Source: Elsinoe ampelina (lineage: Eukaryota). Taken from it: 50,409 nucleotides of DNA. The notes under the pieces are model-generated. The model was not told the DNA's origin. It saw nothing but the letters and a program-made list of their open reading frames with translations, and made no database searches. The stretch is taken from NCBI GenBank assembly GCA_010093995.1, contig ML992502.1, positions 1,406,711 through 1,457,119 on the forward strand. The letters run 5' to 3'. Positions 1-50,409 of this stretch are shown one piece after another (the first letter of the stretch is position 1; each line of letters opens with the position of its first letter). The translations under genes were made by a program, and so were the position numbers.

Positions 1-91
1 CCGTAGCTTGAGTATTCGCTGGTGGCATTTCCGGAGGATCTGAGGTGGGTGGCTTCGGTGCGGAATCGTGTTGAGCGGTTGTCGAAGTCAT
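1..91 (-). CDS. Possible 5' end of a gene running off the left edge (MTSTTAQHDSAPKPPTSDPPEMPPANTQAT...)
   Basis: ATG at 91 in context GCAGACATG; frame open to the window edge; divergent from the IPK gene. No domain visible. Confidence 0.3.
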   Translation of the reverse strand, partial: MTSTTAQHDSAPKPPTSDPPEMPPANTQAT

Positions 92-1039
92 GTCTGCAAT
101 TCTCGTGGCAGGCGAGCTTGATTGTCTTGTCAGTTGGAATGGAAGTCAGCAAACTCACGAAGAATGGAGCTACCAAGGGAAGGCACTCGACGGTGTTTTA
201 GGAGAGAAGTGACGACAAACGCGCAAGGATTTAAATGTCCTTCATCGGCTTGTTTGCTGCCTGACGCGAAAAGCTCTCGCATGTGCTACAAGAAGCCTGC
301 AAGGGGCATCACTTCAAGGTGAGCATTATACTTATGAGCTCGACAGCTGTTGTATGTGGCCACAAATTCTGATAGTTGTAGTTGAAGGTGAACAATGTTC
401 TAAAGTCACAATGTGAACCAGGTCCGTGGGCCAGATCGGGAAGGTCAAGCCATGACGAAACAGAGCCGCAACAGGTGCCATGTGGCGGTGGTTGTTCGTC
501 TTCCATGCAGACGCTGACACGTGTATGATCTACATGGCTTGCAGGCAAGATTTTGGGCCGCCCGACCATGCCTCGTCATTGCATCTTGATCATTACAACA
601 TTCACTCGAAGGATGAGACCAATAATGAAGTCCTTGCCGCCGACATGTGAAGAAGACCGAGCCGTGGTTACAGTCGCACATCACGGTTTCAACCAAAATT
701 GAGTGGAACCTCTGACGAAGTTCCTGCATTAGTGCCCTACGACAGCCTGTCTGGGCAAAAGATCCCCCGCGTTTGAGGTTGTGTGACAGGACGAGAGGCT
801 CAGAGGCCTAGAGGTGCCCTGCGGAAACGCGTTCGTTCACGGGAGGGGAAAAAAGGCACACGGCTCGCCATGGCCAACTACTCCTAATATCCTTGCCGTC
901 ATTTCGTCGACACCAGGAATCGCTTATCAGCTTGTCCCGTTCCCTCAATCTTGCTGCCCATCTCCATCATCCAAATCAACCCCTTGATGGCATTGCGAAC
1001 CGCACACGACCACTTCCCATTCCTATACCATTCGTGACA

Positions 1040-2136
1040 ATGACCTCGAAGCAATTTACAAAGACCAAGCTCACCGCTTTTGGTGATGCTGCAGCTGGCC
1101 AGTGAGCGTTTGCAATTATCATACATGATCACACATAGAAGCTAATAATAATTCCAGTGATGGTGTCTTGACCGATGAATCTGGTGGAGTCGTGGTCAAG
1201 CCATGCACCCCGGCTGAATTAGCATTCTACGAGGAGACGAATGCTCGCCATCCTGACTTTGCCGCCTTGATCCCAACATTTATGGGCACACTTCAGCTAG
1301 GCAAAAGTGAGCAGCTCGAACAGACCATCGCTGCTACCTCTTCTGGTCGTCCTTCATCGATCGTTCTGCCACCTTCGACCGATATCACCAGTGCTGCACG
1401 GAACGTGGATCTTGCGCCGAACACGGTCGCCTTAAGAGGCAAAGCGCTTGACACAGAAATTGGAATTGTTCTCCAGAACGTCGCCGCCGGATTCGTCAAG
1501 CCCAATATTCTGGATGTCAAACTTGGGAAGAGGTTATGGGACGATGATGCCCCCGAAGCTAAGCGTCAGAAGCTCGACAAGGTCGCCGAGGAGACGACAA
1601 GTGGATCTATGGGCTTCCGTGTGGCAGGCATGAAGGTATGGACGGGGAATGACTACAAGACCTATGATAAATTCTATGGACGACAGCTGAAACCCGACAA
1701 TGTGAAGCAAGCCTTCGAGGAGTTCTTTGACCACGCAGGCGACAATGGTGACAATGAATCCTTCGAGGATGTTTATCCTGGAGCAGTCGAGGCCGTCGAA
1801 GAAGTGGAGAGGGTCATCAGTGGCCAGGAAAGTCGCATGTACTCTGCCAGCCTTCTGTTCGTCTACGAAGGTGACCGAGCTGCTCGCCGCAATGCCATAC
1901 AATCTGTCAAGAAGGCTCAGGGGATTTCGAATGCTGGTGGCAGCCAGGTAGACAGCGCTCACGCCGCAGAAGACCTGCACGATGAGGATGATGATGGTGA
2001 TGAAGAGGGTGTCAAGCTATTCGATCTTCGGGTCATCGACTTTGCTCATGCGACATGGGTTCCTGGGGCTGGTCCCGACGAGAACATGTTGCACGGAATT
2101 CGATCGGTACTCAAAGTGATGAAGTCGATAGCTTGA
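1040..2136 (+). CDS. ARG82: Inositol polyphosphate multikinase (IPK family, Arg82/Ipk2-like); exons 1040-1101, 1158-2136
   Basis: Intron 1102-1157 (GTGAGC..GCTAAT..CAG) restores N-terminal AAGHDGV. IPK motifs PNILDVKLG (PxxxDxKxG), SASLL and VIDFAH are present. Confidence 0.9.
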
Positions 2137-2520
2137 TACCCTTGTACACGATAAACTTGGTATAGAGGATGTGCTATTAGGGAACAAAGGGTCATGATTA
2201 CAATTAGATACCCGGCAAAGATTTTCAATTCGATATTACAACATAAGGAACACCGATGAGATCAATCAAATTGTCTCTGCCCCATTCCCCAAAGTTGTGA
2301 TGGATTTGTTCTCAGGTTGACATGTGAAGCTTCATCGAGCCAACTTCACTTCAAACAATACTAATTGTCAAAAGTCGAATACCGCGCAGCACCTCGCCAA
2401 TAGTATGCGTGCCTCACATGTAACCTCTCAGCGTAGGAACCAATCAACCGCCCTTCAATATTGACCTGTGCCACCCTGTCACTAGCACTTGCGACAACTC
2501 CTTTGGACCGTCGCTGAAGT

Positions 2521-3987
2521 ATGGCGCTCCCAGGCCTTTCACTCCCAGGTCTATCTTCCACACCTCAGTCGCGAGCGACGCCGGTTCTCCCAGCTTCACT
2601 AGCACCTCCTCGGACAGAAAATGTGCCGGCGCGCAGTGAGCTCCGATTCGAGGTGGGGTTCAACAAAGTCTTCAAGATACGGCTGGTGTCTGGTATAGCG
2701 GAGATATTTGGCACAGAACTTGCACCCAATGCGACATATACCTTCAGTGGAGTCAAGGCCGCAGTGTACACATGGCATGGATGTCAATTGGAGGTCCAAG
2801 GCGAGGCAGAGAGCGAATATGTCGGCAGCGAAACAGAAGCAATGGTCGAATGGCTGAACGTGCATGGCATGTTGGATACATTACGGGAAGATGCCGGAGC
2901 CAATGGAGGACCCAGAGTGCTCATACTAGGATCAGAATCAAGTGGGAAAAGCAGTCTAGCCAAATGCTTGACCGCATACGCTCTCAAAGTCCGCCGTTCC
3001 CCAACTTACATCAACCTCGATCCTCGAGAAGGTGTCCTCGGTGTACCCTCCGCCCTCACAGCAGTAACATACACCTCCCAAATGGACATCGAAACCTCCG
3101 CCTGGGGACAAAGCAACATCTCCGGACCAACCTCCATCCTCTCCCGCACCCCTCTCATCTACCACTACCCCTTCTCCTCCCCCACCTCCCACCCGGACCT
3201 CTACAAAGCCCTCTCCACCCGCCTGGCCCTCACCACCACCCAAAAACTCGAAAACCACCCCACCCTCAAATCCTCCGGCCTCATCATCGACTCCCCACCC
3301 ACCCTCAACAACCCCCAATCCTCCTACGACATTGCCTCACACCTCATCTCCGAATTCTCCATCAACATCATCCTCGTCCTCGGCTCGGAGCGTCTCTTCA
3401 ACGACATCTCCCGGCGTCACACCGCCACCGTCCCACCGGACACCATCACCGTGCTCCGCGTCGCCAACTCCCCCGGCGCAGTGGCCCGCGACGAGGCGTT
3501 CCTGAAACAACACCGCGCGGCGCAAATCCGGTCGTATTTCTTCGGCGAACCGCGCTCGGGCATGCCGCTTAATCCGCACAGTCAGATGGTCGGGTTCGGG
3601 GAGCTGAGTATTTACCGTGTCGTGGATCCGCACGCGGGTAGTATGAAGGCGGACTTTCTGCCGGGGGCGGACGAGGATGAGGAGGAGGAGGAGGAGTATG
3701 AGCCTGGTGGTGTTGCCGGGGCGGGGACAGGGGCGGGGAGCAGGGAGTTGGAGAAGGTGGAGCCGAGTCAGGCGCTGCTTAATAGTGTGTTGGCGATCAA
3801 GTTCGCGAGTGATGCGGATGGGAAGGAGAGGATCAGGGATGCGGCGGTCATGGGGTTTGTGTATGTTGCTGAGGTGGATGAGGGGAGGAAGAGGGTGAGG
3901 TTCTTGTCACCGCATCCTGGTAGGTGGGGGGATAGGGTGTTGGTTGTTGGGCAGTGGCCGGAGAGCGTGGCGGATTTGGTGTCGTAA
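2521..3987 (+). CDS. CLP1: mRNA cleavage/polyadenylation factor Clp1 (polynucleotide kinase-fold P-loop protein), 488 aa
   Basis: N-terminal ELRFEV..G.AEIFGTELA..AVYTWHGC, P-loop GSESSGKSS, INLDPREG, C-terminal GFVYVAEVD...LSP. Confidence 0.93.
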   Translation: MALPGLSLPGLSSTPQSRATPVLPASLAPPRTENVPARSELRFEVGFNKVFKIRLVSGIAEIFGTELAPNATYTFSGVKAAVYTWHGCQLEVQGEAESEYVGSETEAMVEWLNVHGMLDTLREDAGANGGPRVLILGSESSGKSSLAKCLTAYALKVRRSPTYINLDPREGVLGVPSALTAVTYTSQMDIETSAWGQSNISGPTSILSRTPLIYHYPFSSPTSHPDLYKALSTRLALTTTQKLENHPTLKSSGLIIDSPPTLNNPQSSYDIASHLISEFSINIILVLGSERLFNDISRRHTATVPPDTITVLRVANSPGAVARDEAFLKQHRAAQIRSYFFGEPRSGMPLNPHSQMVGFGELSIYRVVDPHAGSMKADFLPGADEDEEEEEEYEPGGVAGAGTGAGSRELEKVEPSQALLNSVLAIKFASDADGKERIRDAAVMGFVYVAEVDEGRKRVRFLSPHPGRWGDRVLVVGQWPESVADLVS

Positions 3988-4279
3988 TGATGGACGGACA
4001 TGAAAATGTTCAGAAGTGTATTATATCACAAAGGCTCAAGCTAGATACTACAAGGACACAGAGTAGAGCTCTGGATCATGAATCATGGCCACGCCCCATG
4101 CAGTCCCCCAACCTGTCTTGTGCATTGTGTTCGTACACCGACTGACTGGCACAAAGATAGAGTTGAGATCCTCCCAGTCTTTCCAGCCTCTGTTTGGCTA
4201 TCGAAGCTTCTCCACCTCACGACGACCACTCCATTTCCTGTCTTTGTATCTCTTCCCAGCTCTCCTCCAACTCCGACCT

Positions 4280-4859
4280 TCATTCGACAGTCGCAGATCC
4301 TGCGTCCGAAGCCCGGCTGCTGCCCACGGGTATGCTGCTGTCAATCGCAATCATCTCGGCCAGGATATCCAGGATAGGCTACACCTTGTCAGCACGCCAT
4401 CCACAACCTCCACAGAAACCAACTCACCTTGCTAACCGTCTTGTCATAGATACTGATCAGCTCCCTAGGCTGCGGGTACACCTTGAGCGCCCTGTAAAAG
4501 CACAACGCAGCATCCACCGGATCACTCCCATCACTCGTCATCGTCTCGCCCCTCTCCACCTCCTGCATGAAATAGGTCTCCGTCTTCTCCGGGTCTGTCG
4601 GGAAGCCGTCCGCGTTGGCCTCGTCCACGGCGGCGCGTATCCGCTGCGCCCGCTCCTTCTCCGCCGAAATAGCACTGATCTTTTCTTGCTTTGATACCTT
4701 CTTCTGGGCGGCTTTGAGGGAGCGTCGGAAGCTAGCGTCGTTCCGGCGTCGGTAGTCGAAGTAGGCGGCGTAGCCGAGGGTGAGGGCTGTGAGGGTGCCG
4801 ATGGAGGCGAGGACTATGGTGCTGGTCGAGATGGATTGTGAGGAGGTTGTGGACGCCAT
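4280..4859 (-). CDS. TOM20: Mitochondrial import receptor Tom20; exons 4859-4428, 4378-4280
   Basis: N-terminal TM anchor followed by GYAAYFDYRRRNDASFRR, and AALCFYRALKVYPQPRELISIYDKTV. Intron 4427-4379 (GTGAGT..CTGAC..TAG) gives C-terminal PILDILAEMIA..., stop at 4282-4280. Confidence 0.95.
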
Positions 4860-5158
4860 TGTGGGAGACGGACGTGATGATCCAGATTGTGAGGGCTTTG
4901 TCGTCGGTCGTGAGAGCGTAGGTGGCCCGTCCGGCGGTGTGATGGGAGATGTTCGGAGGATGGAAATGCAAATGCAAGTTTCTCGAAAAGTGAGGTTAAG
5001 GCCTCAGTGATCTCAACTTTTTGCGGCAAGCTCTCTGGGTCTTGGCGCGATGTGTGGTCAAAGCTTCACTGCATCTAACACCGTTCATGTCAACCTCCGA
5101 CACGTGCATAGGTCGAATTGACCCAGGATACATCCCGACTCTCGGAAACTGACCGAAG
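4860..5158. promoter_or_regulatory. Compact (~300 bp) divergent promoter region shared by TOM20 and EXO84
   Basis: Start codons at 4859 (-) and 5159 (+) face away from each other; bidirectional activity is inferred. Confidence 0.55.
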
Positions 5159-7455
5159 ATGTCGGACGAGAAGAAGGGAATCTCCCTTCGCAAAAAGAAG
5201 GGCAGCAATCGTCCCAAGATCAGCGCCCCTCGACCGGTCCCGGAAGATGGTACACCTGGACATACCCCCGATATGGGGAGCGCGCCATTCGAGCCACCAC
5301 CACTGCAGCGTGTTGAGACGAGTCAGAGCAGCTTGCGATCAAGACCTTCCATGACAGCGGACAGGACTGCGGATCTGGTGAAGAGACGATACTCGACAAG
5401 ATTCGTGGGATACCCGCATGATGATAGACTGGCTCCTCCTATGCCGGCAATGCCGTCGCTGCCGACCGAATACCAGTCTGTCAAGTCGGCACCTCCGTCA
5501 AGAGATGGAAAGCCTCCAGAGTCAGGTGTAAAGGCGTTGAAGGTCGATATCAGGGCTTTGAGAGACCCGAACCTGAAGCCGGACCAATGTTCGTCACAAA
5601 GATATGGCAGGTAGAATAGGCACTGACATGTCCAGATATCGCTCACATACTGGCCGATGCGGACGAGCAGGATATCGCCAACTATCAGACCGAGCTGCGT
5701 AAGCTCAAGAATAGGACTTCGACGGATTTGCAGCACAATGTCTACCAGAATCGCACACAGTTCATCAAGATCTCGAAAGAAGCGGAGAAGCTAAAGACCG
5801 AGATGAGGACGTTACGAGGGCTTATGTCAGAGATGACTTCTGCTTTACATCAAGCTGCTCAGGCTGGAGGTGCTGAAGTGTCGGCCATGTCAGTCGCGGA
5901 CAGGAAGAGAGCAAATCGATCATCAGTCGCCAACCTGGAAGCACTCTGGTCAACGCAGCTGCAAGCACTGTGGAAGCGTGTGGAGGGTGCGCAAAAATAT
6001 CTGCCTGCGGTTCCTGGCCGACACATCCTATACGAATCGTCTCGCTGGGTAGAACTCAACGCGGCAACCTGGAAGCCTCGACGACGAGTACATCTCATCC
6101 TGCTAAATGACCACCTTTTAATCGCCACGGAGAAGAAGCGGGCCGAAGGTCTCCCATCGACGTCACCCAACCTCTCATCCAACCGCCGTGTCTCCATGTA
6201 CGGCGCCCACTCCGCCTCCAACCCCACCACCCTCGTAGCCGACCGCTGCTTTCCCCTCTCCGACATCACCATGTCCGACATCTCTCGCTCGGCTCCTACC
6301 CCATCAGACCCCAAACGCTCCCCCGTCAGCAACGCCATCACGGTCCGCTCCGCCACCGAATCCTTCACCTTCGCCACAGGCAACAGCAACGACTCGTCCG
6401 CCGAGAAGAACACCCTCCTAGTCTCCTTCCGCAAAGCCTCGGAAGAACTCCGCAAAACTCTCGCCCTCGAACACGGCGACCGCGAACGCCAACTCTCCGT
6501 CTCCCTCGACCTCCTCTCCCCCGCCTCGGCCGCCTCCTCCGGCGACCGCCGCGGGTCCTCCACCCGCTCCTCCCCCCTCCTGGGCTTCTCCTCGGACCGC
6601 TTCGGCGGCGGCGGCGCCATGATCGACGTCGACGGCCGGCCCCAACCCATCCGCTGGGTGGAAACCCAGATCGACGCGCTGGACATCGACATTGCCCTGC
6701 AACGCTTCGAGGACGCCGTGGCCCGGGTGGAGAAACTGCGCCGCCTCGCCCGCTCGATCCGCGGCAACGCCGCCGCGCAGGAACTCTTCCTGGCCAAGAT
6801 CGACGAGCGCGCCGGCCGCCTCGCGGCCGTCATCTGCCGGCGTCTCCGCCTGGGCTCCTCCGGCGCGGACAAGACCAGGGAAAACGCCGCCTTCCTCCTC
6901 AGGCTGGGCATGGACGACCTCGCCGTGCGCGAGTACCTCGCTTCCCGCACGCATGTCCTCCGGCAACGCACGCGCCAGCTCCCCTTCACGGGCGCGTTGG
7001 CGCCCCACGTGCGCGCGTTGAGCTACATTGTTTTCACGGTCGTGTTGCATACTTTCCGCACGTTCGCGGCGAGTTTCCAGGGGACGAATTACACTTCTGC
7101 CGTGGTCAAGTGGGCCAAGGAGAGGGTGGATGAGTTTAACGAGATGCTGGGGCGGCAGCTGAGCAGTGTGCCGCAGGGAGGCGGGTTGTGGGAGGAGTGT
7201 CTGGGGATCGCGAGGGAGCAGTGTAGGGTGCTCAAGGAGGTGGGGGTGGATTTTGAGGGGTTCGTGGGGAGGGGGATAGAGGGGATCGGGGAGGTCGGAG
7301 AGGTGACGAATGGGGTAGGAGGGTTGAGGGTTAATGGGCAGGTGAATGGAGGGCTGAGTGTACCGAGTCCGGGCGTGGAGGCAAGGAGTCCGATGGATGA
7401 GGAGGGGAGAAGGTTGGGTAGCAAAGGAGTGGGAGTTGGGAAGAGGATGTTCTGA
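5159..7455 (+). CDS. EXO84: Exocyst subunit Exo84; exons 5159-5588, 5636-7455
   Basis: Intron 5589-5635 (GTTCGT..CTGAC..CAG) joins ORFs 5159-5614 and 5728-7455. Motifs ADLVKRRYSTRF, DLQHNVYQNRTQFIKISKEAEKLK, PH-like WVELNAATWKPRR..HLILLNDHLL, and IDALDIDIALQRFEDAV. Confidence 0.93.
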
Positions 7456-7693
7456 GGGACGGCAGGTTATAAGATGTTTAACAGACACTGTCGAGAGCAA
7501 CACAATGTACTCAAAGCAGAACAGAAGCATCTTCGAAGAATGACATATCATCAATACGTGATTACCAAAAGCCTACAAACGCCTGACGACCCAACCTGAA
7601 GATGATGGAACTGCTGACCAAAAAAGTGAGATTCGTAGGGTAACGGCGACCACAGTCGCGCTCGTCAAGGTTGTGGCCAATGCCGTATCCGCA

Positions 7694-10600
7694 TTACAAG
7701 CCCAGGAATGCAAGCTGGGCAAGTACGGCAACAATCGCAAGAGGGTAGCCAGCTCCGATTTGGATCTCAACAGAGTCGGCACCAGAGTCCAAGCTAGGCG
7801 ACGAGGGAGCGGACCCTCCGCTCGGATTTTCGCCGGATCCTGAAGGACCAGTAGGAACGGCATGAGGCTTGTCGCCATGGCTGCTTGCAGAGGCCGACGA
7901 AGAAGCGGTCGAGGTCGCTGATGACGGCGAAACTCTCACTAATCCATCCTTGGCTGTCGACACCATTGACACTGCGGAGGTCGCTGCAGCTGACGGCAAT
8001 GACTCGGGATTTGCAGGGTGGTCACCTTCATTGGAACCTTGTGAGGCAGCCTGTGATGGAGTGATATTGTCACCGTTGTCATTGGCAGGACCAGCAGCTG
8101 GGACAGGTTGTGGTGTAGTAGACGATGATGGTTGGTCTTTTGCTGCGGACGGAGCTGGCCCTGGAGACTGCGAGAGAGTCGTCGTGGCAGAAGCAATCCG
8201 GACTGGCGTAAGGATTGACCATTGGATAGGATACGCCGATGGCTTGGCTGGAGATGCAGACAGAGGTACAGACGAAGTGCCCGAAGGACATGACGTTTTC
8301 GCCGTCTTGGCCGCTGGAACTGTTGAGGAGCTTGGTATCTGCACAGCAGGCGATGGCGGTGAGACCACAGCAGATGACTTTGCGGGAGGCGAAGCGGTTG
8401 AGGTGATTGTCACCGTTGGCGTAGGCCTGGTGGAAGTCAAAGTTACCACTGACGGAACCGCACTCGAGGTTGTATGGACACTGCATTGACTGCACAGCCT
8501 GGTGGTATAGGTGACAAAGCTGGTTGTACTTGTCGTGTGGTATTGCACCGCGGGAGGCTGTGGTACGACCGAGCTGGTGACGGTCACAACAGAAGAGACG
8601 ACTTTGGTAGTCGTATGCTCCGGGCAAATTGGACATCGCCGAGTTGTGAAGGTGGCGATGCTCGTCAAGGTTGTGGTGGGACGTGGGACGACAGGAATCT
8701 TTGGCGACACAATGGTATGGACAGGTACAAAGGTCGAGACTGACACGCTAATACTCGTCTTTGCCGGGCAAATTAGGCACTCACGGGTTGTGAAGGTGAC
8801 CGTCTTGGTGATAGTGACCGGATGTGGGGGCTGGACCACGGGGGTTGATGGGCGCTGGGTGCTGGCAGGCGGTCCTTTGGTCACAGTTGAAGATGTGGAG
8901 GTTAGACCTGGAAGTGTGTCAGCTTTGAAAATTCTCGAAGGCAGCTGTACTCACTGCAGGGAACAATGATCTTGGAAGTGACCGCAGATCCAGAAATCGT
9001 GTCGACCGTGAGGCTTGTCCGACCAGTGCAGCCAATCGTTGTCGGGGATGAGATAGTGGTCAAGTGCGAGGTCCCAGGACTTGGGAGTTGAATCACCGGG
9101 GTCGAGGCACTGATAATTGTCTTCGTGATGGTAGTCAAACCTCCCGGACAAGCGTGGCAGGGTATTGTCTGGTTGATGTAGACAGTGGTAGGAACCGGCT
9201 TCTCATGCATGGTGAGCGTGGTATTGGAGCCCGACATGGTAAGCGTCTTTGACAATGTGATTGGCGGTGGCATCTGGTGTAGGGTGAGCGTACTGTTGGA
9301 TCCTGACATGGTCACGGTCCTCGAGAAGGTGATGAGCGATGGCAGCGGGGTGATGGTCTTTGTGACTGTCTTCTCGATGGTGGAGTCGCCGCGGACGATC
9401 GTGCGGACCGAAGTGACGGTCAATGGCTCCGGAGTGATGAACCGCGTGGCTGGCGTCAGCGTCAAAGTGCGGTTCATTGTAATTTCCTTGGACAAGACCA
9501 TGACGGAGATTGGCGGAGTCACAGTTTCAGTGCTCGCGGACAAGGTCACGGTCTGGTTCTTGGTGACCGGCACGGATCTGACAATGGTTGAAGGATCTGG
9601 AGTGATGGTGCGAGTGACTCCGGAGCCAATGATCGTCCTGTTGTAAGTCACTGGTATTGGTTCGTGGATGGTGTATGGCCGACCAGCGCGAGTGGTTGTG
9701 ACGGTCGCGATATCAGTCTCTGTCGACACGGAGACGGTCCCGTTCTTGGTGACTGTGACTGGAGATGCAACAGTGGTCGTGAAGGTCACAGTCTCGGTCT
9801 CAGGCGCCGGAGTGAAGGTCGACACAAATGTGGATCCGTTCTTGGTGACTGTGCTGACAGGAGCGACTGTGATCGGGAAAATGACGGTCTCTGTTTCTGC
9901 AGGCTTGGTCAGAGTAGAGATGCCCGTCACTGTTGATACCAAGGTTGAGCCATTCCGTGTGAGTGTGCTGAGCGAGGTCACCGTCATAGGGACGAAGACA
10001 GTCTCGGCCCCAGTAGATTCAGTGACAGTGGAAGCAGGCTTGCTGAGGGTGACTGTCTCGCGGAGCTCCTGCGTCTTGACCTGTTGTATCGTGGTGGTAA
10101 CCAATGAAATCACCGTTGCTGTGGAGTTTGTGCCGGGCAAGGTAGAGAAGACTGTGGTCGGCACGATCGTGGTGATCGGCGGCTCGCTACGTGTGCGGGT
10201 GACGGTGTGCAGGTGGACTGATGAGGGGCTGCTGACTGAGACGGTGAGGGTTTCCTTGACAATGGTGTAGCTGATGGATGGCACTGTGACGGTATGTGGT
10301 GGATTATGCACCGTCTGTGTCTTGGTCTCGAAAAGTGTCGTCACCGGCGGGACAGTCTTTGTCAATATTCTTCGAGTAGTATCACCACCGTGGAGAGTCA
10401 CTGTTCTGGTTCCGAGTAGTAGCGTCGTTGTCTTTCCAATCGTCTCCGTCTCGGTCGTTCGTGTAAGACGTCCGCCATCCAGCGTGGTGGTTCGGCTTTC
10501 GGTGGTGACGGTACCAGCAATGATGGTGGAGGTTTTGGTGGTCAAAACGATATGCCCAGTGACAGTTCTGGTGGAGCCTGTAATGGGAAGTTTCACTGTC

Positions 10601-10772
10601 TCGGTGACGGTCCGGACATTGGTTGGTGCCGTCCTCAGAGAAGTCGAGTTATCTGTTGAATCATGTCAGTATACTGGTATGGACAAGCTGGAAGAATCTT
10701 ACTGTCGCTTCGTCTTGCTAGACCATCGGTGAATATCGCCAGCCCTATGCTGCCGAGTCGTCCAAGATGCAT
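7694..10772 (-). CDS. Thr/Ser/Pro-rich, probably GPI-anchored cell-wall mucin/adhesin-like protein (~993 aa); exons 10772-10703, 10652-8955, 8907-7694
   Basis: Introns 10702-10653 (GTAAGA..CTGAC..CAG) and 8954-8908 (GTGAGT..CTGAC..CAG) join the ORFs in frame. Thr-rich body with many NxS/T sequons; hydrophobic C-terminal tail DSGA...YPLAIVAVLAQLAFLGL. The N-terminal signal peptide is short and weak. Confidence 0.8.
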
Positions 10773-11600
10773 GGTGCTTGTCTGCACTTTGTATCGCTTG
10801 ATGCACCAATTCGATTCTCTCGTACCAGATGAACAGGCTATGGGTCGAAGAATGCTTGATACAAATGGAACGAGGAAACGGACAATATGAATGTGATTAT
10901 ACCGAATGGTATTTGGAATTGATGATGTTGAGATGCATGAGAAGTATGATAGTGGATCAACTTAGCAGAAGTGTAGGAGCCTTCGAAAGTCACTCGCAAG
11001 GAAGGTGCGGGTCAAGAGGGAGTTGCCATTCGCGACAAGCATAGCAAGGGCGAAGTAGACTCTGAACAATTGATGCTTGATCTCCTGTGTCGAGAACCTC
11101 ACTGGTCGTACGTCCACCATTGGAAGCAAGCACGCGCTGCTCGCGGCAGTCCATTGTACCATCCGACAGGTGTAGATGATCCTCTGAACAGAGTGTAGAG
11201 CTCGTCGGCACCGTTGTTGAGCATCTCGTATAACAACGAGATGCACGCTCAAACGGGTCCAACTTTGAAGAGAAAGAGAGGACGCAGCCAAAGCGTTTTA
11301 TACAGCTGCGGCTCTGCTTCGTGAGTTGAGTTGAGCACGGGCTTCGGAATTGAGATGCACGGCCCCGCATCGGATCGAAGCTGCCTGAGACGCCTGATGA
11401 GCGATCTCGGTACTGTATTAAGTAATAAGTAATGAATCTCCCATCGCTGCCCAAGATCTAGAAAGCTTAAAAAGCTACCGCATCGTCTTTCATTTGTAAC
11501 TTTTCGGTCACAGTCCCTACGAAACACTTCATATATCAGGTCACGAACGATCCTCACCACCACCTTCTCGTCGACGGTATCCAATCAAGCATCAACTCCA

Positions 11601-12812
11601 ATGGCAAACGCCAACGTCCTCTCGGCTCACTCGCTAGCAAGTCTAATAGCTCAGTCACTACCTGCAGAAGCATCGCCACAGCTCAAGTCACCTTACGATG
11701 CAGTCGCAGTAGCTGTCCACGCTGCCATGATCGCTGTCGGCTTCCGCCTCATCGGACTCGGCGAAGACGACCGATTACCTCACTCCGACAAGCCAGTCCG
11801 CACACTACCGGACAACTGGAATCTCCAGTCGCCAGCCAGCTTCAGCTTCAAATATGCCCACACGCAGTCGTCGATGCAGTTCTTGGTCAAGGTGAACAGA
11901 ATGGGAACAAAAGCTGTGGTCATGGGCATGGGTATAGGCGACGACAAGACAACCACATTTGATGTCAAGATTGACGAGTACATCTCTCCCTCGTCTGTGC
12001 CGGCATCCCCGACCAAAGATGACACAACGCCCACGCCGAGCGAGACACCATCAAATCCTTCCTCGCCAGTACCCACACGCTCTCCTACAGACCTTCCCGA
12101 AACACCAAAGCATATTCGCCAGAAGGTCATTGACATCTTCATCTCAAACGGACGCCTCTCAGACTTTGGAGCTCTGGCACGCCTACATCTCATACAGAAG
12201 CTCCTCCCTTCACTACACAAGCAGGGCTACGAAGAGACGAGAGCCGCTACTAGTGCCGAATCGACTTCTACGGGTAACCGCCCACAGCGGCCAGACGCCA
12301 ACGAACCCTCACAGCCAGCCCGACCAAATCCTCTCCATGACCCGCTTGCCATGCCTCCTCGCCGTCCAGGTGTAGCACCTGGAGAATTCGCTCCGCCAGG
12401 CTTCGAAGACGAATACGACATGACCCGGCCTCCGCGACCATTTGCGCCAGGCATGGGCGGGGGAAACATGGGCATCGGACACCGTGATCTCTATCCACAG
12501 GGCCTCGGCCCAAATGATCCATTCAGAAACATCGGCCCTGGACTCGGTGGACCAGGAGGCGGCATGGGAGGCGGCATGCACCCGGACTTTAACGACCCAA
12601 TGTTCACCGGACAGGGACGTGGAAGAGGCGGGGATGATCCATTCGGATACGACAGCCAGGCGCCGCCGGGAGCGAGATACGATCCGGTCGGACCAGGAGG
12701 TGCGCCTCGAGGAAGCGGCGGAGGAGGAAGATTCCCCGGTGGAGGTGCTGGGGGCATGGGAGGCAGACCGCACAACCCCTTCGGAGGTTTTGGCGGTGGT
12801 GACTTCATCTAG
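11601..12812 (+). CDS. Proteasome regulator PI31 (PSMF1/Fub1-like), 403 aa
   Basis: FP domain (AVHAAMIAVGFRLIGLGE..F.YAHTQSSMQFLVKV), Pro/Gly-rich C-terminus with IGHRDLYP, GMHP, PPGARYDP and terminal DFI. Confidence 0.9.
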   Translation: MANANVLSAHSLASLIAQSLPAEASPQLKSPYDAVAVAVHAAMIAVGFRLIGLGEDDRLPHSDKPVRTLPDNWNLQSPASFSFKYAHTQSSMQFLVKVNRMGTKAVVMGMGIGDDKTTTFDVKIDEYISPSSVPASPTKDDTTPTPSETPSNPSSPVPTRSPTDLPETPKHIRQKVIDIFISNGRLSDFGALARLHLIQKLLPSLHKQGYEETRAATSAESTSTGNRPQRPDANEPSQPARPNPLHDPLAMPPRRPGVAPGEFAPPGFEDEYDMTRPPRPFAPGMGGGNMGIGHRDLYPQGLGPNDPFRNIGPGLGGPGGGMGGGMHPDFNDPMFTGQGRGRGGDDPFGYDSQAPPGARYDPVGPGGAPRGSGGGGRFPGGGAGGMGGRPHNPFGGFGGGDFI

Positions 12813-13173
12813 TCGAGCACAAACCTTCGGGACAGGAGTCGGATTGGCAGCATATCATGCTTGTACTGTAAATAGAATGAGTCACGAGATTACGAGTGTA
12901 GGAATATACGAGCAGCATGAACCCAACGATCCTCTCCTGCCATCCCATCTTTCCCATCCACACTGTGTCAACGACAATCCTTCACCTCCATCACGAGATA
13001 GTCTCCTCGACAACCTACCTTGCCCCTGTCTGATACACCCGTCCCCATCACCGTCTCTCCACCACGAACCAGCACCAACGACAACCCTCTGACCATTACA
13101 AGCCACGAAGCCCTCAAGAACCATGCATCAGCCCTCATCCGTGTGCAAATCTCCCCCACCAGGTCGTACAGTC

Positions 13174-13342
13174 GAACCTCACCTGTCCGCAAACAAACAC
13201 CCACCTGAACCCCATACTCCATACAAGCACGCGGGGTATCCTATGAGAGAGTGAACCTCACCTATCCGCAAACAACCACCTACCTGGCCCTCATCTTTTC
13301 CAACAAGCTCCACTCCATACAAGCACGCGGGGTAGGTATCCT
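13174..13342. repeat. Imperfect tandem duplication (~70-90 bp unit, 2 copies)
   Basis: GAACCTCACCT(G/A)TCCGCAAACAA at 13174 and 13253; ACTCCATACAAGCACGCGGGGTA at 13216 and 13312. Confidence 0.8.
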
Positions 13343-14441
13343 TTGCAAGAGCGCCCCACCTCGCAGTAGCCCAGGACCTCCACGCCTTTCAAGGGACACG
13401 AGGTAGCTCTGCCGGAAACCTTCCAGGCATTCAGTGAGCGAGCGCGCGACTCACAATCACAGTGAAGGCCACTCTTGTCCGAGGAGACCTGGTTCACTGC
13501 TGTGTTGAGCGGGTCTTTCCTTCCTCGTTGTGGTCCATCCCCATGGGGCCCAGGCACGGTTTAGTCTTGCCCGTCTGCCTGCGAAGATAGCGAGAGCAGG
13601 CAGTGGAGAAGTGCGGATAGTTGCACAGCGACTGTGTAGCGGCGGCGCTGGTAGGTCTGGCGGAGGGTGGGGTGTTTTGGGAGGGGTATAGGGGGCATGG
13701 TGACGAGGCTCGCGTGTAGAAGGTCGGGGATGTACCTTGTTGCCCGGGGAAGGTTGTGCTGCTTCGTGGGTAGGACGTGTACATGCTGAACTCGAGGTCG
13801 AGGTTGGGGTAGAGTTGGGGACGGTCTCGGCAATACACTGTGGAGCGTGGAGGTATGCTGAGGTAGCAGCTACGCGCTGAAATGATACAGAGAGTGTAGG
13901 GAGAAGAGAACTTGGCGGGAAGCATGCAGACGCTGAGTAGCGCATGCGCTGATGCCGCGACTCACCCACTTCGTCATGATGCAATCCCAATTACCATCCA
14001 GATCGGTGAGATATCCTCAAGAAAGTAGTAATATAGTTCACCTGTGTTCATCAGAATCAGGCAAACACGACTATCTCGCCGAGCTGCTCACCGGTCCAAT
14101 CCTGTGTTTGTTACTCACAACACACTATAGCATGCCTCTTCCTCCGGTGAAGCCCACCATAGCGCCTTGGTACTCCCACACCCAACACCCCTTCAAAACG
14201 GATAGAAAATATCCACTCACTGCATTTACGTTTCTGCTCGAAGCGAAGTGAGCAGAACCCAACGTCCCCAGGCCCCAGCACGATAGCCGACCAACGTCAA
14301 GCTACAGTCCACGCACAACGCTGCATCCTCGGCGTTGAACCATCTCTGGTACCGCTCCCATGACCATTGTCCAAAAACAGCAATCCGATTCACCACTCCT
14401 CGACATCTGCTGGCTCACAACCTCCCAGAGCGGAGAAGCAT

Positions 14442-14442
<1 letters not shown>

Positions 14443-14494
<52 letters not shown>
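14443..14494. repeat. Poly(C)/poly(G) homopolymer, 52 nt
   Basis: Uninterrupted C run seen directly; exact length may be unreliable in the assembly. Confidence 0.95.
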
Positions 14495-14496
<2 letters not shown>

Positions 14497-16455
14497 CTCC
14501 TTTACTCCACGTCATGCATCGGCTCTTCCCTGTCATGTCTGGGTCGAGATGCAGAGTGACGCTGAAAGGGGGCCACGGACGATCGGGGCTGAATAGGACG
14601 TGGTCAGAGCTGTGCAGGCTCTACAGGAGCCATATTGACGTGCAGCTGAGGAAGAAGAAACATGGTTGATGCTTTTGGGCTGAGCTGGAGCTGAACTCTG
14701 TAGCATGAGAAGAGAGAGTACTGTAGCGCGCATGGGCCGGGCGAGCCCTCGAGGAGCGCAAGCGGGTTTTCGCTTGTGACAAAGTCCAAATGTGTGCGAG
14801 CTGGGGACGCTCGGAGACTTTTTTTTTCTACTGGACTATTACAGTGCAAGGAGTTCGAGAAATGGTGTGCACAGCATGGTGATTCTGTGGTTGCACCATG
14901 CCATTGATGACACGGAGACCGAGGCCGTGATCAGCTTCTGTCGTTAATGGTATTGATGCAGGAAGCATTGCCGGGTATAATGCGACCAAGGCACGGTGAC
15001 TCGCTCGCAACATCTGCGATCATACAGTGGCACAGCATGCCCTTTAAGCATACGAACCCAGCAGACCGGGCAGTGGTGGAAAATACGCCGCTTGCTCACC
15101 ACTGGGTACCTAGTGGCCGTTGCAACAAATTGCCTGCCCTACCTGCCATGATTCTTCGACAATGCTGTGCGTCAGATCTGCCGTGGGTCGATATTGACCT
15201 GATCTTTGATGAGAGTCATGGTCCTGCGACCACCGGTACGCAACCGAAGTCGATGTGAGTTCTGGTCCGACAGGCGCAGAGGGCAAGGGAATCATGGACG
15301 GTTCGGTTGCAGGCGGAGCGAGCGATCGGGCGCCGTCAATGAATCAGGGTCAGTGAGGGATGCTGGGCGTTGAAATGGTCGTGTCAAGATTGTTTGGTAT
15401 GGGAAATGCACTACGATGAGGCATTGACATGCGAACCAGGCATGGACACGAGCGAGGAGGCCTCGGGAATGCCTCATTACTCGGCATTGAGCTGGGTCAG
15501 GCTGACGGATGTGGTGTATGAGCTGTCATGAGTTGCATGCTCTGTCACTCTCCGGTCGTGTATTTTGGGTGGGCGCGTGATGGTCGTCCTCCATTCGCAG
15601 CATCTGTAGTGTTGTTTCCCACCACCCGCCGGAGAAGGCTTTTCAATTCTAGGAGTGCGTTTTCTCAACCATGGAAAGAGTGAACCCCTACTTTGCGCAA
15701 GCCGGAAAAGTATGGTAAGCTAGACGTGATGATATATGCATGTATAGCCTATTTTCTTGTCGCCGCAACTGCGGCGTTACAGAGACGTTTGTAGTTGGGT
15801 ACCACGACAAATGCATGAGATGAGCCACTGCAGGATGCTCGTCATGCCTGCTTTGAGCAGATGTGTCCGAGTCAGTTGCCCGCATGCCAATGGTGGTCAC
15901 GGGAGTGGCTTCAGCAAATCTTCGATGCAATGGAAAGCCGTCTGTCGGAGAAGGCGAGGCCAGACAGGGATATGCAGGTCTGGAGAACTGGTTGTGTCAT
16001 TTCCCTAGTGTCTCAGACTCCAAAGAATGCTGGGCTTGAAGCTGAGATAAATGATGCAGCATAGACCAATTGGACAATTCCATTGATGCGGGCTGACAGG
16101 CGGGCTGAAAGCTGATCAGCGACTGGTCTCTTACCGGGCCTTTTTGGGTTGATCTACGGTCTTCTTAGATCGAGAAAGACGACGGGCGAGATACGGCCGT
16201 CAGGAATACAGTGAGGCTGATGGTGGTCTGTGAGAAATGGGCGCTTCGCGCCGTGGCTAAAGGACCGTCAGGAACGGACCGGCTGCGCTGTCGTCTACAG
16301 TTCAACCGAGCCACCCCGGGCTTGGCGTGTTGTACTCCGCGTCGACCTCTCGTCATTAAATTTGGCTAGCCAGAAGTCCATAGAGAATACCGATAAATTG
16401 AAGCTGAAAAAAGGTGTAATAGTTGCTATACTACTCTAATTAGGTTATCACTGTT

Positions 16456-17463
16456 ATAGTTAATTATTAGATAGCTAAATTGAAACTAGTAGACGTGTAG
16501 TTCTTACTTACTAAAGAGTATACTAATTGTGCTATTTATGCTACTACTAAGGTAGCTAGAGCTATAATCCGCTAAATTCGACTATTCCTTAAGTTCTTTA
16601 GCACTTCTTATTCTTCTATTAAAGCTTATATACTATNNNNNNNNNNNNNNNNNNNNNNNNNNNNNNNNNNNNNNNNNNNNNNNNNNNNNNNNNNNNNNNN
16701 NNNNNNNNNNNNNNNNNNNNNNNNNNNNNNNNNNNNNNNNNNNNNNNNNNNNNNNNNNNNNNNNNNNNNNNNNNNNNNNNNNNNNNNNNNNNNNNNNNNN
16801 NNNNNNNNNNNNNNNNNNNNNNNNNNNNNNNNNNNNNNNNNNNNNNNNNNNNNNNNNNNNNNNNNNNNNNNNNNNNNNNNNNNNNNNNNNNNNNNNNNNN
16901 NNNNNNNNNNNNNNNNNNNNNNNNNNNNNNNNNNNNNNNNNNNNNNNNNNNNNNNNNNNNNNNNNNNNNNNNNNNNNNNNNNNNNNNNNNNNNNNNNNNN
17001 NNNNNNNNNNNNNNNNNNNNNNNNNNNNNNNNNNNNNNNNNNNNNNNNNNNNNNNNNNNNNTTACTAGCTATTACTATTAATAGCTATCTCTCTAGTACC
17101 TTAATCTACTATAGATTAATTACTAGTAAGATCTTTATTAGCTAGCTAATAGATATAATAATACTAGAGCTTCTAGCTAGTATAATCTTCGTTATAGATA
17201 ATACTTTAATTTACTAAAGCGATAAGGTAAAGAAGCTAGTATAAGAGCATAGAAGTTACCTTAAATACCTACTACTCTATTTGCTAGATTTTAATTCTAT
17301 TAAGTAATTCTTCTTAGTACTAAAGGCGTAGGTAAAGTAATACTATAATCTAGTCGCTAGGTACAAGGAATACGCTAATTTCTTAGAGCTAGCTATTTAC
17401 TTATATAGCGGACTATACGCTAAGGTGCACTTTAAGAGCTATAGATATAGCGTAAGGTTATAG
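16456..17463 (+). pseudogene. Fossil Tc1-like DDE transposase (~335 codons, interrupted by the assembly gap)
   Basis: Reversing RIP changes gives VMDNASIH (D codon 17197) and YLPPYSPDFNPIE (17266-17304), with exactly 34 residues between D and E, then FSVLKAWVKRH...HFKSCGY. The N-terminus gives an HTH-like IRRIRLSLEFFGTPYPP. Start position approximate. Confidence 0.88.
16637..17061. other. Assembly gap (425 N) inside the transposase
   Basis: Run of N, typical of a collapsed multicopy repeat. Confidence 1.
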
Positions 17464-17496
17464 GGGATCTATTTAGTACATAAGAAATTACTTATG

Positions 17497-19419
17497 TTAA
17501 ATAAGTTTAATACTAAGACCTAGTAAAAACTCTTTACTACTACTACAACTACTCTATACTATATATATACTACTCCGAGTTAGATAAACTAAGTCTAGTT
17601 TAGTAGCCGAACTAGATTAATATCTATCTTAGCTGCCGAGCTAGTTAAATTATCTATTACGCTACGTAAATTAGTATCTATATTAGCTACTATAAACTAG
17701 GTAAAAGTGTCTATTTCGACTACTAAGATAGTAAGGTATCTAACTTACTTAATTTGATCTAGCTTGTGTAACTATCTTAGAGTGATACTAGCGCTTAAAA
17801 GGGCTAATTTAGCTTTAAATCCGGTATAGAAGGCCTTTATTAAAGACCTAGGTATCTCTCTACCTATTTAAGCGTATATCTCTTACGCTGTCGAGGTTGT
17901 AATTCTCCTTCTTTAGCTTAAATTTAACCTAATCTAGCACCTAAATATCTCTTTTAAAGCTTCTTTTTCTCTTTATCTACTTAAAGAATTTAGTTAAAAC
18001 TTTATAAGAGTTAGTCTTAGAAGTAATAGGTAAGGATCTTAAGTCGTTTATAGGCCCTAAGCGCTACTATAGCTAGTAAGGAGTAATTAAGTTTATAATA
18101 TTAATATAGTTAATAGGTGTCAGAGGAAGTATAAAAGGCACTAAAGACACTAAAGGCGTTAGTGTTAATAGTATTAGTAAAGCGCTTTTAATACTCCTTA
18201 AGGCCTTTAAGCAATTAAGGCTTAATATAAGGCCTATAGAAGAATAATTAATAGTAGCTTTACTATTATAAATAGTAGTAGCCTAGGTATACTTATTCTC
18301 TATTACAATCTAGTAGTACTTACTAGTTAATATATACTAGTATAACCTCTTATAGTTATAGTAATTACAATTAGTACAAGTCTATACCAACTCTAATAGA
18401 GGCTCCTTATTACTATTTACACCCTCGAGTACACTATATAATTAGCTTATTACTAAGCCTTAACCTTATAATAGTAGCGCTAGCTATACTACCTACGAAG
18501 ATAGTAGTATTATACTAGCTACTAGAGTCTATACTATTCTTACTAGCGTCGATCTAAGGGAGGATTACTATAAAGGCAGTAGTAGTAGACCTATTAAAGA
18601 GCTTAGAACTAGTATAGTTAAAGGTAGTTATATAACTCTTAAATTTGCTATAGAGTTTATAGCTATTAGTACCTTCTTTATCTCGGTAGTAAGGCCGAGC
18701 CTAAGCTACTAGTAATCCTTAGTAAGCTAATCTTTAAGCTTATTAACTAGCCTCTATATCTTAGCTAGCTCTAATATTACTACTCTAAATAGCTACTATA
18801 TACTAAGACGCTTATAGGTAGTAGTATAATTAAGTAAAAGTAGCTCGAGTATAGCTTAAGTAATAAGACTACTCTTCTCTACTACCTAATTAGCTAGTAC
18901 TAACTACGATAGATTACTTAGCTAGCTAAATATATACTTGTTATAGTATAGAGTCTTACTTCCAAGCTTTACTACTAGCCTTACCTCTACTATCTAACTA
19001 AGATAAAGTATATATAAGTCGCTAGGATTAGTCTCTAGTAACTCTAGCACTTACGATAACTATAGTACCTCTATTACCTATATATCTAGCTCTTCCTTCG
19101 GTACTATATCTAACTTAATTAACTGCCTTAGCTAGTCTAGTACAGGTGTTAGAAACCTTAATTAAAGAGACAGCTACTAAGATCTAGCTTATAAAGGTAG
19201 TATAACTTAGTTTATAGCTTACTCTATAAGCCTCTAAAGAGCTAGGTTAGTAGATGTAACCTCTAGATAAGGTGCTACCTACGCTAGCGCTAGTGTATAG
19301 CTCTTTAGCTAGATAGTTAGACTACGACAAAGGTTATCTAGTACCTTCTCTAATAAGCTTAAGGAGTACCTTAAAGAAGAAGAGACTAGTAGTAATAATA
19401 GAGAAGTAAAGAATATTAT
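17497..19419 (-). pseudogene. Fossil second ORF of the transposon (~640 codons), unknown function
   Basis: One reading frame gives protein-like sequence throughout when TAA/TAG are read back to CAA/CAG/TGG. Contains a Cys/His cluster at ~18384-18241 and a helical LRSSPI..VLTEFFEW..YNLDSVR..GLLYRIQSQISPFKR region at ~18045-17790. Ends approximate. Confidence 0.65.
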
Positions 19420-21446
19420 AATTGTCTTCTATACTGCCCTTAAAGGTTTCTTTACATAGCTAGAGCAATAGTTAGTCATAGAAGAAGAACACTTACAAGC
19501 TATAATTTAGTAACGTTAGTGTATACTAACTAGTCTATTACACCTTTTTTTTAGCTTTAATTTTATTTAAATAGACAGCGTTGTTAAGCTATTCGACTCT
19601 ATATTCTCTCTAGACCTCCAGCCAGCCAATTTTGGTAAGCAGAAGTCGGTGAAGAGTACCGCCAAGCCCGGGGTGGCTCGGTTGAACTCAAAACGACTGT
19701 ACCGAGGACCGTGCGATAGCATCGTCAATTAGACGACTCCGCATGATGGATACGACTACGTCTGATCTCAACCATGCGCCGACGTTCAGCTTGCATGTCA
19801 ATCATCCCAGCGAAATTGAAGTTGATGGAGGGCTGAGCACAGCAAAAACAGTGACGATCTGTGTCATCTTCCGGTACTACCAGTGCGGGACCTGCCAACC
19901 GCCAAAAAGCATAGAGGTCGTCTCGATGATTGCCGCCGCGAATCAGGGGAGCGCTTGAGCAGACTACTGCGGCTAGCACGACGATCTGTAGCCTAGCTCC
20001 GCGTCTTGACCGGTTGCTCTCTTGGCTCGCATCGCTCCGTGTGGAGTGCGCTCGAGCAAAAAGGCATGTGAATTATCGAATGATCGATGTCATTCGTGAC
20101 GTTGTGGAACCCCCTCGACGTCGATGGTCCATGCAGCCTCGGTTTAGTGTCTTGTTCTGCGCGACCTGTTGGAGGACCGAGATTGATTTGAATTATTGGC
20201 CCTCTGTGCGTTTGGCAGACCAGACCCGCAAGCTAAGCAAGCCCGAAAAGAACGCCCAAGGTTTGCCTCGTTTCTGCATACGAGTGCCCCTCGAGAGAAC
20301 AGACGAAGCTTATTCTCCCTTCACCGGTTGCTGTGGGTCGTCACCCGGACAGGTCACAAGAAAAGAGGTTTGAACGAATACGCAAGCGGAGCGAAGCAAC
20401 CGAACGTGCCAATCTCAAAACTCAAAACGGGCAGGAAAGAGGGTAGGGGTAAGGGAGTGGAGAAGACAGAAGGCATACCTGCGAGCGTCATGCAGTAGCG
20501 CATGGTAGTGTACCGGAGTAGAAGTTGCGAGCTACAGCGCCTGTTCGCTGCCGTGACAGCAAAAGACGCAATCCGGATGCCCATGCCAGGACACTGATTC
20601 ATCGACGTCCCGAATTCAGAGCAAACACGGCAGAATTGATTAGGGTGCAATCTGCGCTGAAATGGGAAGGAGCTGTGCCTCCCGCGAGAGAGACCCAGTC
20701 ATGTAGCCGCGTCAAGCGCTTTCGCCCGGCGCTTAGCGGAGCTTTGCCCAACTTCACTCGTCGTCGCTATTCGTCCTTGAGCCAGCCACCACCGGTGTCG
20801 CCCAGCCCGTCAATGTCAAGGTGACTCGTGTCTTCTGCGATCGACTCACCCTTCCAAAAGTCACCGTGGGGCTCCAGGGTCTGTCGACATCTGTGGCTTT
20901 TTGTGATCGACTGACTGTTGACGCGGCACTTTCGGGGGGACGCATCGGCCGCTCTCTCGGTAGCTTGTCCGGCCTAGAAAATGACTAGCCGTGGACTATT
21001 ACTGATATACGCGTGCGATTGAGGGGAACTTGTAATCACGGTACTGTTTCTGTCGAGCCGGCGGATGCAAAATGATCGTGTCGCACTTGGCTGTTGCGCT
21101 GACGTTGAGCTGCATCTCAGCTTGTCGAGCGCACGTTCGCGTTGTTTCAAACAGTCTTCCCAGCTCAGAGAAAGTCAAGCCTGTACATGGCGTTCTCGAA
21201 GCGCCAATGCTTGCATCACATCTGCGGCATGCGCGAGTGAACCAGCCGTGTCACACACCATCTCAAGCCTCCCACGTACCGTCCCGAGGCCGTTGACGAA
21301 AGCCGGAAGTACAGAGTCGTGGTTCGTGTGAAATTACTATCGGACATGTTCAAATGCTACCACCCATCATGCAATGTCGCCGTCATTTTGTCCCTTATGC
21401 ATACTTTCATGTCCATGCCTCGTTCCCACGCCCGTGCATACCCTAT

Positions 21447-22708
21447 CTAATGCCACTCTGTCGGTACTTCTTTTTTGACGTAGACACCCGTGTCGGAATT
21501 GGATCTGTGCCTGCCCCTGCGCGAGCTCTGACCAGTCCGGCGTTGCTTGAGGTCGAGCCGTTTTGAGCAACCGTCTTCAATGTGTCTATACCAAGGTCAG
21601 ACAATCTCATGGCAACGTTTGTATGATACTCACCGTCTTGCAGTGTCCTTTCTCGTAAATCTGGATCCACATTGGGGACAGGGATATTTCCTGTCTCTAA
21701 TGTGTACCTGATACTCATTAGCAGAGTCACAGCACAGTCATGGTAAAGACTCACACTGTCAAAGTGTCTACTCAAATCCGCGCGCCTCTCAAATGCCTTG
21801 TCGCAGGCTGGATACTGACAGACCCACGCGCGTTCCCTCGTAGGGTCATGCGTCCTCATATGTGCCTTGAGATTGTAGCTGCGTTGGAAGAATTGTTTGC
21901 AGATGTGACACTGATGCACAGTTGTGTCCTGAGTAGCGTAGACCCTCTTCCTCCGATGCAATCCAACAGACGATTCGCCCTCACTGTCATGCCCCTCGGA
22001 ATCCTGGGACGACCTCGAATGTGAAGAGACGGAATGACGAGAGGGCACCTGCTCGAGAAAGGGACTGAGCCTTTCCTCTTTGACGGCAGGCGTCATTGGA
22101 TATTGATAAGCTTGTTGTGTTGGCAAAGTCGCGTTCGAGGGTACAATCGACTGCGTTCTGGACATGAACACTGACGAAGAGTCCGAGTCTTCTGCTTTGA
22201 TGTGTGGGGACGCTCCATAGTACGAGTCTGCAGGGTGAATGAATGGCGAAGAAGCAGCAGACACCTCCGAGGCAAAGTCCAAGTCCTGTACACTGGGAGA
22301 TGGTCGAAGGTTCATCCAGTTGTTACCGTCCTCAACCGTCTGGTTCTGCCTGAGGTAGCCACTATTGTCTGCCATGCTCGGCATAGTGACGAATTGACCT
22401 TGTGCTTGCCAGCTTGAGCCAGAGACATATGGTATACCTCCTGAGCCTGAGTACGCCTGTGACCGCTCATTCATGAACGGATGCGTGGAGGTATATGGGT
22501 TTAGAAGAGTAGCCATGTCTGTAGGACTGACTGGTGAGTTCAGCCCAAAGGATCCCGTCGAAGGTAGTTGATGTCCAGGGGCAGAGACACTCCTCACGGA
22601 AGAAGGTCGGAGAACCAATTGATGTGGGGCGGAAGTACTGGGTAATCGCTGTGGTTGTTGTCGTGAGAGATGTGAGCGCTGATTGTATGGTGTTTGTTCG
22701 TGACTCAT
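21447..22708 (-). CDS. C2H2 zinc-finger transcription factor (3 C-terminal fingers); exons 22708-21755, 21707-21634, 21585-21447
   Basis: CHICKQFFQRSYNLKAHMRTH and CQYPACDKAFERRADLSRHFDSVH. Removing introns 21754-21708 and 21633-21586 (both GTGAGT..CTAAT/CTGAC..YAG) restores a third finger, CPQCGSRFTRKDTARRHIEDGC. S/Q/P-rich N-terminus. Confidence 0.88.
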
Positions 22709-23766
22709 AGCAGTACAATACAACAAGTCAAGAAGATCTCTTCATAGATGAGCATCACCATGTGATAGCGGTTGAGAGACCAATGGTATTTGGCGCGGCA
22801 AAGGGTCCGGAGTTGCAAGGGACTGTAGTGCGGGTGGCCCGATGAGATTAGCCAGCACTCGAGACCGGTAGAGAGCAGTTGAGAATGGATCCAAAAGTGT
22901 CATGGAGAAGGTGAACTATTTGAAAGGAAATGACAGACCGGTCAACCAAAGTAGGACACGCCTAAGACTCCAGGCAGCTCCGCTCGTCGAGTAGCGACCT
23001 GGCAGGCGCGCAAATCCCTGCATAATGGAGCTGTCGTCTTGTCCGGTGGCCGAGATTGACTGGCGCTTGAGAGTCGACAGAGTGCGGCTGGACAGACAGT
23101 AGGGTTCATGGGTCGGTAGGGCATTCCGCAGTCAATGGCCCGGCAGTGACCGAGCTGTGAGCGACGGGCATCTTCTGACGAGTCGTTTATGGAACGTATC
23201 AGTCGTAGAGTGGGAGCTGAAAGGTGAGCCGGCACACGATTGGACCGTCGAAGGTAGGGGACATCAGGCAAGAGGCCTCGGCTCCGGTCCGACTGTGCAC
23301 TGGAGCAGACAGCCAAACACGACTATTCCGTTAGTGATGATACCAAGAGACCCGACAGAATGGATAACGGATGCGTTAATGAAACGGAGCCAAATATGCT
23401 TCTGAAGTTGCGCCTTGCCAACTAGCTGCATCGCCGAGCACCGCTTTTGCTGGCGAAGCCGCTACAAGCGCTGCGACCTGTCGTCCGAGCGCAATGTCGA
23501 ACTTCCGGTCAAGGGAAAACTCTGCTTGTTTGACATGCTGTGGTGTCTCCATTTTTTGAATTCGGAGTTGTGCTTGAATCATGAGGACAGGCGGATTTTT
23601 GTGCCTTTTTCCCCCCCTCCCTCCGATGCCTGACGCTGTGGCACGATCGACGTTCGAGGTGTCCGCACCGCGCCAGGCCGCAACGCCCGCCCGTGCCTGC
23701 AACCTGCAAAACCCTGAATAAAACAATCAGCCATGGCGGAGCACTGTCTCAACCACAGTTCATCAA

Positions 23767-26700
23767 CTATAAGGGCGAGCCTGGTCCCGCCGCAGATCCT
23801 TTATAGCCTGCAATATCCGAGCCAGACAACAATTCAACTTGTCTGCTCAACCGCGCCACGGTTGCCTCCAGCGATCTGATTGCTTCGACCGTGTCTGGCG
23901 CAGCTACATCTTGATCCCAAGCCGTATCCTGATCATCTCGAAACAGGTTATTGGGTTTGAGATTGGCAGCCGCAAGAGGCTGCGGCGTCGACAGTCGATT
24001 AAGTCGAGAATAACCCTTGTATCTCCGATGCCTGTCCGGAGTCATGGTTGCTGCAGCTAGAGGTAGGCTACCACCCCGTCGTCCCCATATTCGGTCTCGC
24101 AGCCTTTCGTAGCACTGGATGGCGAACACATGCGGAAAGTGTGTGCCCTTGAGTAGTGCTATCCTGACGGTGCGTTGTTGCTCCGCTGTCAAGCATAATC
24201 TCATTGGCCGCAGCGCCAATGGAATGAGGTTCTGTAGGCGACAGGTCAGTCACATCACTTGATCGTGCGGTAGCAGAGGTCCATGATAGGTTCCGATTAC
24301 TCCAGCTGAGCTGAATGCATGTGAAACTACCGCCTGAATGCAGTGCAGGTGATCTTCTGCGGTTGTCGTGTGATACAGGACTCACAGACACTTACCAAAG
24401 GTGGAAGGAAATAGGTGAGTCGATTGGATGTGCTTGCTTCTAGAACGAAGACGGAATAGCTGGTCGGATAATTAGCCTCCAGCTGGATGTGACTGTGCAT
24501 CCTCAGCGGGTAACCCACACAAACTTGTACTCATCACTCGCATGCTCGATGACCTGGTGTGCCCGATCAGCGCTTCTGTTCTCTAGATTACCTGCAATTG
24601 GTCGAATCCGGAAAAGGTACACCTCCACGACAAGCCTGCCGCGGCTGTGGGACGTGCTTGGCTGTGACCCTGTCGTTCATCCCATAGTCTGGTTGGCTTG
24701 ATTCATTCGCGGGATAATTGCTACGCCTCGCAATCGTGCTTGCTAATCAATTGTCATGTGGCATTGACAGCAGCATCGCCTCGACTGAACCAAAGCCTTA
24801 CCCCGGTATCATACCGAGAAGGGGCCGTCATGGAAATGGATGTGGGAACTTACTTTCGTTAGACTGTTCGATAGAAGTGAGATTAGAGAAGTGATCAGCA
24901 GGATGTTCGTCAGGCACACAAAGATGAGCATCAGTGGAGGGCCCAAAACTGGGGAAATCTAGCTGGTCAGTACCTAACATCTCATCCTGTGCCGAGATCC
25001 ATACCTGCTCTGCAACGTCCTACCGTAAACATTAGCAGGAGCGACACTACTTCTCAGCCACGTTGACTTACGAATCCCAGGTAACTGGAGCCAAAGAACA
25101 CTTTGATGAGGATCCATGACATTTGCCGGAACGTAAAGTTGCCTCTTGCTAGGAGCGAGAAGGTGGTGAGAAAACCTGTTCGAATGTCAGGGAAGCCTCG
25201 GAAAGCCAGGGCTATACCGCTCATTTGCTCACCTAGGTAAAGAATGACGACAAGACTCAAGAATTTGACAAAATCTTTAGTCTGTTGAGCTTAGCCTGTA
25301 TACGCGGTTTGCGCCACATGTTCAACACCCACCATATCTCGCAAACAGGGAAGCTAAGTCAAGTCAGTCAACGCTCTACATGTGAATTGATCCTTCTGTT
25401 CGAAAGTGGTATGGTGTCGTATCAATAGCTAAGCGATCAAAGCCACCATGTTGCCCAAAGGGTTTTCGGGTGTTGAAATGATCCTACTGTGCCGTGGCGT
25501 AGATTTTCCATCGACAGGCTGTCCCCATCCCTGACCCCTGACAGAGCTTTCCGATCGTTCTTGCCGCGATGATAAGTCTGTCTCATGATGGGAGACTTAC
25601 CAGTGTGCCAAAATACGGATGTAAGCTCAAGAGTGAGAAAATTCTACGTTGCGTGAGCAGCTTCCAGACTGTGGCCATGGACAACACGTACCTTGGGACC
25701 AGGAAAAGAGCTTCCATGGCCAGTATATCGAACGACGTGTCGATCACTCGTCGATTGCCCTGGCTGAGGCCAATGACACGACAAACAAGAAAGGACGCTC
25801 CTGTCGCAACGATGGCTACATCCCATAACGTCCAGAAATCCGAGAAGTAAAAGGCAGTACCTGCATCCCAGTATTCGCCAAATTCTATGCGATACTCAGC
25901 AATAGTATAATCTAGATGCTACCTCAATACTAACCATTGTAGGCAAAGCTCGCAAGCCAGATGTAAAGAAGGATCTCAGCAGTCGTGATATGCTCGAAGG
26001 ACTTCTCGATCAGAACAGTGTAGTAAAGAGCCAGGAAACCCAAGAAGAAAGCCACCTCAAACCACTTCAAGTACTTGGGGACTCTCAGCCTTGCATACGG
26101 ATCCGCAGAGCGTGCCTTGTAAATGTGTGCATGCTTCGTCGCATCGGTGCTGAGACTGGACCAGAAAGTGATGTCGCCGTCCCTGTCATGGTCAATACCA
26201 TAACTCGTCAGACGTGTCAGTAGTCCACATACCATATGGCCGTAACAATTCGCTGTATGGACTTGACACCGAGGAATTTCTTGGCTCCTGATACAGCTGC
26301 GACTTCCAAGGCGTTCAGCCCTTGGACATTTTCGAACAGCTGCGCCTGAGTTGTCTTTGCACTGAAGAGGGGACTTTCGGTGTTTCCATCCAGACCAAGG
26401 GATGTGGATGTCTCAAGGTGATCACCATATTCTAGCAACGGAGACTGCTCGCCTGTCAATCCCATTCCATTTTCAGCATTCTCAGAAGCCATTGCAGTAG
26501 GCTCTGGCACATCTCTGAGCAGCGAATCGATCAATTCCCGATCAGACATTTGCGAGACGAACTGGATGGCAACGTATTCGCAAGCTGCAGCCCTCGCAAC
26601 GTTCACACCTTCTTCGTCTTCGTCCTCCAGCGCAATGAAATGACCACTCAATGCCATGAGAGCTGACACAACCGCTGGATGGTGGATCTTTGTGGCCAGA

Positions 26701-26867
26701 AAGTGGCATAATGATTCCAAGGAGCCGTTCTTGTTCCTTTTGATCTCTTCAAAGGTGGTGGGTCGAGTGACAGCCCTGACGACATATGTCGCAAGCTTCC
26801 TTGCTAGGTCATCGAAGTCCTCGCCTCCACGGATGTTCGGAAGATGAACAGGTCTCCTTACTGACAT
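23767..26867 (-). CDS. Yvc1/TRP-like non-selective cation (Ca2+) channel, ~12 exons
   Basis: Spliced model gives ARAAACEYVA, NALEVAAVSGAKKFL, IWDGDITFW, DPYARLRVPKY, LFLVPRIFSLLSLHPYFGTLLPCLRDMTKDFVKFL, KVFFGSSYLGFDVAEQISPVLGPPLMLIF and LEASTSNRLTYFLPPLNLIPL. All 11 introns are GT-AG. Confidence 0.85.
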
Positions 26868-27413
26868 CCTGCTTAGTATGGTCCGGAGTCGTCGTCTGGC
26901 ATGGAGTGGTGGCGACCAGTGTTCGTGAATCAATCTCCGCCGACGTCCATTGGGTGTGTATAGTGAGCAACCAGAAGGCGTTTGCTGTAATGTACCTGCA
27001 GAGTATTCGCCGTGCTCTGTACAGATATCTGGTTTGTTGTCCCGGGTTGCAACAGGCTTCGGTTTGTGCTGCAGAGTGGGGTGCATGACTCGCGCTTGGC
27101 CCACTTTCCGTCATGCCGCATCTCCAGTCGCCGAGCGGCTCCAACTGTCACCAGAGCCGCATCTATCACCAATCGTCCCGCCTTGCACAACGAACGCCCT
27201 TTGTCCTTACAACCACACCACAATCGTGCTCCGCGCTTCGATGGGCAACATTCTGGTACGCTTCCGCAAGCTTGTCAATACATAGCCCAAGGCATGGCTA
27301 CAACGCAACTTCTACTATTGCCTGCAGTCCACTCCTTTCAATCTCGTTCGCTACCATCTGGTTCACCCGCCTGCGCATACATCGTCTGAGCCGCCAATTC
27401 ACGACCCTTGGAC

Positions 27414-30227
27414 ATGGCATCGAACACTTCCATGATCCCTTCAGCGAAGGATCTGATCATGGTCTTCCCTCGCCTCGCTCAGCGCGCCGGATCATTTGCC
27501 TGGTACCTCCCTGATCAGATGGATTCCATGCTGAGTAAGATACGGAATGGTGGTAGTGTGATTGCACATGCCACAGGAGCGAATACAAGCGCACCATCGG
27601 TGACGACGTCAAGTGCTAGTATCTTCATACAAAACACTGCGATCCCCGAAGCATCCGTGGCTGGGAACTCCACTGGGCTGTTCTCTTGGGTCAGCTCGAC
27701 AGTCCACTTCGAAGGTTTTCGTGGCTTTGGTGGCATGTTCTCGTACTTCGGATCCCGATGGGCATTAGCTACCTTCGCGGTGTCGATCTTCCTCAACAGG
27801 ACGCATTTCTATGCATCCTCGCGACAGAGCCTTGAGCTGAAGTGGAGGACCCGCCTGCTGCTTTATGCTACGCCTATTGCACTGCTCCTTTTTCAGACTC
27901 TATGGGTCCTCCAGGCAATGAGGTGTCAGACGTCACCCGACTTTGCATTCTACCGGTACAGAGATCCGGACAAGAACCTCGCCATCAATTTTGGTGGGGA
28001 AGGAGGATTCATGCATCGACTGAGTTCGACCCTACTCTTCTGGCAGGATGATAGCGCAAGCTGCGACGCTATGAGCATGTCGATCAAGGATGACAACAAG
28101 CTCAACGTGCTTGGGTCTTTCTCCTTCGTCTGGCCCTTTTTCATCACCATCTGTGTCAGTCAATTTGTGGAGACATTGGCATGCGCGCTGCAGGGCAGAC
28201 AACCTATGCAGGAGACCGGCATGACGACCTTCGAACATTCTCTCGCGTTCGCCGAATGCGAAGCAATGATCAGCAATGCTCCCGGACTGGGAATCTTCAA
28301 CGCCTCCAAGCAAGATCGGCCTGCGGAATCCACCGGCAGCTCTTCTCCTTCAAGTGGGGATCAGCTACTGTTGACAAAGTCAATGATTCTTAGACGTCTG
28401 AATGTCCCGTCGGAAGTACTACTTATCTCGTTCATCTCCTGCCTGAGTCATTTAAGCAGCGCGATCCTGGCAGTCTCCGGAAAGCGGCACAAGTATCGTT
28501 TAGTCAACACGGGTATCTGGGCAATGTGCTATCTCAGTGCGTTCATCTGGAGCTTCTTCCGCGTCATGTCCAGCCCTTTCGGGGGTGACAACGATCTGGG
28601 CATATTACGCTTCCCTACCGTCTGTATCATCGGCTTCATTCCTCACATCTTGATCCTCTTTGGCATCTCGGTATGTGCCTTCATTTACGGGACTGCACTG
28701 ATCGTCACCATGGTTTCACTGCCACCTGATGCTCCACCAGATCTTACAATGCGTCAGCGATTCTCCGTGGCGTTTGACAACCTACAAGCTAATGTGCAAT
28801 TCTCCTCTTCGTCATCGATAAAGCTCAATTGGCATGAAGACTTCTACACCAATTTGCTGAAAGTCGGTTTCAATATCCTCACTGCGGCAAGCGAAGCAGT
28901 CTACTTGAACGAGGGCAGCAGAATCAAGATTCACGACATGACATGGCTGGAACAGAATCGCTTGCGCGAACTTGTAAAGTCGCACAGGGAGAAGTCTCGA
29001 CCGGCAATACCAGAGGAATTGCAAGGCCAGGAAATCGCTCGAGGACTGGAATATTCGGACACCAGCGTCAGTGAGTCCGGCTCTGGATATGCGAAAGAGC
29101 GCAAATCAAGGTCGAAGAAGAGAGGCACTTCCGAAAGTGGTCACGCGGATAGTGGATTAGGCTTGTCTGAGCGCCGCAGCAGGTGGGAGCTGGTCGTGGA
29201 ATTTCTGAACGGGGTCGTATTGCTTGTGGCGCGTATTCTGGCACGTTCGACGGCGGGTGTTCTAGGCAAGCTCGGCATCGAGACTCGTCCAGCTTGGTTA
29301 CTCAGATATGCCGGATATAGCAGCGGCGCCAAAGTGAGATCGCGCAAGCACCCGGCACGCAATGCCAACCTGCGGGACTTCTGGGTCATTGGTGAAGATG
29401 GTGCACTGGCACTACCGAAGGACACCAATGTCGACGTGGAGCAGGAGACGAGACAGCGACTGCATGCCATGTCACGAGGTGTTACCGAAGAGCAAGTCGA
29501 GGACAATCTTTATCAATGGTGGAAGGGTGGCGGCTGGTGGGGCGACATTGACAGCAGTGGCGACTACGCACCCACTGCTCACGGCAACGACGAGGACGAT
29601 TTGACGAGTGTGATCTCTGCATCTGATGTCTCAAGCGTGGCAGGATCCGGCTGGGAGACCGATGGACAGTTGACACCCACTGAGGGTGATCCCTTCCCTG
29701 GCCGAGGGCAACGTGGTGGCGGTCGCGGTACTTCTGGTCTCGATATAGCAGAGCTCTCTCGCCTGCTCGACCCACGTTCAGCTGAAGAGCGTGAGGAAGC
29801 CCGCATTCTATCTCGACATCTCCTGAGCGACGACATCATGACGAGATCACAGTATCGCCGACGAGTGAATCAAGAGAAGGCAAGGCTCCTGTCACTACCC
29901 GGCCAAGCACCATCGTCCCAGCAGCTCCGCGCCGACGCAGAGCTAGATGAGGAGCGAGCACTAGAGCAGTTCATCCTGGAGCGAAGGGAGAAGACACGCG
30001 CGAACGCAGCACAAGCTCAGTCATGGATGTCCGGGGCCGAGGGTATGGGTGCGGGCGGTCCCCAGTGCGTGGTCTGCCAGTCAAACCCAAGAGCCATTTT
30101 GGTTTGGCCGTGTGGTTGTCTCAGCATCTGTGACGAATGCAGGGTTGGTGTTGCTGCCAGGAACTTTGCGAGCTGTCTATGCTGCCGTACCAACGTGGTA
30201 GCTTATTCGAGACTTTATGTACCTTAG
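27414..30227 (+). CDS. Asi1/Asi3-like multi-pass membrane RING E3 ubiquitin ligase
   Basis: Several TM segments, ETGMTTFEHSLAFAECE, RFPTVCIIGFIPH, and C-terminal RING CVVCQSNPRAILVWPCGCLSICDECR..CLCCR..YSRLYVP. First ATG at 27414. Confidence 0.85.
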   Translation: MASNTSMIPSAKDLIMVFPRLAQRAGSFAWYLPDQMDSMLSKIRNGGSVIAHATGANTSAPSVTTSSASIFIQNTAIPEASVAGNSTGLFSWVSSTVHFEGFRGFGGMFSYFGSRWALATFAVSIFLNRTHFYASSRQSLELKWRTRLLLYATPIALLLFQTLWVLQAMRCQTSPDFAFYRYRDPDKNLAINFGGEGGFMHRLSSTLLFWQDDSASCDAMSMSIKDDNKLNVLGSFSFVWPFFITICVSQFVETLACALQGRQPMQETGMTTFEHSLAFAECEAMISNAPGLGIFNASKQDRPAESTGSSSPSSGDQLLLTKSMILRRLNVPSEVLLISFISCLSHLSSAILAVSGKRHKYRLVNTGIWAMCYLSAFIWSFFRVMSSPFGGDNDLGILRFPTVCIIGFIPHILILFGISVCAFIYGTALIVTMVSLPPDAPPDLTMRQRFSVAFDNLQANVQFSSSSSIKLNWHEDFYTNLLKVGFNILTAASEAVYLNEGSRIKIHDMTWLEQNRLRELVKSHREKSRPAIPEELQGQEIARGLEYSDTSVSESGSGYAKERKSRSKKRGTSESGHADSGLGLSERRSRWELVVEFLNGVVLLVARILARSTAGVLGKLGIETRPAWLLRYAGYSSGAKVRSRKHPARNANLRDFWVIGEDGALALPKDTNVDVEQETRQRLHAMSRGVTEEQVEDNLYQWWKGGGWWGDIDSSGDYAPTAHGNDEDDLTSVISASDVSSVAGSGWETDGQLTPTEGDPFPGRGQRGGGRGTSGLDIAELSRLLDPRSAEEREEARILSRHLLSDDIMTRSQYRRRVNQEKARLLSLPGQAPSSQQLRADAELDEERALEQFILERREKTRANAAQAQSWMSGAEGMGAGGPQCVVCQSNPRAILVWPCGCLSICDECRVGVAARNFASCLCCRTNVVAYSRLYVP

Positions 30228-30501
30228 CGATTGCATCATTACGTGCTCACGATAGCGAAGTATACTATCATCATTCTGTTTCTTCACATGCCGCATATGC
30301 TCGGTGTCAGCCATTGTGAAACATCTCGCCAAGAACGGAAGAGTCGTGAGGCTCCGCTAAAGCCATCTCCGGGCGCAATCTTGTCGTTCCGCTCGACAAC
30401 ATCGACAATGCTCAGAAACCATCAGAAAATCTTCAGAAAAATACGCTAGGGTACCGCGTAAATTTCACAATCACTGAAGTAGTCGAAAACAATAATTTAA
30501 G

Positions 30502-32172
30502 ATGGGTGGAGGCGCGGTATCAGAGGAAAAGGGCGAGATGGGAATGGCCACCCTCTCCACCGTTCGGTAAGCACAGGGTATGCAACAACAGGCCGTTCAC
30601 ATGCTAACATCTGGACAGCGTAGGCGTAAAGGCTATGGTCGAAAAGGTTTGTTCATCCCTCTTTTCCATGCTTCATGCAATTCAAAATAATTTACATATT
30701 GCCGTCTCTCTGTAAGACCCCATGAAAGATCCTGACCATGTTTCCAGGAAGGCGAGAAACGCAGAGCAGAAATCCTGTCAATCAAGACGATTCGAGGCAA
30801 CCTCTCGTTCTACGTCCACTACGAGGAATTCAACAAGCGTCTGGACGAATGGGTATCATCAGAACGACTCGATCTCTCCCAACCTGTAGAGTGGCCTGTC
30901 CCCGAGAAGCCAGATGCAAAGACCAAGAAAGCGACCGGCAAGGCCGACAAAGCAGACACATCCAAGACCTCAAAGGCACAAAAGGCGACCAAACGACCAC
31001 GGGCTCAAACTCGAGATACCTCAGCAACGCCCACAGATGTCAGCTCCAAAGCAGGAACCCGCCGCCCCTCCCTCTCCGGTGGCAAAGAAAACCGCGACCC
31101 AGCCATCACTCTCCTCACCCCCGACGTAGACGGCACCCCGGGCCCCGACGACGACGGCACCATCGACCTCCTCGACGCCTCCGAATCCGCCGCCGCCGCC
31201 AAAGCCGGACCCACAGAGGCCTACTCGCGCGAAGAAGAAATCGAAAAACTCCGCACGGGGGGCTCCATGACGCAAAACCAGACGGAAATCTCGCGGGTGC
31301 GCAACCTCGAACGCATCCAAATGGGCCAGCACGAGATCGAACCGTGGTACTTCTCCCCATACCCGTCCGAGTTCTCCGACGCCGAAATGGTCTTTATATG
31401 CGAGATGTGCCTGCTCTACTTTGACAACGAGCGCCAGTTCCGGAGGCACCGCGAGAAGTGCACGCTCATGCACCCGCCCGGCAACGAGATATACCGGGAC
31501 GATTACGTGTCGTTCTTCGAGATCGACGGGCGGAGACAGCGCACTTGGTGCCGCAATCTGTGTCTGCTCAGTAAGCTGTTCCTGGACCACAAGACGCTGT
31601 ACTACGACGTCGACCCGTTTTTGTTCTATTGCATGACGTCGAGGGATGAGCACGGGCATCATCTGGTCGGGTATTTCAGCAAGGAGAAGGAGTCGGCCGA
31701 GGGGTACAATGTCGCTTGCATCTTGACGCTCCCGCAGTTTCAACGCAAGGGCTACGGGCGGCTGCTGATTGCCTTTTCGTACGAGTTGTCCAAGAGGGAA
31801 GGCAAGCTTGGTTCGCCGGAGAAACCCCTCTCGGATCTTGGCTTGTTGGGTTATCGCGCGTTTTGGCTGGAGACGATCGTCGCGCTGCTGCTCGAGTTGG
31901 AGGAGAGTGGGAGGAAGGATATCAGTGTGGAGGAGGTAGGCGCGTTGACGGCCATGACGACGGCGGATGTGTTGCATACGCTGCAGTCGGCGAATATGCT
32001 GCGGTACAGTCAGAAGAATCACCATGTGATTGTGTTGACGAATGCCGTGGTGGAACAGAGGGAGAGACAGGTCGAGAAGGAGAAGATCAAGGGGAAGAGG
32101 AGCATTGATGCTGACAAGTTGGTGTGGAAGCCTCCTGTGTTTACGGCGAGCAGTCGTACGTGGAATTGGTAG
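30502..32172 (+). CDS. ESA1: MYST histone acetyltransferase Esa1 (NuA4); exons 30502-30566, 30619-30646, 30748-32172
   Basis: Tudor-knot [58 protein letters not shown] acetyl-CoA motif, [11 protein letters not shown]. Introns 30567-30618 and 30647-30747. Confidence 0.96.
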
Positions 32173-32484
32173 ATTTGGGCATAGGCAGGTACGGCTTGAT
32201 GTTGGCGTTCAGGAGATACCCAGGGGCATGTATACAAGGCAATTGATTTGGAATGATCTCTCGTCCATGTGCGTCGTACATTATCAGGTCTATGAGAATT
32301 TTCTAGCCCTGCTTGCTTTGTCGCAGGCAATGCGTTTTCGTGATCGGCCACGCTGAATGTGGTCTCTATCGTGACCGTGTCTTCTTAAGGTAATGAGATG
32401 CCGTTGTGATCCTGAACGTCTCTTGCGGTACCGCGATGTCGTTTCCGCCATAATGGGTGTCGTGAAGAAGGAAGGTATCGTCGC

Positions 32485-33583
32485 TTAGAGAAAATAGTCT
32501 GGCGTTCTACGTGACACCATCGGCTCGCCAGCTCTTGGACAAGGGTCGAATTGGAGGCTGAAAGTTATACGTTAGCGTTTCGAATCAGGTCAGCAAAGTG
32601 ATCAACTCACAAGGTGTACTTGAGGTGTTCGTCAATCTCCATGATTGCAGCTTGATTACCACATCGGTAGCAGTAGTTTGGCGCAGAGAAAATGGTCACC
32701 ACGTTCCTATCCTGACTCCAATTATACCCCTCCATGACCAGCTGATGTGCTCGAGCGACAAGCGTCAAACCGTTGTTATGGTTGAAGGCCTCGCTGATAT
32801 CTTGGCCGAATGTGTATCCTGCTCCTCTTGGGCTTATTCCCCATCCGCACCTGTCGTCTGGATCGGACCAGAGAAGATCACACATGGGGCCTTCGTGAGG
32901 CACTTCCTGGATGCGGTCGAGTGCTCGGATGTTGTCGAGAGTGTCAATGCTGGGTGACAGACCTCCGTGGAGACAGAAGATCTGGTTGTCGATCAAGGCG
33001 GTCAGGGGCAGGTAATCGAAAAGGTCGGTAAAGTACTTCCAGACATTCGCGTTGCCATACTTGCGCAGACATTCGTCGTAGAAGCCGTAAACTTGTGTGA
33101 TCTGGCGAGATTCGTGGTTCCCACGCAGGATGGTGATCCGTTGTGGGTATCTGATTTTGAGAGCTACCAGAAGCGTGACTGTCTCGACAGAGAAGTATCC
33201 TCGATCGACATAGTCGCCCATGAAGAGGTAGTTCGTGTCTGGGTTGGGTCCGCCAATCTTGAACAGCTCCATGAGGTCGTGAAATTGTCCGTGAATATCA
33301 CCGCAGACAGTGACGGGGCATTTCACTGGTTGAACGTTGGACTCGTCTTGTAGGATCTCCCTTGCCTAAATCGAATGTCAGATATTGTCTTCCACGTGTT
33401 TGCAGCTCTTCCACGATGACTGACCTTGTCGCACAGTCTTTGTACATCAGCCTCGGTCAATTGCTTGCAAGCCATCAAGTTCTCAATCCAGCTGTCGAGA
33501 GTTCCTGTGGAAGGGGGGTCTGTCATGGTCGAGACTGGTGTGGCTTCGGGAAGCTTGCCAACATCTTCCATGTTGGCATCCAT
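32485..33583 (-). CDS. PPH21: Protein phosphatase 2A catalytic subunit; exons 33583-33425, 33365-32611, 32557-32485
   Basis: [29 protein letters not shown] and the invariant C-terminal TPDYFL after intron removal. Confidence 0.97.
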
Positions 33584-34003
33584 GGTGGAAGAGCTTTGCG
33601 GTGCGTTCAGTGTCAAGTCGCAATTGGTGTCTGATATTGCGGCTCTATAGCTGTCGGATCACACAAGGAGGTGTCGTGTGATTTGGGGTGGGCGGACGCA
33701 ATTTATCGTCTGTCGGTGCTGAGAGTCTCGATTGAGGGGTCGATGGCGCTTGAAAGATGCAAGTTGGGGGGGCGGGTGATCGGGCTTGAGGCTGCAGAGT
33801 CAATGGACGGGGATGGGATTCAGCTTGAATTGATGATGATGTGGGATGGTGTCTCGAAGCAGCAGCTCTGTGTTTGGGGAGAACTGGTCCGTGCACGTGC
33901 CCGCCGCTGATGTTCGCAGGAGGCAATATTTCTCAACGACGACGTTTTCACAATCCCATCACTGCCTTTCGGACGATCCTCATCGTAGGTTGTAAAAGTT
34001 TCA

Positions 34004-35038
34004 TTATCTTCGAACAGAAGACAGCTCATTGATATCTACTCCCATCTTTTCAAACCTCTTCTTCTCATAAGTCTTGGTGGCGATCCAATTCGATGCAATC
34101 ATGCACAGCGCGATCACAACTATCAGTCCGCTTAAGATGACCAGTGACACTATGCTAAAGACGGTGAAGCCGTAGCTAGCATTCTGAAAGCTTGCATTCC
34201 CAGCCAACCTCTCTGTTGCAATCCCAAGCTGCATGGCGCTGATGACAACAACCACAAAGGCAAACACCAAGCTGAGATATGCAAAATTATCTCGTAGCCA
34301 GTCGTCGTACGATGATGGGCTCCCGATCGAGGAGAATCCTCGGAAAATATGTCCTTTGCCGTACTTGTAGACCTTGTTCAGTCGCGGCATTCTCAGCTCG
34401 CCATACCAGTACCGCGGATTGACTGATTGGTAAGTGTGGTTGGTAAGGTATTCCTCGCACAGGATTCTCCAGGACGACCAGTCAACTTCCTCGGGAATCA
34501 AGAATTTCTCCTTTGCTATCTGAAAATCGGACTCGTAAGCGATGAGCGCTGTGTACGAGAAGAGGAGCCCACGAGCACAAGCAGCCAGATCATCAACGCT
34601 GGCAGTGTATGTTCCCTGAACAGTCGATTGACCATGCATTTTCAAGGCATGATCGTTTAGACTACCACTTCCATTCGGATCAGATAGGTGCGTCCTCCAG
34701 AAACCAGGATGCAAAAGGTAAGCTGGGAGGGGTTTGAGGTAAATCTTGTCGCTAGCCCATACACAGTGATGGTCGGCCTCTTCAGCTATGGTGATTTCTC
34801 GCCCGAGCAAGACCTGCTTGTGGAGTGGTCTCGGTGGCATCGGTCTTCCACATATCCAGAGATGTTTCCGGATTGCATCAATTCTCGGGATGAGCAGTTC
34901 ATTCTCGAGGAAGACACGGGTGTCCGATTGACTCGGCGAGACGATGTGGTCCCCTCTCATACGGTGGGACGCTGGAAGCAGTGTAGAGAGATCGACTTGC
35001 CATTCTTTAAGAGGGCAGGTCTCGAAAGGAGACTCCAT
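34004..35038 (-). CDS. Uncharacterised fungal protein with two C-terminal TM helices, resembling DUF6601
   Basis: Motifs LWICGRPMPPRPLHKQ..REI.I.E, IYLKPLPAYLL, ARGLLFSYTALIAYESDF.IA, RYWYGELRMPRLNKVY and VVISAMQLGIAT; two hydrophobic helices near the C-terminus. Family assignment is from recall, not a search. Confidence 0.75.
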   Translation of the reverse strand: MESPFETCPLKEWQVDLSTLLPASHRMRGDHIVSPSQSDTRVFLENELLIPRIDAIRKHLWICGRPMPPRPLHKQVLLGREITIAEEADHHCVWASDKIYLKPLPAYLLHPGFWRTHLSDPNGSGSLNDHALKMHGQSTVQGTYTASVDDLAACARGLLFSYTALIAYESDFQIAKEKFLIPEEVDWSSWRILCEEYLTNHTYQSVNPRYWYGELRMPRLNKVYKYGKGHIFRGFSSIGSPSSYDDWLRDNFAYLSLVFAFVVVVISAMQLGIATERLAGNASFQNASYGFTVFSIVSLVILSGLIVVIALCMIASNWIATKTYEKKRFEKMGVDINELSSVRR

Positions 35039-35584
35039 GACTGCAGCTACTCGACTTGTCACGAATGAGACTTATCATTCTGCCAGCTGTGGTCGACTTC
35101 TTGAATGTGGATGGTCAAGTCCTCAGCTGAAGAGCTGAAAGCTTCAACGACCAATGATGTATTTTTAGGCCTTCTTGAATCTCACCTACATTAGTCGCTA
35201 TCGACTAGCACAGATGGGGCCAAAGTTTGACAATTGTGGCGTTGAAAAGCACCCCCACAGATCGCGTTGCGCCCTTCTTCCTTGCCTACTCTTTAGCAGT
35301 AACCTTCCAGCCAGTCCTGTTCATGTCAGACATTTGATCATGCCCACCACTAGTAATGCCACAATGCCATTTCCTACATTCGGCAGATATTCTGCAAGGC
35401 CGGCGACCGCAATCTCGGCAGGTCGCCATACTCTTCTCAGCTGCACCCAGGTAGGACGCACGAGTTTATCCAGTCGAGGCTAGCCAGCAGCTACATAACC
35501 ACGTCAGCTTCCCAATGCACAGCATAAAGATACTAATCGCATGGATGACTCCATGTGCTTTCGTGTTTCACCACTACATGCGAC

Positions 35585-38500
35585 ATGGCAGAAAAGCCCA
35601 AGAAGGATCTGTCCATCATCAGGCATGGTCTGGATGTGCTTCACAATCCGGACCAAGCTGATGTAGAGTATGCGATGACGCTGTGCGACTTGTCCAGGTT
35701 TCTAACATACTATCAGTGTCATAGCCGTTCCTGGATTGGGAGCGCATCCCCGCGACAGCTGGAAATCGATGGACGGCAAAGCTTTCAACTGGCTCATCAG
35801 CGAGGATGGCATACGTCGAGACCTTCGGAAAGCCCGCATCATGCTCTATCAGTATGGTTCAGCGTGGGTGGGCTCACTCAAGGTGACACAATTCCTTAGT
35901 GGCATTGCAGCCCATATGCTTGCCGACCTGATGGTACTCCGAAAGGACTGCAGGAAGCGACCTATCGTATTCATCGGGCATAGTATGGGAGGACTGGTCA
36001 TTGCGAAAGTAGTATGCATTGCGGATGCCCAGAAAGAAAAGTTCCCCAGCATCTTCGAATCAATTTCCGGCTCTCTATTCTTCGGCACGCCTTTCCATGG
36101 TGCTCCGGTGGCAGCCATTGCAGCGATGCTCTCCCAAGTCGGCACTTATATGAACCAGACTGTTGCCTCGAAGTTGCTGGAGCTGATGACCCCCGGCAAC
36201 GAGGCTTTAGATGAGCTCCGCATGGAATTCGTCAGGCTGTCGAATAGAGGAAGTACCAAGATTAGCCTGTGCTGTTTCTGGGAGATCCACGAGACTAATG
36301 CCTCGGACTTTGCTGGACTAGACAAGACCAGTATCACGGCGAAGATCTTCAATACCGTCATACCAAACGTACGCTTGCCCTTCATCCTCCTGCCCTCGCG
36401 AGCTAATGGTCACAGTCACTTGTCAAATTCGTAGATCGCGACTCTGCGAGCTTGGAGGGAGTCACCCGTTATGGACTTGAGAAGAATCACAGAGATTTGG
36501 TCAGATACGAAAGTCTGACGGATGAGAAGTTTAGAGTACCTCGAGAAGAGATCAGAAGCATGGTCCGCGATGCTCCGTCGATTGCCAAGGGACGCCATAA
36601 CGCAGCTCGGACTATCGATCGCGAGCAGTACAACAGCATCATGGAGGTACTAGAAGGTATCAATGTCCGAAAGCACCGAGAAGGCCTAAAGAAGAATGTA
36701 GCAGCCTCGTCATGGCTAAATAAAGAAGACGACTACCAGATCTGGAGACACGGCCAAGAAGGCATTCGCCATGAAAACAATATGGATGGTCTCTGGATCA
36801 GAGGCACACAAGGTCGAGGCAAAACCGGAGTCAGCATAGCCGCACTGGACGACCTGGACACGTACATCAGAGACATTCAAGATCCCAACCAGGCGGCCAT
36901 ACTGCTGGCCTATTTCTTTTGCGACTCGTCCAAAGAGTGCGGTACCGCAGAGGAATTGCTCAAATCCATCATCCGGCAGCTCATCCGGCAGCAAGAAGCT
37001 TTGGCGATATACACTAAGAACTTTGTCAAGTCGAAGAGTGGTTCAGGATCGGAAGTAAAGACGCTTGCCTCGGTGAACAGTGTCGAGAATCTCTGGCTCT
37101 GCTTACAGGAAATGCTTACGGACGATTCAGTCGGCGGAGTCTATTTCGTCATCAATAATCTTCATGCACTACCAGAGAGCGCTGACAGTACGAAGAAGCT
37201 GCTCGGTATGCTTCGACATGAGATGGAGCTGGTGGATAACCAGGAGGAGCAACGAGTTCCAATCCGATGGCTCATCACCAGTCAGGATACTCATAGTATC
37301 AGAATCAACCTCGGCTGGGAAGGTGTCCGATTAGTTGACTTGGAGGACATGAAGTACGAAGATTCTGTCAAGGCGGAGCTGCGCAAGCATGCACAGAAGA
37401 AAGTCACAGCACTACGTGATGAGAAGCACTATAACAAAGCGCTTGCATACTTTGCGAGCAGTCTTATTGGAAAGCGTGCACAGAATACCCAATGGATCGA
37501 CATCACCTGCCAACATCTCGCCGGCCTGTCGGGCGCTGATACGGCATACGAAGTTCGAAGAGTTTTAGAGAAGATACCTCAGGACCTGACCGAGCTTCTC
37601 AATCGATCATGGTTACAGATCCTGCAAGGACTCGGTGTAGAAGCGGAGAAGGTCAAGGAGATGCTAAGGAGCCTTGCACTGTCCTTTGATGACCCGATCG
37701 ATGCAGAGCTTGCCCTTCTGTCAGGCCTGGACACCACTGAAGACGACTGTGCGAAGATCCGCAGCTGGGCCGAGAGCTGTAAGCCACTACTGGTAGTCAA
37801 AGCGACCAAGACGACACACAAAATCACATTCTTGAACGAGGTAGTGAAAGCTCATCTGCAGCAGAACGGGGCATTTCTTCTTGGGCTCTCTGAAGAAGAG
37901 AAGAGGTGGCAACATGGTATACTGTCGTTCCGGTGTTACGAGCACTTGGCAGACACCTTGAAAATCGAGCAGCCGCAGGAGGAGAACCAGGATAACGACG
38001 ATCCCGAGGATTCACCTACAGACGAGGTGCCGGATGACGCGGCCGAGGTGGCTTCAGTCGCCCAGTCCGTAGCTATTCCGACCAGACCAGCATCGGCTGC
38101 ATCAGCTCTGGCCCCGATGTCTGTGGCAGTATCGCAGATTCCCGAGGAAGATGAGCCAGACATAGCCAGCAATGTAGATTCAGTCAAGGAGATAGATGCT
38201 ACAGAAGCTCCTCGAGAACAGGGTTCAGATGAGCAGAAACAGGTCTTGGAACAAGTCCAGGCGACGCTTGAGGACGACACAGACTCGGACACAGAAGTAG
38301 TTCTGCATAATGACGAAACAGCTAACGCTGATTCTGGTTCATTGGACTACGCTGTCAGACATTGGCTCCATCACGCAAGCAAAGCGACTCCGGAAATTGC
38401 GGAGGAGCTAAGTCAGGAAGTCGCTTTTTGGGGACCAGGCTCCCTTCTGCGACTCGCCTGGATCAAGCAATACGAGAAGCTCACCGACTGTTATGTAGGC

Positions 38501-40489
38501 TTCGATGCGCTCGATCGAAGCTTGTTGACAGGGCTGCACATAGCAGCATCATTCGGCTTCAGGCAGCTCGTCGCAAGTCTGCTAGCAAATGGGCATATGG
38601 ATGAGCTCAATGTTCGTGAGAATATGAGTAACGCACCTGTAAGAATCCTGCCTACTGCAGGCTGTTCTCCACCCCTGATGACCGCGAATCGTGCTGACCT
38701 TTTTAGCTGCACTTTGCCGCTACCTACGGTAGGCTGAACACAGTCGAGATTCTTCTCAATGCTGGAGCCAGCTATGATGATGGTATTGAAGTACGAGATC
38801 AGACCCCACTCTCGATGGCCGCCGGTGAAGGTCACGTGGCGGTGATGCAAAAGCTGCTAGATCGAGGAGCTGACCCAAAAGCCGAATCTGATTCATGGGG
38901 TCCAGTCATCAACAACGCGATCTATTCTGGCAGTCAGGACGCAGTCAAGCTTCTATTGGAATACGGCGCCACACTGGATGCTAGTGACAAAGCAGAAGAT
39001 CGTCCACTCGCCATCGCAGCTGCTTCGGCTGATCAACAGATGTTCAACAAACTCCTCGAATTGTTCACTGATAGTATCCCAGCCAAGGAATACAGTACTG
39101 CACTCATCTGGGCTTCTCGAGCAGGCCGTTTGGAGGCGGTCAGGACCTTGTTGAGCCACTCTCATGAGTTGACGACGCTGCAAGATGCCTTGGAAAGTGC
39201 TGAGTGGCAATCTGAATGGGATGTGGTGAAGCTACTGCTTGGCAGTACACAAGGTCTCAATTGCAACCGAGTACTGGAAGCTGCTGTGGATGACCCTCTG
39301 GACCTTGACGAGGTGCTACAAGCGATTCACAACCATGTCGACGGAGTCGTCGATGAAGCAACGATTAACGCTGGTCTGTACAACGCGACCGACAAGGAGA
39401 AGCTGTCGACTGTACAAATCTTGATCGACACATTCCATGCAGTACCCGATTCAGCGTTAGGGACTGAGTATGCCGCGTCGATTTGGTGACACGAATCATG
39501 CTAACATGCACAGGTACGGCAATGCTTTGACAGCTTCCGCCTTTGACGGCACTGTGGACATTGCCAGAATTCTCATCGCCGCAGGAGCAGACGTAAATTC
39601 GTCCAGTGGATGGGCGCTGCAATGTGCCGCAGGTCGTGGACACACGGAGATGGTGACTCTGCTTTTGGAGCATGGAGCGGACATCAACGCCGTCCACAAG
39701 GGAGACATCTATAATGGTACAGCACTATTGGCTGCAGTCTGGGAGGGACTGGACTCAATGGTTGAGCTGCTCCTCGAGCACGGTGCAGACCCAGATCTTG
39801 GTGACGAGGAGATTTCGCCCGTTATAGCTGCACCAAGGAACAGTGAAGGACCTATCATGGAACGACTCGTCCAAGCCAATGCAAAATTGCATGGATTTGG
39901 CGGGCCTGATAAATCGACAGCTCTCATCAATGCGGCAGCTACACTTCCGACACGCTACCTCGATGTATTATTGGACGCCGGTGCAGATATAAACCTACCA
40001 GATAATGACGGGGATACGGCATTGATAGTTGCGGCTCGGGTCAACGACGATGATCTGATCAGAACGTTGCTTCGCAGAGGAGCCGATGTTCTTGCGGTCA
40101 ACAAGAATGGTAAGAATGCCTTGCAAGAAGCCGTTGCCCAGGGCTTCACTAGTTGTGTGGAGGTCTTGACCCAGCACATTTCTTCGATAATGGCAACCTT
40201 AGCTACCGCCATCACCGAGGGAAATGAACCTGTCAAGGAGATCATGAAGAATGCAGCAGCGAAAGCGGTCGAGGAGCAAATACAAGCTGAGCAAAAGACC
40301 GACTCTGTGGTCGAAGACCCGGATGCAAACGCAGCAACGCATGATGGTGTAGACGGGGACAAGACGGCAGATCCGATTGCAGTCGCCGACGATGATCAGA
40401 CTCAACAGCATGAAGGTGATGAAGAGTCGGCAATTGGCGTGGCTGCTGACGCACATTCAGACGATGAAACGACGGAAGACGATCAGTAA
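35585..40489 (+). CDS. Fungal NLR-like protein: SesB-like alpha/beta-hydrolase + NACHT + ankyrin repeats (~1564 aa); exons 35585-35667, 35717-36368, 36416-38638, 38707-39467, 39514-40489
   Basis: Four canonical introns join five ORF fragments in frame. Hydrolase motifs DVIAVPGLGAHP, IVFIGHSMGGLVI, FFGTPFHG and NHRDLV; Walker A LWIRGTQGRGKT and LAYFFCD; many ankyrin repeats (GLHIAASFG, TPLSMAAGEGH, WALQCAAGRGH, GDTALIVAA). Confidence 0.9.
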
Positions 40490-41252
40490 GGCCATGTCTG
40501 GTGCGACATCCCACCCTAGCACATGTGAGGTTAGCAAAAGACGGTTGCTAGAAGGCCGGACTTCAACGACGACATGACACAATGGACTGCTAGCCAGATA
40601 GTATGCGGGACCTAATAGTTGGAGGCTCCGGTAGTTTCGAAGAGCAACGGCTATGTACATTGGGGTCAGAGATATCGAAGCTTTTCTCCCCGAACTGCAA
40701 TGCCAAAGCTGATCAACGATAAGGCGCAACGTGCGTCAGCTTATCGACCATAAAGCACATCGGTGGAAAAGCCACAGTGACGAAAGTGCGTGATGTCTCT
40801 TGCGGGCAACGAGGCCCCGAAAGGCTAAAGCGGTTTAACAAGCATGACAAGCACGTGGCCGTTGCCTTGCCCGGGCGGGAGATGCCATTGTGGGTCCGGT
40901 TTGCCGACGTCGGGGGGCCCTGCCTCTTACTTTTTACAGTAACCACGACCCGTTGCACCGTCCTTCCCATTCACTCACTGCCTCGCCCATTCCAGTCCAA
41001 CGTCTCGACCCCTTGGTTTTTAAGCACCACGTCAATCTTGTCGACCGTTGGCTGCCGCTCCGCCGGCATTGACACGCGTTCAACGAGACATGCAACGTCG
41101 AAACATCTAATAGATTGGGAGCGGCTCTTCTTGGGCTGCGTTACCCTTCTCAGGTAGATATACTGTGCCGTGTCTGCCATTCCTTGCAATTGTGCAATGC
41201 TCTCATTCGTCATATCACCATTCTAGGGCTATAACTCACAGACGTAGACAAG

Positions 41253-43402
41253 CTGGCTTCGTTTACGCTCTTTTCGCTGCTTTTGCTGTGCCTGGGGCTT
41301 CTGTTCGATACAGCCCAGGCAGCGAAAGTGAAGCTGGTCTGCAACCAGAACGATGTCGCGACCATCAGTGCCGCGATCAAGACGCCAGAGGTGTTTTGCA
41401 CATTCTACCTCTTGAAGTGAGCAAATTGGGATCTGCAGATTGTACACGGGGATTGACAACGGAGCAGGATCAGGAATGCAACACCTTTCTCCGGCCTTGG
41501 CTACGCTCGGACGACAGCGGCTTGCAGATGCATCAAGCAGTCTGCAGCCAAGACTACCAAGAGCAATGTAGCGATCCCGAAGACATGCTCGAATGCAAAG
41601 TGCCTGGCGAATGATGTGGCGGCTATCAAGGCTGAGTACAAAAAACCAGCGCCAATGTGCAAGTTCCTCATTGCACTGAAGGGGTGAGCATAGCTTGCAC
41701 GGAGTCAAACGAGGACACAAACTAATGCTCGGACAGCACGCAGAGCGGCCGCTTGATGAGCACTCAGAGTTTAGCTCGGACCAAGGCGGCTTGTCAGGTC
41801 ATTGTCAATCCTGCAAAATCGCAGACTTCAACGACTGCGAAAGCTTCAACGACTGCGAAGGCTGCAACGACTTCGCGAGTGCCATCTTCTTCTTCGTCTG
41901 CATCACCGTCACCGCCATCCTCTTCGATCGCGACGAGAGCAAGAACAAGCTCGTCTTCAACCGCGCCTAGTCCGAGCTCTGCTGGCGGGACGTCAGTAAA
42001 AGGCGCCCTAAGCTTATCGACCTCCCCTTCCAGCATCGCAATGGGGTCCTCCACAAGCACACTCGTGAGCACGAGTTTGGCCACGAGCACAAGCTTGGTC
42101 ACGAGCACGAGCTTGACCACGAGCACAAGCTTGACCACGAGCACAAGCTTGACCACGAGCACAATTGCGAACACGTCGGCGAGGCAGAGGACCACCCTCT
42201 CCAATGCTAATCCCAATATCCCAGTCCTGACGACTGCCAATGTTGTGATTACCACCCCACCTACCGCCACGACTACTTCGACTATCTCGAGTGCTTCGAC
42301 GACATTCACATCATCTGAGTCTAGCTCAAGCTCGAGTCAAGACGACGGCGCTCGCTCTCAGCAGAGCAGAAGCGACGACTTTCAGGCGAACACATCGACG
42401 GGGGGCAACAAATTGAAGAGCAGCACAACTGCCTCATTGCCGTTCTGCTCTTCGGCCCCCGTGTCATCATTAGCTGCCGATCCAAGTGGGACTCAATTTT
42501 GCCAAACAATCCTAGTTGTTCCGACCGCAACGATCACCTCCCGGACGACCTCAACCACAACTACCGGCCTTATAGTTACTAATACCAACATTGCCTACGA
42601 GACCACCACAATCACCCGTCAAATCACACAGCCGCCCAATCAGACCGAAACCGCCTACATCACAGCTTACGCCACCTTCTGCGGTGGTGGCAACACCTTC
42701 GCTAAGCGCGACGCCCTGCCCGCCGCTCAAACCACGTCTGCAGGCGTCGCTGTCCCAAGCTATCTCTCTGGCTACAACGCCAACCGTATCAGCAGCGCCT
42801 GCAGCTGCCTCGGCCCGCTTCCCACGCCCTCTGTCACCCGCACCATAACAATTTCCGGCCCCACCGTGACTCTCACGACCACAACCGACATCAACCTCAC
42901 GTCCACCATCATCCGCACTTTGACATCCGTCAGCTACGCCAACACCTCCTCCATCCCCACCGTCACCGCCACCACCACCGTGACCGACACGGCCACCGTC
43001 TCCGGCGGCGCCCTAGCGACCAACACCCTCGCCCCCTTGGTCCCCGGCGTCTTCATGCAATACCCCGGCTACACTCCCGCAGCGGACATCCCAGGCCTCA
43101 TGTCCTGCCAATGCTCCAGCTCCTCGGGTGGCACATGCGACTTCACAGGGTACACCTCCCCCTTGATCCCCGCGACCTCATGCTCCAACTTCGCGGGGTG
43201 CATGGCTAGTTGCGCATACTTGAACAGTAAAGTGTCGGGCAGCAACAAGTGTAGTGGTGTATTCTACGATGGGGACGTGGGGTTCTGTACCCTGCTTGGC
43301 CCGGGGTATTTGCCCATGGTTGATCAGGGGAGTTGTGGGGTTGTGTATGGGAATGCGACGACGAGTGCGAATGTGGGGTTTGCGGCTTTGGTGAGGAATT
43401 AG
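41253..43402 (+). CDS. Secreted modular Ser/Thr-rich protein (two N-terminal Cys repeats, S/T stalk, C-terminal Cys-rich PAN/apple-like region); exons ~41253-41416, 41468-41683, 41737-43402
   Basis: Signal-peptide-like ASFTLFSLLLLCLGLLFDTAQA; introns 41417-41467 and 41684-41736 (GTGAGC..TTGAC/CTAAT..CAG) keep the frame. Motifs FAKRDA, PSYLSGY...ISSACSCL and CMASC..CSGVFY...FCTLL. Start codon unresolved. Confidence 0.75.
42065..42164 (+). repeat. Coding minisatellite, 18-bp unit ACGAGCACAAGCTTGACC (TSTSLT), ~5.5 copies
   Basis: Seen directly. A second 18-bp repeat (CTTCAACGACTGCGAA(A/G)G, ~2.5 copies) lies at ~41826-41872. Confidence 0.9.
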
Positions 43403-44396
43403 ATCTACAGAGAGGAGGGGATCTTTGAATGAGAAACGGCCGTTCTTTGATGTATTTCTCGTGTGCAGAGTGCGCTCGTGGTGATTGCTGACTATCGGGT
43501 CGATTGAGCTACACGCACCTCGTGGCATGCATGCATGAATTGATATGTTGTTGACGATAAGAATGACGTCGGGTTCAAGGTTTTTTCCCTGCAGCCGGGA
43601 ATGTGGACGGTCTCGGGGCAATCAAGCAGCGAGACATTCTTTTTTTCAGGCAAGCTTTCAACGACAAGGTTTGCCGAATTCTGTTTCTTTGCCGGGCCCG
43701 AACGCCTGGATCGCGTCAACTTCACTCGATACTTTTCTTGCGTGTGGGTCGTCGACGCCTCTGGATTTTGCATCTCAAAGTCTGTCAGACATTGACTCAA
43801 GCTAGGTCCTGATGGTTGAGGAGATAGTGTCGTTTGTAGATGGAAGTCTTCGCCGTTGAATGATAGAAGCTCACGATTCACTGGCAGGTTAGCAGCTATC
43901 AGCATGATCACGACCACGACCACGAGACGTATCCATTTCATAGCTAATAATCATCGCTTCCCACTGCCATCGCTACTCTACGCAGGCCACGTGTATGTCA
44001 AGCATGGACCTCTGAGGGAGCACCAGGGACCCGGACTTGGGCGAGCCTAGCCATTTTTGAAGTGCTTCAAGGTTTGACACTATCCTGTCAGATCCTGCTC
44101 CAATTGCCCTCCACGGTCATTCTTTGGGCATGTAGAGCAGCGAAAGCCCCTGATTTTCATGCTCAACGACTATCTCCTCCACCAAGCTCCGAAAGTCACG
44201 CCTGCACAGACTCGACAATGACATCTGATCACCCATGCAAACCTCCTTCACAGACGTCCATGCACCAGATCTAGTTCACTCTGATCCAGAAATGGAATCA
44301 AGCTGGCTCGATTCGGTGATTCTGCTCTGCTTCCAGCAAGGTAAACATTCAGGAGGCGTCTCTCAACCACAATCAGAAAATTCGCCATCGACATGG

Positions 44397-44402
44397 TATA
44401 AA
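44397..44402 (+). promoter_or_regulatory. Putative TATA box of the GH5 gene
   Basis: TATAAA ~100 nt upstream of ATG 44498, followed by a CT-rich leader. Confidence 0.5.
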
Positions 44403-44497
44403 GAAGAGGTAAGAACATTGCTCCATGTGTTCATCTCATCACCATCTTCTCTACACACTCTCCAATCACTATTAATTCCCTCCATCTTCCTCTCATC

Positions 44498-45838
44498 ATG
44501 CATTTCTCCACCATCGCAGGTGTGGCCATGCTTGCCACACAGGGGTCCGCAGCACCTCTGAATATCCTCTCCGCCCTCAACAACCTCTTGTCAAACCTTG
44601 GCATCTCACTCCAGACCAACGCCGGCATTCACGGTCCAACCAAGAACTACCGTGACCAATGCCCCTTCACCATCTCGCCGGTTGTCATCAACGCCAAGCG
44701 TTTCCTCCACGACATCACCTGGCCTCGGGGCTACAACTCCGGCAAATGGATCGACTGGAAGACCTACAAAGCCAACGGTGTCAACCTCGGCGGCTGGCTC
44801 GAGAAGGAACGCACCCACGACCCCATCTGGTGGGCTCAATATTCCCCCGACACCATCGACGAGTGGTCCTTCTGCCAGGCCCTCGGCTCACAATGCGGCC
44901 CCGTCCTCGAAGCCCGCTACGCCTCCTTCCTCAACACCTCGACCATCGACCTCATGGCCTCCGTCGGCGTCAACACCCTCCGCATCCCCACCACCTACGC
45001 CGCCTGGGTCAAAGTCCCCGGCTCCCAACTCTACACCGGCAACCAAGTCTCCTACCTGCGCAAAATCACCAACTACGCCATCGACAAATACGGCATGCAC
45101 GTCATCGTCGGCCTGCACTCCCTCCCCGGGGGCGTCAACTCGCTCGACATCGGCGAAGCCTTCGGCCACGGCGACTGGTTCCAAAACGCCACCAACCTAG
45201 ACTACTCGCTGCGCGCCATCGACGGCATGCTCGACTTCATCCGCACCTCGGGACGCATGCAAGCCTTCACCCTCGCCCCCATCAACGAAGCCTCGGACAC
45301 CCACCTCGCCGGCTTCGGCACCGCAGACGGCCTCACCGCCAACGGCACAAACTGGGTAAACACGTACATCAACGCCTGCCTGAAAAAGATCGCAAAGATC
45401 GACAGACGCATCCCCCTCATGCTGCAGGACAACTTCAAGGGCGCCTCCTACTGGTCCCCCTTCTACGACGCCGGCGCCAACATCGTCATCGATTCCCACG
45501 TCTACTACTTCGCCGCCGCCGGAGCGTACGCCAACTACGTCCTCCCCGCCGTGTGCGGCCAGGCCGCGTACCTGGCGCAGGAGACAAAGTTCCCCGTGTT
45601 TGTGGGCGAGTGGGCGTTGCAGGCCATGTATAACAATACGTTGGCCGGGCGGAAGACGGTGTTTGACACGCAGCGGTATGCGTGGAGTCAGTATGTCGCG
45701 GGGGGTGCGTTCTGGACGGCGGTGAGTTATTCCACGGCCGCGGTGGATGGGGAGGGGACGCAGAGGGAGTATTGGTCTTATGGAGATTTGGTGAATCAGG
45801 GGGTTATTACCAAGGAGACGAACAGTTCTTATTGTTAG
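44498..45838 (+). CDS. Secreted glycoside hydrolase family 5, exo-beta-1,3-glucanase-like, 446 aa
   Basis: Signal peptide; GVNLGGWL, DEWSFC, GVNTLRIP, LHSLPGG; acid/base INEA; DSHVY; nucleophile FVGEW; GGAFWT. Confidence 0.92.
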   Translation: MHFSTIAGVAMLATQGSAAPLNILSALNNLLSNLGISLQTNAGIHGPTKNYRDQCPFTISPVVINAKRFLHDITWPRGYNSGKWIDWKTYKANGVNLGGWLEKERTHDPIWWAQYSPDTIDEWSFCQALGSQCGPVLEARYASFLNTSTIDLMASVGVNTLRIPTTYAAWVKVPGSQLYTGNQVSYLRKITNYAIDKYGMHVIVGLHSLPGGVNSLDIGEAFGHGDWFQNATNLDYSLRAIDGMLDFIRTSGRMQAFTLAPINEASDTHLAGFGTADGLTANGTNWVNTYINACLKKIAKIDRRIPLMLQDNFKGASYWSPFYDAGANIVIDSHVYYFAAAGAYANYVLPAVCGQAAYLAQETKFPVFVGEWALQAMYNNTLAGRKTVFDTQRYAWSQYVAGGAFWTAVSYSTAAVDGEGTQREYWSYGDLVNQGVITKETNSSYC

Positions 45839-46041
45839 ATGGGGAGAGGAAGGAGGACACGGGAGAGGGGGAGGAGAGGGAGGGGTAATGAGGTTATGAT
45901 TTATAGAATGGATAGAATGGACAATGCTTAATTCACGATTTGCAAGTCACCTGTTGTTTGTGCAGACAACCTCGATGAGTGACGGCCGTGTCCGCTGCGT
46001 GCCCACAGGACAATTCGCTCGAGCACATCCTAGGGGCAAGT

Positions 46042-46572
46042 CTAACGAGTACGGCGGAAAGGCTTGTACGGCGGTGGTGCTGAACTGGGTGGTGCAGGGC
46101 CGGACTGACCCGAGGACGAATATGCAGGAGCTGCAACGCAAGTCAGCAATCAGCATGCCACTACCATCGCTTCGGACCCATGCCACTCACGATCACACTT
46201 GCAGCTCGCGCATTTCTGCTTGAAGCCTTCGACTGCGCAGGTGAAGACCTGGGAGTTGTTGCATCCGCAAAGTCCCTTGTTCGTGCACTCATCCTCGAGG
46301 GCCAGGTCTTCTGTCCGTACTTGAGTGACTGGGTCGGGTGGCTCGTAGCATTTGAACCGACGGACTTCGTCGTCAAAGTCGTGGTGGATGACAGGCTTCG
46401 TGCCTTTGGCCGGAGATGGCTTGACTTGTTGGAATATCTGGGGAGGGTGACCGCTACCGCTTCCTGAGGGCGCGGAGGACGAGGTCCTGGTCTGCAAATT
46501 GTGGCCGGTGGTTTGCGCATGGGTCAGCCATGTGCTGATGGCGAGGATAGACAAGACTATAGCGTGATACAT
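46042..46572 (-). CDS. Small secreted cysteine-rich protein (effector candidate, ~156 aa, 8 Cys); exons 46572-46191, 46130-46042
   Basis: Signal peptide MYHAIVLSILAISTWLTHA; intron 46190-46131 (GTGAGT..GCTGAC..CAG); Cys cluster FKC..EC..LCGC..TC..KCASCKC. Confidence 0.65.
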
Positions 46573-47199
46573 GCTGGCAAGAATGCTGATGGAGTATGTC
46601 ATTCTTGCATCATCGCCACTCTTATACGGCTGTGTGGAGAGTATATACGTGTACCTACCAGTGATGAAGAAGGTCATTGTGTTGTGCATGTCATAGCTCA
46701 TCCGAGAGGGCGAATGGGAAAGCTGCATGGTGTAACGGAGTTGATCTGTGAGGCCACAGCTGCCAGATTTGCTTGTGTTGGTCCGTAGAGTTTGGTGTAT
46801 TTGACATCTGGGATGTTGGATTCGTGACAACATTGTCCTCGAAAGCGACGTCACTGAAATGCTTGTAGTGAGAGAGAAGCTCGCCAGGCACGATTCGGAA
46901 GAACAGTGTTTCAGCTCCAATGGCGCTGCGGATACGAGGAGTGGTAGTGACTATCGTCGTTCCCAGTGTTTCCTTCGAATGGGGCGCTGGATGAGATGAA
47001 GCAAAATGGCCGTGTTGGTAGGGAAATCTTGAATAGTGGAACAGACAGTTGGTCGAAGCCTGATCACATGACTAGCTCAGGTCGTCAGGCCACCAGCACC
47101 ATGAATGTTGTCAGGTTACTCTGATCAATCTCACATCGAGGAGTCTGGATTTTGGTGATCTTGTGACCACGCCACACCACAGCAGATAGGTTTGACCAG

Positions 47200-50020
47200 T
47201 CATACAGCGCCTCTGGCCACCAACAGACTCACGAGCTCCGTTCTGCCCTCGGCAAGTGCCAGACATGTCTTCCCATGATTATCGACTGCCTTGACATTAG
47301 CGCCAGACTCAATGAGCCTCCTAGAGCAAGCCTCCGAGTGCATATTGTTGTATGACAGTGCCAAAAGCAAGGGTGTTTGGCCATATTTATTCCTTGCCTC
47401 GACATCGATATCCGGACGCTTCAAGAGGTACGGCAGACATTGACCTGCGTGCCACCAATACTTTCCCCTGGATACGTAGTGGAGAACCGTTGGTGCGTCC
47501 TGAATGTTTTCCTCATCGTCCGCATATGTAGGGTATCCGAGTTCATCGAGGTCGGGCACATAGTCATACACCTCGTTGATGTCAACCTGCGTGGTTTCGA
47601 CCAGGAATCGTACGACCTCAATATTTGACAATTCTCGCTGAACAGCTGTGAAGAGAAGTGGCTTGTCCCGTGTGACGGAAGGAAGAGAAGGATCATGGGG
47701 TTCAGAGGCCCGATGGTTGTGCTTGATAGCATCTGTAACATGATCGGCTACGTTCTGTAGTACCTCTGAGAAGCCGAGGGACACAAGTAGGTGAAAATTC
47801 GAGGTCTGGCGAGCCGGATCTACCCATGTGAGAACTTGAGGATGCGATTCGATCAGGAACTCGACTAGTGACAAATGCCTTTGTCGAAGTAACATGGTGA
47901 AATATCGCCAGGCGTGCGCCCCAGCACAATTTTGTAGGATGGTACGCATGCTTTTGTCTCGATCATCGATAATCGTCAGGGTTGGCCACAAATAGGACGA
48001 TGAATTGTATACTGTTCCGACGGTCCTCCACCAGTGACTCCATCGCATGGCCAGGAAACTTTGGAGCACAACTGACTCTGGCCTGTATCTGCTCAGATCC
48101 ATGTCGCTCGGCGCACCCAGGTCAGATGCAGTCAAGCCAAGTTGCGCTGCCCGATCCTGAATCGCATCAAAGATACCACTCAGTCTGGCAGTATCCTCTT
48201 CGTGCCGCAGAGCGATGCCTGTATCAATTTCCCGAGAGTACTTCTGCTTGGCATGTGGCAATGCTGGCCTCCCACAATCTTCCAGAGTGAGTCCTTTTGT
48301 CGCAGGTGCAATGTGATCCGTGGCTTCATATGGAGATCCAAAGTCATATTGATCATGAGATCCTCAAATAGCTGCACTGGTCGTATTCTCCCAAAGCTTC
48401 TGCTCCTCGTCATATTCTGAGCATGTCCACAGTGGTGTGCGGCCCTTGCAATCACGAGCTGTTATATCTGCACCTTCATCCAGCAGTAATGTGACGCTCT
48501 CCACTCGACCAGACCGGCAGGCATGATGAAGTGGTGTCCGTCCCGTACAATCCCTGGAATTGACAAGCTCGGCGAATCGTGAAGGCATGACCTTCCTCTG
48601 GTGCTCAAGTAGTGTCCCGAGAGCATTGGCTTGACGGCAACGAGCAGCCAGGTGTAAGCATGTGAGGCCCTGGTGGGTGAGAATAGAAGCATCCGAACCT
48701 GCCCGCAGTAGTCTCTCGACCATCACCTCCGAGCAAGTACACGCGAGGTGAAGCGGCGTGATACCCTGCAGATCTTGAACATCGAGGTCGTCTGCTTTAT
48801 CAAATACAATGGCAACTGCTTCGTCCCAACCATTCTGCTGCACACCAGTCCAAGCACAGAGACAGTGGAGAGGAGTGCGACCAGCCACGTTGCGACTACT
48901 CATATCGAGGCCCCATGACAAAAGAATGTCGGTTTCTCTGACGTTGAGGTCGAATTTTGACATGGCTACATGGAGCAAGGTGTTACCACGAAAGTCAACC
49001 GCTTCAGGTGATGCCCCATGCCTAACAAAAGCCCGAAGAGTATCTTCCTGGAAGTTCAAGCCTGGAACACCCGTCAACTTGTGCAGAATCGTCCTTCCAT
49101 GACTATCCCGAGTGTCGACAGAAGCACCAAGAGCAATAGCACCCTCAACATCAGCCAAACTCATGCAGTACAGGCGTGAGATGTAAGACATCAGCCAAGT
49201 CTCACCAGCACGATCCTGGGCTTCCAGATCGGCGCCGCAGCTAATGAGAAACTCCACGACAGTCGTGCCACCCAAGCGGGCGTAGTGAAGAGGTGTTCGA
49301 CCTCTATAGTCTCTCGCATGGATATCCGCGCCAGCATGCAACAACGCTTGGAGAACACTGATGTCGGCATCGCTGATCTGCCGGACCGCCCTGTGTAGTG
49401 GCGTGTCACCGCGATGGTTCCTCTCGTTGGGGTCGAATCCGTCCTTGACGAGTCTCGAAACAATACTGTGCCCAATCCTGCGACATGGTGTATCTCGCAG
49501 TATCATCAGGAGTGGGCCATCACCTGTCGCAGTGTCTCTGATCGTACATTGCGGACCATTCAATAATGCCAGAATTTGCTCACCGTGCGGCGTCCGAGAG
49601 GGAGATATCAGTATCTTCATCAACTCTTTGCAGGTCCCATCCAGGCAACCATCCATTTCGCTCTCATTCGACTTTGTATCTTGTTGGGCTATGGTAGAAT
49701 AGCTTGTAGAGAAGGATTACCTGGGGCGGAAGTGCTGCTATACCAAGTGCGTGCGGATCATCATGCGGTGTCCCAGATTGGACGTCCGTCCATGAACTGT
49801 GCCTCACGTTCTGTCCTTGAGAGCTGATTCTCCGGAAGAGCAAATTGGATTAAGCATAGTGTCCGTTCGCGTCCAGCCATACTTTTGGGGTGATTCATAA
49901 AGGGCGGCGCGAACGATCTGAGTTGGCGTCACCACCAGACCACAGTCACCAAACGCATGAGTTTTCTCTACCACAACGCCGGCGTATTAGGAGCTGTGCC
50001 ATTGCATCATGATCAAAATG
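47200..50020 (-). pseudogene. Degenerating ankyrin-repeat protein gene
   Basis: ORFs 48364-49656 and 47200-48261 are in the same frame, separated by one TGA (48366-48364). Many ankyrin repeats (GDTPLHRAV, GRTPLHYA, GITPLHLAC, GRTPLHHAC, GQTPLLLAL). Further in-frame stops at 49719, 49740 and 49806, and an apparent frameshift near 49981. 5' limit uncertain. Confidence 0.75.
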
Positions 50021-50409
50021 GATCCAAGGAATTTGAAGTATCGTTCATCCTAATCCGCAACAGAGTAGATGAAAGCTGAGCTATCTTTGAATCAGATGTG
50101 ATCCTATGTGCCGAGCACTGCGCCGCACACTTGGACAGTGTTCTGCTCGTACTCGCGCCATCTCTTGCTGTTGTTCTTCTCTTTCATTTCCACCGATCAT
50201 TCAACTCGGACCCATATCAACATCGAACAACTTGAGTTGTGCCGAACATCGACAATGTACTGTCAAGATCCCATCGAATGTGCCAATTTCCGCACGAAAT
50301 GCAACATGGATCCGATATTCTCCTTTGCAAAAGGGCTGGGATTTTCTTGGCAAAATTAAGCTTGAATTTCTTAACAAAACAAAGTACTAAAATTGCTCTT
50401 TTCGTAGAT

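Follow-up and report, generated by a model that had tools for sequence, protein, structure and literature searches.

The window, by which we mean the whole 50,409-nt stretch of DNA analyzed here, contains at 16288-19699 a 3.4-kb (3412 nt) RIP-degraded Tc1-like transposon that is bounded by long inverted repeats and has a DDE_3 transposase on the plus strand. Between this gene and the right end is a segment of approximately 2 kb that once encoded protein (Table 1). Both genes are dead in this copy. RIP consists of transitions only (C-to-T and G-to-A) and creates TA dinucleotides, and composition along the window marks an AT-rich island at approximately 16.37-19.62 kb, in which GC is 0.28-0.31 versus 0.50-0.60 around it, TpA/ApT is 2.0-2.4 versus 0.54-0.55 outside, and (CpA+TpG)/(ApC+GpT) is 0.14-0.48 versus 1.2-1.3 outside. 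These dinucleotide indices are a signature of RIP, which suggests that the host is a RIP-competent fungus. The last index is 0.14-0.16 in both the 3' piece of the transposase and the segment at 17497-19419, in agreement with the initial annotation, which had described the segment as being as heavily RIPped as the transposase.

There is no long host ORF at approximately 14.0-21.4 kb, and the AT-rich island is therefore intergenic. A search of 15500-20500 against Rfam returned 0 families. The closest long ORF on the right side of the element is a 432-codon open frame on the minus strand (21443-22741) with C2H2 zinc-finger-like motifs, for example HQCHICKQFFQRSYNLKAHMRTH. Elsewhere in the window, positions 6001-7000 combine a G+C of 0.667 with a GC skew of -0.28, after which the skew is +0.26 to +0.28 across 7001-10000. 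Several long open frames overlap on both strands at 5620-7572, and a 458-codon plus-strand open frame (11436-12812) has as its C-terminal end a long Gly/Pro-rich low-complexity tail.

Table 1. Features of the Tc1-like element, in positions of the window.
Feature	Position	Strand	Basis or remark
Left long terminal inverted repeat	16288..16437	+	Repeat scans, transition-tolerant alignment
Exact 29-nt inverted-repeat core	16299..16327, partner 19660-19688	+	Motif search
Tc1-like DD34E transposase relic	16456..17463	+	DDE_3 match; frame supported by composition models and Viterbi path
N run, 425 nt, inside transposase	16637..17061	.	
Segment A	17464..17960	.	Coding-like phase is that of the transposase frame (+1) or its mirror (-2)
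Segment B	17961..19470	.	Approximately 500 codons in one phase, +2 or its mirror -0 (the frame proposed earlier)
Right long terminal inverted repeat	19521..19699	-	Terminus ...CGACTG
TA, expected Tc1/mariner target dinucleotide	19700..19701	.	Adjoins right terminus

Inverted ends and target site

A 29-bp terminal inverted repeat had been reported in the initial annotation, and this core is indeed an exact inverted pair, with 2 matches and none in 100 shuffles. The true ends are far longer, at approximately 150-180 nt each. A 38-nt inverted pair at 92% is among the end repeats, and the top two inverted pairs in a transition-blind scan of 16250-19750 were 16285-16327/19660-19702 and 16332-16390/19601-19659, the long ends being the sole significant inverted repeat in that scan. 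Gapped transition-tolerant alignment extends the likeness of the ends to approximately 16437/19521, with two insertions in the right arm. The outer ~40 nt of both ends (16288-16330 and 19657-19699) are G+C-rich, have kept their CpA sites, and are almost free of RIP; the inner portions are heavily RIPped, and the left and right arms differ there mainly by transitions. A sharp RIP edge runs inside the repeated unit, between the outer ~40 nt and the inner repeat.

In contigs from sequencing run X4 (organism C), likeness to the window stops at 19701/19702 and the flanks are unlike, which places the right terminus at ...CGACTG (19699) with TA after it. The left counterpart of this TA, at 16286-16287, reads CG, and the left terminus would be at 16288. 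Set side by side, with a slash at the terminus, 16286-16289 reads CG/CT and 19698-19701 reads ...CTG/TA, so the second base of the left terminus is T and not A. The CG-for-TA difference on the left has the opposite direction to RIP, and the T-for-A difference is a transversion. With transitions allowed, a directly repeated copy of the outer 43 nt was found in the inner part of neither end (scores of 21 and 19, versus shuffle means of ~20.6).

The transposase relic

With 1008 nt, or approximately 336 codons, the transposase occupies 30% of the 3412-nt element, as the initial annotation had it in assigning the gene less than a third of the span. Its start is ATA at 16456, which is ATG after RIP, and its stop is TAG at 17461-17463. 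With stops read as X, plus-strand 17062-17463 matches DDE_3 (PF13358) at E = 6e-5 and 23.4 bits, residues 11-93 of the piece aligning with model positions 51-135 of 146; that the score falls under the curated cut-off of 28.6 bits is expected of a RIPped half-domain. The motifs VIDN and DFNSIK lie 35 residues apart, which is the D-34-E spacing, and the K of DFNSIK fits an E altered by a G-to-A transition. The position of the first catalytic D falls within the N run, which also covers most of the DNA-binding/catalytic junction. The TAG stop is 53 residues past the catalytic E(K), and Tc1 transposases usually end about that far past this residue.

The segment belongs to a repeat family

Eight sequencing runs were found, and contigs from four of them (X1, X3, X4, and X5) aligned at a likeness of at least 80%. 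Run X1 (organism A) gave 1796 contig pieces covering all 30 bins of 17062-19760, a depth that does not equal copy number, and X1 is possibly the window's own sample, in which case it is not independent. Its pieces fall into likeness classes of 584, 596, 510, and 106, and 182 of the 188 kinds of change listed are transitions, so that transposase end, segment, and right end all occur in numerous RIP-diverged versions. All 30 bins were also covered by the 96 pieces of X3 (organism B) and by the 122 of X4 (organism C). The junction between transposase and segment is bridged by single contigs in both (X3 record 9, 17369-17620; X4 record 19, 17375-17657), and a 1551-nt contig in X4 (record 17) stays collinear with the window from 17068 to a point past 17920. 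Run X5 (organism D) provided one contig, 17087-17344, which lies inside the transposase. This cover of the whole stretch, together with the junction-bridging contigs and the three organism labels, indicates that the segment belongs to a multicopy family.

No significant repeat pair of the TIR or LTR kind was found bounding 17464-19520 in the transition-blind scan, which TIRs shorter than ~20 nt would escape. The collinear junction and the lack of an internal TIR pair argue that the segment was mobilized as part of the element, and against a private nested insertion. The claim that the segment was multicopy and traveled with the transposon is thus supported by the cover of all bins in X1, X3, and X4, the bridged junction, and the preponderance of transitions among the changes. 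An independent nested element, which the initial annotation had named as the contrary case, is not favored for the segment, for which that scan found no TIRs of its own and whose junction is kept in the contigs of other organism labels. We also considered the segment as a second copy of the transposase in inverted or direct orientation and rejected this, since the transition-tolerant local alignment scores were not above those of dinucleotide shuffles (102 versus a mean of 96 with sd 9, and 75 versus a mean of 61 with sd 7). Mononucleotide shuffles overstated the likeness between transposase and segment, and the N run lay outside the comparison. No DDE_3 match was found by Pfam in the minus frames of the segment.

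A once-coding segment in two phases

The absence of a long ORF from the remaining ~2 kb, noted initially, was seen here as well, the longest open run in the segment being 69 codons on the minus strand and 82 on the plus strand. TA dinucleotides are nonetheless distributed unevenly among the three phases, with counts of 107/152/71 in 17980-19560 (chi-square p = 3e-7) and of 42/19/33 in 17464-17960 (p = 0.014). The TA-depleted phase shifts near 17950, and before that point it coincides with that of the transposase frame. The 2-kb segment was once protein-coding, over approximately 500 codons in one phase and approximately 150 codons in another.

Stop counts follow the same division. Across 641 codons there are 59 stops in -0, 55 in its plus mirror, and 80-99 in the other four frames. 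In 17961-19419 (486 codons) the counts are 34 in +2, 41 in -0, and 50-87 in the other four, while in 17497-17960 (154 codons) they are 11 in +1, 12 in -2, 18 in -0, and 18-30 in the rest. The initial annotation had proposed a single minus-strand frame of ~640 codons that ends about 30 bp from the transposase stop. This frame has more stops than its mirror over the full length, and the phase shift near 17950 together with the 18 stops in 154 codons means that a single 640-codon frame fails over its last ~150 codons, in 17497-17960.

An ATG in frame +1 lies at 17494 in segment A, which also includes a (TAC)n run (17535-17561) and, at 17600-17657, a tandem repeat of 2.0 copies of a 29-30-nt unit. 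Segment B may be bounded by the plus-strand TAG at 19458-19460 or, on the minus strand, by ATG at 19479 or ATA at 19503. A further tandem repeat at 18134-18155 consists of 2.4 copies of AAAGACACT, whose 9 nt keep it in frame on both strands.

Which strand was coding

A frame and its mirror on the opposite strand put TA at identical codon positions. Both therefore lose their stops together, and a readable translation cannot tell the strand. Because RIP makes transitions only, the purine/pyrimidine sequence is ancestral, and its statistics can be used to assign the strand. This is a trap for any annotation after RIP, in which a "coherent" read-through translation does not reveal the coding strand but purine/pyrimidine statistics can.

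Two composition models were applied, resting on only 16-18 host ORFs, from which transposon codon usage may differ. A purine/pyrimidine dicodon model trained on the long ORFs of this window called 16 of 18 left-out ORFs correctly and gave, for 17960-19419, scores of 28.7 for +2, -5.1 for -1, and -7.0 for -0. A RIP-aware codon model, which sums over all RIP-compatible ancestors and was right for 44 of 48 simulated RIPped ORFs, scored +2 at 12.0 versus 1.5 for -0 over 486 codons. The plus margin over these codons is thus 10.5 nats by the RIP-aware model and 35.7 nats by the dicodon model. Simulation was extended to 25 chunks of 486 codons, a set with little independence because it consists of 5 ORFs in 5 replicates. 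The median lead of the true frame over its mirror was 6.8 and 15.5 nats (minima -2.0 and 0.8), and in none of the 25 was the mirror ahead by 10.5 or 35.7 nats. Purine fractions at codon positions 1-3 point the same way, at 0.59/0.47/0.43 for +2 against a host mean of 0.61/0.46/0.46. For -0 they are 0.53/0.41/0.57, with a third-position value (R3) that exceeds both the 0.38-0.51 spanned by 16 host ORFs and the 0.40-0.46 of the transposase itself.

The signal varies along the segment. The Viterbi path holds the transposase plus frame over 16402-17589, passes to the minus strand (-2) over 17590-17903, and returns to plus (+2) over 17904-19635. Windows within 17812-18411 slightly prefer the minus frame in both composition models, and the bin at 18240-18359 has 8 stops in +2 versus 3 in -0. 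Over 17464-17960 the strands score alike, at 10.7 versus 7.9 and 2.8 versus 4.3 in the two models. A plus ORF from the ATG at 17494 would begin only ~30 nt past the transposase stop, which is awkward for a fungal gene. In the right arm, the ATA at 19503-19501 and the ATG at 19479-19477, both in -0, match the place of the transposase start.

From these results the segment was probably coding on the plus strand, in which case the two genes are in tandem and not convergent; coding on the minus strand is a distinctly less probable reading that nevertheless deserves weight. The convergent minus-strand gene of the initial annotation is accordingly not established, as composition favors plus and the symmetry of the ends argues for minus.

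Homology and structure searches

Searched as two read-through proteins and as six X-masked frames, 17400-19600 matched 0 Pfam families at E <= 10, even though the equally RIPped piece of the transposase is still detected by Pfam. Against PDB sequences, the plus-frame protein had 0 hits and the minus-frame protein had 7, all at E >= 0.41; these (MarR, invertase, and ABC ATPase) were rejected as chance matches. Word-indexed protein searches returned none at E <= 0.01, whether for the minus frame, compared with proteins of near and of shorter length, or for residues 160-664 of the plus frame. A full HMMER scan of 1.84 billion representatives, made with the plus frame only, gave 0 hits at E <= 0.001, and the lack of matches carries less weight for the minus frame. 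AlphaFold2 in single-sequence mode reached a mean pLDDT of 40.8 for the plus-frame and 37.8 for the minus-frame protein, with no residue at or above 70, and the models are unusable. Of the coherent minus-strand protein proposed initially, what stands is the coding-like TA phase bias; homology and fold lend it no support.

A metagenome scan with a 25-nt core of the terminal inverted repeat returned 0 matches. An 18-nt core gave 21 loci, all of them G+C-rich. They agree with the end at 22-32 of 53 positions, a count to which the 18 searched positions contribute, and all were rejected as chance.

Discussion

The element shares with canonical Tc1-type transposons (DD34E, DDE_3) a ~336-codon plus-strand DDE_3 transposase with D-34-E spacing, as well as terminal inverted repeats beginning CAGT/CTGT and a TA adjoining the right end. 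Tc1/mariner is the textbook minimal transposon, with one gene between two short repeats. An excerpt of PMC4188875 gives these elements a general size of 1.3-2.4 kb and a single ORF. The present element differs from them in its length of 3412 nt, its ends of ~150-180 nt, and its ~2 kb of extra, once-coding sequence before the right end. With the long-IR (IR/DR) Tc1 elements, for example Sleeping Beauty, it shares ends far beyond the usual 30-60 nt, but its outer end motif was not found to recur as a direct repeat farther in. IR/DR elements are not known to carry any gene besides the transposase. The outline of a DDE transposase and a second ORF within one TIR pair is shared with PIF/Harbinger. 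That is a different superfamily (DDE_4, 3-bp target duplication), in which the transposase is accompanied by a Myb-like DNA-binding ORF, whereas the six frames of the segment here showed no Myb/SANT or other Pfam domain. A fungal Tc1/IS630-like element of ~3.3 kb is hupfer of Beauveria bassiana, whose transposase ORF takes up only ~1 kb; on this description, hupfer would come nearest to the present element in its size and arrangement. The literature searched yielded no description of a two-gene fungal Tc1 element and no text on hupfer. The IR/DR class is named in an excerpt of PMC5224488, and a two-gene Tc1 element goes unmentioned in the excerpts of a survey of fungal cut-and-paste transposons (PMC5751038) and of a deRIP study (PMC3017866).

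What lies at this locus is a dead member of an unusual two-module Tc1 family. In the explanation that we prefer, to which we give a probability of roughly one half, the family is a RIP-inactivated, two-module Tc1-like one whose integral, formerly coding ~2-kb module, more probably on the plus strand, encoded an element-specific protein. The master copy would have carried the ~336-codon transposase and a second protein-coding module of ~2 kb. The transposase would have bound the shared long ends and mobilized the whole 3.4 kb, including the second module, in cis. This module would have been on the same strand as the transposase, in tandem with it or possibly fused to it, and would have encoded a passenger or accessory protein, specific to the element, that took no part in the DDE chemistry. 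RIP would then have killed all of the copies seen.

The strongest competitor, though a tentative one, is a convergent second gene, encoded on the minus strand, that starts just inside the right end and stops near the transposase stop, with each end supplying promoter, leader, and start codon to the gene beside it. Where a eukaryotic element has two genes, it is commoner for them to converge and for each to have a promoter of its own. The likeness of the ends reaches to ~19 nt before the transposase start, and the right arm has its ATA and ATG in -0 at that place. The 59 stops of -0 in 641 codons, where four of the other frames have 80-99, the local minus preference at 17812-18411, the 3 versus 8 stops at 18240-18359, and the plus frame matching nothing in a full HMMER scan that was made with that frame only are all consistent with it as well. 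Weighing against it are the 55 stops of the plus mirror, the plus lead of 35.7 and 10.5 nats, margins that the mirror frame reached in 0 of 25 simulations, an R3 of 0.57 that is outside the range of the 16 host ORFs and above the transposase's 0.40-0.46, and the failure of -0 in 17497-17960; the minus-frame protein also has no relative in the word-indexed searches, Pfam, or PDB.

Two other explanations are each improbable. There may have been no separate gene, if the TAG at 17461-17463 is a RIP product of CAG or TGG and was originally read through, so that the 2 kb would have lengthened the transposase at its C terminus into a protein of ~1000 residues. The low-TA phase of the transposase (+1) does continue unbroken to approximately 17950, and the Viterbi path holds the transposase frame over 16402-17589 with plus favored further on, but the stop at 53 residues past the catalytic E(K) is where a Tc1 transposase usually ends, a phase change near 17950 is still required, and the strands score alike in 17464-17960 (10.7 versus 7.9; 2.8 versus 4.3). 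The segment may alternatively be foreign coding DNA, a host gene fragment or an old element, captured before amplification and carried as functionless cargo. Such capture would agree with the lack of a family match in any frame and with the two distinct phases and internal short tandem repeats, and it has a precedent in fungal repeat families that hold captured host genes, as described in the excerpt of PMC3017866. On the other hand, no transposase, reverse-transcriptase, or other element domain was found in the six frames although the RIPped transposase is still found, the segment has no significant likeness to its own transposase in either orientation when compared with dinucleotide shuffles, and the junction is kept in contigs of three organism labels, which fits long retention.

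A bolder version of the two-gene arrangement, which we regard as unlikely, is a conserved two-gene Tc1 family of RIP-competent ascomycetes in which both long ends carry promoter, leader, and start codon, the left one driving the transposase and the right one an orphan accessory factor of ~650 residues from the opposite strand, with a role in targeting, regulation, or anti-silencing. If true, this would be an accessory factor of a kind undescribed for the Tc1/mariner superfamily. As the copy is dead and no relative was found, its practical value is, for now, to guide the annotation of repeats in these fungi. Among Tc1/mariner elements, a family that amplified in several fungi and retained a second, ~2-kb coding module would be exceptional, and it would point to an accessory function or to the stable carriage of cargo by a very small element.

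Follow-up and report, generated by a model that had tools for sequence, protein, structure and literature searches.

A DUF6601 membrane-protein gene and a divergent sesB-like lipase NLR gene in Elsinoe ampelina suggest a conserved two-gene unit of filamentous ascomycetes

Plant NLR genes can occur as head-to-head pairs, such as RGA4/RGA5 and RRS1/RPS4, where linkage is thought to hold an active and a restraining partner together. The sesA/sesB/het-eN locus of the fungus Nectria haematococca and the HELLP/SBP/PNT1 cluster of Chaetomium globosum each encode, next to one another, a sesB-type lipase and the membrane-targeting protein and NLR with which it works; in both, the lipase is a protein of its own that is recruited via an amyloid motif. 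In Podospora anserina, the het-S/nwd2 and HELLP/PNT1 systems each consist of an NLR gene and an adjoining gene for a membrane-acting partner, which form a functional unit (PMC12881547, PMC9815663). The three-gene HELLP/SBP/PNT1 cluster is also mentioned in PMC12881547, as are fungal gasdermin/protease-NLR clusters, which combine a membrane-acting protein with an adjacent NLR-like sensor. Typical fungal NLRs are described as polymorphic, subject to birth-and-death evolution, and often built with internally conserved repeats (PMC4986451). NLRs with a sesB-like lipase are among the commonest fungal types, and the portions of the literature examined assign them no partner, target, or trigger.

We describe a gene pair of Elsinoe ampelina (assembly GCA_010093995.1, contig ML992502.1) in which a DUF6601 gene and a sesB-like lipase NLR gene lie head to head. 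Positions are those of the window, the whole stretch of 50,409 nucleotides that was analysed. Sequence comparisons suggest that the two genes are partners in a two-gene unit not described so far. Adjacency is kept across classes while the outer flanks vary. At this level there is good support for a functional partnership, whereas a role of the pair in cell death or immunity is an inference.

The left gene is an open reading frame on the reverse strand (34004-35038) that encodes 344 aa. Its product matches the Pfam profile PF20246 (DUF6601) over residues 42-298 with an E-value of 6.9e-81 and 271.9 bits against a cutoff of 27; the match spans profile positions 3-239 of 240 and thus places the protein in the family. 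The transcript as assembled is unspliced and covers 33991-35080 on the reverse strand (X1 record 1, with adapter letters past both ends), and X3 record 11 spans 33986-35071. X1 to X3 are public sequencing runs, and their RNA origin is a guess. The protein comprises a soluble N-domain (residues about 1-241; 34316-35038, reverse strand), delimited by alignment invariants and a structure model, and a C-terminal membrane hairpin (34046-34315, reverse strand) with AlphaFold2 helices at residues 242-273 and 282-331, the topology that an earlier note had read from the letters. The aligned N-domains share invariant motifs with the consensus forms CGRPMPPRPLH and NPRYWYGELRLSRLN. The hydrophobic runs of the hairpin border a short loop with N-x-S sequons at residues 281 and 286, the first helix holds a conserved Gln, and a K/R-rich basic tail follows the second. 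Under the positive-inside rule, on which the topology is based, the N-domain is predicted to be cytosolic. A scan of prokaryote genomes with the DUF6601 alignment gave 16 pattern matches, none of which was confirmed, and in the literature searched DUF6601 or PF20246 was found in one table entry only.

Many DUF6601 proteins go by the name of glycosyltransferase family 28 or of subtilisin-like protease in databases. In two models (P0032 and P0122), DUF6601 is followed by an Alg13 GT28_C domain, and these names are probably a product of merged gene models. The ORFs scanned in the window between 40.4 and 45.9 kb gave no Alg13 match, and the 420-bp gap between the DUF6601 gene and the neighboring phosphatase gene is too short for Alg13.

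Structure prediction gave a full-length DUF6601 model with pLDDT 75.2 and an N-domain model with pLDDT 82.5 and pTM 0.81. Foldseek against the PDB returned no match at E<=0.001 for either model. A wide VIA-align search with the full protein recovered generic helical hairpins only (best Z 8.2, residues 240-317), and listed nothing else for residues 239-334; the N-domain alone reached a best Z of 2.7, with 0 of 48,161 chains at Z>=5. The ESM Atlas offered only unnamed clusters (best score 0.75). As modeled, the N-domain matches no solved fold, and an absent match does not prove a new fold. Pfam matches of the window protein at E<=0.01 comprise PF20246 and a sub-threshold DUF996; CorA (PF01544), HeLo, HeLo-like, and SesA (PF17107) gave none at this threshold. 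With CorA and HeLo absent from the Pfam matches and no solved fold matched, these searches give no sign of a CorA-like fold or of a known pore-forming one, of which the topology had seemed reminiscent.

These data bear on whether DUF6601 is itself the executioner, a pore-forming or channel-like death effector that the NLR triggers in the way NWD2 triggers HET-S. In keeping with such a role, DUF6601 has a membrane hairpin whose first helix holds a conserved Gln, and its gene lies beside an NLR gene. But the NLR has an effector domain of its own, and neither a HeLo, HeLo-like, or CorA match at E<=0.01 nor a common terminal signal motif was found. Local alignment of the 60-aa termini of both proteins in 4 pairs (window, Daldinia, Orbilia, and Apiospora) yielded scores of 17-32, and in 4 of 4 pairs between 18 and 455 out of 500 shuffles scored at least as high; the marks of amyloid signaling, a common short motif and a HeLo, HeLo-like, or SesA partner, are absent. 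In addition, DUF6601 is predicted to be constitutively membrane-anchored, whereas known latent pore formers are not. We regard an executioner role as very unlikely.

The right gene, on the forward strand at 35585-40489, has 5 exons and encodes 1564 aa, as read from an assembled contig and its open frame. Contig joints define the coding exons 35585-35667, 35717-36368, 36416-38638, 38707-39467, and 39514-40489. The contig (X1 record 2, 4838 nt) covers the same 3 inner exons, with 35576-35667 and 39514-40600 at its ends, and lacks 4 GT..AG stretches of 49, 47, 68, and 46 nt; the fourth joint also appears in X2 and X3. The joined exons make 4695 nt with a single, terminal stop. Assembled contigs of one run, X1, cover both genes.

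The N-terminal effector domain (35717-36580, forward strand, including intron 2 at 36369-36415) is a sesB-like alpha/beta-hydrolase of DUF676/PGAP1-like type, recognised by Pfam and motif: DUF676 scores 22.7-22.8 bits against a cutoff of 20.3, and PGAP1 and Abhydrolase_6 stay below their cutoffs. The nucleophile motif GHSMGG lies at residue 115, and H131, S132, M133, G134, G135, and H282 (P0131 numbering) are invariant in 28 of 28 NLR orthologues, in line with the G-x-S-x-G elbow and conserved His of sesB-like/DUF676 hydrolases. The NACHT domain that follows (36710-37282, forward strand) is of NPHP3_N type (E 3.4e-16; 60.3 bits, cutoff 24.8); its Walker A, GTQGRGKT at residue 375, is intact, with G395, G397, and K398 invariant in 28/28 orthologues. 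Exons 4-5 encode an ankyrin-repeat domain (38707-40180, forward strand, including intron 4 at 39468-39513), where Ank_2 matches reach E 4.9e-45 and 152.5 bits against a cutoff of 27.3. A single spliced contig joins effector, nucleotide-binding, and repeat parts in one polypeptide; the lipase-NACHT-ankyrin architecture proposed at the outset is confirmed by DUF676, NPHP3_N, and Ank_2 matches above cutoff in an open 1564-aa frame.

The pair had been placed at a border between housekeeping and accessory genes. Genes for IPK, Clp1, Exo84, PI31, a MYST acetyltransferase, and a Metallophos phosphatase do precede it, which upholds the housekeeping side of that border; the pair itself is deeply conserved and not accessory. 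The reading that the two genes merely adjoin by chance at such a border finds nothing in its favor beyond the single window and is refuted by the recurrence of the pair in metagenome contigs and locus tags, so that we give it hardly any credence. The gene-neighborhood comparison suggested in the earlier note, in other words, finds the DUF6601-NLR linkage again in other genomes.

Among 12 metagenome contigs with a DUF6601 gene, 6 hold a head-to-head NLR pair, and 4 of the remaining 6 are too short to judge. Upstream of the DUF6601 gene and divergent from it, the positive contigs (L002, L004, L005, L006, L007, and L011) have a DUF676/abhydrolase ORF or match the NLR N-terminus in tblastn; NPHP3_N was detected on L002, L005, L007, and L011, and ankyrin ORFs on L002, L005, and L007. 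The metagenome DUF6601 copies are 42-57% identical to one another, except for L004 and L005 (78%). Around L012, a DUF6601 relative of 42% identity, neither the 10 kb upstream nor the 3 kb downstream contain an NLR. For L009, the 10 kb upstream are likewise free of one; L009 falls in a clade, described below, where the NLR is expected downstream, and its contig stops about 640 bp past the gene, so that the downstream side is uninformative and L009 was dropped as a negative case.

Locus tags extend the taxonomic range. In 14 of the 16 species with serially numbered tags in both match lists, the DUF6601 and NLR orthologues have neighboring tags (13 one step apart, 1 two steps), which show adjacency and not orientation. 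These species range from Xylariales, Apiospora, Colletotrichum, and Fusarium to Orbiliomycetes, of which 3 have adjacent tags (TWF506_003309/10, TWF281_003024/25, and TWF696_005661/62). The 2 species with non-neighboring tags (F66182 and O1611) both have fragmented assemblies. When species or strain names occurring in both the DUF6601 and the NLR lists were compared (n = 38), the longest contig was of the same size in 31 and differed in 7; one such same-size contig measures 11,395 bp. A second DUF6601 list gave the same size for 3 of 3 names. As a baseline for chance, the part of the source available reports about 56 NLRs among about 10,600 genes in Sordariales genomes (PMC12258605). No mention of the pair's locus tags was found in the literature searched.

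The outer flank downstream of DUF6601 varies: it is Metallophos in the window, Alg13 GT28_C in Colletotrichum, Epimerase on L002, and Hce2 on L007, and HET with Fungal_trans occurs elsewhere. A good part of the adjacency goes back to a single event passed on by descent, so that species with the pair are not independent of one another. Independent support comes from persistence over deep divergence with changing flanks, and from a second arrangement in a sister clade.

This second arrangement emerged from the longer DUF6601 matches, 3 of 7 of which are models that combine DUF6601 with an alpha/beta hydrolase, a PF05729 NACHT, and HEAT repeats. The DUF6601 parts form a separate clade (SH-aLRT 99), the genes stand in tandem on the same strand, and the hydrolase is 27% identical to that of the window over about 290 aa (E 4.5e-22 and 4.2e-26). 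Because the nucleotide-binding and repeat types differ here, the sesB-like lipase end is the constant neighbor of DUF6601. The merged models may have been fused in gene prediction, with no real protein behind them; 2 close Fusarium species have different linkers in these models. Ncp of Penicillium herquei also has a PF05729 NACHT, and the part of its source available states no link to DUF6601 or a lipase (PMC13311144).

Between the start codons in the window lies a divergent intergenic region of 546 bp (35039-35584, no strand assigned), as defined by ORF starts and contigs and in agreement with the roughly 550 bp first noted. It is a putative bidirectional promoter, and 35244-35467 lies outside the cover of the assembled contigs. 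Spacers of related pairs measure about 375-1150 bp by a tblastn estimate with assumed exon/intron offsets, and by the same estimate a short divergent spacer is kept in 6 of 6 head-to-head loci. GGCCAA occurs in 6/6 intergenic regions. One 7-mer is found in at least 5 of 6 spacers (shuffled mean 0.07), and 2 8-mers in at least 4 of 6 (shuffled mean 0.05, maximum 1). The k-mer comparison also singled out TGGGGCCAAA (35215-35224, forward strand), a short motif common to spacers of related pairs and a weak candidate for a cis-element; the window, L002, L004, and L005 carry the extended form TGGGG(G)CCAAA, though not all in the same orientation.

The short divergent spacer in all 6 loci and its weak common motif would also suit a purely regulatory linkage, in which a common bidirectional promoter or chromatin domain keeps together genes whose products serve unrelated processes. 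Divergent pairs are generally more conserved than other neighbors, according to the part of the source available (PMC2871058). A divergent promoter, however, cannot explain the tandem same-strand arrangement of the separate DUF6601 clade, and a table for Curvularia clavata, from a source available in part, lists a DUF6601 ORF adjoining an NB-ARC/TPR gene (PMC10512319). Linkage for regulation alone is, in our judgment, unlikely.

The NLR is conserved along its whole length. It is 45.5% identical to its Orbilia orthologue over 1493 aa, and the orthogroup is 38-50% identical full length from Orbiliomycetes to Sordariomycetes. Mean column identity is 44-49% in the DUF6601 N-domain and 43% in the ankyrin repeats, which contain invariant columns throughout. 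Tandem Repeats Finder at a minimum score of 30 detected no array in 38700-40489, and elsewhere in the NLR gene only 2 short arrays of about 2 copies each. Hypervariable repeats of the het-e/het-d/nwd type, with internal conservation of about 85% or more between units, are thus absent. As judged from these comparisons, the window NLR is a member of a conserved orthogroup and not a hypervariable accessory gene. Two earlier expectations find no support here: a conserved orthologous pair stands in place of lineage-specific accessory genes, and the marks of a polymorphic NLR of non-self recognition are missing, with no internally conserved repeats and no terminal motif common to both proteins. Strong purifying selection on both genes and the lack of repeat homogenisation are as compatible with a housekeeping function as with immunity.

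The nucleotide-binding site departs from the usual pattern. The Walker B consensus is hhhhD..DE, and HEAT-type relatives carry the canonical FILDGWDEV; the expected site of the window NLR, placed by position and not by HMM alignment, reads VYFVINNLH, without acidic residues. The segment VYFVINNLHALPES is found within the NPHP3_N match, after Walker A and before the LITS motif. Across 28 orthologues, N503 is invariant and H505 at least 90% conserved. A PDB sequence search with the NACHT region gave a chance match only (E 0.036), which leaves Walker B unaligned to a solved NACHT.

Such a site invites a guard or antidote model. The ankyrin domain would bind the cytosolic domain of DUF6601 and the NLR would be held off, until damage, modification, or loss of DUF6601 frees the lipase; linkage would be kept because an NLR without DUF6601 would be auto-active. 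In other STAND proteins, loss of the Walker B acids favors a locked nucleotide state that needs an external brake, and plants are known to have closely linked head-to-head pairs in which one member is auto-active. The invariant N503 at an acid-free site and the similar conservation of the DUF6601 N-domain and the ankyrin repeats (44-49% and 43%) agree with this model. The sister clade speaks against it: there the NLR has HEAT repeats and another NACHT with the same lipase, which suggests that the lipase end is the constant partner and the repeats are not. We consider this model rather unlikely.

We give slightly better than even credence to an ancient two-gene unit in which DUF6601 is the membrane partner that licenses the NLR lipase. 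In this proposal, the pair would be a vertically inherited unit of filamentous ascomycetes, with both genes driven by one bidirectional promoter of about 0.4-1.1 kb. One product would be membrane-anchored through a two-helix hairpin with its N-domain in the cytosol; the other, a STAND protein, would be cytosolic and carry a sesB-like lipase at its N-terminus together with NACHT and ankyrin repeats. DUF6601, as presumed partner of the lipase end, would tether or license the lipase at its own membrane. When the NACHT-ankyrin part becomes active and assembles into oligomers, the lipase would hydrolyse lipids of that membrane, and regulated cell death or a membrane-stress response would result. 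The genes would stay linked because either alone is useless or harmful. Complex prediction for the Daldinia pair (lipase, P0131 1-330, with P0045 1-235) scored 0.00 twice in runs without alignments, where the partner fold was uncertain, and carries no weight on binding either way.

A bolder reading seems less likely than not. DUF6601 and the sesB-like lipase NLR could form a membrane-surveillance module that is present throughout the Pezizomycotina and has the age of the filamentous ascomycetes, in which DUF6601, its fold without a solved match, is the fixed receptor or guardee, the Walker B-less NACHT a nucleotide-locked scaffold, and the lipase is released onto the DUF6601-marked membrane. 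If true, it would represent a conserved innate switch for cell death or membrane repair, separate from the known amyloid and gasdermin routes of fungi. The linkage itself provides a first biological context for DUF6601. A partner gene kept at the lipase end from Orbiliomycetes to Sordariomycetes, across 2 nucleotide-binding and repeat scaffolds, offers a genetically tractable handle, and the finding shows that fungal NLRs need not be accessory genes that evolve fast.

The pair resembles het-S/nwd2 and HELLP/PNT1 in that an NLR gene adjoins a membrane-acting partner, but here DUF6601, a two-helix protein of unmatched fold predicted to sit constitutively in the membrane, takes the place of a HeLo or HeLo-like domain; no common motif joins the proteins, the NLR carries its own lipase, and the pair is conserved across classes, not patchy. 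The HELLP/SBP/PNT1 and ses clusters bring together the same three elements, whereas in the present pair lipase and NLR form one protein, with DUF6601 as neighbor in place of SesA or a HeLo-like protein. Gasdermin/protease-NLR clusters likewise set a membrane-acting protein beside an NLR-like sensor; in the present pair gasdermin and protease domains are absent, and the effector is a lipase. Among fungal NLRs with the architectures sesB-like/T-NACHT/ANK and sesB-like/N-NACHT/HEAT, the window NLR has the former, and it differs from typical fungal NLRs in its full-length conservation, lack of repeat homogenisation, and N-N-L-H at the Walker B site. As in the plant NLR pairs, the genes diverge from a short, here putative, common promoter, but the partner here is a small membrane protein and not a second NLR.

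The genes for the DUF6601 (PF20246) membrane protein and for a lipase-NACHT-ankyrin NLR stand head to head, with start codons 546 bp apart. The DUF6601 gene is a 344-aa ORF at 34004-35038 on the minus strand, matching nearly the whole Pfam profile (E 6.9e-81); the NLR gene starts at 35585 on the plus strand. One public run, whose kind is not on record, supplies contigs for both. On the NLR gene they align in five blocks, with GT..AG skips at 35668-35716, 36369-36415, 38639-38706, and 39468-39513 (plus strand), and four such skips within one contig are what spliced mRNA gives. The joined exons form an open frame of 1564 aa. The DUF6601 gene is covered by a second contig, 33991-35080, with no skip. 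The coordinates, divergent orientation, and topology proposed in the earlier note were thus right.

In an AlphaFold2 model of DUF6601 (31 homologues; pLDDT 75.2), an N-domain of mixed alpha/beta structure leads into two long helices, residues 242-273 and 282-331. The hydrophobic runs are separated by a short loop that carries two N-x-S sequons, and a basic tail comes after them. The positive-inside rule, the basis for orienting membrane segments, predicts a cytosolic N-domain and tail and a loop that is lumenal or outside. The family alignment, with mean column identity of 45-49% and long invariant motifs, marks DUF6601 as strongly conserved. Modelled alone, the N-domain reaches good confidence (pLDDT 82.5, pTM 0.81); Foldseek against PDB returned no match at E<=0.001, and VIA-align against 48,161 chains returned a best Z of 2.7 and no PDB match. 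A pattern scan of prokaryote genomes found no relative. Many database names for DUF6601 proteins read glycosyltransferase family 28, Alg13, or subtilisin-like serine protease (among them relatives P0005, P0019, P0039, P0043, P0047, P0070, and P0076). These names seem to derive from merged gene models, because P0032 and P0122 each carry an Alg13 domain downstream of DUF6601 in one model; a Hypoxylon model, P0124, merges DUF6601 with a HET domain. The only mention of DUF6601 or PF20246 that we found in the literature is the gene table of the Curvularia clavata KK-1 cluster, where a DUF6601 ORF in the flank has an ankyrin ORF on one side and an NB-ARC/TPR gene on the other (table in PMC10512319).

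The NLR has three parts: an alpha/beta hydrolase of DUF676/PGAP1-like type (GHSMGG at residue 115), an NPHP3_N-type NACHT (Walker A GTQGRGKT at residue 375), and, by Pfam, ankyrin repeats. The lipase nucleophile motif and P-loop are intact. Acidic residues define the NACHT Walker B consensus. The expected site, placed by its position inside the Pfam match, reads VYFVINNLHALPES (37141-37182, NLR residues ~488-501) and holds no acidic residue. Across 28 orthologues this site has N-N-L-H, the first N invariant and the H at least 90% conserved; D-G-W-D-E is retained at Walker B by relatives with HEAT in place of ankyrin repeats. The acid-free site suggests nucleotide binding without normal hydrolysis.

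All of the best 120 NLR relatives listed have the same domain set, at 1464-2099 aa and 35-51% identity; a protein of Orbilia brochopaga is 45.5% identical over 1493 residues. In the 28-orthologue alignment, mean column identity is 43%, with invariant columns in the hydrolase, in the P-loop, and all through the ankyrin repeats. Polymorphic recognition NLRs carry internally conserved repeats, as a passage of PMC4986451 describes, and Tandem Repeats Finder detected no array in the DNA that encodes the ankyrin repeats of the window NLR. Judged by its sequence, this is not a typical accessory NLR, and the accessory status that the earlier note had given it does not hold for such a conserved orthogroup.

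Linkage of the two genes in other genomes, which the same note had made the measure of its proposal, is recurrent. A DUF6601-alignment scan of metagenome contigs gave 12 loci. Residues 1-330 of the window NLR served as tblastn query on them, and 170 of the 185 ORFs (stop to stop, at least 110 aa) were scanned with Pfam. The NLR N-terminal hydrolase lies upstream of and divergent from DUF6601 in six of the 12. NPHP3_N and ankyrin ORFs come next in three of these (L002, L005, and L007); L011 has a weak hydrolase match and then NPHP3_N only, and the contigs of L004 and L006 stop once the hydrolase is passed. With under ~600 bp upstream, four loci, L001, L003, L008, and L010, are too short to tell. 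L009 has no NLR within 10 kb upstream and stops ~640 bp past the DUF6601 gene, where a tandem NLR would lie; since the contig ends on that side, it is uninformative and not negative. In L012, neither the 10 kb upstream of the DUF6601 relative nor the 3 kb downstream holds an NLR; the DUF6601 gene there is split over two frames. An ORF 2 kb upstream of it (6965-8041, plus strand) gives weak hits, below threshold, to two membrane-targeting death-domain types, MLKL_N (24.2 bits) and SesA (20.4 bits). Elsewhere, L006 has a CorA-like ORF (4685-5212, plus strand; E 3.5e-10) 2.5 kb downstream of DUF6601, with no sequence kinship to it, and L002 a HET-domain ORF (18464-19138, minus strand) 7.5 kb downstream of the pair. 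These contigs represent more than one species: their DUF6601 proteins and that of the window are 42-57% mutually identical (L004/L005, 78%), their NLR ORFs are 40-51% identical, and their G+C runs from 46 to 63%.

In annotated genomes, we compared locus tags of the best 120 DUF6601 relatives with those of the best 120 long relatives of the window NACHT exon, leaving out JGI-style numbers because they are not positional. Among the matches listed, the numbers are neighbouring in 14 of 16 species with serial tags, orientation not being part of a tag: PG997_014070/71, PG991_014396/95, PG993_014155/54, Daesc_004670/69, AAE478_005024/22, Uu.00g089940/50, CkaCkLH20_00410/09, CH063_00302/03, CORC01_09449/50, FZEAL_3093/94, ACHAPT_009045/46, TWF506_003309/10, TWF281_003024/25, and TWF696_005661/62. 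For F66182 and O1611, whose contigs are small, the tags are not neighbouring. The longest contig is equally long for both proteins in 31 of 38 shared names among the matches listed, and in 3/3 names with DUF6601 relatives above 602 aa; this is a proxy for a single contig and no proof of adjacency. In Fusarium albosuccineum, the contig shared by this measure is only 11,395 bp.

A second, same-strand arrangement appears in three of the seven DUF6601 relatives above 602 aa (Colletotrichum musicola, Fusarium graminearum, and F. austroamericanum), whether merged or not: DUF6601, alpha/beta hydrolase, NACHT (PF05729), and HEAT repeats in one model. These are probably two tandem genes joined by gene prediction, because the two Fusarium models have different linkers and lack the end of the DUF6601 part. 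Their hydrolase is 27% identical to that of the window over ~290 aa (E 4.5e-22 and 4.2e-26). A hydrophobic helix-like stretch stands right before the lipase (P0125, residues ~345-385; likewise P0126 and P0127), so the HEAT-type NLR may itself be membrane-anchored.

Chance adjacency is extremely unlikely. A passage on Sordariales genomes gives a mean of 56 NLRs among ~10,600 genes (PMC12258605); at random, few genes would have an NLR next to them. Species counts are not independent events, since most reflect one ancestral arrangement. The outer neighbour of DUF6601 varies by lineage: a Metallophos phosphatase in the window, Alg13 in Colletotrichum, HET in a Hypoxylon, a Zn-cluster-type factor in Paramyrothecium, an epimerase in L002, and an Hce2 protein in L007. 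A maximum likelihood tree of 135 DUF6601 sequences (L011, L012, and a duplicate, P0001, left out) has one large clade branching as taxonomy (Orbiliomycetes, Colletotrichum, Fusarium, and Xylariales groups), with ankyrin-type neighbours scattered throughout; where the window falls within it is unsure, given the length of its branch (1.09). A sister clade (SH-aLRT 99) contains the three HEAT-type models and L009. Across classes, the pair has stayed together amid changing surroundings.

A purely regulatory linkage, under which shared control would be all that joins the genes, is quite unlikely. GGCCAA occurs in all six divergent spacers and TGGGG(G)CCAAA in four (window 35215-35224, L002, L004, and L005), against shuffled expectations of 0.05-0.4; the null is a mononucleotide shuffle only, the orientation differs among the spacers, and statistical support is weak, so the common word is a weak hint of shared regulation. 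A divergent spacer would not explain the same-strand arrangement of the HEAT-type models. Elsewhere in the window, G+C falls to 28-31% at 16001-19000, from 50-60% in the rest, with several overlapping ORFs in many frames at 16.57-17.15 kb; this block may be a degraded repeat or RIP-like relic. A second ankyrin-repeat gene (47200-49716, minus strand; adjoining ORFs of 387 and 450 aa, Ank_2 to E 1.4e-50) has no NB domain that we could see within the window.

A functional partnership of DUF6601 and the NLR is probable. We infer that DUF6601 would contact the lipase end, for three reasons: ankyrin- and HEAT-type neighbours have no NLR part in common except the lipase, both arrangements put DUF6601 at the 5' side of the NLR gene, and the sesB-like domain is the one N-terminal type known to pair with all NB types (passage in PMC12258605). 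In the model we favour, DUF6601 would mark or ready a membrane, tethering or licensing the lipase there, and an activated NLR would cause lipid hydrolysis at that place, cell death or a membrane-stress response. This particular mechanism is tentative; for the combined statement of partnership and mechanism, our judgment leans slightly in favour. A guard or antidote role acting through the ankyrin domain, conserved as its repeats are, is unlikely, and HEAT-type neighbours have no such domain. The earlier proposal of DUF6601 as the executioner draws on its predicted hairpin and is very unlikely; the NLR carries a lipase of its own.

Main-text passages of two NLR surveys, a Sordariales study, and a 2025 review hold no mention that we found of a DUF6601-like partner. 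Passages on known fungal NLR clusters describe amyloid-signalling pairs, het-S/nwd2 and HELLP/PNT1 (with an SBP lipase in Chaetomium), and gasdermin/protease pairs (PMC12881547, PMC9815663). Like these, the DUF6601-NLR pair sets an NLR beside a putative membrane-acting partner. Unlike them, the partner has no HeLo-type domain, no terminal motif is common to the two proteins (4/4 pairs tested), and the effector is fused to the NLR itself. The known clusters are patchy and polymorphic, whereas the DUF6601-NLR pair is conserved and orthologous.
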